This document shows positions 1-32,000 of a stretch of DNA of 32,000 bases, piece after piece. The notes below the pieces were generated by a model. It made no database searches. It was not told where the DNA came from and saw only the letters and a list, made by a program, of their open reading frames with translations. The stretch is taken from assembly GCF_008000775.2 (NCBI RefSeq), contig NZ_CP042905.2, forward strand, positions 4,080,001 through 4,112,000, read 5' to 3'. This stretch comes from Promethearchaeum syntrophicum. GTDB lineage: Archaea > Asgardarchaeota > Lokiarchaeia > Sigyniarchaeales > Promethearchaeaceae. Every line of letters starts with the position of its first letter. Within the stretch, counting starts at the first letter, position 1. A program made the position numbers and the translations under genes.

Positions 1-699
1 AATGAAAAAGTTTTTATTGATAAAAAACCCGAGAATTGGGATAAAAAATGGTATTTTGGATACAGAGATATTTCTGGAACGGATAATGAAAGAAGTTTCA
101 TAATTTCTGTATTTCCGCATAGTCCTTTTGTAAGTACTCTTAATGTTATAACAACAGATAAATTTAGGAATGAATTTATTTGCTTAATAGCTAACTTATC
201 ATCAATCATCTTTGATTTTATTGCTAGGAATAAAATTTCGGGGATCCATTTCTCTCAATATATTGTTAAGCAACTACCTGTATTTCCACCAGAAGTGTAT
301 TCAAAAGATCTCTTATTTCAAATCAAAAAAAGAGTTATAGAACTTGTTTATACATCTTCGGAAATGAATACTTTTATTACTGATTTTGGTTTCAAAGAGG
401 AATTAAAACCTTACAACTGGAAAGAAGAGAGAAGAGAGAAATTAAAAGCAGAGTTAGATGCAATATTTTCTTTAATGTACGGTTATAATAGAGAAAACCT
501 TCAATATATATTAAATACTTTTTCAAGATTACGAACAAATGAATTGAAATTACTTGGGGAGTTCAGAACAAAAAGACTGATCCTTGAATCTTATGATAAT
601 TTTGATTCCGATCCAAAATTAGGACCATTATTTCGACTAGAATCTATTAATTTGAAAAAAATAAATAGCAATTATTTAGCCAGAAGTGAAATAAAATGA
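1..699 (+). CDS. C-terminal part of a large DNA methyltransferase / type IIG-like R-M protein (5' end lies outside the window)
   Basis: Frame 1 is open from base 1 to the TGA at 697-699. The track start at 295 is only an internal GTG. The tail motifs [46 protein letters not shown] and [14 protein letters not shown] resemble, from memory, the conserved C-terminal region of Eco57I/gamma-class N6-adenine methylases that sit beside defence helicases. The stop overlaps the next start (ATGA at 696-699). Confidence 0.5.
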
Positions 700-3600
700 A
701 AAATATATTCTTACAAATTAAAACAATTCAAGAGCAATATAAATCCTTTATCCGCTCTTACCAGAAATTCAACAACCCAAAAATTCGTGATTGGGTTCAC
801 AAACAAATAGAAAGTGGAGGATTTATTTATCAGAATCCTGTCATTGATATTTCTCCCCAGTATAAGAAAGGTAAAAAACTTGAGGATTTCATCAGTGATT
901 CCACACTTCATCAAGAGATATCGGATATATTCTGGGCGGATAAAGATAATAAATCCATCAAGATTCATCCATACATTCATCAAGAACAAGCAATTCAGAA
1001 AACGGTTGCAGAAAATAAGAATATTATCGTTAGCACGGGAACGGGTTCAGGAAAATCAATGTGTTTTTGGATCCCAATTGTTTCACATTGCTTGAATGTA
1101 AAGGGTTCCAAAGGAGTAAAGACAATTGTTATCTATCCCATGAATGCACTTGCAAATTCACAATATCTGGATATTGTAGAAAGACTTCATGGTACAGGAA
1201 TAACGGTCGCAAAATATACGGGCGAAATGAAGAACACAGAAGAGCAAGCCCGAAATTATATTCAAAATGTTATTAAACGCAATATTTTCGATAGTGAAAT
1301 TGTTTCTCGCGAAGCAGTGGAAAAGAACCCACCAGATATTCTTATAACAAATTACAAAATGCTTGAATTGTTACTCACAAGGCATTTCAACCAGAAAATT
1401 TTCCGTGATAATGAAAAGGGGACCTTAAAATTTCTGGTTTTGGATGAAATCCATACATATAGTGGAAACAGCGGTGCAGATGTCGGATGTCTGATACGAA
1501 GGACAAAAGAGAAATTAAAAATGGATAAACCTATATGTATCGGAACTAGCGCAACAATAGAAGATACATCATCAATCAAAGGCAATATCATAAAAGAATT
1601 TGCAGAGAATATTTTTGGCGAACCCTTTCCTGATGATTTTCTCATTCAAGCAGAATATCTTGAAGAAATTATTCCTTCAGAAAAAACCATAGAATTACCA
1701 GATAAATCTAAGGTTAATCCGAAAGACATTGAAAAATTTAATAATTCTATTGGAAATACACTCCCGTTAGCAAAATCCCTTGTGAAATCAGAAGAAATCA
1801 TCCCTTCCTCACCTAATGAAAAGAATCTTGGCGAAATTTTCCAATATCATCCCACACTCGCTTTTATTAAGACACAAATTCGAGATACAGGACCTCAAAC
1901 AATTGAAAACATAGCAACTCTCTACCAAAAGTTGCAACGCAAGACCTTATCGATCGATGAATGTATTTTAGAGATAAAAGCAGGGTTATTGGTGGGTACA
2001 TTTTGCCAAGCGAAATTTGAGAATAAATATAGGTCTATTTTAGTTCCCAAAATCCATTTATTTTTCACCCAAGGAACGGTTATTCATGGTACATTAACTT
2101 CAAATGATCCTAATGATATAAAATTGGACATAAGTGGTGATAAAACACTTAATATCAAGGGAAATAAATCGGATGAAATACAGAATCGCGAAATACCTAT
2201 TTTTCCACTTGTGTTTTGTAAGCAATGTGGTTCGGAATTCTTTGGAGTGAAAGAAATGGAAAACGGCTTTTTATCCTCAGAATATTATAATCCATTTATT
2301 TCAGGACAGAGATTAATTATTTCCAAAATGGACGATACCAATCATACGCTCCATGATCTCGGAATTCCACCTGAATGGTTTAAAAGAGATGGGGGTATAC
2401 GTAAAAATTATATAGATAAAGTTCCTCAGAAAGCCTATTATTCCCCAAAACATAACATATTAAATCCGGAGTTAGATGATCCAGATAAGTTTTCCGTCTG
2501 GATTATCCCTGAAAGTTTTGAATTTTGCCCTAAATGTGCTGTTATTCATTCCAGTAATACAAGTAGGTTTCGTAAATTTTATTCATTTGATATTGTTGGT
2601 CGAAGTACAGCAACTGATATTTTAGTCTCAAATGCACTTACAGTACTTGAAAAGAAGCAGAAAAAAATTCTTATATTCTCGGATAATAGACAAGAAACAG
2701 CATTTCAAGCAGGCCATCTTAGAGATTTTCAAAGAAGAGTTTCATTCCAGCATGTAATGACCCATACATTAAAAATATTAAGTTCAAATAATGAATTTTT
2801 AGAACCAGGATATACTGGAAAAGATATATTTGCTAATATGAAAAAGATCTATGACTCAAATCCAGATATTGATTTTAAACTACCTTATGTTGAAGGTAAG
2901 CGTGAAAGCCGAGCGGAACGGCATTTCAAGGAATTTTTGGAATTCCTTGCATTATCTGAATTAAAATCTTCTAGTTATATTCTCCATACTGGAGTAGAAC
3001 GCTTTGGATTATTAAAGATTGTATACACTGGACTGGAAAAGCTAATTTCAAACACATCATTATGGTCTTCTGTACCCTCTCTATTAACACTTACTGATGA
3101 ACGACGATACGATTTGATTAGAGGTATTTTAGATGAGATAAGATGGTTTGGTGCAATTAACCATGATTTTCTAAATAAAACGGGAGATCACCTATCCAAT
3201 TGGGAAGATCATATACTACCACACTTCATGCAAGATCCAGGGGATTTCTTTTACAGAATATATGGCTATTCAGATGAGGAATTGAAGCAAGGAAAAAGGT
3301 TTAAAGGTCCACGGGTCATAACTCGAAAATTTAGCACACCCAGATCAACATTGAATAACTGGCTGAGAACTTTTATCAAAGTGAAAGCTGAAGAAGCATC
3401 GGAGATTTTGCTTTCAATTAAGGATGTTTTAATTCACAATGAATATTTAAATAAATTTACGACTTCTGTTGATTATAAAAATATCATTCAAGTTAATCCA
3501 AATAAAATAGAAATGCACTATAATCCAGATTCTAAAGTGAATTATTGCACGAAATGTCAGAGAGTTTATAATTTTAAAACAGTTGATGAATGTATTAGAA

Positions 3601-6104
3601 AAAGTTGTAGAGGAAAACTTGTTCTAACTGATTTCAATAATGATTACTATTATCGACTTTATAATTCTGAAATAAAACTGGATTCGAATATCCGACCTAG
3701 TGAACATAATGCATCACTAAAAGTTGACGATCGTGCAGATATTGAAAACAAATTCATAAAGCAATTCTTGAATGTATTGGTATCAACACCCACTATGGAG
3801 CTAGGTATTGATATAGGGAGTCTTTCTGCAGTTCTCCTACGAAATGTTCCTCCAGATGCAAGTAGATATGCCCAGAGGGCAGGTAGGGCAGGTAGATCAG
3901 GACAGACATCATTTGTGATGGTATTTTGTTCGTCAGGATTGTCTTCTAATAGGGGCCCACATGATAGATATTTCTACAAAAATCCAGAGAAAATCATTGC
4001 AGGACGTATTACTCCACCCCAGTTTGAACTAAATAACAAAAAATTGATTCAGAAGCATATTAACTCAATTATTATCCAAACAATTTCAAGTCATTTTAAA
4101 TTTGATAGGATGCCCAAACTGATATTTAAGGTAGAACATAAAGTAACGCCCCCCATTGTGGAATTAAATGAGGAATATAGTAAAGAACTTCAAGATGCCT
4201 TGAATTCCCATGAAACACGGATAATTAATTCAATTAGAAATATTTTCAGTAAGGAACTTGAAAGAACTGAATTCTCATGGCTCAATGAAACTTTGATTAT
4301 GAATTACGTGAAAAACTTCACCAATAGATTAAATGAAAATTACGGATTTTTCAGAAGATTACTTATCGAATACATTTTGGATCAAAGAAAATTGGAAGAT
4401 CTAATATTCGGAACAAGAAATAAAGAATTGGAAAGGAGGAAAATAACAATTTCAATTCAAATTGCAAAGATGCTAACAGGTGATGATGAATTTTTCATAT
4501 TTAATTACTTATCGGATCATGGATTTCTCCCAAATTATGGATTTTCATCAAGCAATACTGCAATACAAATGTATAAAAGCAGACCACCGAATATGGGAGA
4601 ACATGTATTTCATAGAGAAGCAATTATTGCCTTGAGAGAATTCGCGCCCCTTAACTCGATTTATTTCATGGGCTCCAAATATAGAGTAAATCGGGCAAAT
4701 TTACAGAATCAAGATGGTGAAAATGTTGGGATGGATAAGTGTTATATATGTGAAGATTGTAATTATATTGATTTTGGAACAGCAGTTGATACACGGCAGT
4801 ATTGTCCTATGTGTGGTGCATCAATAACTCCAAGTAGAGATATTCACAATTGCATTCCTTTCCCAACCATGAAGGCATCTTCGGGTGATTATATTGGATG
4901 TGATGAAGAACAAAGATCCATTAAATATTATGATGTAGTGGTTAATTACAAAGAACAACCTGAAAAAATGGAATATTTCGAGATAGATTCAAATGATGGA
5001 AATGTGTATGTAAAAGGTTCTTTTGATAGAGATGCACTTATTTACCATATAAATAAGGGACAAATTTCTTTCAATCCTGCAAATGATCAAAAATCAACTC
5101 CTTTCAATTTTTGTCTGGCATGTAACCAATGGGTTTCAGCAAAACGCGTGGAAGAGCACTTAACTGATGGAACAAAATTCTCTTGTAGAAATAAGCCAGT
5201 AGAAAGCGATATTCTAAAAGACCTGCTTCTTTTTACTAAGGGAACCCATGATGTAATAAAACTTAAATTTTCAATCTCAGATGAAATCATACAAAAAGGA
5301 GAAATGGAGATTGCTAAATACTATATTACGGTGAAAGAAGTTATTTTACAATCGATTCTAACCTCATTTAATTTATCGGAGCGAGAATTAGGAGGATTTA
5401 TACTTCCAATTCCAAATTCTAATGAGAAACACATTGTCATTTATGAATCCGAAGAGGGGGGAATGGGTGTATTAAAATCATTAATACATAAGGAAGATCG
5501 ATGGAATAGATTCTTAAAGAATATATTGGAACTAATACACATTAAGCAAGCAGATCCATTTGAAGAATATCCCGATAGTTGTAATAAGGTATGTTATAAT
5601 TGCTTACTCGGTTATTGGAACCAAAGAGAACATAATTATTTAGATAGACAAGTAGTAATTCCTCTAGTTTTATTGCTATCTGATTCTAAGATTAAAATGG
5701 TTTCCGTCAATCCTATAGAAATTCAGATGCAAAAGCTCAAAAATCTTCTCGGAGCAGGCCCCGATTCACATCTTGAGGTCAGAATTTTGGATTTCATGCT
5801 TTCTATGAAAATTCCACTTCCAGATGAAGCTCAATATAATATCAAGATTAAAAATGATGAAGGAGAAGAGTATATAGTAACATCAGCGGATTTCTATTAT
5901 AAGAATAAGAATATCTGTGTGTTTGTGGATGGTCCACCTCATGCAAAAACTCAAGAATCAGACAAAGAAAAAAGACGTAAAGTAAGGAGCACGGGAAAAG
6001 GAGTTTACGAGATGGATTTCTTTACTGGGATCGAAGAAGGACAATCAATACCTGATGAATTAATTGAAAAACGTCTAAATGAATTCAAGAATTATATTTC
6101 TTAA
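696..6104 (+). CDS. Giant SF2 DExH helicase fused to a DUF1998 (MrfA/DrmB-type Zn-binding) domain and a C-terminal Vsr/DUF559-like endonuclease-fold domain
   Basis: Helicase motifs: Walker [10 protein letters not shown], Ia [10 protein letters not shown], Ib [58 protein letters not shown]. Several CxxC zinc knuckles are present ([32 protein letters not shown]). The DUF1998-type end reads [10 protein letters not shown] ... [18 protein letters not shown]. The final ~110 aa ([43 protein letters not shown]) look like a DUF559/Vsr PD-(D/E)xK core, although the usual E before DG is not obvious. Confidence 0.85.
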
Positions 6105-6106
6105 CC

Positions 6107-6130
6107 AAAAATGATGATAAATTTTGCAGA
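6107..6130 (+). repeat. Variant copy of the inter-module repeat (aaaatgatgataaattttgcaga)
   Basis: It lies 3 nt after the helicase stop. It resembles the ATGA(A/G)ATGATAAATCTGCA form seen at 10498-10516 and 16691-16709, but needs a gap to align. Confidence 0.3.
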
Positions 6131-6192
6131 TTCTTTTAAAAGCAAATATTATCATTATTAGAATAATTTTTTTTATTTTCAGGTCAAAAAAA

Positions 6193-7128
6193 TTAATCTT
6201 CTTCTTCAATTTCGATTTTTCTTGCTAAAAATAATCCCCAATTTTGTTTTTGCTTTCGTTTTAGAGGAGAATATAAAGTGATTTTTAGGTTTGATTCACA
6301 AAGAGAGATATTCAGAAGATTTATTTTGGATTTGTTAAAAGATTGAAAATCTGATATCAAATTAAAAAGACTATGCATTTGTTTGATAGAAAAGAAGAAT
6401 TGATTCTTGCTCTTAATTTTTTGTTGGATAATTTGATGGTATTCACTCTCTTTCTCAATTATAAAAATCCTCAGTGAATCATTAAAATTTTTTTCTAAAA
6501 CATGGCAATTTTTGTAATGATATGAATCCCCCCAATTTTTTAGGGGAGATTCCTTCTCAAAATTCTTCTTAGAATCTAATTTTGAAGGAATCTGAATCTT
6601 ATTGGTGAAATCTAAAAAGATTGTTATTGATAGATCTACTGGTTCTATTTTGAGAATTGATGTACTATATGGTGAGATTTTCACATCATCACATTGTTTT
6701 TTCTTGAGAAGGGTGTTTAATTTTGAGATAATGGGTAGAATTCTGCAAAATTCAATAGAGTAAGTATTTAGAACCTTTTGTGAGTCTAAAATTGAATGAT
6801 GGTCAGTTATTCCTAATATACCCAACTCACCTAGTGCTAGATGAGAATTCACAATGTTAGGGAAAAATTGACCCCAAAATTCAGCATAACCACTAATATT
6901 CTTTGAAATCTTAACTTTTTTTGGATCTTTTTCGAATAGTGTAATCTGAGTAAGCTTTTGTTGATTTTTTCTTATCATCGATTTCTGGAGCAATGACTTA
7001 TTCAAATCAATCATACGGTTTTTGAGATTAAAACTTGCAGAATTTATGAATCTATTTAAATCAGATTGAATCAATTTGCTTTCTAAATTTCTATCTTCTT
7101 TTTTTGCTTTCAAAATTTTCCTTCTCAT
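6193..7128 (-). CDS. Hypothetical protein, 311 aa, last gene of the minus-strand operon
   Basis: A long uninterrupted ORF in the same orientation as the two upstream genes, with K/N/I-rich composition like its neighbours. I recognise no motif. Confidence 0.6.
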   Translation of the reverse strand: MRRKILKAKKEDRNLESKLIQSDLNRFINSASFNLKNRMIDLNKSLLQKSMIRKNQQKLTQITLFEKDPKKVKISKNISGYAEFWGQFFPNIVNSHLALGELGILGITDHHSILDSQKVLNTYSIEFCRILPIISKLNTLLKKKQCDDVKISPYSTSILKIEPVDLSITIFLDFTNKIQIPSKLDSKKNFEKESPLKNWGDSYHYKNCHVLEKNFNDSLRIFIIEKESEYHQIIQQKIKSKNQFFFSIKQMHSLFNLISDFQSFNKSKINLLNISLCESNLKITLYSPLKRKQKQNWGLFLARKIEIEEED

Positions 7129-7263
7129 TCATTTTTTTACTTCAAGATTAAAAATATCGACAATATTCTTATTACTAAAACCAAGTAGCTATAATTTTCA
7201 ATAGAATTTTAAATTTCATCGCACAATTAATAACCCGTAAATAATCCATTATTAAAAGAACAA

Positions 7264-7629
7264 TTAGTTTCCTTCTTTTTCTTTACATGCTAATATTTTC
7301 TTTTTAGTTTTTTCATTAATTGGGAAATCACCGTATTTCAAAGATATTTCATACCAGACTAAAGCATCTTTGAATTTTCCTTCTATTTGATAAATTTCAC
7401 CTTTAGAATCACTATAATTTGCGAGTTTTTCATATTTAGAATGTAGTTCTTTATCAGACGCGTTTTTTACAAAATCTAAAACTTCATCAATTATTTCGTG
7501 GACACGTTCGAATTCTCTCAAATATCCCATATTATATGCATCTAAATTAAACAACCAGAAGGTTACATAAATCAATTCACGAATCTCATAAAATCTAAAT
7601 AATTTATTTGTTTCTTCGTATCTTTTCAA
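7264..7629 (-). CDS. Small hypothetical protein with a TPR-like C-terminal helix pair
   Basis: 121-aa ORF lying 32 nt downstream of the 850-aa gene. LANYSDSKGEIYQIEGKFKDALVWYEISLKYG has a TPR-like residue pattern. Confidence 0.5.
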   Translation of the reverse strand: MKRYEETNKLFRFYEIRELIYVTFWLFNLDAYNMGYLREFERVHEIIDEVLDFVKNASDKELHSKYEKLANYSDSKGEIYQIEGKFKDALVWYEISLKYGDFPINEKTKKKILACKEKEGN

Positions 7630-7661
7630 CCGAGATAATGCAAATATTTTGGAACTCCTAT

Positions 7662-10214
7662 CTATTCTTTTCCTTTATATTTATATCCAAGTAATTCATC
7701 GATCCTTGGGGGTAAGATTTCGCGGCATTCATCGGCGGCTATTTCATCCATATCTTCTCCATGTGCACTCGGATTGCGAAATCTAATTGCGATTTCCTTA
7801 AATGAGTTGACAAAATCTTTATCTTTAAAAATCATGGAGCTGAATTCTTCTAAAAGAAATTGTTTAAAATGTTGTATCAGTGGACTTTTTTTAAGTGTTT
7901 TTTTGCCTCCAGCAAAATTAAGATAATTATTCATATCTCCCAGTGTAATTTTTAATCGTGTTCCAGAATTGGTTCTTAAACTTTGAATTTCCTTTGCAAA
8001 TTTATAAGTTTTATCAAATTTCAAATTAATTTCATCGGACAAAAAATTATCTATATCTTCTAAATGAATATTAAGATATTCGATAAAAGGAAGAAATATT
8101 TTACTTTTTGCTTCTCTCTCAAAGGATTTACAGTAATTATCAATTACTCCATTGTACATTGTATATTTAGTATACTTATATGATTCGTATTGTTGCTCCG
8201 CTTGAGGTAAGACATCTTTACTGAAATCTGTTAGATAATCCCAGAATTTTATTTTTTCTTTTAGCATCGCGATACAATTCATAGAAAAATCTTGGTAGAA
8301 TTCTGCCATGAATAAGGAGAAATCCAGTTTAGAACGATCAGAATCAGATGATTCATTTTGTTTAGAATCAAGATCTTGAATGAAACTGGTAAAATCTGGA
8401 ATTTCATTAATAACTAAAAATTGACCACCTGAAAAACAATAAAGATTTTCACCAGTAATAAGAAAAGCTTTCTTTATCTTATGGTCCTTACACAAATCTA
8501 CATATTTCTGATGAATTTCCTTCAAATCTAAAAATTTATCCCGAATGAAGATAAATGAAATCAACTCTTCATTCTGGAACAACGCTATGTCGATTATTTC
8601 GGTATCTAGAATCAAATCCGACTTACATTCCCAAGATTTCTGTCTGAGAGAATCCATATAAATCATTAACATTTTTCTATAACGTAAATATACCGGGACG
8701 GAGTTATCTGATAAATCTTCTAAACTTGATTGATCCAAAATGGGGATCTGTAAGGATTTGAGATCATCGATAGAAATATGTAATCCTCTCATTGTTTTAT
8801 TAACAAGAGTTGTGAAAATTCGCTTACCAGCTTCAGTATTGAAGAAGATTAAGTTTAAATATGAAGGAAATTGAAGAGAACGGATAACAATAATATTTTC
8901 GGATGCAATACATAGAGGATCTTCTTTGGAGACAATATATGTTTTAAGGGTGAGGTTATTGATGGAATGAATCGCGGGTACTAAGATATCCCCGGGTTTT
9001 AACTGAAAATTTTTGATTTTTTCAACATTCTCCATTTTAATGTATTTTTGAACAATCTCTCGGTTTCTTCTTCTTTCGTTGAATGGTTGAATTCTTCCTT
9101 CTAAAAAGTTTCGAGGTCCCACGACCATTATTTCACCAGAATTTGAGAGAATTTCCGAAATGTTCATTCTATGAATGCCTTGAAAAATTTTAGCAAATTC
9201 CCCTAAATTTTTGTAATTCAGGGATAAAATTGCATTAGATAATACACGATATTTAGGAGAATAATAATTCCAGTCCAATCGATATTGAGGGTGCTTAAAA
9301 ATATCATTAAGAGTAATTTCGATTGAATTTTGATTTTCAAGATCCACATTATTTGATTTTTCATCAAAATTCCTTAAATTAATCATTTTTATTGATGGTT
9401 TTGAAGATTTTTTTTTGATTTCTATCAAAATGAGTTCAAACCTTTGATGTACCCCTTCTATAGAACCATAAGGTAAATTAACGATTTGTTCAATGCAATA
9501 TCCTTCTAATATCTGCTTCCTTGTTTGAGTGAACCTATATCCAACGAGAAAAGATTTACCAACCAAAGCTATCATGGATCCGTTATCTTTTAATAATTTA
9601 AGTAATTTTAGAAAAAAATCGTTTCTTTTCCTTGGAGATTTTATATATGGTTCAGAAATGATATTATAGAAAATTAGATCGAATCTTTGATCTTTTTCTT
9701 TTTTTTGCTCTGGGTTAACAATATTTTCCTTTTTTGAAAAATCCAATAAGGTTCGAATTTCAGGAATCAGTGTGGATTTTTTCCCCCTTACCTTATAAAT
9801 ATCTATCAAATTAATCCCAGGATTCAAGATTTTTACAATACTTCTAAGATATTCATTTTCTTCTGTAGCAAAAATTATTGCATCTGTATCGATCCGTGCT
9901 AGAAATTCCCCATATCCAATATTAGGAATAAAAATATTAGAAAAATGCAATTTAAAGACTCTGATTTGCACTAATTTCCAAATGAGATCAGAAAATTTTG
10001 TAAATAAGATTTCTCTGTGCGGTCGTCTTGCAGTATTGACGATATATTCATTTCCCATTAAATCCAAGAGTTTGTAAAAATTAGAGTAACTGTGGTCTTT
10101 TTCTGACCGTAAAAGGTTGAGCAAAACTTCTAACCTTTTAGTTCGTTCAACTTCAATCTTTTCTTGCACAGTTGTTGTTTTTTCCATCTTTGGTTCTTCC
10201 TTTTTTAATTCCAA
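7662..10214 (-). CDS. Fusion protein: gamma-class DNA methyltransferase-like domain, TaqI_C/HsdS-like target-recognition domain and C-terminal HEPN domain
   Basis: Motif I-like IPNIGYGEFL. Motif IV position reads FDLIFYNIISEPY (SEPY instead of (D/N/S)PP(Y/F/W); codons at 9645-9665). Post-catalytic region DFFLKLLKLLKDNGSMIALVGKSFL ... RKQILEGYCIEQIVNLPYG. TRD-like LGEFAKIFQGI ... LKPGDILVPAI ... ASENIIVIR. HEPN Rx4H motif RFRNPSAHGE (RNPSAH at 7761-7778). The track start at 10214 is a TTG. An in-frame ATG at 10187 (MEKTTT) preceded by AGGAAG may be the real start. Confidence 0.7.
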   Translation of the reverse strand: MELKKEEPKMEKTTTVQEKIEVERTKRLEVLLNLLRSEKDHSYSNFYKLLDLMGNEYIVNTARRPHREILFTKFSDLIWKLVQIRVFKLHFSNIFIPNIGYGEFLARIDTDAIIFATEENEYLRSIVKILNPGINLIDIYKVRGKKSTLIPEIRTLLDFSKKENIVNPEQKKEKDQRFDLIFYNIISEPYIKSPRKRNDFFLKLLKLLKDNGSMIALVGKSFLVGYRFTQTRKQILEGYCIEQIVNLPYGSIEGVHQRFELILIEIKKKSSKPSIKMINLRNFDEKSNNVDLENQNSIEITLNDIFKHPQYRLDWNYYSPKYRVLSNAILSLNYKNLGEFAKIFQGIHRMNISEILSNSGEIMVVGPRNFLEGRIQPFNERRRNREIVQKYIKMENVEKIKNFQLKPGDILVPAIHSINNLTLKTYIVSKEDPLCIASENIIVIRSLQFPSYLNLIFFNTEAGKRIFTTLVNKTMRGLHISIDDLKSLQIPILDQSSLEDLSDNSVPVYLRYRKMLMIYMDSLRQKSWECKSDLILDTEIIDIALFQNEELISFIFIRDKFLDLKEIHQKYVDLCKDHKIKKAFLITGENLYCFSGGQFLVINEIPDFTSFIQDLDSKQNESSDSDRSKLDFSLFMAEFYQDFSMNCIAMLKEKIKFWDYLTDFSKDVLPQAEQQYESYKYTKYTMYNGVIDNYCKSFEREAKSKIFLPFIEYLNIHLEDIDNFLSDEINLKFDKTYKFAKEIQSLRTNSGTRLKITLGDMNNYLNFAGGKKTLKKSPLIQHFKQFLLEEFSSMIFKDKDFVNSFKEIAIRFRNPSAHGEDMDEIAADECREILPPRIDELLGYKYKGKE

Positions 10215-10370
10215 TTTGTTAATAGTACTTTAAATTATCGAAGAATGATACCCTTTTAATTTCTTCATAAAGTCTCTCAATCTATCAAATAAGTAGAAAT
10301 TGGAAGTTGTTAAAATTTTTAGTAGTAGTAATATCTTTTTTTCGGGGTTGTAATAAGTCTTCCTGTGGAT

Positions 10371-10516
10371 TTACAGAATGAAATGACATTTTTCTTCAAA
10401 CCTTTATATATGTTTTCGAAATTTTTACAGAATGAAATGACATGGTTTATATAGGAATGAAATGACATGGTCGCAGATAATCTGCAATTTTTACAGAATG
10501 AGATGATAAATCTGCA
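10371..10516 (+). repeat. Cluster of four copies of the inter-module repeat (core ATGAAATGACA)
   Basis: The identical 19-mer ttacagaatgaaatgacat occurs at 10371-10389 and 10425-10443. A shorter copy, ggaatgaaatgacatgg, is at 10454-10470. A variant, ttacagaatgagatgataaatctgca, is at 10491-10516. The near-palindrome gcagataatctgc is at 10473-10485. Confidence 0.85.
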
Positions 10517-10610
10517 CCACATTAAAAGAAATTTAAAAAATGAAATAAAAAAAGAATTTCGAATCATAGATATATTAAAATCCACAAACCATTTTAGATT
10601 TTACAAGAAA

Positions 10611-11366
10611 TTAATATCCATAAACCACCGTACTATGTTCTGCGTTTCCCACTTTATCCAGTAAATCTCGATCCGAAATTTGCTCCCCATCTTCCACACT
10701 ATAAGCTCTTGCTTTGGTCTTTCTTTTTCTTAAGGTGTCTAATAATTCTAAAGCTTCAAATTCTGATAAAAATCCAATATAAAAATCATCCCCGTTTTTC
10801 TGAGTTTTTAATTCAAAAAATGAATTTGGAAAAGTATCTACAACCCAATTTTTAAATCCTTTCATATTATTGAATTTCTCCTCAAAATAAACTTCTATTG
10901 CTTCAAAATCTGCCCCACTACCAGAATATATATGTTCTACTCGTTCATAGAGATGGAGTGATCTATCTTCTGTTATTGGGAGGTAATCTTCATCTCTATC
11001 TCCGTATACCATTAATTTTAAGATATAACTACCATATTCTTGTCCTAATTCTTTATTCAGGTTTTTGTCTCCATTTAAATATTTCGATGGAACATTCTCT
11101 TGGGAAAATCTAACATAAATAAATAATCGTATTTTATTCTTATCCCAATCATCGTCTTTTTCAAATATTTTTTCAATCCCGAACCTTAAATCTTCAAAGT
11201 TCTTAAACCCATATTTAGCAAAGAATGAATTCACATCTTCAGGAATTTTCCTTTCTGAAAGAAAATATGCATTGATAAGATCTCGATTAGATTCTGTAGT
11301 AATTAAACAGATCAAAGCTTGAATTTCAAATTTTGAGTCGGTAATTAATTCATTATTATTGTTCAT
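10611..11366 (-). CDS. Hypothetical protein, 251 aa
   Basis: Uninterrupted ORF 75 nt downstream of the 343-aa gene on the same strand. The protein is acidic with no recognisable motif. Confidence 0.6.
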   Translation of the reverse strand: MNNNNELITDSKFEIQALICLITTESNRDLINAYFLSERKIPEDVNSFFAKYGFKNFEDLRFGIEKIFEKDDDWDKNKIRLFIYVRFSQENVPSKYLNGDKNLNKELGQEYGSYILKLMVYGDRDEDYLPITEDRSLHLYERVEHIYSGSGADFEAIEVYFEEKFNNMKGFKNWVVDTFPNSFFELKTQKNGDDFYIGFLSEFEALELLDTLRKRKTKARAYSVEDGEQISDRDLLDKVGNAEHSTVVYGY

Positions 11367-11441
11367 TTTTTTCCCTCCATTTTTTTTGTTTTATTTAAAA
11401 AAAAACTTGATGTTTATTGATCATAGTTATTTTTGTTTCAA

Positions 11442-12473
11442 TCATTCTGTTTCACCTTTTGATATCTTGAATCGTAATTGGTACTTGAAAAACACTACAT
11501 CATTGAGGACTGAGAGAATTTCTGAAATTTCAGATTTCCTTTTTAAAAATTGAGCGTTTCTTTTCAAAGTCACCTTATTGTTATTAAAACAATTAGTGGG
11601 GAAAGACATCATTCCATTGTCCACTAAAACTGACTCGAGATTTATAACATCGTCTACAGCCCAATCGGAAGAAGATATCGCCATAAATTTTATATTGGCA
11701 TATTTTCCATTTTTTGATTTTCCATTTTTTAAATTTATGTGATCTCTAAATCTGATACGAGATTTTTCACTCCTGCCAACATAAAATCCATCTATACCAG
11801 ATTCTTTATGATTGCAAATCTTATAGTAGACCGAAGGAAATTGAAAAACTTTCTTATCTAGTTTATCAAATGATCTTTCTGGAAAAAACCATAAATTGAA
11901 TCCCTTAAAAATTATTTTCTTAATAGAACCTTTAAAAACTTTAACCGTGTAATTGAAATCATCATTAATTTCATCCGGACAGAAATTTTCATCATATATG
12001 TATCCTCCTTTAACCTTCCTGATTTTTAAATTTTCGTTTGGAAGGTCTTTATTGTAATTTGCTTGATATTTTTTCTCAGTCCCATTTTCGTTTACATGTG
12101 TCTTTCTATAAAAAAGACTCAATATAGTTGGAGACACAACAATACCGGGAAAATTATATATTATCATTCGAAGGAATAATATAACTTTTTCTTTACATGC
12201 AGGAAAAAAACGTTTAGGGAGAATCCTTCCAATAAAATATTTCATCTTAATGTTATCGAAACGATCTAAAATCTTATGTAATTTTTTACCATGATCTTGA
12301 CAAAAATCATGAAGATCTGAATATGCTGTTGGTTTTTTTACTCTATTATTTTCTCTCCAAATTGATTTTGATAATACTAAACTTGAGAATATTATCACCA
12401 AAATAAATAATTTGTCCAAATTTGAATTGAAGACAAACAGATAATATATTTTTATTATATTTAAGTTAGTCAT
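11442..12473 (-). CDS. Hypothetical protein with an N-terminal hydrophobic helix and a C-terminal GIY-YIG-like nuclease core
   Basis: The N-terminal LFILVIIFSSLVLSKSIW segment looks transmembrane. The C-terminal SVYYKICNHKESGIDGFYVGRSEKSRIRFRDH ... INLESVLV ... CFNNN follows the GIY-(x10)-YIG, R..H, E, N order of GIY-YIG nucleases. The start codon is uncertain. Confidence 0.45.
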   Translation of the reverse strand: MTNLNIIKIYYLFVFNSNLDKLFILVIIFSSLVLSKSIWRENNRVKKPTAYSDLHDFCQDHGKKLHKILDRFDNIKMKYFIGRILPKRFFPACKEKVILFLRMIIYNFPGIVVSPTILSLFYRKTHVNENGTEKKYQANYNKDLPNENLKIRKVKGGYIYDENFCPDEINDDFNYTVKVFKGSIKKIIFKGFNLWFFPERSFDKLDKKVFQFPSVYYKICNHKESGIDGFYVGRSEKSRIRFRDHINLKNGKSKNGKYANIKFMAISSSDWAVDDVINLESVLVDNGMMSFPTNCFNNNKVTLKRNAQFLKRKSEISEILSVLNDVVFFKYQLRFKISKGETE

Positions 12474-12508
12474 TAAAAATTATAAATCAATCCGAATATA
12501 AAAGATTA

Positions 12509-12679
12509 ATTGAAATCCAATTCATATATTTAAGATTTATCAAATCTGAATTCATGTGAAATCCAATTTAGAAATAAAATGAAATCCCAATTAGAGATTT
12601 ATCAAATCCAAATTCATATGAAATTTAATTTAGAAATAAAATGAAATCTCGGAATTTTAAAAATTCGAATTCCAATAAT
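12509..12679. repeat. Tandem and iterated repeats in a divergent intergenic region
   Basis: Two ~55-nt units with a 62-nt period: 12533-12587 (agatttatcaaatctgaattcatgtgaaatccaatttagaaataaaatgaaatcc) and 12595-12649 (agatttatcaaatccaaattcatatgaaatttaatttagaaataaaatgaaatct). The short motif GAAATCC(A)AATT recurs at about 12512, 12558 and 12581. Confidence 0.8.
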
Positions 12680-12740
12680 TTTTTTTTTAAAACTACTCAG
12701 TCTTAAAAACCTCACTTGCCTATCATTTATTGAGAGACAA

Positions 12741-15191
12741 ATGGAACGGAAATATAATCTTCTCAATATGTGGGTGCTATTTCAGCGATATAATATTACC
12801 AGAAATTTCAACACCCGCGGATTTGATCAAAATAAAGTAGAATGTGAAAGATTAACTCGAGAATCTCTATTCTCCATGAAACTCAAACACTCCCCGTTTT
12901 TCAGAGCGAGAATGTATACTCACCTTATGTTCAATGAAGCAACTAAAGACCACAATAGTGATGTTTGGCGTTTTTTGCGGAAAAAAATTAGGAATTTCGC
13001 TAAATTCTATCAAGAAATCAGTCATATACAGAGTGAAGTCGATTACGTTCCGATTTTAGCTGATGAAATGATCAAGTTTTCTCTAAAAGAAGGTTCGAAT
13101 TTTATGACATGGGGAATCGTAATGTTTGACTCCCAAATGGACTTTAGAAAGGACGAACAAGATAGATTCATTAATCTGCTAGGAATAACACAAGAAACTG
13201 GAAATATAGAATTAACTTTCCCGTTAATCTCATGTATACAGGAAAATTTTCTCCATAAATCCATGGATTTTTTAGCCTTCTCTCATCCCGAAGGAGAAGA
13301 TTTCTATGTGGATTATTTCCGTTTATATAAAGCCAAATATATGGTTGAAACATTCCAACCCGTGTTCATGGATTGGCTTTTTTCTCAACAAGGACTAGAA
13401 GATGATTTGAAATCTTTTATATCAATTTTAAATTCTGTTTTTATCATTGCTATTTCCAAACCCTTAGAGCAAATTGTTGAGATTATGGAAGATTTGGGAG
13501 GTATTAAGATAATTGGATCTGAAATTTTCGACTTGATTGAATTAAGCGAAATATTCCTTCTGGAATATTGGAATTCTATTGAGATAGATGATCAGATTGT
13601 ATTATTGAATGAATGGCCTGATTCCACTTTCATGTACGAATTTATCTCAGTAATTCCGCAACTTTTTAATCAAGATTTAGCTTTACAACATCTGGAAAAT
13701 CTTTTAAAAATTATGCAAAGGTACGGTTACCATCAAGAAAATCTCGCTTTTCTAGAAGAAAGTCCAAAGGAATATCAATATTTAAACAAAATGAAAAAGA
13801 TATATGGAAATCCAAATGAAAACTTCAATATTTACGCGAGATTAAATTTAGCTCAAGCTCTGCATTTTGGCGATCTTGCCCATACAGAAAGATTGTTAGA
13901 TTATATTTTAAAATCTCCACCCGATTCAAGGGAAAATCTGAAAATTCTAAATTATTATGCTGCGAATCTTAATTTTTTTCAAGAAAAGTGGTCATCAGCA
14001 GAAATCTTCTTTAGAAAGATTGTTGAACCAGACCAAGAGATGAGTCTCAAGCAGAGAGTAATGGCTACGCTCTGTCTATTAATGGATGGAAACACTGAAA
14101 AATTCTATGGTGAATTTGAGGATATCCTGCATAACCACTCGATCCATGCGAATGCAACCCTACCTGAAATTCGAGATTTGTATTGGGATCTTATCGCAAT
14201 GAAGGGTATTTCTTACATGTTTCAGCTAACAGATATCCTAATAGAGAGGGGAAACATTGACGGACCCAAATTATGCAATGAAATGGGGCAAATATCTGCA
14301 GATCTGGGTTATTTTAATGAAGCAATTAAATTTTATAATCGAGGGTTCGAATTTAAAATTTCCGATATATTTAGAGGAAATCTCTACAACAATATAGGCT
14401 CGGTTCTTAACCAGCAAGGAAAATTGGATGAGTCTATTGAAAAGTTCCAACAAGCCGTTGCTCTTAATCCGAATAACGCTCGAGTATGGTTAAATATGTC
14501 CAAATCTTATGGTTTCAAAGGAGAACCGATGAAAGCGTTAGAATGTATAAAGCATACTCAAAAAAATCTCAATTTAGATTCTTCCTCGCTTGCAGAATTT
14601 ATTTGGAGTAACTATGAATCCAATAGGATTGGATTTTTAGCTCATTCCATCATCAATTATAATGCAATTGAATTTTCCGATATTAAAACACAGTTTCGGT
14701 TAGCAGACCGTTTATTTTTTAAATCCTTTCCCCAAGATCCCGACCTACAAGAATTAGCTACATCAATCTTCATGCATTATGGGAATGGAATAGAACTACT
14801 TTTCCATTATAAATTAGGGGCTGCATTTACGAATAAGATTAAAGAGTTGCATGGGGATGATTTGAAAAAATTACGAAATTATAAATTAAAAAAGAACATC
14901 CCAAAAGAATTGCACAATTTGCTATATGAAAATCACGTTAGCCATAGTAATTGGGGAAAAATCATTGAAAATTTTCTCAGGACACCTATAGAAGAGAGAT
15001 TTATACATTATACATCATGTTTTGAGGATTTCAAAGAAGACGAGTTAAAATTGTTAAAGAACGCAGTTGAATTCGCGGGAAAATGGAGAAATCCGAGTGA
15101 TCATGGAGAAATATTAAATTATGATGTTGTTAAGAAATACCGATCACAGTTAATTTTTCTCATTAATTCAAGTCTTGAAATCTTTAGGTGA
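12741..15191 (+). CDS. All-helical repeat/TPR protein with a C-terminal HEPN domain
   Basis: TPR-type repeats: GNLYNNIGSVLNQQGKLDESIEKFQQAVALNPNNARVWLNMSKSYGFKGEPMKALECIKH. The C-terminal HEPN Rx4H motif is AGKWRNPSDHGE (RNPSDH at 15087-15104). The tail is clearly paralogous to that of the 850-aa protein. I saw no Walker A motif. Confidence 0.7.
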   Translation: MERKYNLLNMWVLFQRYNITRNFNTRGFDQNKVECERLTRESLFSMKLKHSPFFRARMYTHLMFNEATKDHNSDVWRFLRKKIRNFAKFYQEISHIQSEVDYVPILADEMIKFSLKEGSNFMTWGIVMFDSQMDFRKDEQDRFINLLGITQETGNIELTFPLISCIQENFLHKSMDFLAFSHPEGEDFYVDYFRLYKAKYMVETFQPVFMDWLFSQQGLEDDLKSFISILNSVFIIAISKPLEQIVEIMEDLGGIKIIGSEIFDLIELSEIFLLEYWNSIEIDDQIVLLNEWPDSTFMYEFISVIPQLFNQDLALQHLENLLKIMQRYGYHQENLAFLEESPKEYQYLNKMKKIYGNPNENFNIYARLNLAQALHFGDLAHTERLLDYILKSPPDSRENLKILNYYAANLNFFQEKWSSAEIFFRKIVEPDQEMSLKQRVMATLCLLMDGNTEKFYGEFEDILHNHSIHANATLPEIRDLYWDLIAMKGISYMFQLTDILIERGNIDGPKLCNEMGQISADLGYFNEAIKFYNRGFEFKISDIFRGNLYNNIGSVLNQQGKLDESIEKFQQAVALNPNNARVWLNMSKSYGFKGEPMKALECIKHTQKNLNLDSSSLAEFIWSNYESNRIGFLAHSIINYNAIEFSDIKTQFRLADRLFFKSFPQDPDLQELATSIFMHYGNGIELLFHYKLGAAFTNKIKELHGDDLKKLRNYKLKKNIPKELHNLLYENHVSHSNWGKIIENFLRTPIEERFIHYTSCFEDFKEDELKLLKNAVEFAGKWRNPSDHGEILNYDVVKKYRSQLIFLINSSLEIFR

Positions 15192-15202
15192 GATTTTACT
15201 CA

Positions 15203-15212
15203 TTTTTTTTTT
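15203..15212 (+). terminator. Oligo-T tract (T10) 12 nt after the stop codon; possible archaeal-type terminator
   Basis: tgagattttactcaTTTTTTTTTTaac immediately follows the stop at 15189-15191. T-runs are common in AT-rich DNA, so this is weak evidence. Confidence 0.3.
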
Positions 15213-15347
15213 AACTAAGGTCACCTAGGGGTCAGGTTTTTTACCTTCATCTTTTTAACTATTCAGATCAAAAATTACACAATTAACTTTAAACGTTTTT
15301 GACAAATATATAATAAATAAGTAAATATAAGAAAGGATAAAAAAATT

Positions 15348-16640
15348 ATGAGTGATGATACACCAAGATATTGGTTTTCATATAAAGGGCGTATTCTGGA
15401 AGCGATCACGCTAAATGGAGAAAAAACTTGGGAAGAATTACAAGAATTTACTGGATTTTCTCCTACAATCTTAAATAAAATTTTGTCCGAGCTTTATTCA
15501 TTGAAAATTCTATCAAAAACAGAAAATGACACTTATCGAATCAGTTATGAAGTATTTTTAGAATATAGAGATTATTTAAAAGAATTAGACAATACGGTCT
15601 CAATTTCTCAAAATAGAGAATTTGTAGTAGACTCAGAAATCGACGATAATGAACAAAAACTTGAGAAGATGTTTGAAGGCAAATTAAACCAATTTAATAT
15701 TTTCTTAAATCAAAAAATAAACGAATTTCAAAGTAAAATGAAAGCAATGGAGAAAGAAATGAATGAAGAAAAACCGATAAATGATGCTACGGGCAAAAAT
15801 ATCATAATAAATTCACTTATTGATTCTCAACTTGGAAAATGGATGATAATTAGGAGATTAGGAGAAGGCGGACAAGCAATTACGTTTATTACTATTGATG
15901 TTGGAGATGCAGAGAAAAAAGAATATGTAATGAAATTTTTTATTCATCGAGAAGATCTTGATCAAGACATGAAGAGATTCAAAAAAGAAATTAAGGCATT
16001 AGAAATGTCAACTGGTCATGAAAATATCGTAGAAATTATTGATTCTCATTTTGGGAGACCAGAAGTAGATTTATATTATATAATGGAAAAATGCGATAAT
16101 GATCTGAAACAGCAAATAAAGAATATGAACGGGTCTAATTATTTATTCAAAATTTTTGATTTCTATTTAGATATAATCAAAGCTGTTGATTTTTTACATT
16201 CCGCAGATATAATCCACCGAGATTTGAAACCAGCGAACATTTTAATAAAGGATAATAAAATCAAAGTGGGGGATTTTGGTATATGTTTTATCCCTGGAAC
16301 TGATCGTGACACCTTCACTAATGAACAAGTTGGACCGAAATTTTATTGCGCTCCTGAATTACTAAATAAACGGGCAGAAAAGATTAGTTTTAAAGCAGAT
16401 TATTATTCATTAGGAAAAATTTTATATTATTTATTATCAGATGGTGAAAATCTTGACGCAGAATACTACGATTTGCCTAATTATAGTTTATCCAAGAAAT
16501 ATAACAATTCTAAATATGATTATTTCAATGAATTCTTCAAAAAAACAATTAATGCCCACATAGAAGAACGATATAGCACTATTGATGAACTAGTTAATGG
16601 ATTTCATAGATGTAAAAACAATTTTCTAAATCCGGAATAA
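15348..16640 (+). CDS. Ser/Thr protein kinase (Hanks-type) with an N-terminal winged-helix-like domain
   Basis: Gly-rich loop LGEGGQAITF, VAIK-like EYVMKF, catalytic loop IIHRDLKPANILI, DFG (VGDFGIC) and APE (YCAPELL). The N-terminal ~75 aa (WEELQEFTGFSPTILNKILSELYSLKILSKTENDTYRISYE) look like a wHTH, followed by a coiled-coil linker. Confidence 0.9.
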   Translation: MSDDTPRYWFSYKGRILEAITLNGEKTWEELQEFTGFSPTILNKILSELYSLKILSKTENDTYRISYEVFLEYRDYLKELDNTVSISQNREFVVDSEIDDNEQKLEKMFEGKLNQFNIFLNQKINEFQSKMKAMEKEMNEEKPINDATGKNIIINSLIDSQLGKWMIIRRLGEGGQAITFITIDVGDAEKKEYVMKFFIHREDLDQDMKRFKKEIKALEMSTGHENIVEIIDSHFGRPEVDLYYIMEKCDNDLKQQIKNMNGSNYLFKIFDFYLDIIKAVDFLHSADIIHRDLKPANILIKDNKIKVGDFGICFIPGTDRDTFTNEQVGPKFYCAPELLNKRAEKISFKADYYSLGKILYYLLSDGENLDAEYYDLPNYSLSKKYNNSKYDYFNEFFKKTINAHIEERYSTIDELVNGFHRCKNNFLNPE

Positions 16641-16685
16641 ATCAAAATTCAATGGTTATAGGAAATTCGAAAATCTGGAAATATT

Positions 16686-16744
16686 CCAGAATGAAATGAT
16701 AAATCTGCATATTTTTAACTCAAAATTTCGGAATTGAAATGATA
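16686..16744 (+). repeat. Two further copies of the inter-module repeat, lying between convergent gene ends
   Basis: ccagaatgaaatgataaatctgcat at 16686-16710 nearly matches cagaatgagatgataaatctgca at 10493-10516. cggaattgaaatgata is at 16729-16744. Confidence 0.7.
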
Positions 16745-16940
16745 TTATTATTAATTAAGAACTCTATATCTAATTAAGATGCAAGAAGATAAAACATTTG
16801 AGAACGCTTGCAAAGATTTATGGAAAGAAATTAGAGATTAAGAATAGATATTTAAAAAAGGATCGAGAATTAATCCAAATTTTAGTATATGGAATGATAT
16901 TATTAAAATTTCCAAAAAGTGAATAATTAGGATTAATAAA

Positions 16941-18608
16941 TCATAGTGAAATTTGTTTAATACCAGACTGGGCAAAAATATCATAAATTTCTTTGATTCT
17001 ATTAATAGATTGTAGTGAATCTTCTCTCTTATCACAATTAGTAAAATAAATTTTTGATTTTGCTCTTGATAAAGCAACAAAAAAGGTACACAATTCAGAA
17101 AAACGATTTCTTTGATAACTAAAAAAAGCATTATCTTCTAAGCCAATAAATATTACTACTTCAAATTCCAAACCCTTACATTTATGAACAGTCATTATTG
17201 GAATAATATCTTTTCCCAAGAGAGATTCTAATGATTTACTCCAATCTTTCTGTATTTGATATTGTTGCCAAAAATAAAAGTTAAATTTATCGATAACTTG
17301 TTTAAGATAATTTCTACTTAAATATTGTGGATATATTGTTGATAACTCAGCAAATCCAAAAATATTGATTAAAGGTCTATATATTTTTGAGAGATCTTGT
17401 ATAGTTTCAATCCTTAAAAATTTTTTTTGTAAAGCTTTTGATAAATTATAGATTATCAAATTTAATTTTTGATATCTTCCTAATTTAGTATCTTCGTTGA
17501 AACCTTTAATATAGATAAGTAAGTTGTAAATATTATTCCAATCTTCTATGGATTGCTCTTTCAAAGATAAACGAATGAAACTAACAACTAATTTTATTAT
17601 TGGTTCACTTAAAAATTCCTGATAAATATTTTCAAAACGTGCAGGTATTCCAAGAATATCAAGTTTCTGGATGATTTTTCCCCTATAAATATCAATTTTA
17701 TTGCGAGTATCCTTTCGACGATAGATAATGCATATTTGTTCTGGAGATATTCCCTTGTCAATATGCTTTTTTATTTCCAAGGCAATTATCTCAGCTTCCC
17801 TTTCTGAATTTGTAAAATGAAAAATTTTACAATCTCCCTCATCATTTTTTTGATATTCTGCTCTAATTTTTATATTTGGATCTAACTTTTCAGCAAAGAA
17901 ACTCTGAATATATTGTAGTTTTTTCTTAGATCGGTAGTTGATTAATAATGGAATTCTTTTTGCCCCAAAATCTCGTTCAAATTTATCAAATATTTTTTTT
18001 TCTGCTCCTGCAAATATCATAATTGTTTGTTTAATATCCCCAACAGCAGTCAATATTGTGGATGATCCCATAAAAGATTCCTTAATAAAGTTATATTGCG
18101 TTGCAGTTGTATCTTGAAATTCATCAAGTAGAACATATTTGTAAGTTTGTTTAATTGCATTATGGAGATGTTTATTATTTTTTATTAACCAAGTGGCTAA
18201 ATTTTGGATACGTTTAAAACTAAGAATATTTTTATTGTTATTCAATAAATTTTTTTTTTTGTCCTGAATTTTATAATTTTTAATTGGTCTGATATCTTCG
18301 GGTAAAGCTAACCTAAATCTATCCAAAATACCTTTTGTAAATGCATCTATTGTTAATGAATCAAATCTAGAAATTAACTCGATACCACATCTTAGTAAAG
18401 CTCTATATTCTAAATTTGTTGCAGAATCGCGTTTAAAAGAAATTGCTAAAATACGATATGGGAAAGGGCATGATTTAGTTTGTAATAAGAAAGAAACTCT
18501 TTGAGCAAGTATCTCTGTTTTTCCAGATCCTGGACCAGCTAATACACTAATATTTTCATTGCTTTTCACAATTTCTAAAGCATTAGAAACCAAGACCATT
18601 TTATCCAT
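16941..18608 (-). CDS. gajB: Gabija GajB, UvrD/PcrA-like SF1 helicase
   Basis: Walker A VLAGPGSGKTE, motif II VLLDEFQDT, C-terminal TVHKCKGLEFEVV and ALSRAKSK. It sits 34 nt downstream of an OLD-family gene, which is the Gabija gene order. Confidence 0.8.
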   Translation of the reverse strand: MDKMVLVSNALEIVKSNENISVLAGPGSGKTEILAQRVSFLLQTKSCPFPYRILAISFKRDSATNLEYRALLRCGIELISRFDSLTIDAFTKGILDRFRLALPEDIRPIKNYKIQDKKKNLLNNNKNILSFKRIQNLATWLIKNNKHLHNAIKQTYKYVLLDEFQDTTATQYNFIKESFMGSSTILTAVGDIKQTIMIFAGAEKKIFDKFERDFGAKRIPLLINYRSKKKLQYIQSFFAEKLDPNIKIRAEYQKNDEGDCKIFHFTNSEREAEIIALEIKKHIDKGISPEQICIIYRRKDTRNKIDIYRGKIIQKLDILGIPARFENIYQEFLSEPIIKLVVSFIRLSLKEQSIEDWNNIYNLLIYIKGFNEDTKLGRYQKLNLIIYNLSKALQKKFLRIETIQDLSKIYRPLINIFGFAELSTIYPQYLSRNYLKQVIDKFNFYFWQQYQIQKDWSKSLESLLGKDIIPIMTVHKCKGLEFEVVIFIGLEDNAFFSYQRNRFSELCTFFVALSRAKSKIYFTNCDKREDSLQSINRIKEIYDIFAQSGIKQISL

Positions 18609-18642
18609 AGGTACCCAATTTTCTCTTTTAATGCAAATTTTA

Positions 18643-20622
18643 CTACTCCTCCAGAAGATTTTTACTTTTTTGAATTATTTCCTTTAGTATTGGAGAAATA
18701 TTTTGATTAAGTTGTTCATTTGAAATTTCACTCAAGAAGAGATAATGGATCAGTGGTTTATTATTGTTAAAGAGATATTTATGCCAAGCTAACAACTCTC
18801 CTTTTTCAGAAAACACACTTTCATTTAAAATAAAATCATCTTTGAAAGGAGTTTTAACATAATGTTCAAGTTGATCTTCATAATCTGGTTCCTCAATGTG
18901 TCTTAGTACATTGGGACCTCGCCCTTTTAATAATTTATATTGTTCTAAAAAAGATTCAATCATTAAAAAATCAAAATCAAGAGGGTATGAGAAAAAAATA
19001 TTTTTCCTTTCAAGTTGATTTCTGAAAATATCATCTGTAATATCTATTGAGTCAATAATTTGATCAATATTTGATAAATTTATATCATATTCTCCAATTT
19101 GGAAATTTGGATTAATTTCTAATAATTCTTTGCATATATATTTTAAAGGATTTTGGATTTTTTTATATATATCAAAATCGAGTAGAGTTATATGTGGAAT
19201 CATCAAATCATTGAGTAATTTCCAAAAATAATTAACAAATTTACCTCCTAATGGTATTATCGAAATGTAATGATTGTCAATTAAAATATCTTCAACCTGA
19301 AATAATCGGGGAAATACAATTTTCTCACTATCACCTTCAACTAATATAATTAATTTAGAGAAATACATTTCTGGAAAGAATTGAACTCCTTGTTTTACAA
19401 ATTTAAATGCCTCGTCACTTTCTGAGGGTAATAATATCTTCCTTATAGATGTTGTATTTGTTGTTAAATCTAATCGAAAATGCCTTATTGTTTCTGGATT
19501 AATTCTTTTAAGAATTGAAGGTGAATGCGAAGTAATTAATATTTGAGCGATCTCTAATTTTGATGTTTCTTGCAAGTTTTGAATGGTTTTTCCAAGCAAA
19601 TGAGGTGCTAAATGATTCTCAGGTTCTTCGATTGCTACTATCGTGAGATAAGGTGGTGTATAATTAGTATCAGAGAATAAATCTTCTGCCTCGTTCAATA
19701 TTTTACTTTCGATCTCTAATAAGGAACAAACTAAGGATATGTAGAATAGTGATTTCATTCCATCACTAATTTGTTCAATATCATAATTAATTTCATCTGG
19801 ACTAGGTTTAAATGATATCTCAATTTTTTTTAAAATATCATCTAGTTTCCCTGTAGCAAAACTGAAATTTGTATTGGAGAAATATTTAATATCATTATAT
19901 TTTTTCCATTCTTGATTAATAATTTCTTCTATTTTTCCTATTCCTTGATTCTCAACTATTTTTCCATTTAAAACTTTCATTTCATCTATAATTGATTTTT
20001 TCAAACTTTCACTCCATTTTAAATATCGGAATAATCTCCATATTATTGTTCCAGTTGAATTTTTTATCTGGTTTGAAGGACTTCTCAATGCTGGAACATA
20101 TATCATTTGAATAATCCCCAATTCTTTCATCTTAACCCAATTTGTAGTTTCAGATTGTTGTTCCATTTCTGGTGTTTTAATATAGCGATAAATCTGGGTG
20201 ATATTACCTTCAATATTCATATTACGCTCCCAAACTGCTTCTAATCTTATTCGAAAATATGGTGGTGAATTATCATCACGAATTATTAATTGGTTGAAAT
20301 AGGCAGCTTTAGCCTTTTTTTGAGATTCTTCTAAATCAATTTCAGGAAATTCTATAAATACTTCAATACTCAGTCTTAATTCATCAAAATCTTCGAAATT
20401 TTTACCTCTAGGAATATGAAAATCCGCTTTATGAATTTGTCGAAGAGATTGAGTAATACCAAAAATTTTTTGTAATGCAAGGAGCATTGCTGTCTTACCA
20501 GAGTTATTAGCACCGATTAGCACCGTACTATTATCTAATGATGTTTCAATGCCTTCAGGTCCAAAACTTTGGAAATTTTTTATAATTATTTTTGTAATTT
20601 TCATTTCAAAATCTTTCTCCAA
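18643..20622 (-). CDS. gajA: Gabija GajA, OLD-family ABC-type ATPase plus TOPRIM nuclease
   Basis: N-terminus MKITKIIIKNFQSFG ... LIGANNSGKTAMLLAL (Walker A). ISDGMKSLFY is signature-like. Walker B region VAIEEPENHLAPH and H-loop ITSHSP. TOPRIM LIILVEGDSEKIVFP. The track start at 20622 is a TTG. The ATG at 20604 (MKITKI), preceded by GGAG, is the more likely start. Confidence 0.85.
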   Translation of the reverse strand: MEKDFEMKITKIIIKNFQSFGPEGIETSLDNSTVLIGANNSGKTAMLLALQKIFGITQSLRQIHKADFHIPRGKNFEDFDELRLSIEVFIEFPEIDLEESQKKAKAAYFNQLIIRDDNSPPYFRIRLEAVWERNMNIEGNITQIYRYIKTPEMEQQSETTNWVKMKELGIIQMIYVPALRSPSNQIKNSTGTIIWRLFRYLKWSESLKKSIIDEMKVLNGKIVENQGIGKIEEIINQEWKKYNDIKYFSNTNFSFATGKLDDILKKIEISFKPSPDEINYDIEQISDGMKSLFYISLVCSLLEIESKILNEAEDLFSDTNYTPPYLTIVAIEEPENHLAPHLLGKTIQNLQETSKLEIAQILITSHSPSILKRINPETIRHFRLDLTTNTTSIRKILLPSESDEAFKFVKQGVQFFPEMYFSKLIILVEGDSEKIVFPRLFQVEDILIDNHYISIIPLGGKFVNYFWKLLNDLMIPHITLLDFDIYKKIQNPLKYICKELLEINPNFQIGEYDINLSNIDQIIDSIDITDDIFRNQLERKNIFFSYPLDFDFLMIESFLEQYKLLKGRGPNVLRHIEEPDYEDQLEHYVKTPFKDDFILNESVFSEKGELLAWHKYLFNNNKPLIHYLFLSEISNEQLNQNISPILKEIIQKSKNLLEE

Positions 20623-20922
20623 GTAAGATAGTAAATGCTATTTAATTTAGACAATATTCATTCATGAGAAAAAATCATTTATTAATTGAGAATTACCGAT
20701 TTGATTAACAAGATTTATGCAAGTTGTTTATCTAAATATTACCATTCTTTCATTTCAATTAAATTAAGATTTAACAATTATTAAAGTACACTCAATCTTC
20801 CAAAAATACAAAACTAAATTTCATTGCTAATATTTTTCAAACTTTTTTTCCAATGCCAATAATTTCTGATACCATTGCCAAAAAAAACTAAAAAACTCAA
20901 AAGTTATCAAATCATTTTTTCG

Positions 20923-20956
20923 TGTCATTTCATTATTTCGTGTTTTGTCATTTCAT
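20923..20956 (-). repeat. Two inverted-orientation copies of the ATGAAATGACA core
   Basis: TGTCATTTCAT occurs at 20923-20933 and 20946-20956. A third copy at 21495-21505 overlaps the viperin stop region. Confidence 0.8.
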
Positions 20957-21149
20957 TTTCCATCTTCACACTTCCTAACAGCTTAATTCGATTGAAAAAC
21001 ACCTCTTTTTCATCTTTTATAACATATAAAATATGATAATGACTGGATGCAAATTTCTGTTCTGTGAAAACAGCAAAATTGTACTGCCAAATAAGATGAT
21101 TCCTTAATATTAATCCAGAATCTTCAATAGATTGTAAGATTGGAAGCAA
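20925..21149 (-). pseudogene. Fragment of an N4/N6 DNA methyltransferase (N6_N4_Mtase-like middle segment)
   Basis: GLILRNHLIWQYNFAVFTEQKFASSHYHILYVIKDEK resembles the 'gf.l.n.iiW.k... f...hE.il...K' segment of PF01555-type methylases. There is no catalytic DPPY or SAM-binding region, only 74 codons, and the 3' end runs into repeat copies. Confidence 0.45.
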
Positions 21150-21165
21150 TATCGTTTAGATTTCC

Positions 21166-21423
21166 TCACAAAATCCCACCATCATCGGACAAACCGTAAG
21201 CCGAGACGAGTAATAGCAATTTTTCGGTCAATTCGGGATTTTGATCTGCGAACGGAATAGCAACTGCACCGCCATACGAAATACCTACAATGATAGCTGG
21301 CCCAACTTCTTTTTCAATAAATAATGCAAAATCGGCTGCAATTTCCCTGCACCATTTATCTACCGAAATATTCACTTCATATCCCAAAATATAGACTTGG
21401 TGATCAAAATCCTTGGGGAGCAT
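21166..21423 (-). pseudogene. Fragment of an alpha/beta-hydrolase
   Basis: The nucleophile elbow IIVGISYGGAVAIPFA (GxSxG) is present, but the ORF has only 85 codons and lacks the rest of the fold. The DNA is visibly more GC-rich than its flanks. Confidence 0.5.
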
Positions 21424-21491
21424 TTATCGGTAGGTTTTTATCTCCGCTTCTGGAGTAAGTGCCAAACTGCAAATGAGATCTTTTTTTCCTA

Positions 21492-22358
21492 TTATGTCAT
21501 TTCATGTTTAAGTTGCTTGAAATAATCTCCATTCCTAGACATGTAATGATTATAGGAAAAATTAATTAACTTTAATCCTTCTTTTAATCCATTTGATAAA
21601 ATAGGTGCACTATATTTCAACTCATTTTTATAATTTTGAATAAATCGCCCATCAGGTGAGATAATACAATATGATTGATTTAAAATGTTCTCATTTTCAA
21701 ATATTGGATTCAATCCTTTATGATATTGTAAGAAAAAATCAATTTGGGTTTCAGATGGAACTTGAGATTGCTTGAAAAATTGATTATTAATTGATGGAAT
21801 TTGATGAACTATCAAAATTTTCCATCTCACAGGTTTTAATAGTGTTATGAGTGAATAAAAATCATCATTCCAGTTGATAGAAGTTAAAACGGTATTAATT
21901 TTTAAAGGAATATTAAAAGATTTAATTAATTTATTGGCTTTTTCTATTGTTTCTAAATGGGAATATCTTCCATTTTTACTATGATTTAAGGTTCTACCTA
22001 AAATTAATTCCTTTTTTTCACATGGGGAATCTAAACTTAGCCCTATTAAATCCATATCTTTATGACAATCATTGAGAAATTTCTTTTTTATACCAGTTCC
22101 GTTTGAAATGATTGAAGTGAAAATTCCATAGTTTTTGGTATGTTGGATTAAATTGCTCAAATATGGAATTAATGTAGGTTCACCACCAGCAAAATTTAGT
22201 TTCATACATCCTCCTTCAGCAAGCATATCAATGATTTTCATCCATTGAGACTCATTTAATTCACTTCCGAGTGATCTATTCCGAGCAAAACAAAATTTAC
22301 ATCGATAATTACATCGATTGGTGATGTGCAAATTAACGGATTCAATTTTATTTTCCAT
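21492..22358 (-). CDS. Prokaryotic viperin (pVip), radical SAM enzyme
   Basis: It aligns by eye along its whole length with human viperin: SVNLHITNRCNYRCKFCF vs SVNYHFTRQCNYKCGFCF; KLNFAGGEPTL vs KINFSGGEPFL; SIISNGT vs SIVSNGS; LKPVRWKIL vs LNPVRWKVF; QSYCIISPDGRF vs DSYLILDEYMRF; SRNGDY vs KRGGKY. Confidence 0.9.
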   Translation of the reverse strand: MENKIESVNLHITNRCNYRCKFCFARNRSLGSELNESQWMKIIDMLAEGGCMKLNFAGGEPTLIPYLSNLIQHTKNYGIFTSIISNGTGIKKKFLNDCHKDMDLIGLSLDSPCEKKELILGRTLNHSKNGRYSHLETIEKANKLIKSFNIPLKINTVLTSINWNDDFYSLITLLKPVRWKILIVHQIPSINNQFFKQSQVPSETQIDFFLQYHKGLNPIFENENILNQSYCIISPDGRFIQNYKNELKYSAPILSNGLKEGLKLINFSYNHYMSRNGDYFKQLKHEMT

Positions 22359-22360
22359 AT

Positions 22361-22834
22361 CTAAACCTTTCCAGTTATTAAATCATTATATTGCGATTGA
22401 AAATCTTGCAAGTATTGTGCATTTTCTTGAAATTGAAAATCTTCTTCTATATTTTGTGTAAAAAATAGATTATGATCAATGATCATAAATCCAATGCGAT
22501 GGTTTTTTAACCAATTTTTTGATATAAATGAATATTCCCTGAATAAATCATTAGAAATTATCAAACATTGAAGCTCAGTGGCACATTTCAAAATAAAAAC
22601 ATCCGCAGCTACACCTGCTGGAGCTTCAAAAATTAATTTGGAAACTAAATATTCGGTTTTATATCTTTTTCGATCGTCTATTTGATGATATAACGAATTA
22701 TCGGCGATTCCGATAATTTCATAATCTTTTGGAATTGAATTGAATAAAATATCAATGTATCCAATTTTAGGCTTCCCATTTCTTTTGTTGAAACAGGCAA
22801 TATTAGAGATATCACATACAATAATTTTTTTCAT
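22361..22834 (-). CDS. NYN / Zc3h12a-like (PIN-fold) ribonuclease domain protein
   Basis: KKIIVCDISNIAC (compare VVIDGSNVA), AADVFILKCATE (compare YDDRFIVKLA) and LIISNDLFREY (compare IVVSNDTYRDL) place acidic residues where the Zc3h12a NYN catalytic residues lie. Its stop is 2 nt from the viperin start. Confidence 0.6.
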   Translation of the reverse strand: MKKIIVCDISNIACFNKRNGKPKIGYIDILFNSIPKDYEIIGIADNSLYHQIDDRKRYKTEYLVSKLIFEAPAGVAADVFILKCATELQCLIISNDLFREYSFISKNWLKNHRIGFMIIDHNLFFTQNIEEDFQFQENAQYLQDFQSQYNDLITGKV

Positions 22835-22941
22835 TTTTTTTTAACACCTTTGAATTTAGTTCAAATAGATCTTTTCTTGGGGATATACATATCACGAGAT
22901 TTTTAAATGAGATATAGAAAAAAGAGAACTCTTTTCAGAGT

Positions 22942-23085
22942 TTATTTCTTATTTGATTGATTTTTGGATGCTGCACTCATCGATCGACTTTTAAACCCTT
23001 GATCTCCTTTTGAGCCTTTTCGATCTTGACTTGATTGGATTCGGCGTGCAGCATTATTATTCATCTTGTTAGATTTTTTTCCCAT
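22942..23085 (-). CDS. Small basic hydrophilic protein, 47 aa (not in the supplied ORF track)
   Basis: Hand translation gives MGKKSNKMNNNAARRIQSSQDRKGSKGDQGFKSRSMSAASKNQSNKK. The ATG at 23085 is preceded by GGTGGTGA 5 nt upstream (acaGGTGGTGAaatcATG), a strong SD-like site. Confidence 0.4.
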   Translation of the reverse strand: MGKKSNKMNNNAARRIQSSQDRKGSKGDQGFKSRSMSAASKNQSNKK

Positions 23086-23263
23086 GATTTCACCACCTGT
23101 GTATTCATTATGGAGAATAAAGAAATAATAATATTAAAGAGAACTCTACGATAGTATAATACATTCTTTTACTAATTCTGATAAACATGTATTGAGTAAA
23201 AAAACAAAGAATTATAAAAAAAATAGGCTGACCTTTTCAAAACACAAATTGCTTGCTATTCCC

Positions 23264-24022
23264 TTATGTTCTGATTAAATAATTTGCGAGAATAGTACCC
23301 ATTCGCGTTAAGCGCAATTCAAAAGCTCGATTATCTTCAACATTATGGGATCGAATTAGCAATTTATGCTTTTCAAGTTTTTTTACATGATAACTTAGAT
23401 TTTGCCCTTTCATTTTCGTGGTTTTACTATCTCGCCAATATTTTCTCCATTTTGGCTCATTTATTTCAACGGCTAATTCACTTTGATTCAAAATTTCAGG
23501 TTTTTTTTTATTTTTCATATTACTATTTAGAACAAATAAAATAACTTTCTGAACGTTTGTAATATCCGATATTGGCACAGATGGCATTTCAATATCAATG
23601 AATGTATTCCTTTCATTAAGATTATGGTTAAATTTATCGGGTGCTTTAATATATTGAATACGTGCGCCAATAAGGTTGGCTCCCATAAATGCACCAAGGG
23701 ACATAACTTTCGTTCCCCCTGTAACATTTACAATAAAATCAACCTTTAGATCTTTATGAAGACTATGAATTTCCAGAACAGAGTTAAGAACACTCTCATA
23801 ATCAAAAGGATCTATTATTAAATAATTTACGGTATCTTTAGGAAAAAAAAAATGAGATTCAATCTCTGACTTTATAGTAGATTCATATTTCTCCGTTAAA
23901 AAATAGAATTTATAAATGCGATCTAAACGAATTCCACGAAGTGCAGCAATAATAGGATCGAGATTTGCTCTTTTTTCCTTTTTATTGATACCAAGAGTTG
24001 AAATATAAACTATTTTTTCCAT
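23264..24022 (-). CDS. csa3: Csa3-like transcriptional regulator (N-terminal CARF/Rossmann-like domain plus C-terminal wHTH)
   Basis: The N-terminal strand IVYISTLG and the CARF-type loop FIVNVTGGTKVMSLGAFMGANLIG are present. The C-terminal QNLSYHVKKLEKHKLLIRSHNVEDNRAFELRLTRMG is MarR/wHTH-like. It is divergent from the CARF-helicase-PLD operon across a 73-bp spacer. Confidence 0.65.
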   Translation of the reverse strand: MEKIVYISTLGINKKEKRANLDPIIAALRGIRLDRIYKFYFLTEKYESTIKSEIESHFFFPKDTVNYLIIDPFDYESVLNSVLEIHSLHKDLKVDFIVNVTGGTKVMSLGAFMGANLIGARIQYIKAPDKFNHNLNERNTFIDIEMPSVPISDITNVQKVILFVLNSNMKNKKKPEILNQSELAVEINEPKWRKYWRDSKTTKMKGQNLSYHVKKLEKHKLLIRSHNVEDNRAFELRLTRMGTILANYLIRT

Positions 24023-24095
24023 AAATTAATCAAGTTATTTCTTTTACAATCAAATAAAAACTTTAAGTATTTATTAATTATAATTATGAAATAGA

Positions 24096-24725
24096 GTGAA
24101 TCATGATCAAGAAAACAGGATTTTCTTTGAAAGTTCGATTTCAATGGGGGTATTTTTAACGTCTGTGCAAATTTTAGTCGTAGGGAGATCTCACGCTCAT
24201 ATCTTGAAAGTATTGAAACTAAAACACCCAGATAAAGTCATTTTGATTGTATCAAAAAAATTGAAAGATCAAAATGAAGAATTATACCTAAACTTGAAAA
24301 AAAAACAAAACAATTTGGAAATTATTCATGTGAACCCATTTCACCGTGATTTTTTACCTCAAATGATAACTCATTATATTCATATTTACCAAAAACTAAA
24401 GGTAGTTAATCCTAGTGCAGAGGTCCAAATTGGTTTAACAGGAGGGACGAACCTCATGGCTATCGCAGCAGGGATCTCTGCTATGTTATTAGGTATTGAA
24501 GCACATTATTTTGTTAAAGGGAAAGTAAAGCCATTGATATGGAATTTGAAAAATGATTTAGCAGATTTTATACTATCTAATTCTTCAAATTTTTATTTCC
24601 TTCAAACAGAAGATAATACAAGAGATAAAAATAAAATGTCAAAACTTAATTCTGAATATTCCTCTGAAGGAAAGGAGAAATCATTATTGAATTTTCAAGA
24701 AGAAAAAAGAGGGAGGACAATTTAA
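24096..24725 (+). CDS. Stand-alone CARF-like (Csa3 N-domain-like) protein
   Basis: VQILVVGRSHAHILKVL ... DKVILIVS ... VQIGLTGGTNLMAIAAGISAMLLG mirrors the strand and GGT(K/N)-loop layout of the neighbouring Csa3-like N-domain. The track start is a GTG, with an alternative in-frame ATG at 24144. The stop overlaps the helicase start (TAATG at 24723-24727). Confidence 0.5.
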   Translation: MNHDQENRIFFESSISMGVFLTSVQILVVGRSHAHILKVLKLKHPDKVILIVSKKLKDQNEELYLNLKKKQNNLEIIHVNPFHRDFLPQMITHYIHIYQKLKVVNPSAEVQIGLTGGTNLMAIAAGISAMLLGIEAHYFVKGKVKPLIWNLKNDLADFILSNSSNFYFLQTEDNTRDKNKMSKLNSEYSSEGKEKSLLNFQEEKRGRTI

Positions 24726-27385
24726 TGTCAAGCCATTTATTTTATGAAAATTTGCCTGAAATAGATAATATGAGCCAATTTCGGAGAGATGTTTATTACA
24801 AATTATTGGATTTCATAAATTATTTAAATACTGCAAAATATGCTCGAAAAAAACATTCAGTAAAAATTAACTATCATGTGATGACTCCCCAAGAAGTTCA
24901 ACAAATGTTTCAAGATCTAAATTATCGCTATTATGAGATCTATGGTTATGAGATGAATTTTGGAGAAGAAAGTTTAAATGAAAACTTAAGTCATAATTAT
25001 CCTAAAAATGACCAATCAGAGGGTGTTTATGTTAAAATTTTTGATGAAACAAATCGCGCTGATGAAAATCTCTTTGAAGATTTTCTCAAATCGCAATCCG
25101 TAGTAGATCATGAAACGGACCATTATATAGAAGAAGAACAGATAAATGTAATTAATAAGTATCCTCTCTTCAACGTGATTCAATTAGAACGAGAACCAAA
25201 TGCAGACTCACCCTATCTATATATCACACCAAACATCTACATCTTAAATACTCAACTTTACTCTATATATAACCTGCAAGCAAAACCTCGAAGAGCACAT
25301 CGCCCAATACTTAGACTTTTTGAACAAAAAGAGAATTCTTCATGGCCATCTGTATCAGATATAAATCCTATTCAGAGATGGTATTTCCTGGATAATAATG
25401 AATTCCCAGGAAACTCGGTTCAACAAGATTTTGTAAGAAAGGCACTTAATTCTCCCGATTTTGCCATATTGGAAGGTCCCCCTGGTTCTGGAAAAACAAA
25501 AACAATTTGTGAACTCGTAATTCAAGCAATAGAAGCGGGACAGAGAGTTTTATTATGTGCATCAACTCACGTAGCTGTAGATAATGTTCTTGAAAAATTA
25601 ATGGATCGAGATGAAGTGATTGCTGTTAGGATTGGAAAAAAATCAAATAAAAGAATTTCTCCATCAGTGAAAAAATACCTTTTAAGCGAAAGAACCCGAA
25701 CTGAAAAGGAGCGTTTAATTGAAAAATTAACAGAATTAGATAATCAACGGAACTCTGGTCAAGATTATTATTTACACATTCTAAAATCGGATGAGGGAGA
25801 ATCGGAGATTCAACGAATGATCTTAGACAATGCCAACCTTGTATGTGGCACTATGTTAGGGATCTTAAAACATCCAGATATCGAGGAAGAGCGAAATTCA
25901 CCACAAGCGGTATTTGATATGCTCATTATAGATGAAGCGAGTAAAACAACATTCCAAGAATTTATTGTACCTGCCTTATTTTGTAAAAAATGGATTCTCG
26001 TTGGAGATCCAAAACAACTCTCTCCATTTGTTGACGATATGGAGGTCCGCAAATCTATTGATGGTTTTCTCCCAGAAATACATCAAATAATTTGTAAGGA
26101 TTGTTTTTGCTGTTGGAAGCATGAAGATTTTAATTTAATTGTAGCAGAGGTTGATGAGCATATAAGAGATCTCTATAAGCGGCAATTAGATACCTTGGAA
26201 TTAGAATATATTGATCTTGATTCTTTAGGTGCTTTGGAAGAATTATCAAATTGGATAATATTAGGTGCTCAAATTATCATTGGGAGTCCAGAACAAGTTC
26301 AATCCATTGCTAATATCTTACCCAATGATGCCTTTTTACGGGGAACAGGGTTCTCATCTCAAATGGATGCTTCATATGAGTATTGGAAGAAGAATAAACA
26401 GAACCAATTTACCGCAGATCGAACTAAAGGAAATTTTGGTAAATTACTCGCTTGGCGCTTAATCTTGGAATATGGCCTAAGATATGCAGAGAATGATTTA
26501 ATGCGTCAGGAACTGCGAGATGATATGAAAGTTTTAAAACCACTATGGTATGAAGATGAATCATTGTTAGAAAAATTTGATAAAAATCTAAGCAATATGA
26601 AAAAAGTAGCATTTCCTTCAGTTCTTGAGTTATTAAAAGAAGGATTTTACGAAAATAGAAATGATAGAGACTCTTGGCATACTGTTATTAAAAATGGATT
26701 TGATGAATCCGACCTTATACCCCGCTATGAAAAACTCCGCTATAATCACAGAATGCATTCTCAGATATCAGAATTTCCCAGAGTTAAAATATATGAAAAC
26801 GATGCTTTGATAGATAACCCTAATATTGACCGTATTAGGAAATGGACATATCCTCATTATTCACGCCGTTCTTTATGGATTAGTGTTCTTGAGCGTAACG
26901 ATAATAGAACCAATATCAATTTTCCTGAAACTCAAGTTATTTTAGAAGAATTAGAATTATTTCTTGAATGGTCCCAATTTAATCCAAATCTTGACCATCC
27001 TCAAAGATTCTGGGAAGTTGCGGTACTCACTTTTTATAGTAATCAAGAAGATCTGTTAACTAACTTGATCACCAGAAAATACGGAATTCGTAGAGGGATA
27101 AATGAATTTATTCTCCGTCCATATAATGTCAAAATTACTATATGCACCGGAGATAGGTTTCAAGGCCATGAAGCGGATGTAGTGTTTATATCTTTCGTAA
27201 AAACGACCAGCATTGGATTCCTAAATTCAATAAATAGGTTAAATGTTGGAATCACACGGCCGCGTTATCAATTAGTAATGATTGGTAATAAAAAGTTTTT
27301 TTTAGATCAAAGAATTTCCCCAATCCTCCACAATTTGGCTCAAATTGAAGGTAATATATCTTTAGAAACAAGACAAAGAAAATAA
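24725..27385 (+). CDS. Upf1/DNA2-like SF1B helicase (AAA_11/AAA_12 type, COG1112-like) with a ~240-aa N-terminal domain of unknown function
   Basis: Walker A ILEGPPGSGKTKT, motif II LIIDEASKTT, III LVGDPKQLSP, YNHRMHSQISEFP, DRFQGHEADVVFISFV and NRLNVGITRPRYQLVMIG. Confidence 0.9.
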   Translation: MSSHLFYENLPEIDNMSQFRRDVYYKLLDFINYLNTAKYARKKHSVKINYHVMTPQEVQQMFQDLNYRYYEIYGYEMNFGEESLNENLSHNYPKNDQSEGVYVKIFDETNRADENLFEDFLKSQSVVDHETDHYIEEEQINVINKYPLFNVIQLEREPNADSPYLYITPNIYILNTQLYSIYNLQAKPRRAHRPILRLFEQKENSSWPSVSDINPIQRWYFLDNNEFPGNSVQQDFVRKALNSPDFAILEGPPGSGKTKTICELVIQAIEAGQRVLLCASTHVAVDNVLEKLMDRDEVIAVRIGKKSNKRISPSVKKYLLSERTRTEKERLIEKLTELDNQRNSGQDYYLHILKSDEGESEIQRMILDNANLVCGTMLGILKHPDIEEERNSPQAVFDMLIIDEASKTTFQEFIVPALFCKKWILVGDPKQLSPFVDDMEVRKSIDGFLPEIHQIICKDCFCCWKHEDFNLIVAEVDEHIRDLYKRQLDTLELEYIDLDSLGALEELSNWIILGAQIIIGSPEQVQSIANILPNDAFLRGTGFSSQMDASYEYWKKNKQNQFTADRTKGNFGKLLAWRLILEYGLRYAENDLMRQELRDDMKVLKPLWYEDESLLEKFDKNLSNMKKVAFPSVLELLKEGFYENRNDRDSWHTVIKNGFDESDLIPRYEKLRYNHRMHSQISEFPRVKIYENDALIDNPNIDRIRKWTYPHYSRRSLWISVLERNDNRTNINFPETQVILEELELFLEWSQFNPNLDHPQRFWEVAVLTFYSNQEDLLTNLITRKYGIRRGINEFILRPYNVKITICTGDRFQGHEADVVFISFVKTTSIGFLNSINRLNVGITRPRYQLVMIGNKKFFLDQRISPILHNLAQIEGNISLETRQRK

Positions 27386-27402
27386 AAGATGGAATAAAAA
27401 AA

Positions 27403-28563
27403 ATGGAAATTGAACTAAGTAGAAGAATTGAAGTCCAAAAATATAAAGTTATTTTGGATATTGGTATTAAACAACCTCGAACAGATATTATAGCAGTACT
27501 TAAAATTGCTTCTCACTACGGAAATCAAATTAACGAAAATATTATTTGTAACGAATTTATTTTTCGGAATAGCACCACTATTGCTCAGCGAATTCTCAAA
27601 CGGTGCCAAGATTTTGGTGTCTTAGATGAGAATAACCGATTAACTGAAGATGGATTAAATGCTCTTTCCGATGAAAGAATTTATCATCCAAAAACAGGAG
27701 TTTATCATATCTGGATTACTCAAGATCCATTAATCCCTAAAAAATTGTTGAATTTGGAGTTAATTGATGAACAAATAAATTTCAGAAATGAATTTAACGC
27801 AGAAAATCCTCGTAGAGGGAGAACAGACCTTAACCAATCAAACCCAGAAAATTCATTAGAACCGTCAAACATCATAGATCTCCCAGAATGGATCTTAGAG
27901 ATTACTCGAGAATCAAATATTATTCTCTACGATGAAATTCAGCGGGAAGTTAGAATCGAATCGATTGAAGAAAAGGTGGAATCTTTATCAGAATATGAAG
28001 AATTACATGTAAAAGTTCGCATCAATGATTCTGGGTGTTCAATAACCCTAGATGGGCTATTCCACAATACTCGCACCATTTCCGAATTTCCTGTATTTAG
28101 AATTGTATGGAATGAATTGATGGGGGAGAATATTAGGAATTGGAATTGGGATAATTTTAAATTTGCAAAACATTTTGAAGGGTTGAATGAAACGGAAAAA
28201 AAGACATTTCTAACACAAATTCATTTTGAAAACCCCTCAATTACGGGATATGGGGCGTTTGATCCAATATCAATGCAAAGGATAAAAGTTGAGCCATTTA
28301 ATCATGATGAAGCAGTAATATGGGCAAATTGGTTATTTAAACAAGATATTACTAAATATTTATTCATTAAAACATATAATGAACTAAAGAGAAGCATCCA
28401 AGCAAAGTTTCCAAAATTCACTATTGAATTTCCTACTAGAGAAGATTTTAGAACAGATCTTGAAGATCTTCAAGAACAAAAGGAAATCCCAGATGTTTTT
28501 TGGTATTCAAATGCACCCTTAGATTTGATTCCAATTAATACAAGCATAGAGGAGGAAAATTAA
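27403..28563 (+). CDS. Hypothetical protein, 386 aa, possibly with an N-terminal wHTH
   Basis: ORF lying between the helicase and PLD genes, with an 18-nt gap upstream and a 1-nt gap downstream. TIAQRILKRCQDFGVLDENNRLTEDG is wHTH-like. The rest is unrecognised. Confidence 0.6.
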   Translation: MEIELSRRIEVQKYKVILDIGIKQPRTDIIAVLKIASHYGNQINENIICNEFIFRNSTTIAQRILKRCQDFGVLDENNRLTEDGLNALSDERIYHPKTGVYHIWITQDPLIPKKLLNLELIDEQINFRNEFNAENPRRGRTDLNQSNPENSLEPSNIIDLPEWILEITRESNIILYDEIQREVRIESIEEKVESLSEYEELHVKVRINDSGCSITLDGLFHNTRTISEFPVFRIVWNELMGENIRNWNWDNFKFAKHFEGLNETEKKTFLTQIHFENPSITGYGAFDPISMQRIKVEPFNHDEAVIWANWLFKQDITKYLFIKTYNELKRSIQAKFPKFTIEFPTREDFRTDLEDLQEQKEIPDVFWYSNAPLDLIPINTSIEEEN

Positions 28564-28564
28564 G

Positions 28565-30121
28565 ATGTCAAAAAAAAAATCAGTAAAAGAACAATACCCC
28601 ATTGTTGAAAAATCTAAAAATCTACAGAATTCTGGTATTTTGCCCAATATTTGGGAGTTTCCAAAGAAAGAGAATTTTTCAGAAAGCTATAAGGAGTTTT
28701 ATTCTCCTGATTTGTGGTTTATTGGAAAAAAACGGGAATTTGAACATGCAATTGCTAAAGCAATTAGAAAAGCGAATGAATTGGTAATTATTTGTTCATT
28801 TCTCCTACAGGAGACAGAAATAATTAAAGCAGCACTTTCAGTATGCTCAAAAGCCAAGATTTATATCATAACTGCATCGGAAAATCGATTAAATTCTGCT
28901 AATCGTTCTGATGAAGGATTAGAAGAGGAAAAAATAAAAGATCACTTAGAACTCCTTCAAAAACTAAAGAAAAGAGCATTAATTCGCACAGCATCAAATT
29001 TTCACGCAAAATTTGTATTAATTGATCCAAAACATAAAAATCAACGAAAGGGCTTTCTCTCGACTGCCAATTTAACACAACACGCATTGGCAAATAATGT
29101 CGAAATGGGAATAGGTTTAAATAGTGGACAAATAATAGATTTATTTAACCTCTTTTGCTCGGTTTTTTGGCATAAAAGTGAACATGAGCTGCTTACCCGT
29201 TCTCAATTACAGGTAACTCAATCCGTGCCCGTTCAAGAAATACCAGAACAAGTCATTTTGCAGCATATTATTTCCCCTGGCACAAATTTAGATTTTAAAT
29301 CTATGCTTAAGAAAACTATATCGGGTATCGAGGGAGATATATATCTCTCAGCCTATTCCATTGAAGAAAACAATGATATCTATACTCTTCTTCTTCAAGA
29401 ATTAGAACAAAATCCTAAAAGGAAGATCTCACTTTTCATCCGACCCCGAGAGAAGGTTATGCCTGTGCTTGCAAAGTTAAAAGATGCAGGGGCAGAAATT
29501 ATCGGGCACTCTTTACTTCATATGAAAGCTTTATTAATTGAAAATCCAGCAGAAAATTCTGGTCTTGTATTCACTGGAAATTTAACTGAACAGAGTTTTT
29601 CCGAGAGTTTTGATATTGGTCTCTTTTTAAATTCAAACCAGAAACAAATAATCATGTCTATATTGAAATCATGGAAATCCAAATATATGATGAATTACCT
29701 TGGCGATAAACCAATACATAATATGGCAGCAAGGAGATATCAAATTTGGAATCCAGACAAAATGAAAATTGATGTAAAAGAACAAGAAGTAGAAGATTTA
29801 GGTGATATTGATGGGGAAAATCTAGATAATTACAAAAATTTTGAGCCAGCTTTGAATTTTCCTCAAAAATATCAGGAGACTGTGAAAAATATCAAATTTA
29901 TTTGGAGAAATAATCCCCCTCATTTACCTTCTAAAGCACAAGCCTTGGAAATTTTACCTGAGAAGGAGTTTAAGCGATTGCCAGAAAAACTCCACAAAAC
30001 AATAGAACAAATAAAAATCTATAAGTTGGGAAATGAAATATATATAAGATTAGAAAATAATGAAGATCTGAATCTAATTAAAGAGATTTCGCATATTATT
30101 AATGCTAAAATTGTTATTTAA
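28565..30121 (+). CDS. Phospholipase-D superfamily nuclease with two HKD motifs
   Basis: HKD 1: FHAKFVLIDPKHKNQRKGFLSTANLT (HxKxxxxD ... GxxN). HKD 2: LLHMKALLIENPAENSGLVFTGNLT (HxKxxxxE ... GN). GGAGG lies 8 nt upstream of the ATG. Confidence 0.85.
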   Translation: MSKKKSVKEQYPIVEKSKNLQNSGILPNIWEFPKKENFSESYKEFYSPDLWFIGKKREFEHAIAKAIRKANELVIICSFLLQETEIIKAALSVCSKAKIYIITASENRLNSANRSDEGLEEEKIKDHLELLQKLKKRALIRTASNFHAKFVLIDPKHKNQRKGFLSTANLTQHALANNVEMGIGLNSGQIIDLFNLFCSVFWHKSEHELLTRSQLQVTQSVPVQEIPEQVILQHIISPGTNLDFKSMLKKTISGIEGDIYLSAYSIEENNDIYTLLLQELEQNPKRKISLFIRPREKVMPVLAKLKDAGAEIIGHSLLHMKALLIENPAENSGLVFTGNLTEQSFSESFDIGLFLNSNQKQIIMSILKSWKSKYMMNYLGDKPIHNMAARRYQIWNPDKMKIDVKEQEVEDLGDIDGENLDNYKNFEPALNFPQKYQETVKNIKFIWRNNPPHLPSKAQALEILPEKEFKRLPEKLHKTIEQIKIYKLGNEIYIRLENNEDLNLIKEISHIINAKIVI

Positions 30122-30209
30122 TATATAATAATCTAAACTTCCATGAAAAATGACTGGTCAAATTCAACATCAATTCCTTTATTACGATAATTATCTTTAA
30201 TTTATTTAA

Positions 30210-30986
30210 ATGACACTTATTGATGAGTATGCAAATCAGATATTTCCGCTTATCAGGAAATGCAAGAAATGTCGTAGGTTACGATTAAGGAATTTACCTC
30301 ATGAGTGTGCTTTGATTGGACAGAATTATGAACATTCACCAATCCGGTTATTGATTATTGGAAAGGCTCCAAATGCAGATAATGACACAAGAGAAGCTAG
30401 AGCAAATAATGAACTTCCTAAGGAATATTCTTCATATTCTCAATTTTTAACAGTAGAAGGTCTTCGATTTTCTGAATATGAACCTCTACACCATGCAGAT
30501 CACTACTGCACAATTTCAAATATTCTTTCCCAAATAACCAATCAATCTCCTCAATTTTCATTTACCATGGACAATATCACCTTTACAAATCTTACACATT
30601 GCTATAACAAAAGTAAAAAGAGGTGGAATGATCAAACTCAGGTAAAAAAAATGATCAAAAAGTGTAAACTGCACTTCTATCATGAATTCGAATTACTTAA
30701 ACCTCAATTAGTCATTGGCTTAGGCGAAGAAGCTAGAGAGTGTTTTATAAAACTGGGAAAAAACGAAAGCAATCATTTACTCACGATAGAATATCATGAA
30801 AAAATAAGAAATGCAGATTACTATTACACCCTTGATAACACGAGAAAATCATGCTTGTTTATGTCGTTTTACCATCCTTCTTATTTATCAACATATGGTC
30901 GTAATAAAAGAGCTGATTATCGGGCAGAATTTGACCAAAAAATATCTGTAATCGTTAATTTTCTTCGAAGAACTTCAACAAGATAA
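30210..30986 (+). CDS. Uracil-DNA-glycosylase superfamily protein, family-4-like with divergent motif A
   Basis: CKKCRRL plus later THC and KKC cysteines match the family-4 4Fe-4S pattern. LLIIGKAPNADND sits where family 4 has GE(G/A)PG. ITFTNLTHC ... LKPQLVIGLGEEA, and motif B MSFYHPSYLSTYGRN (compare FHPAYLLRN). Confidence 0.6.
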   Translation: MTLIDEYANQIFPLIRKCKKCRRLRLRNLPHECALIGQNYEHSPIRLLIIGKAPNADNDTREARANNELPKEYSSYSQFLTVEGLRFSEYEPLHHADHYCTISNILSQITNQSPQFSFTMDNITFTNLTHCYNKSKKRWNDQTQVKKMIKKCKLHFYHEFELLKPQLVIGLGEEARECFIKLGKNESNHLLTIEYHEKIRNADYYYTLDNTRKSCLFMSFYHPSYLSTYGRNKRADYRAEFDQKISVIVNFLRRTSTR

Positions 30987-31091
30987 AATTTCCTTCGTGA
31001 AATACTTAAAATAGGCGTAGCCGGCCGATCTCAATAGAGCGAGTGTTTGGACTGGAAAAGGTTTGTTTCCTTTTGGATCTTGAACAATTTT

Positions 31092-31298
31092 TTAATTTAA
31101 TTCATTCAAAATCTGACTTTCTGGAAAATTATCTATATTATTATTCGAAGTCTCTTCAAATTCGGATTTTTTCCTTGAGAATGTTAAATTTGGGAATTTT
31201 TGATCTATATTCAAATAAGAACGCAATGCATCAATAATTGGATAGTTCTCAGAAATTGAAAGGAAAGTGCCTTCCGAATCTAAATTATTATTTTTCAT
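31092..31298 (-). CDS. Possible small hypothetical protein, 68 aa
   Basis: This is only an ORF. It overlaps an equally long opposite-strand ORF (31043..31237), has no SD-like site and no recognised motif. Confidence 0.2.
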   Translation of the reverse strand: MKNNNLDSEGTFLSISENYPIIDALRSYLNIDQKFPNLTFSRKKSEFEETSNNNIDNFPESQILNELN

Positions 31299-31397
31299 TC
31301 ATATAAGGGGAGATTTTTTCCATTTTTATCCGCATAGTTCAGATTCTTAGAATCATTCAAAAAAAAAAAATTGGAAAAAAAATACCCTTTCATTAAA

Positions 31398-31565
31398 TTA
31401 CAATTTCTCTAGTTTTCTTTTTGCTCTTTTTGCTTCTTCTTCTAATTCACGTGCTTTTCTACGTAGTTCTCTCTCAGCAGCTTGAATTTTATATCTTTGA
31501 GATCGAAGCTTGCTTTGAGCTGATCTCAATTTGCTCCGATATGATGATGCATTGAAACGTACCAT
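31398..31565 (-). CDS. Small basic coiled-coil protein, 55 aa (not in the supplied ORF track)
   Basis: Hand translation gives MVRFNASSYRSKLRSAQSKLRSQRYKIQAAERELRRKARELEEEAKRAKRKLEKL. A TATA-like box lies 25 nt upstream of the ATG, consistent with a leaderless archaeal mRNA. Confidence 0.4.
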   Translation of the reverse strand: MVRFNASSYRSKLRSAQSKLRSQRYKIQAAERELRRKARELEEEAKRAKRKLEKL

Positions 31566-31590
31566 AATGATAGCTTAGATACAACACAGA

Positions 31591-31598
31591 TATTTAAA
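31591..31598 (-). promoter_or_regulatory. Archaeal-type TATA box (TTTAAATA on the minus strand) with a purine-rich BRE-like stretch upstream
   Basis: The minus strand reads ggagaggTTTAAATAtctgtgttgtatctaagctatcattATG, with 25 nt between the box and the ATG at 31565. Confidence 0.35.
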
Positions 31599-32000
31599 CC
31601 TCTCCAAATTATCGTCAACCTAGGCCTACATTTCGTTTCAATCCGACAAAATTATTACATTTAATTTAACTTCCAAAAGAAAAAGTATTGGGAATTATCT
31701 GGTCATAGAGGAAATAAGGTTTTCCAAAACATCACTAATCTAAAATGGGGTAGGCTTTTGAATCGTTTAATTGCATAATATTATAATATTATAATTTAAA
31801 TAATAAGAAGAAAAATAAAGAAATTCTCATAAAATTCTAATCCAATACCATTCCTTTCTTTGATTTTTTAGTCTTTGAAGATTTCTTGAAAGGTATTTTC
31901 TTTCTTTCCAGAATAAATATCATAAACGCAATATTTGCAGAATAAAAGGAAGTGATTTTCAAAATAAAGAAGTGGTATGGTGCATCTCCGATCCTAGCCA

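Follow-up and report, generated by a model that had tools for sequence, protein, structure and literature searches.

PrrC and RloC, together with HEPN proteins linked to restriction-modification (R-M) systems, are precedents for the kind of protein described here (PMC3710099), and the Ronin system adds the case of an HsdMS decoy that functions without methylase catalysis (10.1101/2023.04.06.535777). In case of ARMADA, the archaeal type I systems have the methyltransferase (MTase) gene before the helicase gene, and type II systems need a fourth gene that bears an RNase (PMC12458937). At the locus analysed here, a methylase-like module and a HEPN-like domain are joined in a single polypeptide.

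The locus and its neighbouring helicase–methylase module

The window, i.e. the whole stretch of DNA that was analysed, comprises 32,000 nucleotides of the genome of the Asgard archaeon Promethearchaeum syntrophicum MK-D1, and the 850-aa ORF under study is DSAG12_00298, which sits in a defence island. A first-pass annotation had described this ORF as the first gene of a three-gene operon, and the three minus-strand ORFs (850, 121 and 311 aa) are indeed present, as are the C-terminal sequence RFRNPSAHGE, with its R and H codons at 7778-7761, and both FDLIFYNIISEPY and the loop IGYGEF within the 850-aa protein. The features are the following:

1-6104, plus strand: neighbouring module, convergent with the fusion gene
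1-699, plus strand: PglX/MmeI-like MTase of 1459 aa, only its C-terminus in the window
696-6104, plus strand: YprA/DruE-like helicase of 1802 aa with MZB domain and Vsr-like tail
6193-7128, minus strand: DSAG12_00296, 311 aa, uncharacterised, separately conserved and outside the unit of the fusion
7264-7629, minus strand: DSAG12_00297, small helical ORF, tied to the 850-aa gene by position only
7662-10214, minus strand: DSAG12_00298, 850 aa from a TTG start (841 aa from the annotated ATG start at 10187), one fusion of MTase-like domain, target recognition domain (TRD), degenerate PD-(D/E)xK, coiled coil and HEPN
7665-8240, minus strand: C-terminal all-helical HEPN-like (Abi_2-like) domain, from pLDDT >90, residue conservation and Abi_2 matches in members
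7761-7778 and 8112-8120, minus strand: HEPN motif residues, Rx4H (RNPSAH) and ERE, respectively
8253-8393, minus strand: linker plus long coiled-coil helix, longer in most relatives
8403-8645, minus strand: HSDR_N-like PD-(D/E)xK insert, from HSDR_N/HSDR_N_2 matches in family members
8688-9275, minus strand: single TaqI_C/HsdS-like TRD, aa ~305-500
9288-10010, minus strand: Rossmann domain resembling gamma-class N6-MTases, aa ~60-300 in the 841-aa numbering
9645-9665, minus strand: motif IV position NIISEPY, from family comparison
10366-10548, minus strand: direct-repeat array TCAT(T/C)TCATTCTGTAAA, 5' of the 850-aa gene, with a possible regulatory role

The helicase matches the DruE1 model at 6e-127 and contains DEAD and MZB domains, while its Vsr-like tail was read from the sequence and has no profile match; upstream of it lies the 1459-aa MTase, which is of the MmeI/Eco57I type. 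The fusion gene is thus adjacent to two genes of the ARMADA type I kind, a YprA-like helicase with a putative C-terminal Vsr domain and a PglX-like MTase; the BrxHII-like helicase of such a system would lie beyond the window. The earlier statement that no restriction subunit is present holds for the directly adjacent genes, but this PglX-like MTase and YprA/DruE-like helicase-Vsr module lies immediately alongside.

The HEPN-like tail and the methylase-like module

A lone Rx4H motif is expected by chance. Within the family, both the R and the H of this motif are found in 128 of 129 sequences, the two acidic residues of the upstream ExE are kept in 128/129 and 129/129, and the MK-D1 copy has all four of these near-invariant residues. 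A Pfam profile search with DSAG12_00298 gave no HEPN-clan match. The Abi_2 profile matches 3 of 30 relatives, with a best E of 2e-6; in the relative P0006, residues 680-819 cover positions 44-182 of the 184 profile positions at 22.6 bits (cut-off 25.6), and four other HEPN families gave one weak match each among the family members. The HEPN tail that had been proposed from the motif is supported by the family-wide conservation of the motif residues and by the sub-threshold Abi_2 matches of members, according to which it resembles an Abi_2-like HEPN domain.

For the N-terminal part, the layout of an MTase followed by a TRD has likewise been confirmed. The AF2 model of DSAG12_00298 (pLDDT 83, with a 145-sequence alignment as input) combines a Rossmann-type MTase fold with a TaqI-like TRD behind it, as judged by Foldseek, which matched it over ~600 columns to CamA, M.TaqI, M.BseCI, BpuSI and BrxX (E 1e-13 to 1e-11). 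The Pfam N6_Mtase profile stays below its gathering threshold with 16.3 versus 20.4 bits, but it matches 24 of 32 relatives at E≤0.01, and the assignment of the domain further relies on a PADLOC mad2 match (1.3e-5) and on column counts. The TRD is matched by the PADLOC type I specificity models (Specificity_I; aa 389-496, 1.4e-5) and by the NCBIfam model of the S subunit MAD5 (1.6e-7), and Methylase_S matches 12 of 32 family members.

The SAM-binding motifs are partly retained: DSAG12_00298 has the GxG loop IGYGEF (9903-9920, minus strand) and the glutamate of motif II, but Ile in place of the acidic residue of motif I. As the first-pass annotation had noticed, motif IV is atypical; it reads SEPY or, with a three-residue insertion, N-I-(ISE)-P-Y, and differs in both readings from the canonical (D/N/S)PP(Y/F/W). 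Across the family, the canonical [DNS]PP[FYW] occurs in only 2 of 76 members and the variant [DN]xP[FYW] in 10, and 38 of the 76 have no xxP[FYW] at this position at all, while 49/76 have the motif I aspartate, 60/76 the second glycine and 48/76 an acidic residue in motif II. Judged from these alignments, the catalytic motif has been lost family-wide with partial retention of the SAM-loop motifs, and the DNA-methylase module of DSAG12_00298 is probably inactive.

Two elements that had been overlooked in the first reading, a degenerate HSDR_N-like PD-(D/E)xK insert and a coiled coil, separate the TRD from the HEPN domain. In DSAG12_00298 the insert reads IIDIAL…FIFIR, and its E and K are gone; among the 12 members that carry such an insert, D and E are present in 12/12 and K in 10/12.

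The fusion had been treated as unique, but it belongs to a large family. A full HMMER scan gave 181 cluster representatives at E<1e-3, of which ~60 share the domain layout of DSAG12_00298. The family is widespread, unnamed and mostly bacterial, and beyond MK-D1 it was found in bacteria and untyped metagenomes only. R-M operons of type I or of a type III-like kind enclose about half of the 43 bacterial loci, with hsdM/S/R or Res genes less than 6 kb away in 21 of the 43, and other loci adjoin GmrSD, McrBC, CBASS or ARMADA/Druantia-like helicase–methylase modules. The MK-D1 copy lies outside any R-M operon and adjoins such a helicase–methylase module. In a neighbourhood comparison of 44 related loci, no partner gene was conserved across the family. 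HEPN domains of this clade also occur in fusions with beta-class Mod-like methylases, and as 5 of the 8 members of this sister subfamily keep DPPW, the HEPN fusion does not require a dead methylase; a sensor-only function may therefore not hold for every member of the family.

Proposed mechanism and alternatives

With moderate confidence, and on the basis of the sequence comparisons, we favour the reading of a single fused protein whose HEPN RNase is under the control of a pseudo-methylase/TRD sensor and which would serve a suicide-type defence. The idea that a methylase/TRD scaffold has been repurposed as a specificity or sensor module for HEPN is supported by near-invariant HEPN residues beside a decayed motif IV, and the placement of the family within R-M operons and in defence islands is in line with it as well. 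No longer able to methylate, the MTase-like and TRD part would serve as the sensor and would bind DNA, SAM, or phage anti-restriction proteins directed against M-S complexes. The protein may dimerise through its coiled coil in the manner of half-HsdS proteins, and a change in the sensor would allow two HEPN domains to meet and to form an active RNase; the trigger of this step we purely infer. Once activated, the RNase could cleave host tRNA, rRNA or mRNA and thereby halt the infected cell. Such a logic would be that of PrrC with EcoprrI or of the Ronin decoy, realised in one polypeptide that needs no dedicated antitoxin. The family probably provides a suicidal back-up defence against viruses, and in MK-D1 the effector probably stands alone or backs up the adjacent ARMADA/Druantia-like system.

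What alternatives exist for this sensor-effector mechanism? The fusion protein could be an accessory effector of the neighbouring ARMADA/Druantia-like system, similar to a fourth component, that the complex of this system would hold inactive and would free once it is itself inhibited. The archaeal gene order of type I and the RNase-bearing fourth gene of type II offer a model for such an arrangement, with ArmD, a type II helicase that carries a RelE RNase, as the parallel, although HEPN goes unmentioned in the description of ARMADA (PMC12458937). The helicase gene is only 1.5 kb away from the fusion gene, and the second-best homologue, P0005, is encoded directly after, and co-directionally with, a homologous MTase, with 38% identity in the C-terminal part, and a homologous helicase, with 31% identity along its full length. 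YprA-like helicases also adjoin family genes in L011 and L042, and a SNF2 helicase and a PglX-like MTase do so in L016. The fusion gene thus accompanies ARMADA core genes in MK-D1, L049, L011, L042 and partly L016, but this combination is absent from L001 and most loci; such an adjacency exists in only ~4 of 55 loci, and type I/III R-M contexts are far commoner. In MK-D1, moreover, the genes are convergent with two other ORFs in between, and the fusion gene is entirely absent from a sister strain whose helicase is 95% identical. We therefore regard a function as accessory effector as rather unlikely.

That the MK-D1 gene came from bacteria by horizontal transfer and is now a decaying relic with its defence function gone is quite improbable. 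The protein is the most divergent family member, with at most 30% identity, and the most degenerate one: the acidic residue of motif I and the PD-ExK residues are gone, and the linker is shortened, with a short coiled coil. The gene is also missing from the sister strain. Yet the 850-codon ORF is uninterrupted in a genome of 29% GC, the four HEPN residues are all kept, and the fold is predicted confidently.

An active DNA adenine MTase, either an orphan or part of a single-chain R-M-like enzyme, with an unusual catalytic loop and a regulatory or structural tail, is a very improbable identity of DSAG12_00298. The MTase fold, the GxG loop, the motif II glutamate and the TRD are all there, some relatives have D/N-x-P-F/W, and the beta-class subfamily has DPPW. 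However, the catalytic residue of motif IV is unconstrained in the family, the loop has SEPY or the insertion, the acidic residue of motif I is missing, N6_Mtase stays below threshold, and the strongest conservation measured is that of Rx4H and ExE in the tail.

As for the two downstream genes, DSAG12_00297 is a lineage orphan found only in the MK-D1 organism, with an uncertain start (121, 103 or 88 aa, depending on the annotation); its assignment as TPR-like agrees with its UniRef name, but the Pfam TPR_1 match is weak (E 0.069). The 311-aa protein has an 87% homologue in L001/L002, where both the 850-aa and the 121-aa gene are missing, and DNA synteny with the sister strain spans 6130-7265 and breaks off precisely where the 121-aa ORF has its stop codon. 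That the three genes form a toxin–modulator operon, with these two proteins neutralising or modulating the HEPN toxin as the first-pass annotation had suggested, is extremely improbable, since, despite the shared strand, the short spacers (32 nt and 135 nt) and the helical ORF named a TPR protein, neither small protein has a homologue in any of the 44 related loci, the 850-121-311 order is not conserved in relatives, whose downstream genes vary (PD-(D/E)xK, GmrSD, trypsin-like, resolvase), the 121-aa ORF has no certain start, and a strain without the other two genes has conserved the 311-aa gene together with the 137 nt upstream of it (91% DNA identity).

Comparison with known systems

With PrrC and RloC, DSAG12_00298 would share a C-terminal HEPN RNase domain that is restrained by an N-terminal regulatory module and, as proposed above, the back-up suicide logic that applies once restriction is defeated (PMC3710099); the location of the genes within hsdMSR operons is shared by part of the family. 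The N-terminus of PrrC and RloC is an ABC/Rad50-like ATPase, however, whereas that of DSAG12_00298 is MTase-like with a TRD, its HEPN clade is Abi_2-like, and the MK-D1 copy is outside an hsd operon. As there is no N-terminal ABC/Rad50-like ATPase, the protein is not a member of the PrrC/RloC group. The likeness to Ronin would lie in the use of an R-M-derived M-S module without nuclease subunit as sensor or decoy, but Ronin consists of separate HsdM and HsdS proteins and the 61-aa membrane effector RonA, while the MK-D1 protein is one chain with a HEPN effector. Judged by architecture only, this single fused chain and the adjacent ORFs, which are not RonA-like, do not represent a Ronin system.

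Over its first ~500 residues, the protein resembles M.TaqI, CamA, BrxX/PglX and MAD2 plus MAD5 in fold and domain order, but these gamma-class enzymes with TRD have an NPPY-type motif, which it lacks, and it additionally has the PD-(D/E)xK, coiled-coil and HEPN parts. The best PADLOC and NCBIfam matches of the family are MAD2 and MAD5 of MADS. The joint presence of MAD6, MAD7 and MAD8, which the model of the MADS authors makes mandatory, is not seen at this locus, and we do not assign it to MADS: there is no MAD7, a MAD6-like kinase 5 kb away on the opposite strand scores about equally with PD-T4-6 models, and a MAD8 match of only 2e-5 lies in a Mokosh-like helicase.

ArmD of ARMADA type II, a fusion of a RelE-like RNase and a GajB-like helicase, is comparable as an RNase-bearing extra component (the RNase being predicted in case of DSAG12_00298) beside a PglX-like MTase and a YprA-like helicase-Vsr protein. 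The RNase fold and the carrier domain differ, though, and only a few loci show the fusion gene together with such a module, which in MK-D1 does not run in the same direction. For the tail, the closest profile match is Abi_2 (AbiD/AbiF-type), with which it has the RNxxxH motif and the frequent R-M neighbourhoods in common; the scores lie under the Pfam threshold, and Abi_2 proteins are stand-alone, without methylase or TRD modules. The MK-D1 protein is thus a divergent member of a family that joins an Abi_2-like HEPN domain via a coiled coil to an R-M recognition/methylase module.

The fusion protein and its family

The product of the 850-aa ORF and DSAG12_00298 of the Asgard archaeon Promethearchaeum syntrophicum MK-D1 are identical, and the 121-aa and 311-aa ORFs correspond to DSAG12_00297 and DSAG12_00296, respectively. 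The first-pass annotation was largely right in what it had observed here, as the positions of the three ORFs and of the quoted motifs agree with ours and the Rx4H codons lie at 7778-7761, but it overlooked a PD-(D/E)xK domain.

7662-10214, minus strand: fusion protein, DSAG12_00298 (841 aa in the annotated form)
7264-7629, minus strand: 121-aa ORF, DSAG12_00297
6193-7128, minus strand: 311-aa ORF, DSAG12_00296

According to an alignment of 32 full-length members (A1) and an AF2 model from 145 sequences (pLDDT 83, pTM 0.71), the protein begins with a helical segment, which leads into a Rossmann MTase-like domain and one TRD; a PD-(D/E)xK domain, optional in the family, and a coiled coil then connect to a C-terminal domain that AF2 confidently predicts to be all-helical. 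In a structure search, the model matched CamA, M.TaqI, M.BseCI, BpuSI and BrxX over about 600 columns. Pfam recognizes N6_Mtase in 24 of the 32 members, Eco57I in 13 and Methylase_S in 12, and two members match HSDR_N-type models. The PD-(D/E)xK insert occurs in 12 of the 32, with the D and E retained in all 12 and the K in 10; as E and K are both substituted in MK-D1 ('FIFIR'), the nuclease motif of this copy is, by its residues, dead.

A word-indexed single-sequence search of 5.8 billion proteins retrieved the fusion protein alone, and a word-index search with a profile from A1 retrieved only generic MTase/HsdS proteins, which together gave the false impression of an orphan. This was corrected when 1.84 billion cluster representatives were scanned exhaustively with HMMER: 181 relatives came out at E<1e-3, of which 92 also passed E<1e-10. 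Some 60 of the relatives have lengths of 700-900 aa and match over the N-terminal (200-610) as well as the C-terminal (650-845) stretch, and the fusion protein, 24-30% identical to family members, is therefore on sequence grounds a divergent member of a real family. Sorted by architecture, the 149 best representatives include 61 gamma-MTase plus HEPN proteins, 15 beta-MTase plus HEPN proteins, and 57 HEPN proteins whose N-terminus is of another type or missing. Viral contigs yielded no relatives, and neither Pfam, NCBIfam nor PADLOC has a family-specific model.

For the 850-aa protein itself, the Pfam scan gave N6_Mtase below the cut-off (16.3 versus 20.4 bits) and no HEPN match, and PDB sequence searches with the whole protein, the tail profile and both small proteins gave no usable match. 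An initial NCBIfam scan (E ≤ 0.1) returned nothing, a later one with the 841-aa form returned MAD5, and PADLOC weakly matched the MADS methylase MAD2 and type I specificity subunits. Membership in MADS, to which the MAD2, MAD5 and MAD6 matches had pointed, was rejected because the MAD6-8 core is missing, and so was an identity with Druantia DruH or DruM, for which PADLOC gave no match.

Conservation of the head and the tail

Several indirect lines of evidence agree that the tail is probably a HEPN domain. Inside the helical domain, the RNxxxH motif (Rx4H) is near-invariant, with R and H each present in 128 of 129 C-terminal domains, and the two acidic residues of an upstream ExE are found in 128 and 129 of the 129 (family 'QYCRALENE', MK-D1 'NYCKSFERE'). 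Abi_2, a HEPN family, is the sole recurrent Pfam match (3 of 30 tails, best E 2e-6), and the family member P0006 reaches 22.6 bits versus a cut-off of 25.6 in an alignment that covers positions 44-182 of the 184 in the profile. Ribonuc_2-5A, Hypoth_Ymh, HEPN_RiboL-PSP and DUF4145 account for one weak match each. The family profile also aligns weakly with the RNPSDHGE tail of a nearby 816-aa TPR protein (hmmsearch E 0.005; hhalign E 2e-4, probability 44%). This protein (12741-15191, plus strand), which ends in 'WRNPSDHGE' and matches the PADLOC model 'TPR' (PDLC02907) at 2e-14, lies 2.5 kb away and is probably a second TPR-HEPN effector, LA2681-like in type.

The methylase motifs were assessed in 76 N-terminal domains. 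Only two have a canonical motif IV, [DNS]PP[FYW], ten have [DN]xP[FYW], and 38 have no xxP[FYW] at all. SAM-loop residues are moderately retained (motif I D in 49/76, second G in 60/76, motif II acidic residue in 48/76), and SAM binding may thus survive in many family members. The atypical SEPY that had been pointed out in the MK-D1 protein is indeed there, and can alternatively be read as N-I-(ISE)-P-Y with an insertion; this copy keeps GxG and the motif II glutamate and has lost the motif I acidic residue. Such a conservation pattern is that of a putative pseudo-methylase scaffold bearing a selected effector.

Genomic contexts in MK-D1, its sister strain and the family

Profile scans of the proteins in the window (~29% GC) indicate a dense defence island, and no CRISPR array, tRNA or Rfam match was found in the window.

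1-6104, plus strand: PglX/MmeI-like methylase (1459 aa, extending past the window start), then YprA/DruE-like helicase (1802 aa)
10366-10548, minus strand: direct repeats TCAT(T/C)TCATTCTGTAAA, 150-330 nt upstream of the 850-aa gene, spacing 54, 66 and 42 nt
10611-11366, minus strand: 251-aa protein, no match
11442-12473, minus strand: 343-aa protein, weak GIY-YIG match (E 0.046, aa 219-264)
21492-22834, minus strand: prokaryotic viperin (pVip, 1e-67), directly followed by an NYN/Zc3h12a-like RNase
23264-24725, beside the viperin/NYN RNase pair: two CARF proteins encoded in divergent orientation, one carrying a MarR-type HTH, the other CARF-TM-like
Also in the island: the TPR protein with the RNxxxH tail, a MAD6/PD-T4-6-like kinase, Gabija, a Mokosh-like helicase, a PLD nuclease and a UDG-like protein

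The three genes had been proposed to form an operon whose downstream products modulate the effector or serve as its antitoxin, but three results speak against a conserved unit of this kind. In two metagenome contigs of a close MK-D1 relative, an 87% identical homologue of the 311-aa protein is encoded by itself, flanked by a Wadjet operon on one side and a UDG/299-aa/helicase block on the other, and neither the 850-aa nor the 121-aa protein has a homologue in this sister strain. The DNA of the sister contig is 93% identical to 695-6103 and 91% identical to 6130-7265, and the similarity breaks off precisely where the 121-aa ORF has its stop codon. This ORF exists in MK-D1 only, and its annotated starts differ (121, 103 or 88 aa). 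Neither small protein has a homologue in any of 44 family loci, and the gene order is not kept in relatives. The mobile unit consists at most of the 850-aa and 121-aa genes. Relatives have mutually unrelated genes downstream, for which reason a conserved downstream partner was rejected, and the upstream 251-aa and 343-aa genes, homologues of which do not occur near relatives, were rejected as partners as well. As no dedicated partner exists family-wide, regulation is probably intramolecular or exerted via co-resident R-M complexes.

When L001 1640-9518 is compared with the window from 7265 onward, a Wadjet (JetABCD) operon in the sister strain takes the place of the 121-aa and 850-aa genes and the rest of the island, and an additional 299-aa gene and a UDG-like gene lie between the helicase and the 311-aa gene. 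The comparison clearly shows how a defence island has turned over between closely related Asgard strains.

The repeats upstream of the 850-aa gene comprise three near-perfect and one or two degenerate copies. At up to three mismatches, the window contains six matches versus 0.96 expected, a number reached in none of 100 shuffles, and an extra copy (16683-16699) with two mismatches follows the kinase gene. The array may represent operators or promoters.

The neighbouring helicase matches the DruE1 model (6e-127) and has DEAD and MZB/DUF1998 domains and, as read from sequence, a Vsr-like tail. The methylase-helicase pair, 93-95% conserved in the sister strain, looks like the recently proposed ARMADA type I, in archaeal occurrences of which a methylase gene precedes that of the YprA-like helicase (PMC12458937). 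In an unrelated genome, the second-best homologue of the fusion protein, P0005, is encoded directly downstream of a homologous pair, whose helicase is 31% identical over its full length, and YprA-like helicases flank family members at two further loci (L011, L042). This adjacency is a minority pattern in the family, and the sister strain has the module without the fusion gene beside it.

A scan of one genome per species yielded 44 loci, all bacterial (Bacteroidota, Bacillota, Planctomycetota, Cyanobacteria, CPR and others). Its search pattern misses divergent copies such as that of MK-D1 itself, and absence from other archaea is therefore not established. Of 43 loci, 21 have hsdM/hsdS/hsdR or Res-type genes at a distance of up to 6 kb, in almost all cases with the same orientation; at L004, Pfam confirmed HsdM, HsdS and HsdR. 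Further neighbours are McrBC, GmrSD, UvrD-PDDEXK, NERD helicases and CBASS. In a subfamily of about 600 aa, the same tail is joined to a beta-class N6_N4 Mod-like methylase, with DPPW intact in 5/8 and FxGxG in 6/8 (L018, L023, L024, L028, L030, L037, L041, L044). Several of these genes adjoin ResIII helicase genes, and the loci are by their gene content type III-like R-M systems whose Mod subunit bears a HEPN domain. A 1493-aa protein annotated as RecD-like helicase on a Chondrinema litorale plasmid (L052, NZ_CP111062.1, 5089-9570) ends in a domain of the same clade (29% identity, E 2e-8); a DEAD/DEAH helicase, a WYL protein and Cas6 are encoded beside it.

Possible mechanism and relation to known systems

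With the architecture, the conservation pattern and the genomic contexts of the family established, a mechanism can be proposed. The MTase-like head with its TRD could bind DNA, SAM or anti-restriction proteins, the coiled coil could mediate dimerisation, and changes in the sensor would then bring together a composite HEPN site that cleaves cellular RNA and aborts the infection. From the first-pass interpretation, the sensor joined to a HEPN effector is thus what the conservation pattern favours, whereas the sister strain and the family loci argue against its operon and antitoxin.

R-M-linked HEPN domains have been described as fused with nucleases, helicases and ATPases, "but not to the methylases" (Anantharaman et al. 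2013, PMC3710099), a generalisation to which the MTase-HEPN family is an exception. The literature searched contained no described fusion of this kind, its coverage being incomplete and the absence no proof. Our most far-reaching reading, which we put forward tentatively and with more doubt than conviction, is that one Abi_2-like HEPN clade has been fused repeatedly to methylase and DNA-recognition subunits of R-M systems, to gamma-class MTase plus TRD (mostly catalytically dead) and to beta-class Mod-like proteins (mostly intact). The products would be single-chain "guard or decoy" restriction mimics that turn R-M inhibition or foreign-DNA recognition into RNA cleavage, against the rule in PMC3710099, and that reach an Asgard archaeon beside an ARMADA-like system.

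More conservatively, we take the fusion for an R-M-linked abortive-infection effector of a known general type, and the finding lies at the family level. If this holds, the architecture is a widespread one that Pfam, NCBIfam and PADLOC do not catalogue as its own family, and in it the part of a restriction enzyme that tells self from non-self is physically linked to a suicide RNase. The family revises the published rule on HEPN fusions with R-M subunits (PMC3710099), and it adds an unannotated part to the immune repertoire of MK-D1, the only long-cultured Asgard archaeon. A single-protein system also allows one to ask how R-M-type sensors trigger abortive infection, and the family bears on how common Ronin-type decoy immunity is.

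Among known systems, PrrC with EcoprrI is a model for sensor control of a HEPN domain (PMC3710099), and Ronin, in which an HsdMS decoy functions without methylase catalysis, is a second one (10.1101/2023.04.06.535777). ARMADA type II requires a fourth protein that bears an RNase (PMC12458937), and the fusion could have a like role as RNase-bearing fourth component of some type I systems.

Follow-up and report, generated by a model that had tools for sequence, protein, structure and literature searches.

Two neighbouring genes on the same strand of a defence island raise the question of whether they form one system or stand side by side as separate units. One encodes an 816-aa protein with TPR units and a C-terminal HEPN-like motif, and the other a Hanks-type Ser/Thr kinase. 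Both ORFs and the 156-nt gap between them, described in a first-pass annotation of this DNA, were confirmed. That annotation had proposed a two-component sensor/effector pair, and had also allowed that the genes may be independent units. The term window is used here for the whole 32,000-nucleotide stretch of DNA that was analysed.

Domains and relatives of the TPR-HEPN protein

The following features were assigned to the TPR-HEPN gene:

12741..15191, + strand: ORF of the TPR-HEPN protein, 816 aa (ORF list)
12741..13940, + strand: N-terminal all-helical region, approximately aa 1-400, without a recognisable domain
13939..14585, + strand: TPR or helical-repeat array, approximately aa 400-615 (Pfam, AF2, PDB profiles)
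14658..15188, + strand: probable C-terminal Swt1/Abi2-like HEPN domain, approximately aa 640-816 (family, AF2, consensus match)
15087..15104, + strand: R783-N-P-S-D-H788, predicted Rx4H catalytic motif of the HEPN domain (family conservation, position in the AF2 model)

Gene callers placed the start at M10 (position 12768), giving an alternative product of 807 aa. For the N-terminal part of about 400 aa, a Pfam search returned no match, and AF2 confidence was low. The full-length AF2 model was confident only in the helical repeats, at approximately aa 400-610. Pfam profiles TPR_8, TPR_1 and TPR_2 matched aa 548-603 with E-values from 1e-10 to 1e-11 (TPR_8, E 3.7e-11), in agreement with the TPR units noticed previously, and the PDB profile matches to TPR proteins all fell inside aa 501-620.

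The lack of an NTPase motif, also noted in the first annotation, was upheld: no Walker A was found by motif scan, and no NTPase family was detected by Pfam, PADLOC or further profile searches. This sets the protein apart from STAND/Avs-type sensors, in which a central STAND NTPase (Walker A/B) lies between the effector and the repeats.

The C-terminal sequence KWRNPSDHGE was found as described, at aa 781-790, although it begins at nucleotide 15081 (15081-15110) and not at 15084, a difference of 3 nt. Residues R783, N784, S786, H788, G789 and E790 were invariant across three close homologues, with identity down to 32%. In the C-terminal domains of the wider family, the arginine was kept in 54/56, the asparagine in 47/56 and the histidine in 56/56, and this conservation is far above that of a chance Rx4H in the compared sequences.

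An AF2 model of the C-terminal domain, based on a 38-sequence alignment, was all-helical with a pLDDT of 94.1, and its final two long helices flank the motif, which sits at the end of H147-164 and ahead of H175-196. The domain-family consensus matched only two Pfam families, HEPN_Swt1 (E 1.9e-5) and Abi_2 (E 2.3e-4). The HEPN_Swt1 match covered 106/115 profile positions and reached 25.4 bits against the Pfam cut-off of 27.5. Ten weak HEPN-family matches were also observed among the 38 individual members, while the window protein itself gave no Pfam HEPN match.

Foldseek searches with the AF2 model of the domain returned no significant match in PDB or BFVD, and none in PDB with E <1. The top 30 PDB entries, none of them significant, included five HEPN toxins (HepT-type, HEPN-MNT) and a Csx1-Crn2 chain, with TM-scores of at most 0.43. 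The motif conservation and the consensus matches support the earlier HEPN-type assignment and make it very probable that the domain belongs to the Swt1/Abi2-type HEPNs, as a divergent form missed by current Pfam models.

Several features are common to this domain and the Abi2/Swt1 HEPN clade (Anantharaman et al. 2013, PMC3710099; PF18731, PF07751). Both have RNxxxH ahead of the final helix of an all-helical domain, both are joined to TPR or other sensor-like units, and both occur among defence and restriction-modification genes. The same study lists fusions with TPRs in the Abi2/Swt1 clade as well as in the LA2681 and C6orf70 families (PMC3710099). The similarity of the window domain to the clade is seen only at the level of the family consensus, at E 1.9e-5 and just below the Pfam cut-off. 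The listed STAND-TPR-HEPN architectures also differ from the window protein in having a STAND NTPase.

Close homologues amounted to a handful, namely P0002 (81% identity), P0003 (32%), and P0125 and P0126 (both approximately 32%). Together with the window protein and a fragment, P0124, they form a small separate clade, of which no member was found in 185,579 reference genomes. The wider family of approximately 950-aa proteins was represented in the reference genomes by two loci only, both in Heimdallarchaeota MAGs. The distribution of the TPR-HEPN family is rare and patchy, with 74 relatives of the C-terminal domain among 1.84 billion representative proteins.

The approximately 950-aa TPR proteins correspond to PADLOC family PDLC02907 ('TPR'), and their C-terminal domain is common to the window protein. 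Residues 514-810 of the latter, comprising the TPR and RNxxxH domain, aligned to profile positions 582-861 of 864 (E 2.2e-14). A representative of the long form, P0142, matched the whole profile (E 3e-95) and likewise has the C-terminal domain in common with the window protein. With 816 aa the window protein is shorter than the members of this family, and over the N-terminal 500 aa or so its similarity to them is weak though collinear.

The kinase gene and the defence island

Two features were assigned to the second gene:

15348..16640, + strand: winged-helix-like (wHTH-like) N-terminal domain, linker and Hanks-type Ser/Thr kinase, 430 aa (Pkinase)
15348..15638, + strand: N-terminal domain of the kinase protein, aa 1-97, winged-helix-like and apparently swappable (weak Pfam matches)

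The Pkinase profile matched aa 167-370 (E 1.3e-36). GEGGQA, K196, HRDLKPAN (290-297), DFG (309-311) and APE (335-337) were all present and invariant among relatives, so the earlier description of a Hanks-type kinase with intact HRDLKPAN, DFG and APE motifs was borne out, and the core is predicted to be active. The winged-helix-like N-terminus, also proposed earlier, received weak support from a TFIIE_alpha match (E 1e-3) below the Pfam cut-off and an HTH_24 match (E 0.03).

At L001, the locus where the 81%-identical sister of the TPR-HEPN gene lies, a PLDc_2 protein begins with a counterpart of this N-terminal domain (31% identity, E 2e-11). The closest kinase homologues, P0005 and P0006, were without the wHTH-like domain, and other relatives carried different N- or C-terminal modules on the core, or had an LRR partner. 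As judged from these alignments, the kinase gene is modular, consisting of a core with exchangeable modules.

PD-T4-6 and Stk2-type kinases are single-gene Ser/Thr kinase defence systems. The window kinase is likewise a Hanks domain with all catalytic motifs inside a defence island, and in PADLOC it was matched strongly by Stk2 (E 1.9e-22) and by a large number of PD-T4-6 profiles, the best of them at E 3.6e-36. Its wHTH-like N-terminal domain, by contrast, lies outside those profiles.

The best PADLOC match was mad6 (E 2.1e-38), which, like the PD-T4-6 and Stk2 matches, covered the kinase domain only. Assignment to MAD6 of the methylation-associated defence system (MADS) was rejected: NCBIfam NF047741 scored the kinase at 96.8 bits against a cut-off of 460, and the other mad genes did not form a set, the MADS gene set being absent from the window in profile searches. 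In comparison with Mokosh MkoA, the window kinase lacks the helicase part.

Two further features of the window define the surroundings of the pair:

7662..10214, - strand: 850-aa methylase-like and specificity-domain-like protein with C-terminal RFRNPSAHGE (hhalign)
16941..20622, - strand: Gabija, with GajB at 16941-18608 and GajA at 18643-20622 (PADLOC)

Gabija was identified with E 2.9e-206 for GajA and E 1e-182 for GajB. Its genes are convergent with the adjoining kinase gene, which sits between the TPR-HEPN gene and Gabija. The 850-aa protein gave weak N6_Mtase, mad2 and Type I specificity matches. Its last 245 aa were matched by the family profile A4 over 158 columns in hhalign, with a probability of 96.3% and E 1.7e-9; by this profile comparison, the HEPN-like domain of the TPR-HEPN protein recurs in the window as the C-terminal part of a methylase-like protein. 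The neighbours of relatives included OLD-like ATPases, ThsB-type TIR proteins, PLD nucleases, Schlafen-AlbA2 proteins and DNA methylases.

Linkage elsewhere and cassette boundaries

The co-occurrence analysis of homologues suggested in the first-pass annotation was carried out on seven TPR-HEPN loci (L001, L002, L007, L008, L014, L015 and L016) and on seven retrieved contigs with kinase relatives (L003-L006 and L011-L013), both of them small samples and the latter with five distinct contexts. No kinase was found beside the TPR-HEPN relatives (0/7 loci), and no TPR-HEPN gene was found on the kinase-relative contigs (0/7, five distinct contexts). No homology was found among the flanking genes of the seven TPR-HEPN loci, and the kinase relatives occupied unrelated neighbourhoods.

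In assembly GCA_030612265.1 both genes have homologues, and these lie on separate contigs. The same was observed for metagenome sample 3300037245, where one sample need not equal one genome. The 81%-identical orthologue keeps all HEPN motif residues and has no kinase neighbour.

At the nucleotide level, two features delimit the TPR-HEPN gene:

12693..12740, + strand: conserved 48-nt upstream region of the TPR-HEPN gene, likely promoter-proximal (start of the blastn block)
15186..15212, + strand: 7-bp hairpin over the stop codon followed by T10, terminator-like (RNA fold, conservation)

A single blastn block aligned window positions 12693-15210 to positions 9767-12281 of L001 with 86.8% identity. 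Upstream of 12693 the window sequence was unrelated to L001. At the other end, homology stopped at 15210, inside the T-tract and past the conserved hairpin. The T10 tract previously noted between the genes was located at 15203-15212, directly after the 7-bp hairpin.

The window hairpin had a folding energy of -4.8 kcal/mol (z -2.0), and L001 keeps the same hairpin with a T7 tract at -7.2 kcal/mol. It was not called by a simple terminator scan, because its stem has too few G-C pairs. The hairpin and T-tract form a terminator-like element that would mark the end of the TPR-HEPN cassette. Homology of the kinase DNA with L003 and L004 began within the gene, at 15749.

Given the 0/7 and 0/7 co-occurrence and the end of DNA homology at the T-tract, the two-component kinase/HEPN sensor-effector pair was left unsupported. 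The lack of conserved linkage and the cassette boundaries favour the other possibility named at the outset, that of independent units.

Interpretation of the locus

Because relatives of the two genes were not neighbours at any of the related loci compared, the TPR-HEPN protein and the kinase are probably independent single-gene modules, adjacent by chance in a defence island and not a dedicated pair.

A dedicated two-gene system, in which phosphorylation gates a HEPN RNase or the reverse, would be consistent with the shared strand and the 156-nt gap, across which read-through co-transcription is possible, and with the defence-type domains in both proteins. Conceptual precedents for a modifying enzyme gating a HEPN RNase are the kinase-HEPN coupling in Ire1/RNase L (PMC3710099) and the AMPylation of HepT by MntA, a covalent control of a HEPN toxin whose type appeared among the PDB matches. 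However, Ire1/RNase L combine kinase and KEN domain in one polypeptide, and the MntA and HepT genes form a conserved operon, whereas the window genes are separate and without conserved linkage. The absence of co-occurrence at any of the 7 + 7 related loci, the unlinked homologues in the assembly and in the metagenome sample, the stop of cassette homology at the conserved hairpin and T-run, and the complete motif of an orthologue that lacks the kinase neighbour make such a system very unlikely. It is just as unlikely that the kinase was placed downstream of the TPR-HEPN gene recently, in this lineage only, and that the two now cross-talk, for example if read-through coupled their expression and phosphorylation modulated either the HEPN RNase or its TPR sensor. 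If true, a kinase-gated HEPN module would have formed here only lately and would be seen at the point of its emergence, in a defence island that is probably archaeal (Asgard-like).

Other readings concern each gene separately. The TPR-HEPN protein could be a scaffold or an RNA-binding or -processing factor, with a HEPN-like domain that binds but does not cleave and an incidental location in the island. The protein has no significant structural or Pfam HEPN match, its N-terminal 400 aa contain no recognisable domain, and some HEPN domains of the Swt1 type are considered inactive, with a binding role only (PMC3710099). Against this stand the almost universally kept catalytic R, N and H, the rare and patchy family, the variable defence and restriction-modification genes in its neighbourhoods, and the inclusion of the family in PADLOC (PDLC02907), so that a role of this kind is judged unlikely. 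For the kinase, the winged-helix-like domain and the position between TPR-HEPN and Gabija would suit a DNA-binding regulator of these island genes, neither an effector nor the partner in a fixed system. The wHTH assignment, however, is below the Pfam threshold, the relatives lie in unrelated neighbourhoods, and the fusion of the N-terminal domain to a PLD nuclease elsewhere fits an effector-attached sensor module better; this regulator appears extremely improbable.

According to the preferred reading of independent modules, the TPR-HEPN protein would act as a stand-alone protein, its helical N-terminal region followed by a TPR array and, at the C-terminus, by a HEPN domain whose RNxxxH is intact. 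The N-terminal/TPR part may recognise a trigger, for which a viral protein or peptide is the probable candidate. This contact would release or dimerise the HEPN domain, and the freed or dimerised domain would cleave RNA and stop growth or infection. We infer a defence role for either gene, as well as the trigger and the RNase activity of the TPR-HEPN protein. The TPR-HEPN cassette is bounded by a short conserved upstream region and a hairpin-plus-oligo-T end of its own, and the kinase most likely acts alone, similarly to single-gene defence kinases.

A tempting but unsupported candidate, the "kinase-gated HEPN" system, is hereby taken off the list, and the case indicates that cassette boundaries at the nucleotide level can settle questions of gene pairing. 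Two protein groups also emerge from the analysis, a TPR-HEPN clade that is small and rare and a broader family whose members have approximately 950 aa. The TPR-HEPN protein remains a variation on known themes. If its RNase activity and defence role are confirmed, it would add an NTPase-free single-protein sensor-RNase to the known immune repertoire and, provided that the DNA is archaeal, as is probable, might also extend this repertoire to archaea.

Linkage of the TPR-HEPN and kinase genes

The TPR-HEPN gene and the kinase gene are arranged as follows:

12741-15191, + strand: TPR-HEPN gene, 816 aa
15081-15110, + strand: KWRNPSDHGE motif, aa 781-790 of the TPR-HEPN protein
15203-15212: T10 tract, preceded by a 7-bp hairpin that overlaps the TPR-HEPN stop codon
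15348-16640, + strand: kinase gene, 430 aa, beginning 156 nt after the TPR-HEPN gene

The first-pass annotation had reported both reading frames, the gap between them, the T10 tract and the C-terminal KWRNPSDHGE motif, and all of these were recovered, the frames and the gap from the ORF list. An alternative TPR-HEPN start at M10 (12768), chosen by gene callers in other records, gives a protein of 807 aa.

It had further been proposed that the two proteins form a dedicated sensor/effector pair. Homologues of the two genes were never adjacent in any related locus examined, and a novel kinase/HEPN pairing is not supported. The contigs carrying TPR-HEPN relatives were organized as follows:

L001: relative (81%, full length by tblastn); OLD-like ATPase upstream, AAA_15 ATPase and then ThsB-type TIR genes downstream
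L002: relative (32%); downstream genes of 249 aa and 208 aa, no known identity
L007 and L008, two Heimdallarchaeota MAGs: relatives of roughly 940 aa, monocistronic, followed by convergent genes
L014: frameshifted copy (P0124), without kinase
L015: relative P0126; TIR-like 1033-aa protein downstream
L016: relative P0125; overlapping downstream gene, 474 aa, no known identity

When these seven loci were searched with the kinase by tblastn, no match was obtained except to the kinase N-terminal domain, and their flanking proteins showed no mutual homology. DNA methylases, a Schlafen-AlbA2 protein and a transglutaminase-like protein are encoded in the vicinity of the L007 and L008 genes. No TPR-HEPN match was found in the contigs with kinase relatives (L003/L004, L005/L006, L011/L012 and L013). 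In assembly GCA_030612265.1, P0126 lies on contig 80 and the kinase relative P0006 on contig 143. The TPR-HEPN relative P0002 and the kinase relative P0005 are found on contigs 3 and 324, respectively, of JGI sample 3300037245, which is the weaker of the two unlinked cases because the sample is not a single genome.

DNA homology to L001 (86.8%) extends from 12693, 48 nt 5′ of the ATG, to 15210, ending inside the T-tract, and both the hairpin and the T-run are kept in L001. Given these edges and the kept hairpin and T-run, the TPR-HEPN gene behaves as a self-contained cassette, one that appears to have its own upstream region and a terminator-like end. In archaea, an oligo-T run by itself is a termination signal. 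The homology of the kinase gene to L003/L004 (79.5%) begins within the gene, at 15749 (approximately aa 134), past the N-terminal domain; the kinase gene is a mosaic, put together separately from the TPR-HEPN cassette. With an archaeal source, a separate kinase promoter could lie in the AT-rich TATA-like boxes 5′ of 15348. The caveat of the first-pass annotation, that the genes may be independent units, therefore holds, as there is no conserved linkage and the cassette ends at the T-tract. Cross-talk between the kinase and the TPR-HEPN protein in this lineage is considered very improbable.

The C-terminal domain of the TPR-HEPN protein

The only Pfam matches of the protein were to TPR units (aa 548-603, E about 1e-11), in agreement with those already recognized. 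Neither a Walker A motif nor an NTPase family match was found in it, consistent with the reported lack of an NTPase motif; STAND/Avs membership was rejected on this basis.

Close relatives were very few among 5.8 billion proteins, namely P0002 (81%) and P0003 (32%), and RN[PL]S[DN]HGE is invariant in both. Profile scans for such relatives returned none from reference genomes, JGI metagenomes or viral contigs. With a wider-family profile, two loci were found in reference genomes, both in Heimdallarchaeota, a single TPR-only match in metagenomes, and none in viral contigs. A word-indexed search with the C-terminal family profile yielded two short proteins only. Proteins of the TPR-HEPN family are rare, and assigning a HEPN domain to them is new.

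No Pfam HEPN family matched the protein even at E 10. When 1.84 billion representatives were searched with a profile of aa 620-816, 74 proteins were retrieved, the majority of which were C-termini of TPR proteins of roughly 950 aa matching PDLC02907, a PADLOC profile named "TPR"; the protein from the window itself matched this profile over aa 514-810 (E 2.2e-14). No defence system using PDLC02907 was found in the literature on retrons, P4 hotspots, embedded systems and DefensePredictor.

Conservation of residues among 56 aligned C-terminal domains
E685: E or D in 56/56
R783: 54/56
N784: 47/56
H788: 56/56
N809: 56/56

When 38 members were scanned one by one, the recurrent Pfam families, weakly matched, were all HEPN, with no others: HEPN_Swt1 (four members), Abi_2 and HEPN_Apea (two each), Cthe2314 and RiboL-PSP (one each). 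The family majority consensus matched exactly two Pfam families, HEPN_Swt1 (E 1.9e-5; 106 of 115 profile positions; 25.4 bits, below the Pfam cut-off of 27.5) and Abi_2 (E 2.3e-4). Together with the R, N and H residues conserved across the family, these matches support the HEPN-type C-terminus originally proposed.

The AF2 model of the C-terminal domain, built from a 38-sequence alignment, was confident and all-helical (pLDDT 94.1, pTM 0.88), with the RNxxxH motif located between its two final long helices and a helical insert separating core helices two and three. The full-length model reached a pLDDT of 50 with an alignment of only three sequences and, being poor, was left out of the fold search. 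Foldseek gave no significant match for the domain model in PDB or BFVD; its weak top 30 in PDB included the HEPN toxins 6m6u, 6m6w, 7ae6, 7ae9 and 8xeh, as well as a Csx1-Crn2 chain. Searches of PDB sequences with the TPR-HEPN and C-terminal-family profiles returned TPR proteins or noise only. On sequence and motif grounds, with fold comparison not decisive, the domain appears to be a divergent HEPN of the Swt1/Abi2 clade. HEPN-TPR fusions are already on record in this clade as well as in the LA2681 and C6orf70 families (PMC3710099).

A related domain is present in a second protein:

7662-10214, − strand: 850-aa protein weakly similar to N6-methylases, mad2 and Type I specificity domains

By hhalign (96.3%, E 1.7e-9), the C-terminal part of this protein (RFRNPSAHGE) is a homologue of the HEPN-like domain in the TPR-HEPN protein; thus, one effector-type domain occurs on two scaffolds in the island. 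The methylase motifs of this protein appear degenerate by eye, e.g., NIISEPY vs NPPY. According to the 2013 HEPN survey, RM-linked HEPN domains fuse to nucleases, helicases and ATPases, not methylases (PMC3710099).

The kinase and its relatives

Pfam places a protein kinase domain (E 1.3e-36) at aa 167-370 of the 430-aa protein. GEGGQA, K196, HRDLKPAN, DFG and APE are all present and invariant in relatives, so the intact Hanks kinase motifs noted earlier were confirmed. The N-terminal winged helix suggested alongside them was weakly supported, by a below-cut-off TFIIE_alpha match (E 1e-3).

The kinase core is 58-77% identical to P0006 and P0005, and the extensions differ: the N-terminus of P0006 is unrelated, and P0005 has a 370-aa C-terminal extension and lacks the N-terminal domain. 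In L013 (1938-4387), the gene for P0007 (38% identity) ends in leucine-rich repeats and shares 4 nt with a 403-aa ORF that consists entirely of LRRs; the two are either a kinase-LRR operon or one kinase-LRR protein that has been split or frameshifted. Over aa 4-77, the N-terminal domain shares 31% identity (E 2e-11) with the start of the L001 PLDc_2 nuclease, and it appears to be a swappable module joined to various effector domains, a pattern described for Abi-type N-terminal domains (PMC3710099).

The best PADLOC matches, restricted to the kinase domain, were mad6, PD-T4-6, MkoA and Stk2. MADS membership was rejected (NCBIfam MADS6, 96.8 bits vs a cut-off of 460), as was Mokosh membership, the helicase part of MkoA being absent. 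PD-T4-6 and Stk2 kinases resemble the present one in the kinase domain, and the most economical reading would be a stand-alone sensor-kinase of this kind.

The surrounding defence island

The window (GC about 30%) is a defence island, with the following further features:

Left end: DEAD/MZB helicase, 1802 aa
10611-12473, − strand: two genes, 251 aa and 343 aa, divergent from the TPR-HEPN gene
16740-16837: gene remnant just 3′ of the kinase gene, promoter region and first ~20 codons (ATGCAAGAAGATAAAACATTTGAG...)
16941-20622, − strand: Gabija (PADLOC; GajA E 2.9e-206, GajB E 1e-182)
21492-22834 (−) and 23264-24725: radical-SAM protein followed directly by NYN (Zc3h12a-like) RNase; nearby CARF_Card1/HFX_2341_N pair
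24725-30121, + strand: AAA_11/AAA_12 SF1 helicase (886 aa), unassigned 386-aa protein, PLDc_2 protein (518 aa)

TFIIE-alpha-like and HFX_2341 domains are also encoded. Together with the Heimdallarchaeota relatives and the GC content, these domains suggest a probably archaeal source. The 343-aa protein shows marginal similarity to GIY-YIG (E 0.046) and PADLOC PDC-S14 (E 0.02); neither it nor the 251-aa gene is conserved beside TPR-HEPN relatives. The radical-SAM, NYN and CARF genes possibly serve in defence linked to cyclic nucleotides, and they are not accompanied by a visible CRISPR locus. The two CARF_Card1/HFX_2341_N proteins are divergent, and one bears a MarR-like HTH. The helicase-PLD cluster may be a conserved defence module. 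Similar gene sizes and order were observed in L011 (3584-8554, − strand), beside a kinase relative.

An intergenic element of ~150 bp occurs at 10363-10516 and 16669-16837 and in L003 at 1870-2038, 3335-3471 and 16387-16547. It is 91-95% identical between the window and the related-organism contig, while shared coding DNA is lower, at 79-87%. It contains repeats of ACAGAATGAAATGAYA, which has five matches in the window at ≤2 mismatches vs 0.19 expected, one of them about 300 nt upstream of gajA. The element may be either a regulatory module that the two share or a small mobile element. The copies of a 41-bp direct repeat (10476-10516 and 16669-16709) were weighed as possible att-like termini of a 6-kb insert; this was rejected because both are part of the intergenic element, which resembles a promoter, and the second one continues into what remains of the 5′ end of a gene. 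That gene is intact in L003 (3414-4928, 504 aa), and the remnant is a probable sign that cassettes have been exchanged here. At 12498-12648, between the divergently transcribed 343-aa and TPR-HEPN genes and outside the L001-conserved block, a 62-bp repeat is present in about 2.5 direct copies (the two full ones 88% identical), which could form an operator or iteron-like array.

The TPR-HEPN protein would most likely act as an NTPase-free single-chain sensor-RNase, in which a trigger would bind to the helical/TPR part and RNA would be cut by the HEPN domain, a domain that normally works as a dimer; the kinase would be an unrelated neighbour. Known kinds cover both genes: TPR-HEPN fusions, a PADLOC-listed TPR family and single-gene defence kinases.

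Follow-up and report, generated by a model that had tools for sequence, protein, structure and literature searches.

Background

The nearest concept to the locus studied here is the CnuH-CnuE module of CoCoNuT with its RtcR-like regulators. In the CoCoNuT study, UPF1-like helicase genes are followed by wHTH-nuclease genes, and RtcR-like CARF regulators were also described. The other system that invites comparison is Mokosh, for which a parallel with MOV10L1/PLD6 has already been published. As for the host genome itself, that of Promethearchaeum syntrophicum, a preprint reported CRISPR arrays and a type II CBASS, and a PADLOC-based annotation lists pVip and Mokosh as separate entries.

Organisation of the locus

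The window, a 32,000-nucleotide stretch of the genome of P. syntrophicum MK-D1, is a dense defence island, which contains DruE, GajB and pVip as well as genes for an STK kinase and a fusion with MTase specificity. The initial annotation had considered the case that the host is an archaeon near eukaryotes, and it is indeed an Asgard archaeon. The genes and the intergenic region considered here are as follows:

21492-22358, minus strand, pVip, a radical SAM protein of 288 aa
22361-22834, minus strand, NYN (PIN-like) ribonuclease of 157 aa, which precedes pVip with 2 nt between them
23264-24022, minus strand, CARF-wHTH regulator of 252 aa
24023-24095, divergent intergenic region of 73 bp, AT-rich, as read from the sequence
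24096-24725, plus strand, stand-alone CARF protein of 209 aa (CARF209), GTG start
24725-27385, plus strand, UPF1-like SF1B helicase of 886 aa
27403-28563, plus strand, protein X of 386 aa
28565-30121, plus strand, two-HKD PLD nuclease of 518 aa

The five genes from 23264 onwards agree exactly in ORF coordinates and domains with those given in the initial annotation. The stop codon of the CARF209 gene overlaps the helicase start (TAATG at 24723-24727, with GGGAGG just before it), and the X and PLD genes are separated by 1 nt with GAGGAGG upstream. Thus the overlap, the 1-nt gap with its GGAGG site and the 73-bp divergence were correctly described, but the helicase gene is separated from X by 17 nt (27386-27402) and not 18. 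The 73-bp region presumably holds both promoters and the operator of the regulator; its palindromes are imperfect, merely AT-rich and uninformative.

The initial annotation drew the module too small, beginning at 23264. Asgard loci add pVip and a CARF+PIN or NYN ribonuclease to their conserved repertoire, and therefore the module begins at 21492 and takes in pVip and the NYN gene (21492-22834). Because a gap of 429 bp separates the CARF-wHTH gene from the NYN-pVip pair, co-transcription of this arm is uncertain.

The two CARF proteins

Both small proteins had been called CARF proteins and the larger one Csa3-like, and profile searches against Pfam and PADLOC bear this out. The 252-aa protein matched PADLOC CARF3 PDLC01866 (3.3e-22) and Csa3 (3.8e-12), as well as Pfam CARF_Card1 at 34.8 bits against a cut-off of 24.6, and it ends in a MarR-type HTH (MarR_2, residues 200-233). 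CARF209 matched CARF3 PDLC01879 at 1.6e-38 over model positions 2-191 of 222; its Pfam matches, CARF_Card1 and HFX_2341_N, were both under cut-off, and it carries a hydrophilic tail of about 60 aa. Its counterpart at locus L014 is a 173-aa protein (CARF3, 1.7e-14). A TGGT(K/N) loop can be read from both translations, as NVTGGTKVMSL in the 252-aa protein and GLTGGTNLMAI in CARF209.

The helicase and the PLD nuclease

The 886-aa helicase matched AAA_11 (2e-39) and AAA_12 (4e-29), and the motifs GPPGSGKT, DEAS, GDPKQL, FQGHEAD and GITRPR were read from its translation. Its closest solved structures are SMUBP-2 and UPF1 (about 1e-24), with DNA2 and SEN1 also matched; no family could be assigned to its N-terminal region of about 225 aa. 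It matched PADLOC MkoA PDLC03920 at 4.3e-76, so that its description as MkoA-like stands; the match covers only model positions 558-1083 of 1112, and the protein is thus a helicase without the kinase part.

The 518-aa PLD protein matched PLDc_2 (1.5e-13) in two stretches with both HKD motifs intact. Residues H147, K149, D154 and N169 and residues H319, K321 and N339 are invariant among 20 non-redundant family members. The complete helicase motifs and the invariant HKD residues predict that both proteins are catalytically competent, and we propose that the PLD protein is the effector nuclease. Its top PADLOC match is DrmC (1.4e-13), and the PADLOC MkoB profile gave no match to it at E<=1. Zucchini/PLD6 is a single-HKD dimer, whereas the PLD protein of the window carries two HKD motifs in a single chain. 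The parallel with MOV10L1/PLD6, which the initial annotation had brought forward, is therefore weak here, the more so as the family spreads horizontally, with members on plasmids of bacteria.

Protein X

Protein X belongs to no family in Pfam, NCBIfam or PADLOC, but it is no rarity: an exhaustive profile search collected a family of 636 cluster representatives. An AlphaFold2 model built from 124 sequences (pLDDT 92, pTM 0.83) predicts an N-terminal winged helix flanked by a beta-hairpin ('elongated'), then a beta-rich domain and an alpha/beta domain. In Foldseek searches of PDB and BFVD only the winged helix found matches (MarR/DtxR/LexA-like, E>0.1), and the other two domains had no known relatives. 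W307 and W367 are invariant, and no catalytic-looking residues are conserved; the role of X is for this reason inferred from its position and winged helix alone. We propose that X is an adaptor or a nucleic-acid sensor between the helicase and the nuclease. X is not a split N-terminus of MkoB, to which it is unrelated.

Conservation of the helicase-X-PLD trio

We compared 23 X lineages from archaea and bacteria, less than 80% identical to each other. X is immediately preceded by the helicase gene and immediately followed by the PLD gene, each in 22 of the 22 lineages in which the respective flank is visible, with junctions mostly of -11 to +18 nt. Archaea and bacteria alike therefore have the trio as a discrete, conserved and tightly coupled unit, and X belongs to its obligatory core, in bacteria too, and is no optional extra. 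A Promethearchaeum sp. MAG shares 97.3% nucleotide identity over exactly 24699-30174, while its two CARF proteins are only about 37-49% identical to those of the window, which marks the trio as a discrete effector unit. Three trio loci are on bacterial plasmids, among them a four-gene version in Vibrio rumoiensis, and McrBC, MmeI, R-M and TIR genes are present at the loci of relatives.

The initial annotation had regarded the helicase and PLD genes as Mokosh with an extra gene. The MkoA likeness holds; however, a canonical Mokosh system with additions was rejected, since an STK domain is missing, the PLD protein does not match the MkoB profile, and X, which is obligatory, bears no relation to MkoB. 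A literature search found no published description of the helicase-X-PLD and CARF architecture, in line with the first impression that it was new. Therefore, we conclude that the locus is a Mokosh-like helicase-X-PLD trio of a so far undescribed variant.

CARF regulators, viperin and small ribonucleases

The initial annotation had stated in advance that the association would fail if the CARF, X and PLD genes did not accompany homologues of the helicase. They were found to co-occur, and 18 of the 23 lineages have a CARF gene no further than about 5 kb from the trio; calls were confirmed by curated PADLOC profiles and, for divergent forms, by hhalign (94.8% probability). The single locus with both flanks visible and no CARF gene is that of Treponema (L017), so CARF control is not obligatory. 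In archaea the regulator is a Csa3-like CARF-wHTH protein of one CARF3 subfamily, PDLC01866 being the best match in L001, L014, L018, L020, L023 and L024 (E 1e-20 to 1e-50); in L010 and L013 the TGGT loop of the regulator is degenerate. The proteobacterial regulator is a sigma-54 activator of the RtcR_PspF1 type with the architecture CARF-AAA+-HTH, and its gene overlaps or abuts the PLD gene. Since these two architectures are unrelated, CARF regulators were recruited independently. The trio occurs in defence islands as well as on plasmids and nearly always has the gene of a CARF-domain transcription factor beside it.

The Asgard cassette also holds viperin and a CARF-associated PIN or NYN ribonuclease. 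The window pVip was identified by PADLOC (1.4e-67) and by NCBIfam viperin_w_prok (233 bits against a cut-off of 180). It lies beside the trio in five lineages, all Asgard: in L001, L003 and L011 it opens the operon of the helicase, and in L013 and the window it is an adjacent gene. The bacterial loci and L008 lack it, and none was seen in L010, whose upstream flank covers only about 2 kb; pVip is thus an accessory gene. The NYN ribonuclease matched Pfam RNase_Zc3h12a (2.3e-8, 34.4 bits against a cut-off of 23), and in L024 and L025 the helicase gene is immediately preceded by that of a 187-aa homologue (phmmer 4e-9 and 1e-8). Split CARF_m1+PIN gene pairs take the equivalent role in other Asgard loci, in four lineages; the PADLOC CARF effector models include the fused forms CARF_m1--CARF_PIN and CARF_PIN.

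Alternative explanations

The trio could be ancillary to a distant type III CRISPR-Cas system, in which case cyclic oligoadenylate (cOA) from Cas10 would bind CARF209 and activate the helicase and PLD allosterically, with transcriptional feedback through Csa3. The canonical TGGT(K/N) loops, the TAATG overlap that couples CARF209 translationally to the helicase, the CARF_m1+PIN pairs and the CRISPR arrays reported for the genome are consistent with such a direct second-messenger effector, which was the reading of the initial annotation. However, no cas genes and no Cas10, CD-NTase or other cOA synthase were found in the window or within about 10 kb of any annotated related locus; for Cas10 and CD-NTase in the window the initial annotation had said the same, and the cOA control in its reading is putative. 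Moreover, no fusion of CARF to helicase, X or PLD occurs among the best 120 helicase and best 150 X homologues, and the stand-alone CARF is not conserved: L020, L023 and L018 have only the transcription-factor type, and bacterial loci have the RtcR-like regulator as sole CARF. With both CARFs also diverging freely beside a 97% identical trio, we consider this explanation unlikely.

That separability of trio and neighbours would suit chance adjacency, in which pVip (with NYN), the CARF transcription factor and a system like Mokosh would be independent residents of a defence island. Unrelated systems (DruE, Gabija, the kinase, the MTase fusion) do crowd the window, the trio stands alone in L017, and pVip and Mokosh were annotated separately. 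But many independent lineages share this set of genes, in varied order and orientation and with helicases only 40-53% identical, which is more than chance; one CARF3 subfamily tracks the trio, three lineages have pVip inside the helicase operon, and the proteobacterial regulator gene overlaps or abuts that of PLD. Chance adjacency is hence very improbable. Least probable of all is a housekeeping or stress regulon for RNA surveillance and repair, like RtcR-RtcAB and UPF1-dependent decay, in which CARF would sense damaged RNA and induce a helicase/nuclease pair to clear it. The UPF1/SMUBP-2-like helicase and the NYN and PIN ribonucleases accord with it, and RtcR is the top NCBIfam match of the bacterial regulators; yet their scores of 190-196 bits fall far short of the 650 bits set as the equivalog cut-off, and the bacterial loci have neither RtcA nor RtcB nearby. 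The patchy, horizontally mobile distribution, plasmids included, the consistent placement in defence islands and the association with viperin also argue against it.

Proposed function

We favour, with a probability of about 60%, an inducible antiviral module with an invariant core of a UPF1-like 5'-3' SF1B helicase, protein X and a single-chain two-HKD PLD nuclease. In this antiviral module, an infection-derived nucleotide or RNA signal would bind the 252-aa CARF-wHTH protein at the divergent promoter of 73 bp. The canonical TGGTK-loop CARFs of the window would most likely respond to a cyclic oligoadenylate whose source is encoded elsewhere in the genome, and the RtcR-like versions more probably to RNA ends that carry a 2',3'-cyclic phosphate. 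Binding would turn on both arms, CARF209-helicase-X-PLD and CARF-wHTH with NYN and pVip. The helicase may then load on viral RNA or single-stranded replication intermediates, and the winged helix of X would bridge it to the PLD nuclease, which would degrade the strand. In parallel, pVip would supply chain-terminating ddh-nucleotides and the NYN ribonuclease would cut RNA. CARF209, translationally coupled to the helicase, may serve as a second sensor, either licensing the complex allosterically or degrading or sequestering the signal to reset the system.

Organization of the locus and its genomic setting

The ORF list reproduced exactly the coordinates of the five genes that the initial annotation had read as a CARF-linked Mokosh-like module (23264-30121), and profile scans with Pfam, NCBIfam and PADLOC confirmed each of its domain calls. 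The junctions were also as described: TAATG at 24723-24727 follows a GGGAGG, the PLD nuclease gene comes after a GAGGAGG and a gap of 1 nt, and 73 bp (24023-24095) separate the divergent genes for the Csa3-like regulator (CARF-wHTH) and the stand-alone CARF protein (CARF209). All other spacings stood, with one correction, as the gap between the helicase gene and the gene for the 386-aa protein, here called X, is 17 nt and not 18. The sequence of X is that of DSAG12_00312 from the cultured Asgard archaeon Promethearchaeum syntrophicum MK-D1, and by this identity the host is an archaeon close to eukaryotes, the case in which the initial annotation had said that a eukaryotic parallel would matter. 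An exact-protein look-up of the helicase gave no record.

The 32-kb window is a defence island, which contains a Druantia-type DruE, a putative MTase-specificity fusion, a TPR protein, a Ser/Thr kinase, Gabija, viperin, an NYN RNase and a UDG-family gene.

Genes of the defence island discussed in the text
696-6104, plus strand: DruE-type helicase, 1802 aa (PADLOC DruE1, 6e-127), with DEAD, Helicase_C and MrfA Zn-binding domains; small ORF 295-699 alongside
7662-10214, minus strand: 850-aa protein with weak N6-MTase and type I specificity-subunit matches and an HTH
12741-15191, plus strand: TPR protein (PADLOC TPR model, 2e-14), adjoining the Ser/Thr kinase and about 6 kb from pVip
15348-16640, plus strand: stand-alone Ser/Thr kinase with TFIIE-alpha-like N-terminus, mad6/PD-T4-6 type (MkoA kinase part, 3.5e-27)
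16941-18608 and 18643-20622, minus strand: Gabija pair (GajB, 1e-182)
21492-22358, minus strand: prokaryotic viperin (pVip)
22361-22834, minus strand: NYN RNase, 157 aa
23264-24022, minus strand: CARF-wHTH regulator, 252 aa
24096-24725, plus strand: CARF209, 209 aa
24725-27385, plus strand: UPF1-like helicase, 886 aa
27403-28563, plus strand: X, 386 aa
28565-30121, plus strand: PLD nuclease, 518 aa
30210-30986, plus strand: UDG-superfamily protein, 258 aa (Pfam UDG, 9e-11; weak family-4 UDG matches far below NCBIfam cut-offs)

The DruE-type helicase at the left end of the island looks like part of a Druantia-like system, and the 850-aa protein may be a fused MTase/specificity enzyme, type IIG-like or MADS-like; the ORFs neighbouring the latter (6193-7128, 10611-11366 and 11442-12473) had no family matches. 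The 659-aa protein upstream of GajB, which has weak OLD/ATPase-type NCBIfam matches (retron Eco8 effector, PtuA), is presumably GajA. A survey paper found a viperin+TPR system exclusively in Archaea.

No tRNA, Rfam match, tandem array, CRISPR array, cas gene or domain, or nucleotide cyclase was found in the 32-kb window, in line with the earlier remark that it contains no cyclase. A sigma-70 promoter and terminator scan gave 49 sites versus 51 in shuffled sequence, and is irrelevant to an archaeal host. Palindromes in the 73-bp divergent region were uninformative, the DNA being too AT-rich.

A conserved helicase-X-PLD trio

Exhaustive profile searching with X recovered 636 cluster representatives, which were nearly always of full length and included 383 with E<=1e-10; no X was found in a scan of viral contigs. 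A fast word-index protein search had returned five proteins, and the four relatives among them had suggested a rare protein, a view overturned by the exhaustive HMM search. Rarity judged from the word-index search alone would have been badly wrong.

Related loci were gathered through X and helicase homologues, a genome scan, a metagenome scan (a motif-selected alignment subset) and three bacterial plasmids. All were annotated uniformly with local HMMs and fell into 23 lineages at <80% X identity, with hosts including Promethearchaeum, a 'Heimdallarchaeota' MAG, Helarchaeota, Methanolobus, Treponema, Haliotispira, Vibrio and Pontibrevibacter. The helicase gene was located immediately 5′ of X in 22/22 lineages in which that flank is visible, and the PLD gene immediately 3′ of X, again in all 22 lineages with that flank visible. 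Junctions within the trio are overlaps or gaps of a few nucleotides across the lineages. We conclude that helicase-X-PLD is an undescribed and widespread system.

Comparison with the locus of a Promethearchaeum sp. MAG (L014) showed 97.3% nucleotide identity between positions 24699-30174 of the window and 1747-7214 of L014, covering exactly helicase-X-PLD; the proteins encoded by the two CARF genes on the left share no more than about 37-49% identity, and the sequences on the right are unrelated. This sharp mosaic marks the trio as a discrete, exchangeable unit and points to a recent exchange of the effector genes or to rapidly changing sensors.

In the Haliotispira prima chromosome (L019, 10925-12457), X is split in two ORFs (251 and 134 aa), and an extra 113-aa Cys-rich DUF5832-like protein is encoded between the split X and the PLD gene. 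The split may reflect decay of this copy, or the locus may represent a variant architecture.

Properties of the three proteins

The helicase, a UPF1-like SF1B protein, has AAA_11 and AAA_12 matches and a PADLOC MkoA match (4.3e-76), and the solved structures nearest to it are SMUBP-2, UPF1, DNA2 and SEN1, not MOV10. Its residues 1-225 gave no Pkinase match. Assignment to the NCBIfam 'PLuB system helicase-like' family was rejected, the match being confined to the N-terminal RecA part at 115 bits versus a 999-bit cut-off. Both HKD motifs of the PLD protein are intact, and their H, K and N residues do not vary among 20 family members; the best PADLOC match of the protein is DrmC.

X matched no Pfam, NCBIfam or PADLOC family. 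An AlphaFold2 model built from a 124-sequence alignment (pLDDT 92, pTM 0.83; an earlier model from five sequences was poor, at pLDDT 61, and was set aside) predicts a winged helix at about residues 25-90 between long beta strands, followed by a beta-rich domain and then an alpha/beta domain, and the fold outside the winged helix has no known structural relative. One PDB match (9r2l 'N37', E 0.0035) was discarded as a K/E-rich low-complexity alignment. Most of the conserved positions are aromatic, with W307 and W367 invariant and W247, F286, F336, D108, D374 and G84 conserved at 90% or more. Since the conserved residues form no catalytic-looking motif, we infer that X is an adaptor or nucleic-acid-binding subunit and not an enzyme.

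CARF proteins and regulators attached to the trio

Both small proteins of the locus had been called CARF proteins, and CARF and Csa3 profile searches bore this out. CARF-wHTH matched PADLOC CARF3 PDLC01866 over its full length (3.3e-22), Csa3 (3.8e-12) and Pfam CARF_Card1 (34.8 bits, cut-off 24.6), with MarR_2 at residues 200-233 and an NVTGGTK loop. Its NCBIfam Csa3 (TIGR01884) score of 19 bits is below the 60.2-bit cut-off, and it is therefore a member of the family and not an equivalog. CARF209 carries a GLTGGTN loop and matched PADLOC PDLC01879 at 1.6e-38 over model positions 2-191 of 222; 40 further CARF models also match it, and its Pfam score is below the cut-off (21.1 vs 24.6 bits).

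A CARF gene adjoins the trio in 18/23 lineages. Informative flanks are missing in four, and a Treponema locus (L017), with both flanks visible, is the only one in which CARF is absent. The initial annotation had made co-occurrence of the CARF, X and PLD genes with helicase homologues a check on its own reading, and these counts support it. The archaeal-type regulator is a CARF-wHTH protein, for which PDLC01866 was repeatedly the best PADLOC model (E 1e-20 to 1e-50; the window, L001, L014, L018, L020, L023 and L024), and in L010 and L013 the regulator is a diverged homologue whose TGGT loop is degenerate (hhalign probability 94.8%). In loci of the proteobacterial type, a gene for a CARF-AAA+-HTH sigma-54 activator overlaps or abuts the PLD gene; this protein matches PADLOC RtcR_PspF1 over its full length (6e-207), and its best NCBIfam match is RtcR, at about 195 bits versus a 650-bit cut-off. 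The CARF link is real and general, and the presence of two unrelated CARF-regulator architectures with one trio argues for signal-dependent transcription as the common design.

Viperin, RNases and the extent of the cassette

The window pVip passed the viperin profile (NCBIfam viperin_w_prok, 233.4 bits, cut-off 180; PADLOC pVip, 1.4e-67). In three Asgard lineages (L001, L003/4 and L011/12) the operon order is pVip-helicase-X-PLD, divergent from genes for CARF-wHTH, a CARF_m1 protein and the PIN half of a CARF_m1-PIN protein. Locus L008 has the L001-type gene set without pVip, and in Helarchaeota locus L013, with a helicase 40% identical, pVip is divergent from regulator-helicase-X-PLD. An NYN homologue is located immediately 5′ of the helicase in two further loci (L024 and L025). 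The window presents the same repertoire in another arrangement, with CARF-wHTH, NYN RNase and pVip on the minus strand and CARF209, helicase, X and PLD on the plus strand. Recurrence of both in related loci places pVip and the NYN gene in the cassette, which therefore spans 21492-30121; the earlier boundary of 23264-30121 was too narrow. The 97% block shared with L014 ends before the UDG-family gene just 3′ of the PLD gene, which is accordingly left outside the cassette and is probably a separate island gene.

Within the 429-bp gap between the CARF-wHTH and NYN genes lies a 47-aa highly basic ORF (22942-23085, minus strand; MGKKSNKMNNNAARRIQSSQDRKG...), with GGTGGTGA upstream; it could be a small protein or mere spacer.

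Several related loci carry additional genes. In L008 (order CARF, CARF_m1, PIN, helicase, X, PLD, all plus strand) the PLD gene is followed by a gene (15267-16367) whose 366-aa product matches RNase III domains weakly and may be another accessory RNase. Directly 3′ of PLD in L011 (15163-17934) are genes for an anaerobic ribonucleotide reductase activase, NrdD and a dNK/thymidylate-kinase-like kinase, and this nucleotide-metabolism cluster beside a pVip cassette could feed or buffer viperin substrates. In L020 the genes for the CARF regulator and the helicase are separated by a DUF559/Vsr-like endonuclease gene (1473-1883), and a 315-aa protein with a weak restriction-endonuclease-fold match is encoded after PLD (7256-8203); judged by these matches, the two are putative further lineage-specific accessory nucleases.

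Comparison with Mokosh

Mokosh consists of a COG1112 helicase and a PLD nuclease, with a kinase-helicase fusion (MkoA) and separate MkoB in type I and a helicase-PLD fusion in type II (Millman et al. 2022). Protection by type I against phage or virus depends on ATP binding by the helicase and on the PLD active site, and the corresponding catalytic motifs of the window proteins are intact. The window locus shares with type I the pairing of a UPF1-like/COG1112 helicase with a PLD nuclease and the location in a defence island. PADLOC did return the MkoA match to the helicase, but for part of the model only: the window helicase lacks the Ser/Thr kinase, and MkoA positions 558-1083 of 1112 alone align. 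In a control, the type I pair of C. botulinum pCB111, MkoA was covered from position 14 to 1108 including the kinase, and MkoB matched at 7e-48. The window PLD protein had no PADLOC MkoB match at E<=1, and those of relatives matched weakly (1.5e-8 and 2.7e-11). The locus also departs from type I in having a third, obligatory gene, X, between helicase and PLD, so that the two-gene definition fails here, and in the CARF regulators attached to the trio.

Could the missing parts be present in another form? A split MkoB with X as its N-terminus was rejected, as hhalign of the 124-sequence X profile against verified MkoB gave 0.7% probability and aligned a wHTH-like stretch alone. The stand-alone Ser/Thr kinase (15348-16640) was likewise rejected as a part of the system; it is 8 kb away, its best matches are mad6/PD-T4-6, and no kinase occurs in the related loci. 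Type II has the same helicase and PLD domain content, but these are separate ORFs here, and the MkoC model matches helicase segments only (2e-18), not PLD. For P. syntrophicum, a preprint reports pVip, Gabija, 'Mokosh type II' (from PADLOC) and the presence of CRISPR arrays in the genome; its Mokosh call may refer to this locus or to another. With an MkoA alignment limited to the helicase part, a PLD protein without an MkoB match and an obligatory X unrelated to MkoB, the locus is therefore Mokosh-like while failing three defining features, and is not a member of Mokosh. The trio is beyond the reach of PADLOC 2.0, Pfam and NCBIfam, and would at most be mislabelled as a partial Mokosh.

Comparison with CoCoNuT, Csa3, RtcR and piRNA systems

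By analogy of architecture, the closest concept is the CnuH-CnuE module of CoCoNuT systems, above all those of type III-C. In these, a UPF1-like SF1 helicase (CnuH) is followed by CnuE, an elongated wHTH linked to a nuclease (two PLD domains in type III-C), RtcR-like CARF-AAA+-HTH regulators are attached, and RNA targeting with signal-induced transcription is predicted (Bell et al., eLife 2024). The trio is analogous in architecture to these type II/III modules, with a helicase, then the wHTH protein X, then a two-HKD PLD, and it too has RtcR-like regulators attached in bacterial loci. Unlike CoCoNuT, neither the window genes flanking the trio nor the related loci include a McrB-like GTPase (CnuB) or McrC (CnuC) belonging to it; the McrBC genes of Treponema locus L017 are a separate unit on the strand opposite to the trio. 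X and PLD are separate genes, and X has about 290 further residues without a known fold. CoCoNuTs are reported to be nearly absent from archaea, whereas the trio is common in Asgard archaea and has Csa3-like regulators there. The pVip association is a feature of Asgard trio loci and is not reported for CoCoNuTs.

The regulators and their partners recall the Csa3/CARF3 regulators and CARF-PIN ancillary effectors of CRISPR-Cas signalling, sharing a CARF Rossmann domain with wHTH, a canonical TGGTK loop and, in relatives, CARF_m1+PIN pairs, but there are no cas genes or CRISPR array near the window locus. Bacterial loci recall the RtcR-RtcAB RNA repair regulon in that they end with the CARF-AAA+-HTH sigma-54 activator, for which NCBIfam gives RtcR as the best match; in contrast to that regulon, the RtcR score is far below cut-off, RtcA and RtcB genes are absent, and the archaeal loci have a different CARF regulator.

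The initial annotation had pointed to MOV10L1 and Zucchini/PLD6 of the piRNA pathway, and at the domain level the pairing of a UPF1-like helicase with an HKD nuclease is indeed the same. Zucchini/PLD6 is a single-HKD homodimer. The window PLD differs in that a single chain carries both HKD motifs, the helicase is closest among solved structures to SMUBP-2 and UPF1, and the trio is mobile and also bacterial. The parallel has already been published for Mokosh, and a published MkoA phylogeny suggests a bacterial origin. Because it is mobile and also occurs in bacteria, the trio family cannot on its own be taken as support for an Asgard origin of the piRNA machinery.

Proposed mechanism and significance

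In the working model, a nucleotide or RNA alarm would bind CARF-wHTH at the 73-bp divergent promoter and both arms would be induced. The helicase would then translocate along viral RNA or ssDNA and be coupled through X to the PLD nuclease, and pVip and the NYN RNase would work in parallel with the trio. CARF209 would be a second sensor, which either gates the system allosterically or, in the manner of a ring nuclease, switches it off.

As to the alarm, no cas10, csm or cmr gene or CRISPR array was found beside the trio in the window or in the annotated related loci, nor a cOA synthase beside any locus, and a literature search found nothing usable on Cas10 or type III systems in P. syntrophicum or Lokiarchaeia. 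For the archaeal loci we favour cOA as the candidate ligand, to which the canonical TGGTK loops and the CARF+PIN pairs point, and for the bacterial loci RNA ends with cyclic phosphate, by analogy with their RtcR-like regulators. The CARF-linked trio offers a tractable route to the ligand question, and the four-gene operon of the Vibrio rumoiensis plasmid (NZ_AP018688.1, positions 512-7340) is small enough to be transferred to a model host.

The most far-reaching reading is that, in the cultured organism closest to eukaryotes, the parts cooperate as an antiviral regulon induced by a signal: a CARF factor would sense an infection alarm and co-induce viperin and an RNA-decay machine (helicase, X and PLD) that would preferentially load on, and destroy, the ddh-terminated or stalled viral transcripts that viperin makes. 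If true, such a regulon would be the prokaryotic equivalent of the state that interferon induces, with chain termination and surveillance-type decay combined. As an alternative, the CARF sensors may answer to a non-cOA ligand, for example ddh-nucleotides or RNA ends with 2′,3′-cyclic phosphate. We consider this reading unlikely, at a probability of roughly 0.15.

No paper was found that ties Mokosh or viperin to CARF, or that deals with this cassette, which agrees with the earlier impression that the architecture had not been described. The near-universal pairing of the trio with a CARF regulator is among the clearer cases of CARF signalling beyond CRISPR loci. The Asgard cassette puts viperin under a predicted sensor-regulator, and so bears on the pre-eukaryotic organisation of inducible antiviral programmes built from viperin, UPF1-like helicases and HKD nucleases.
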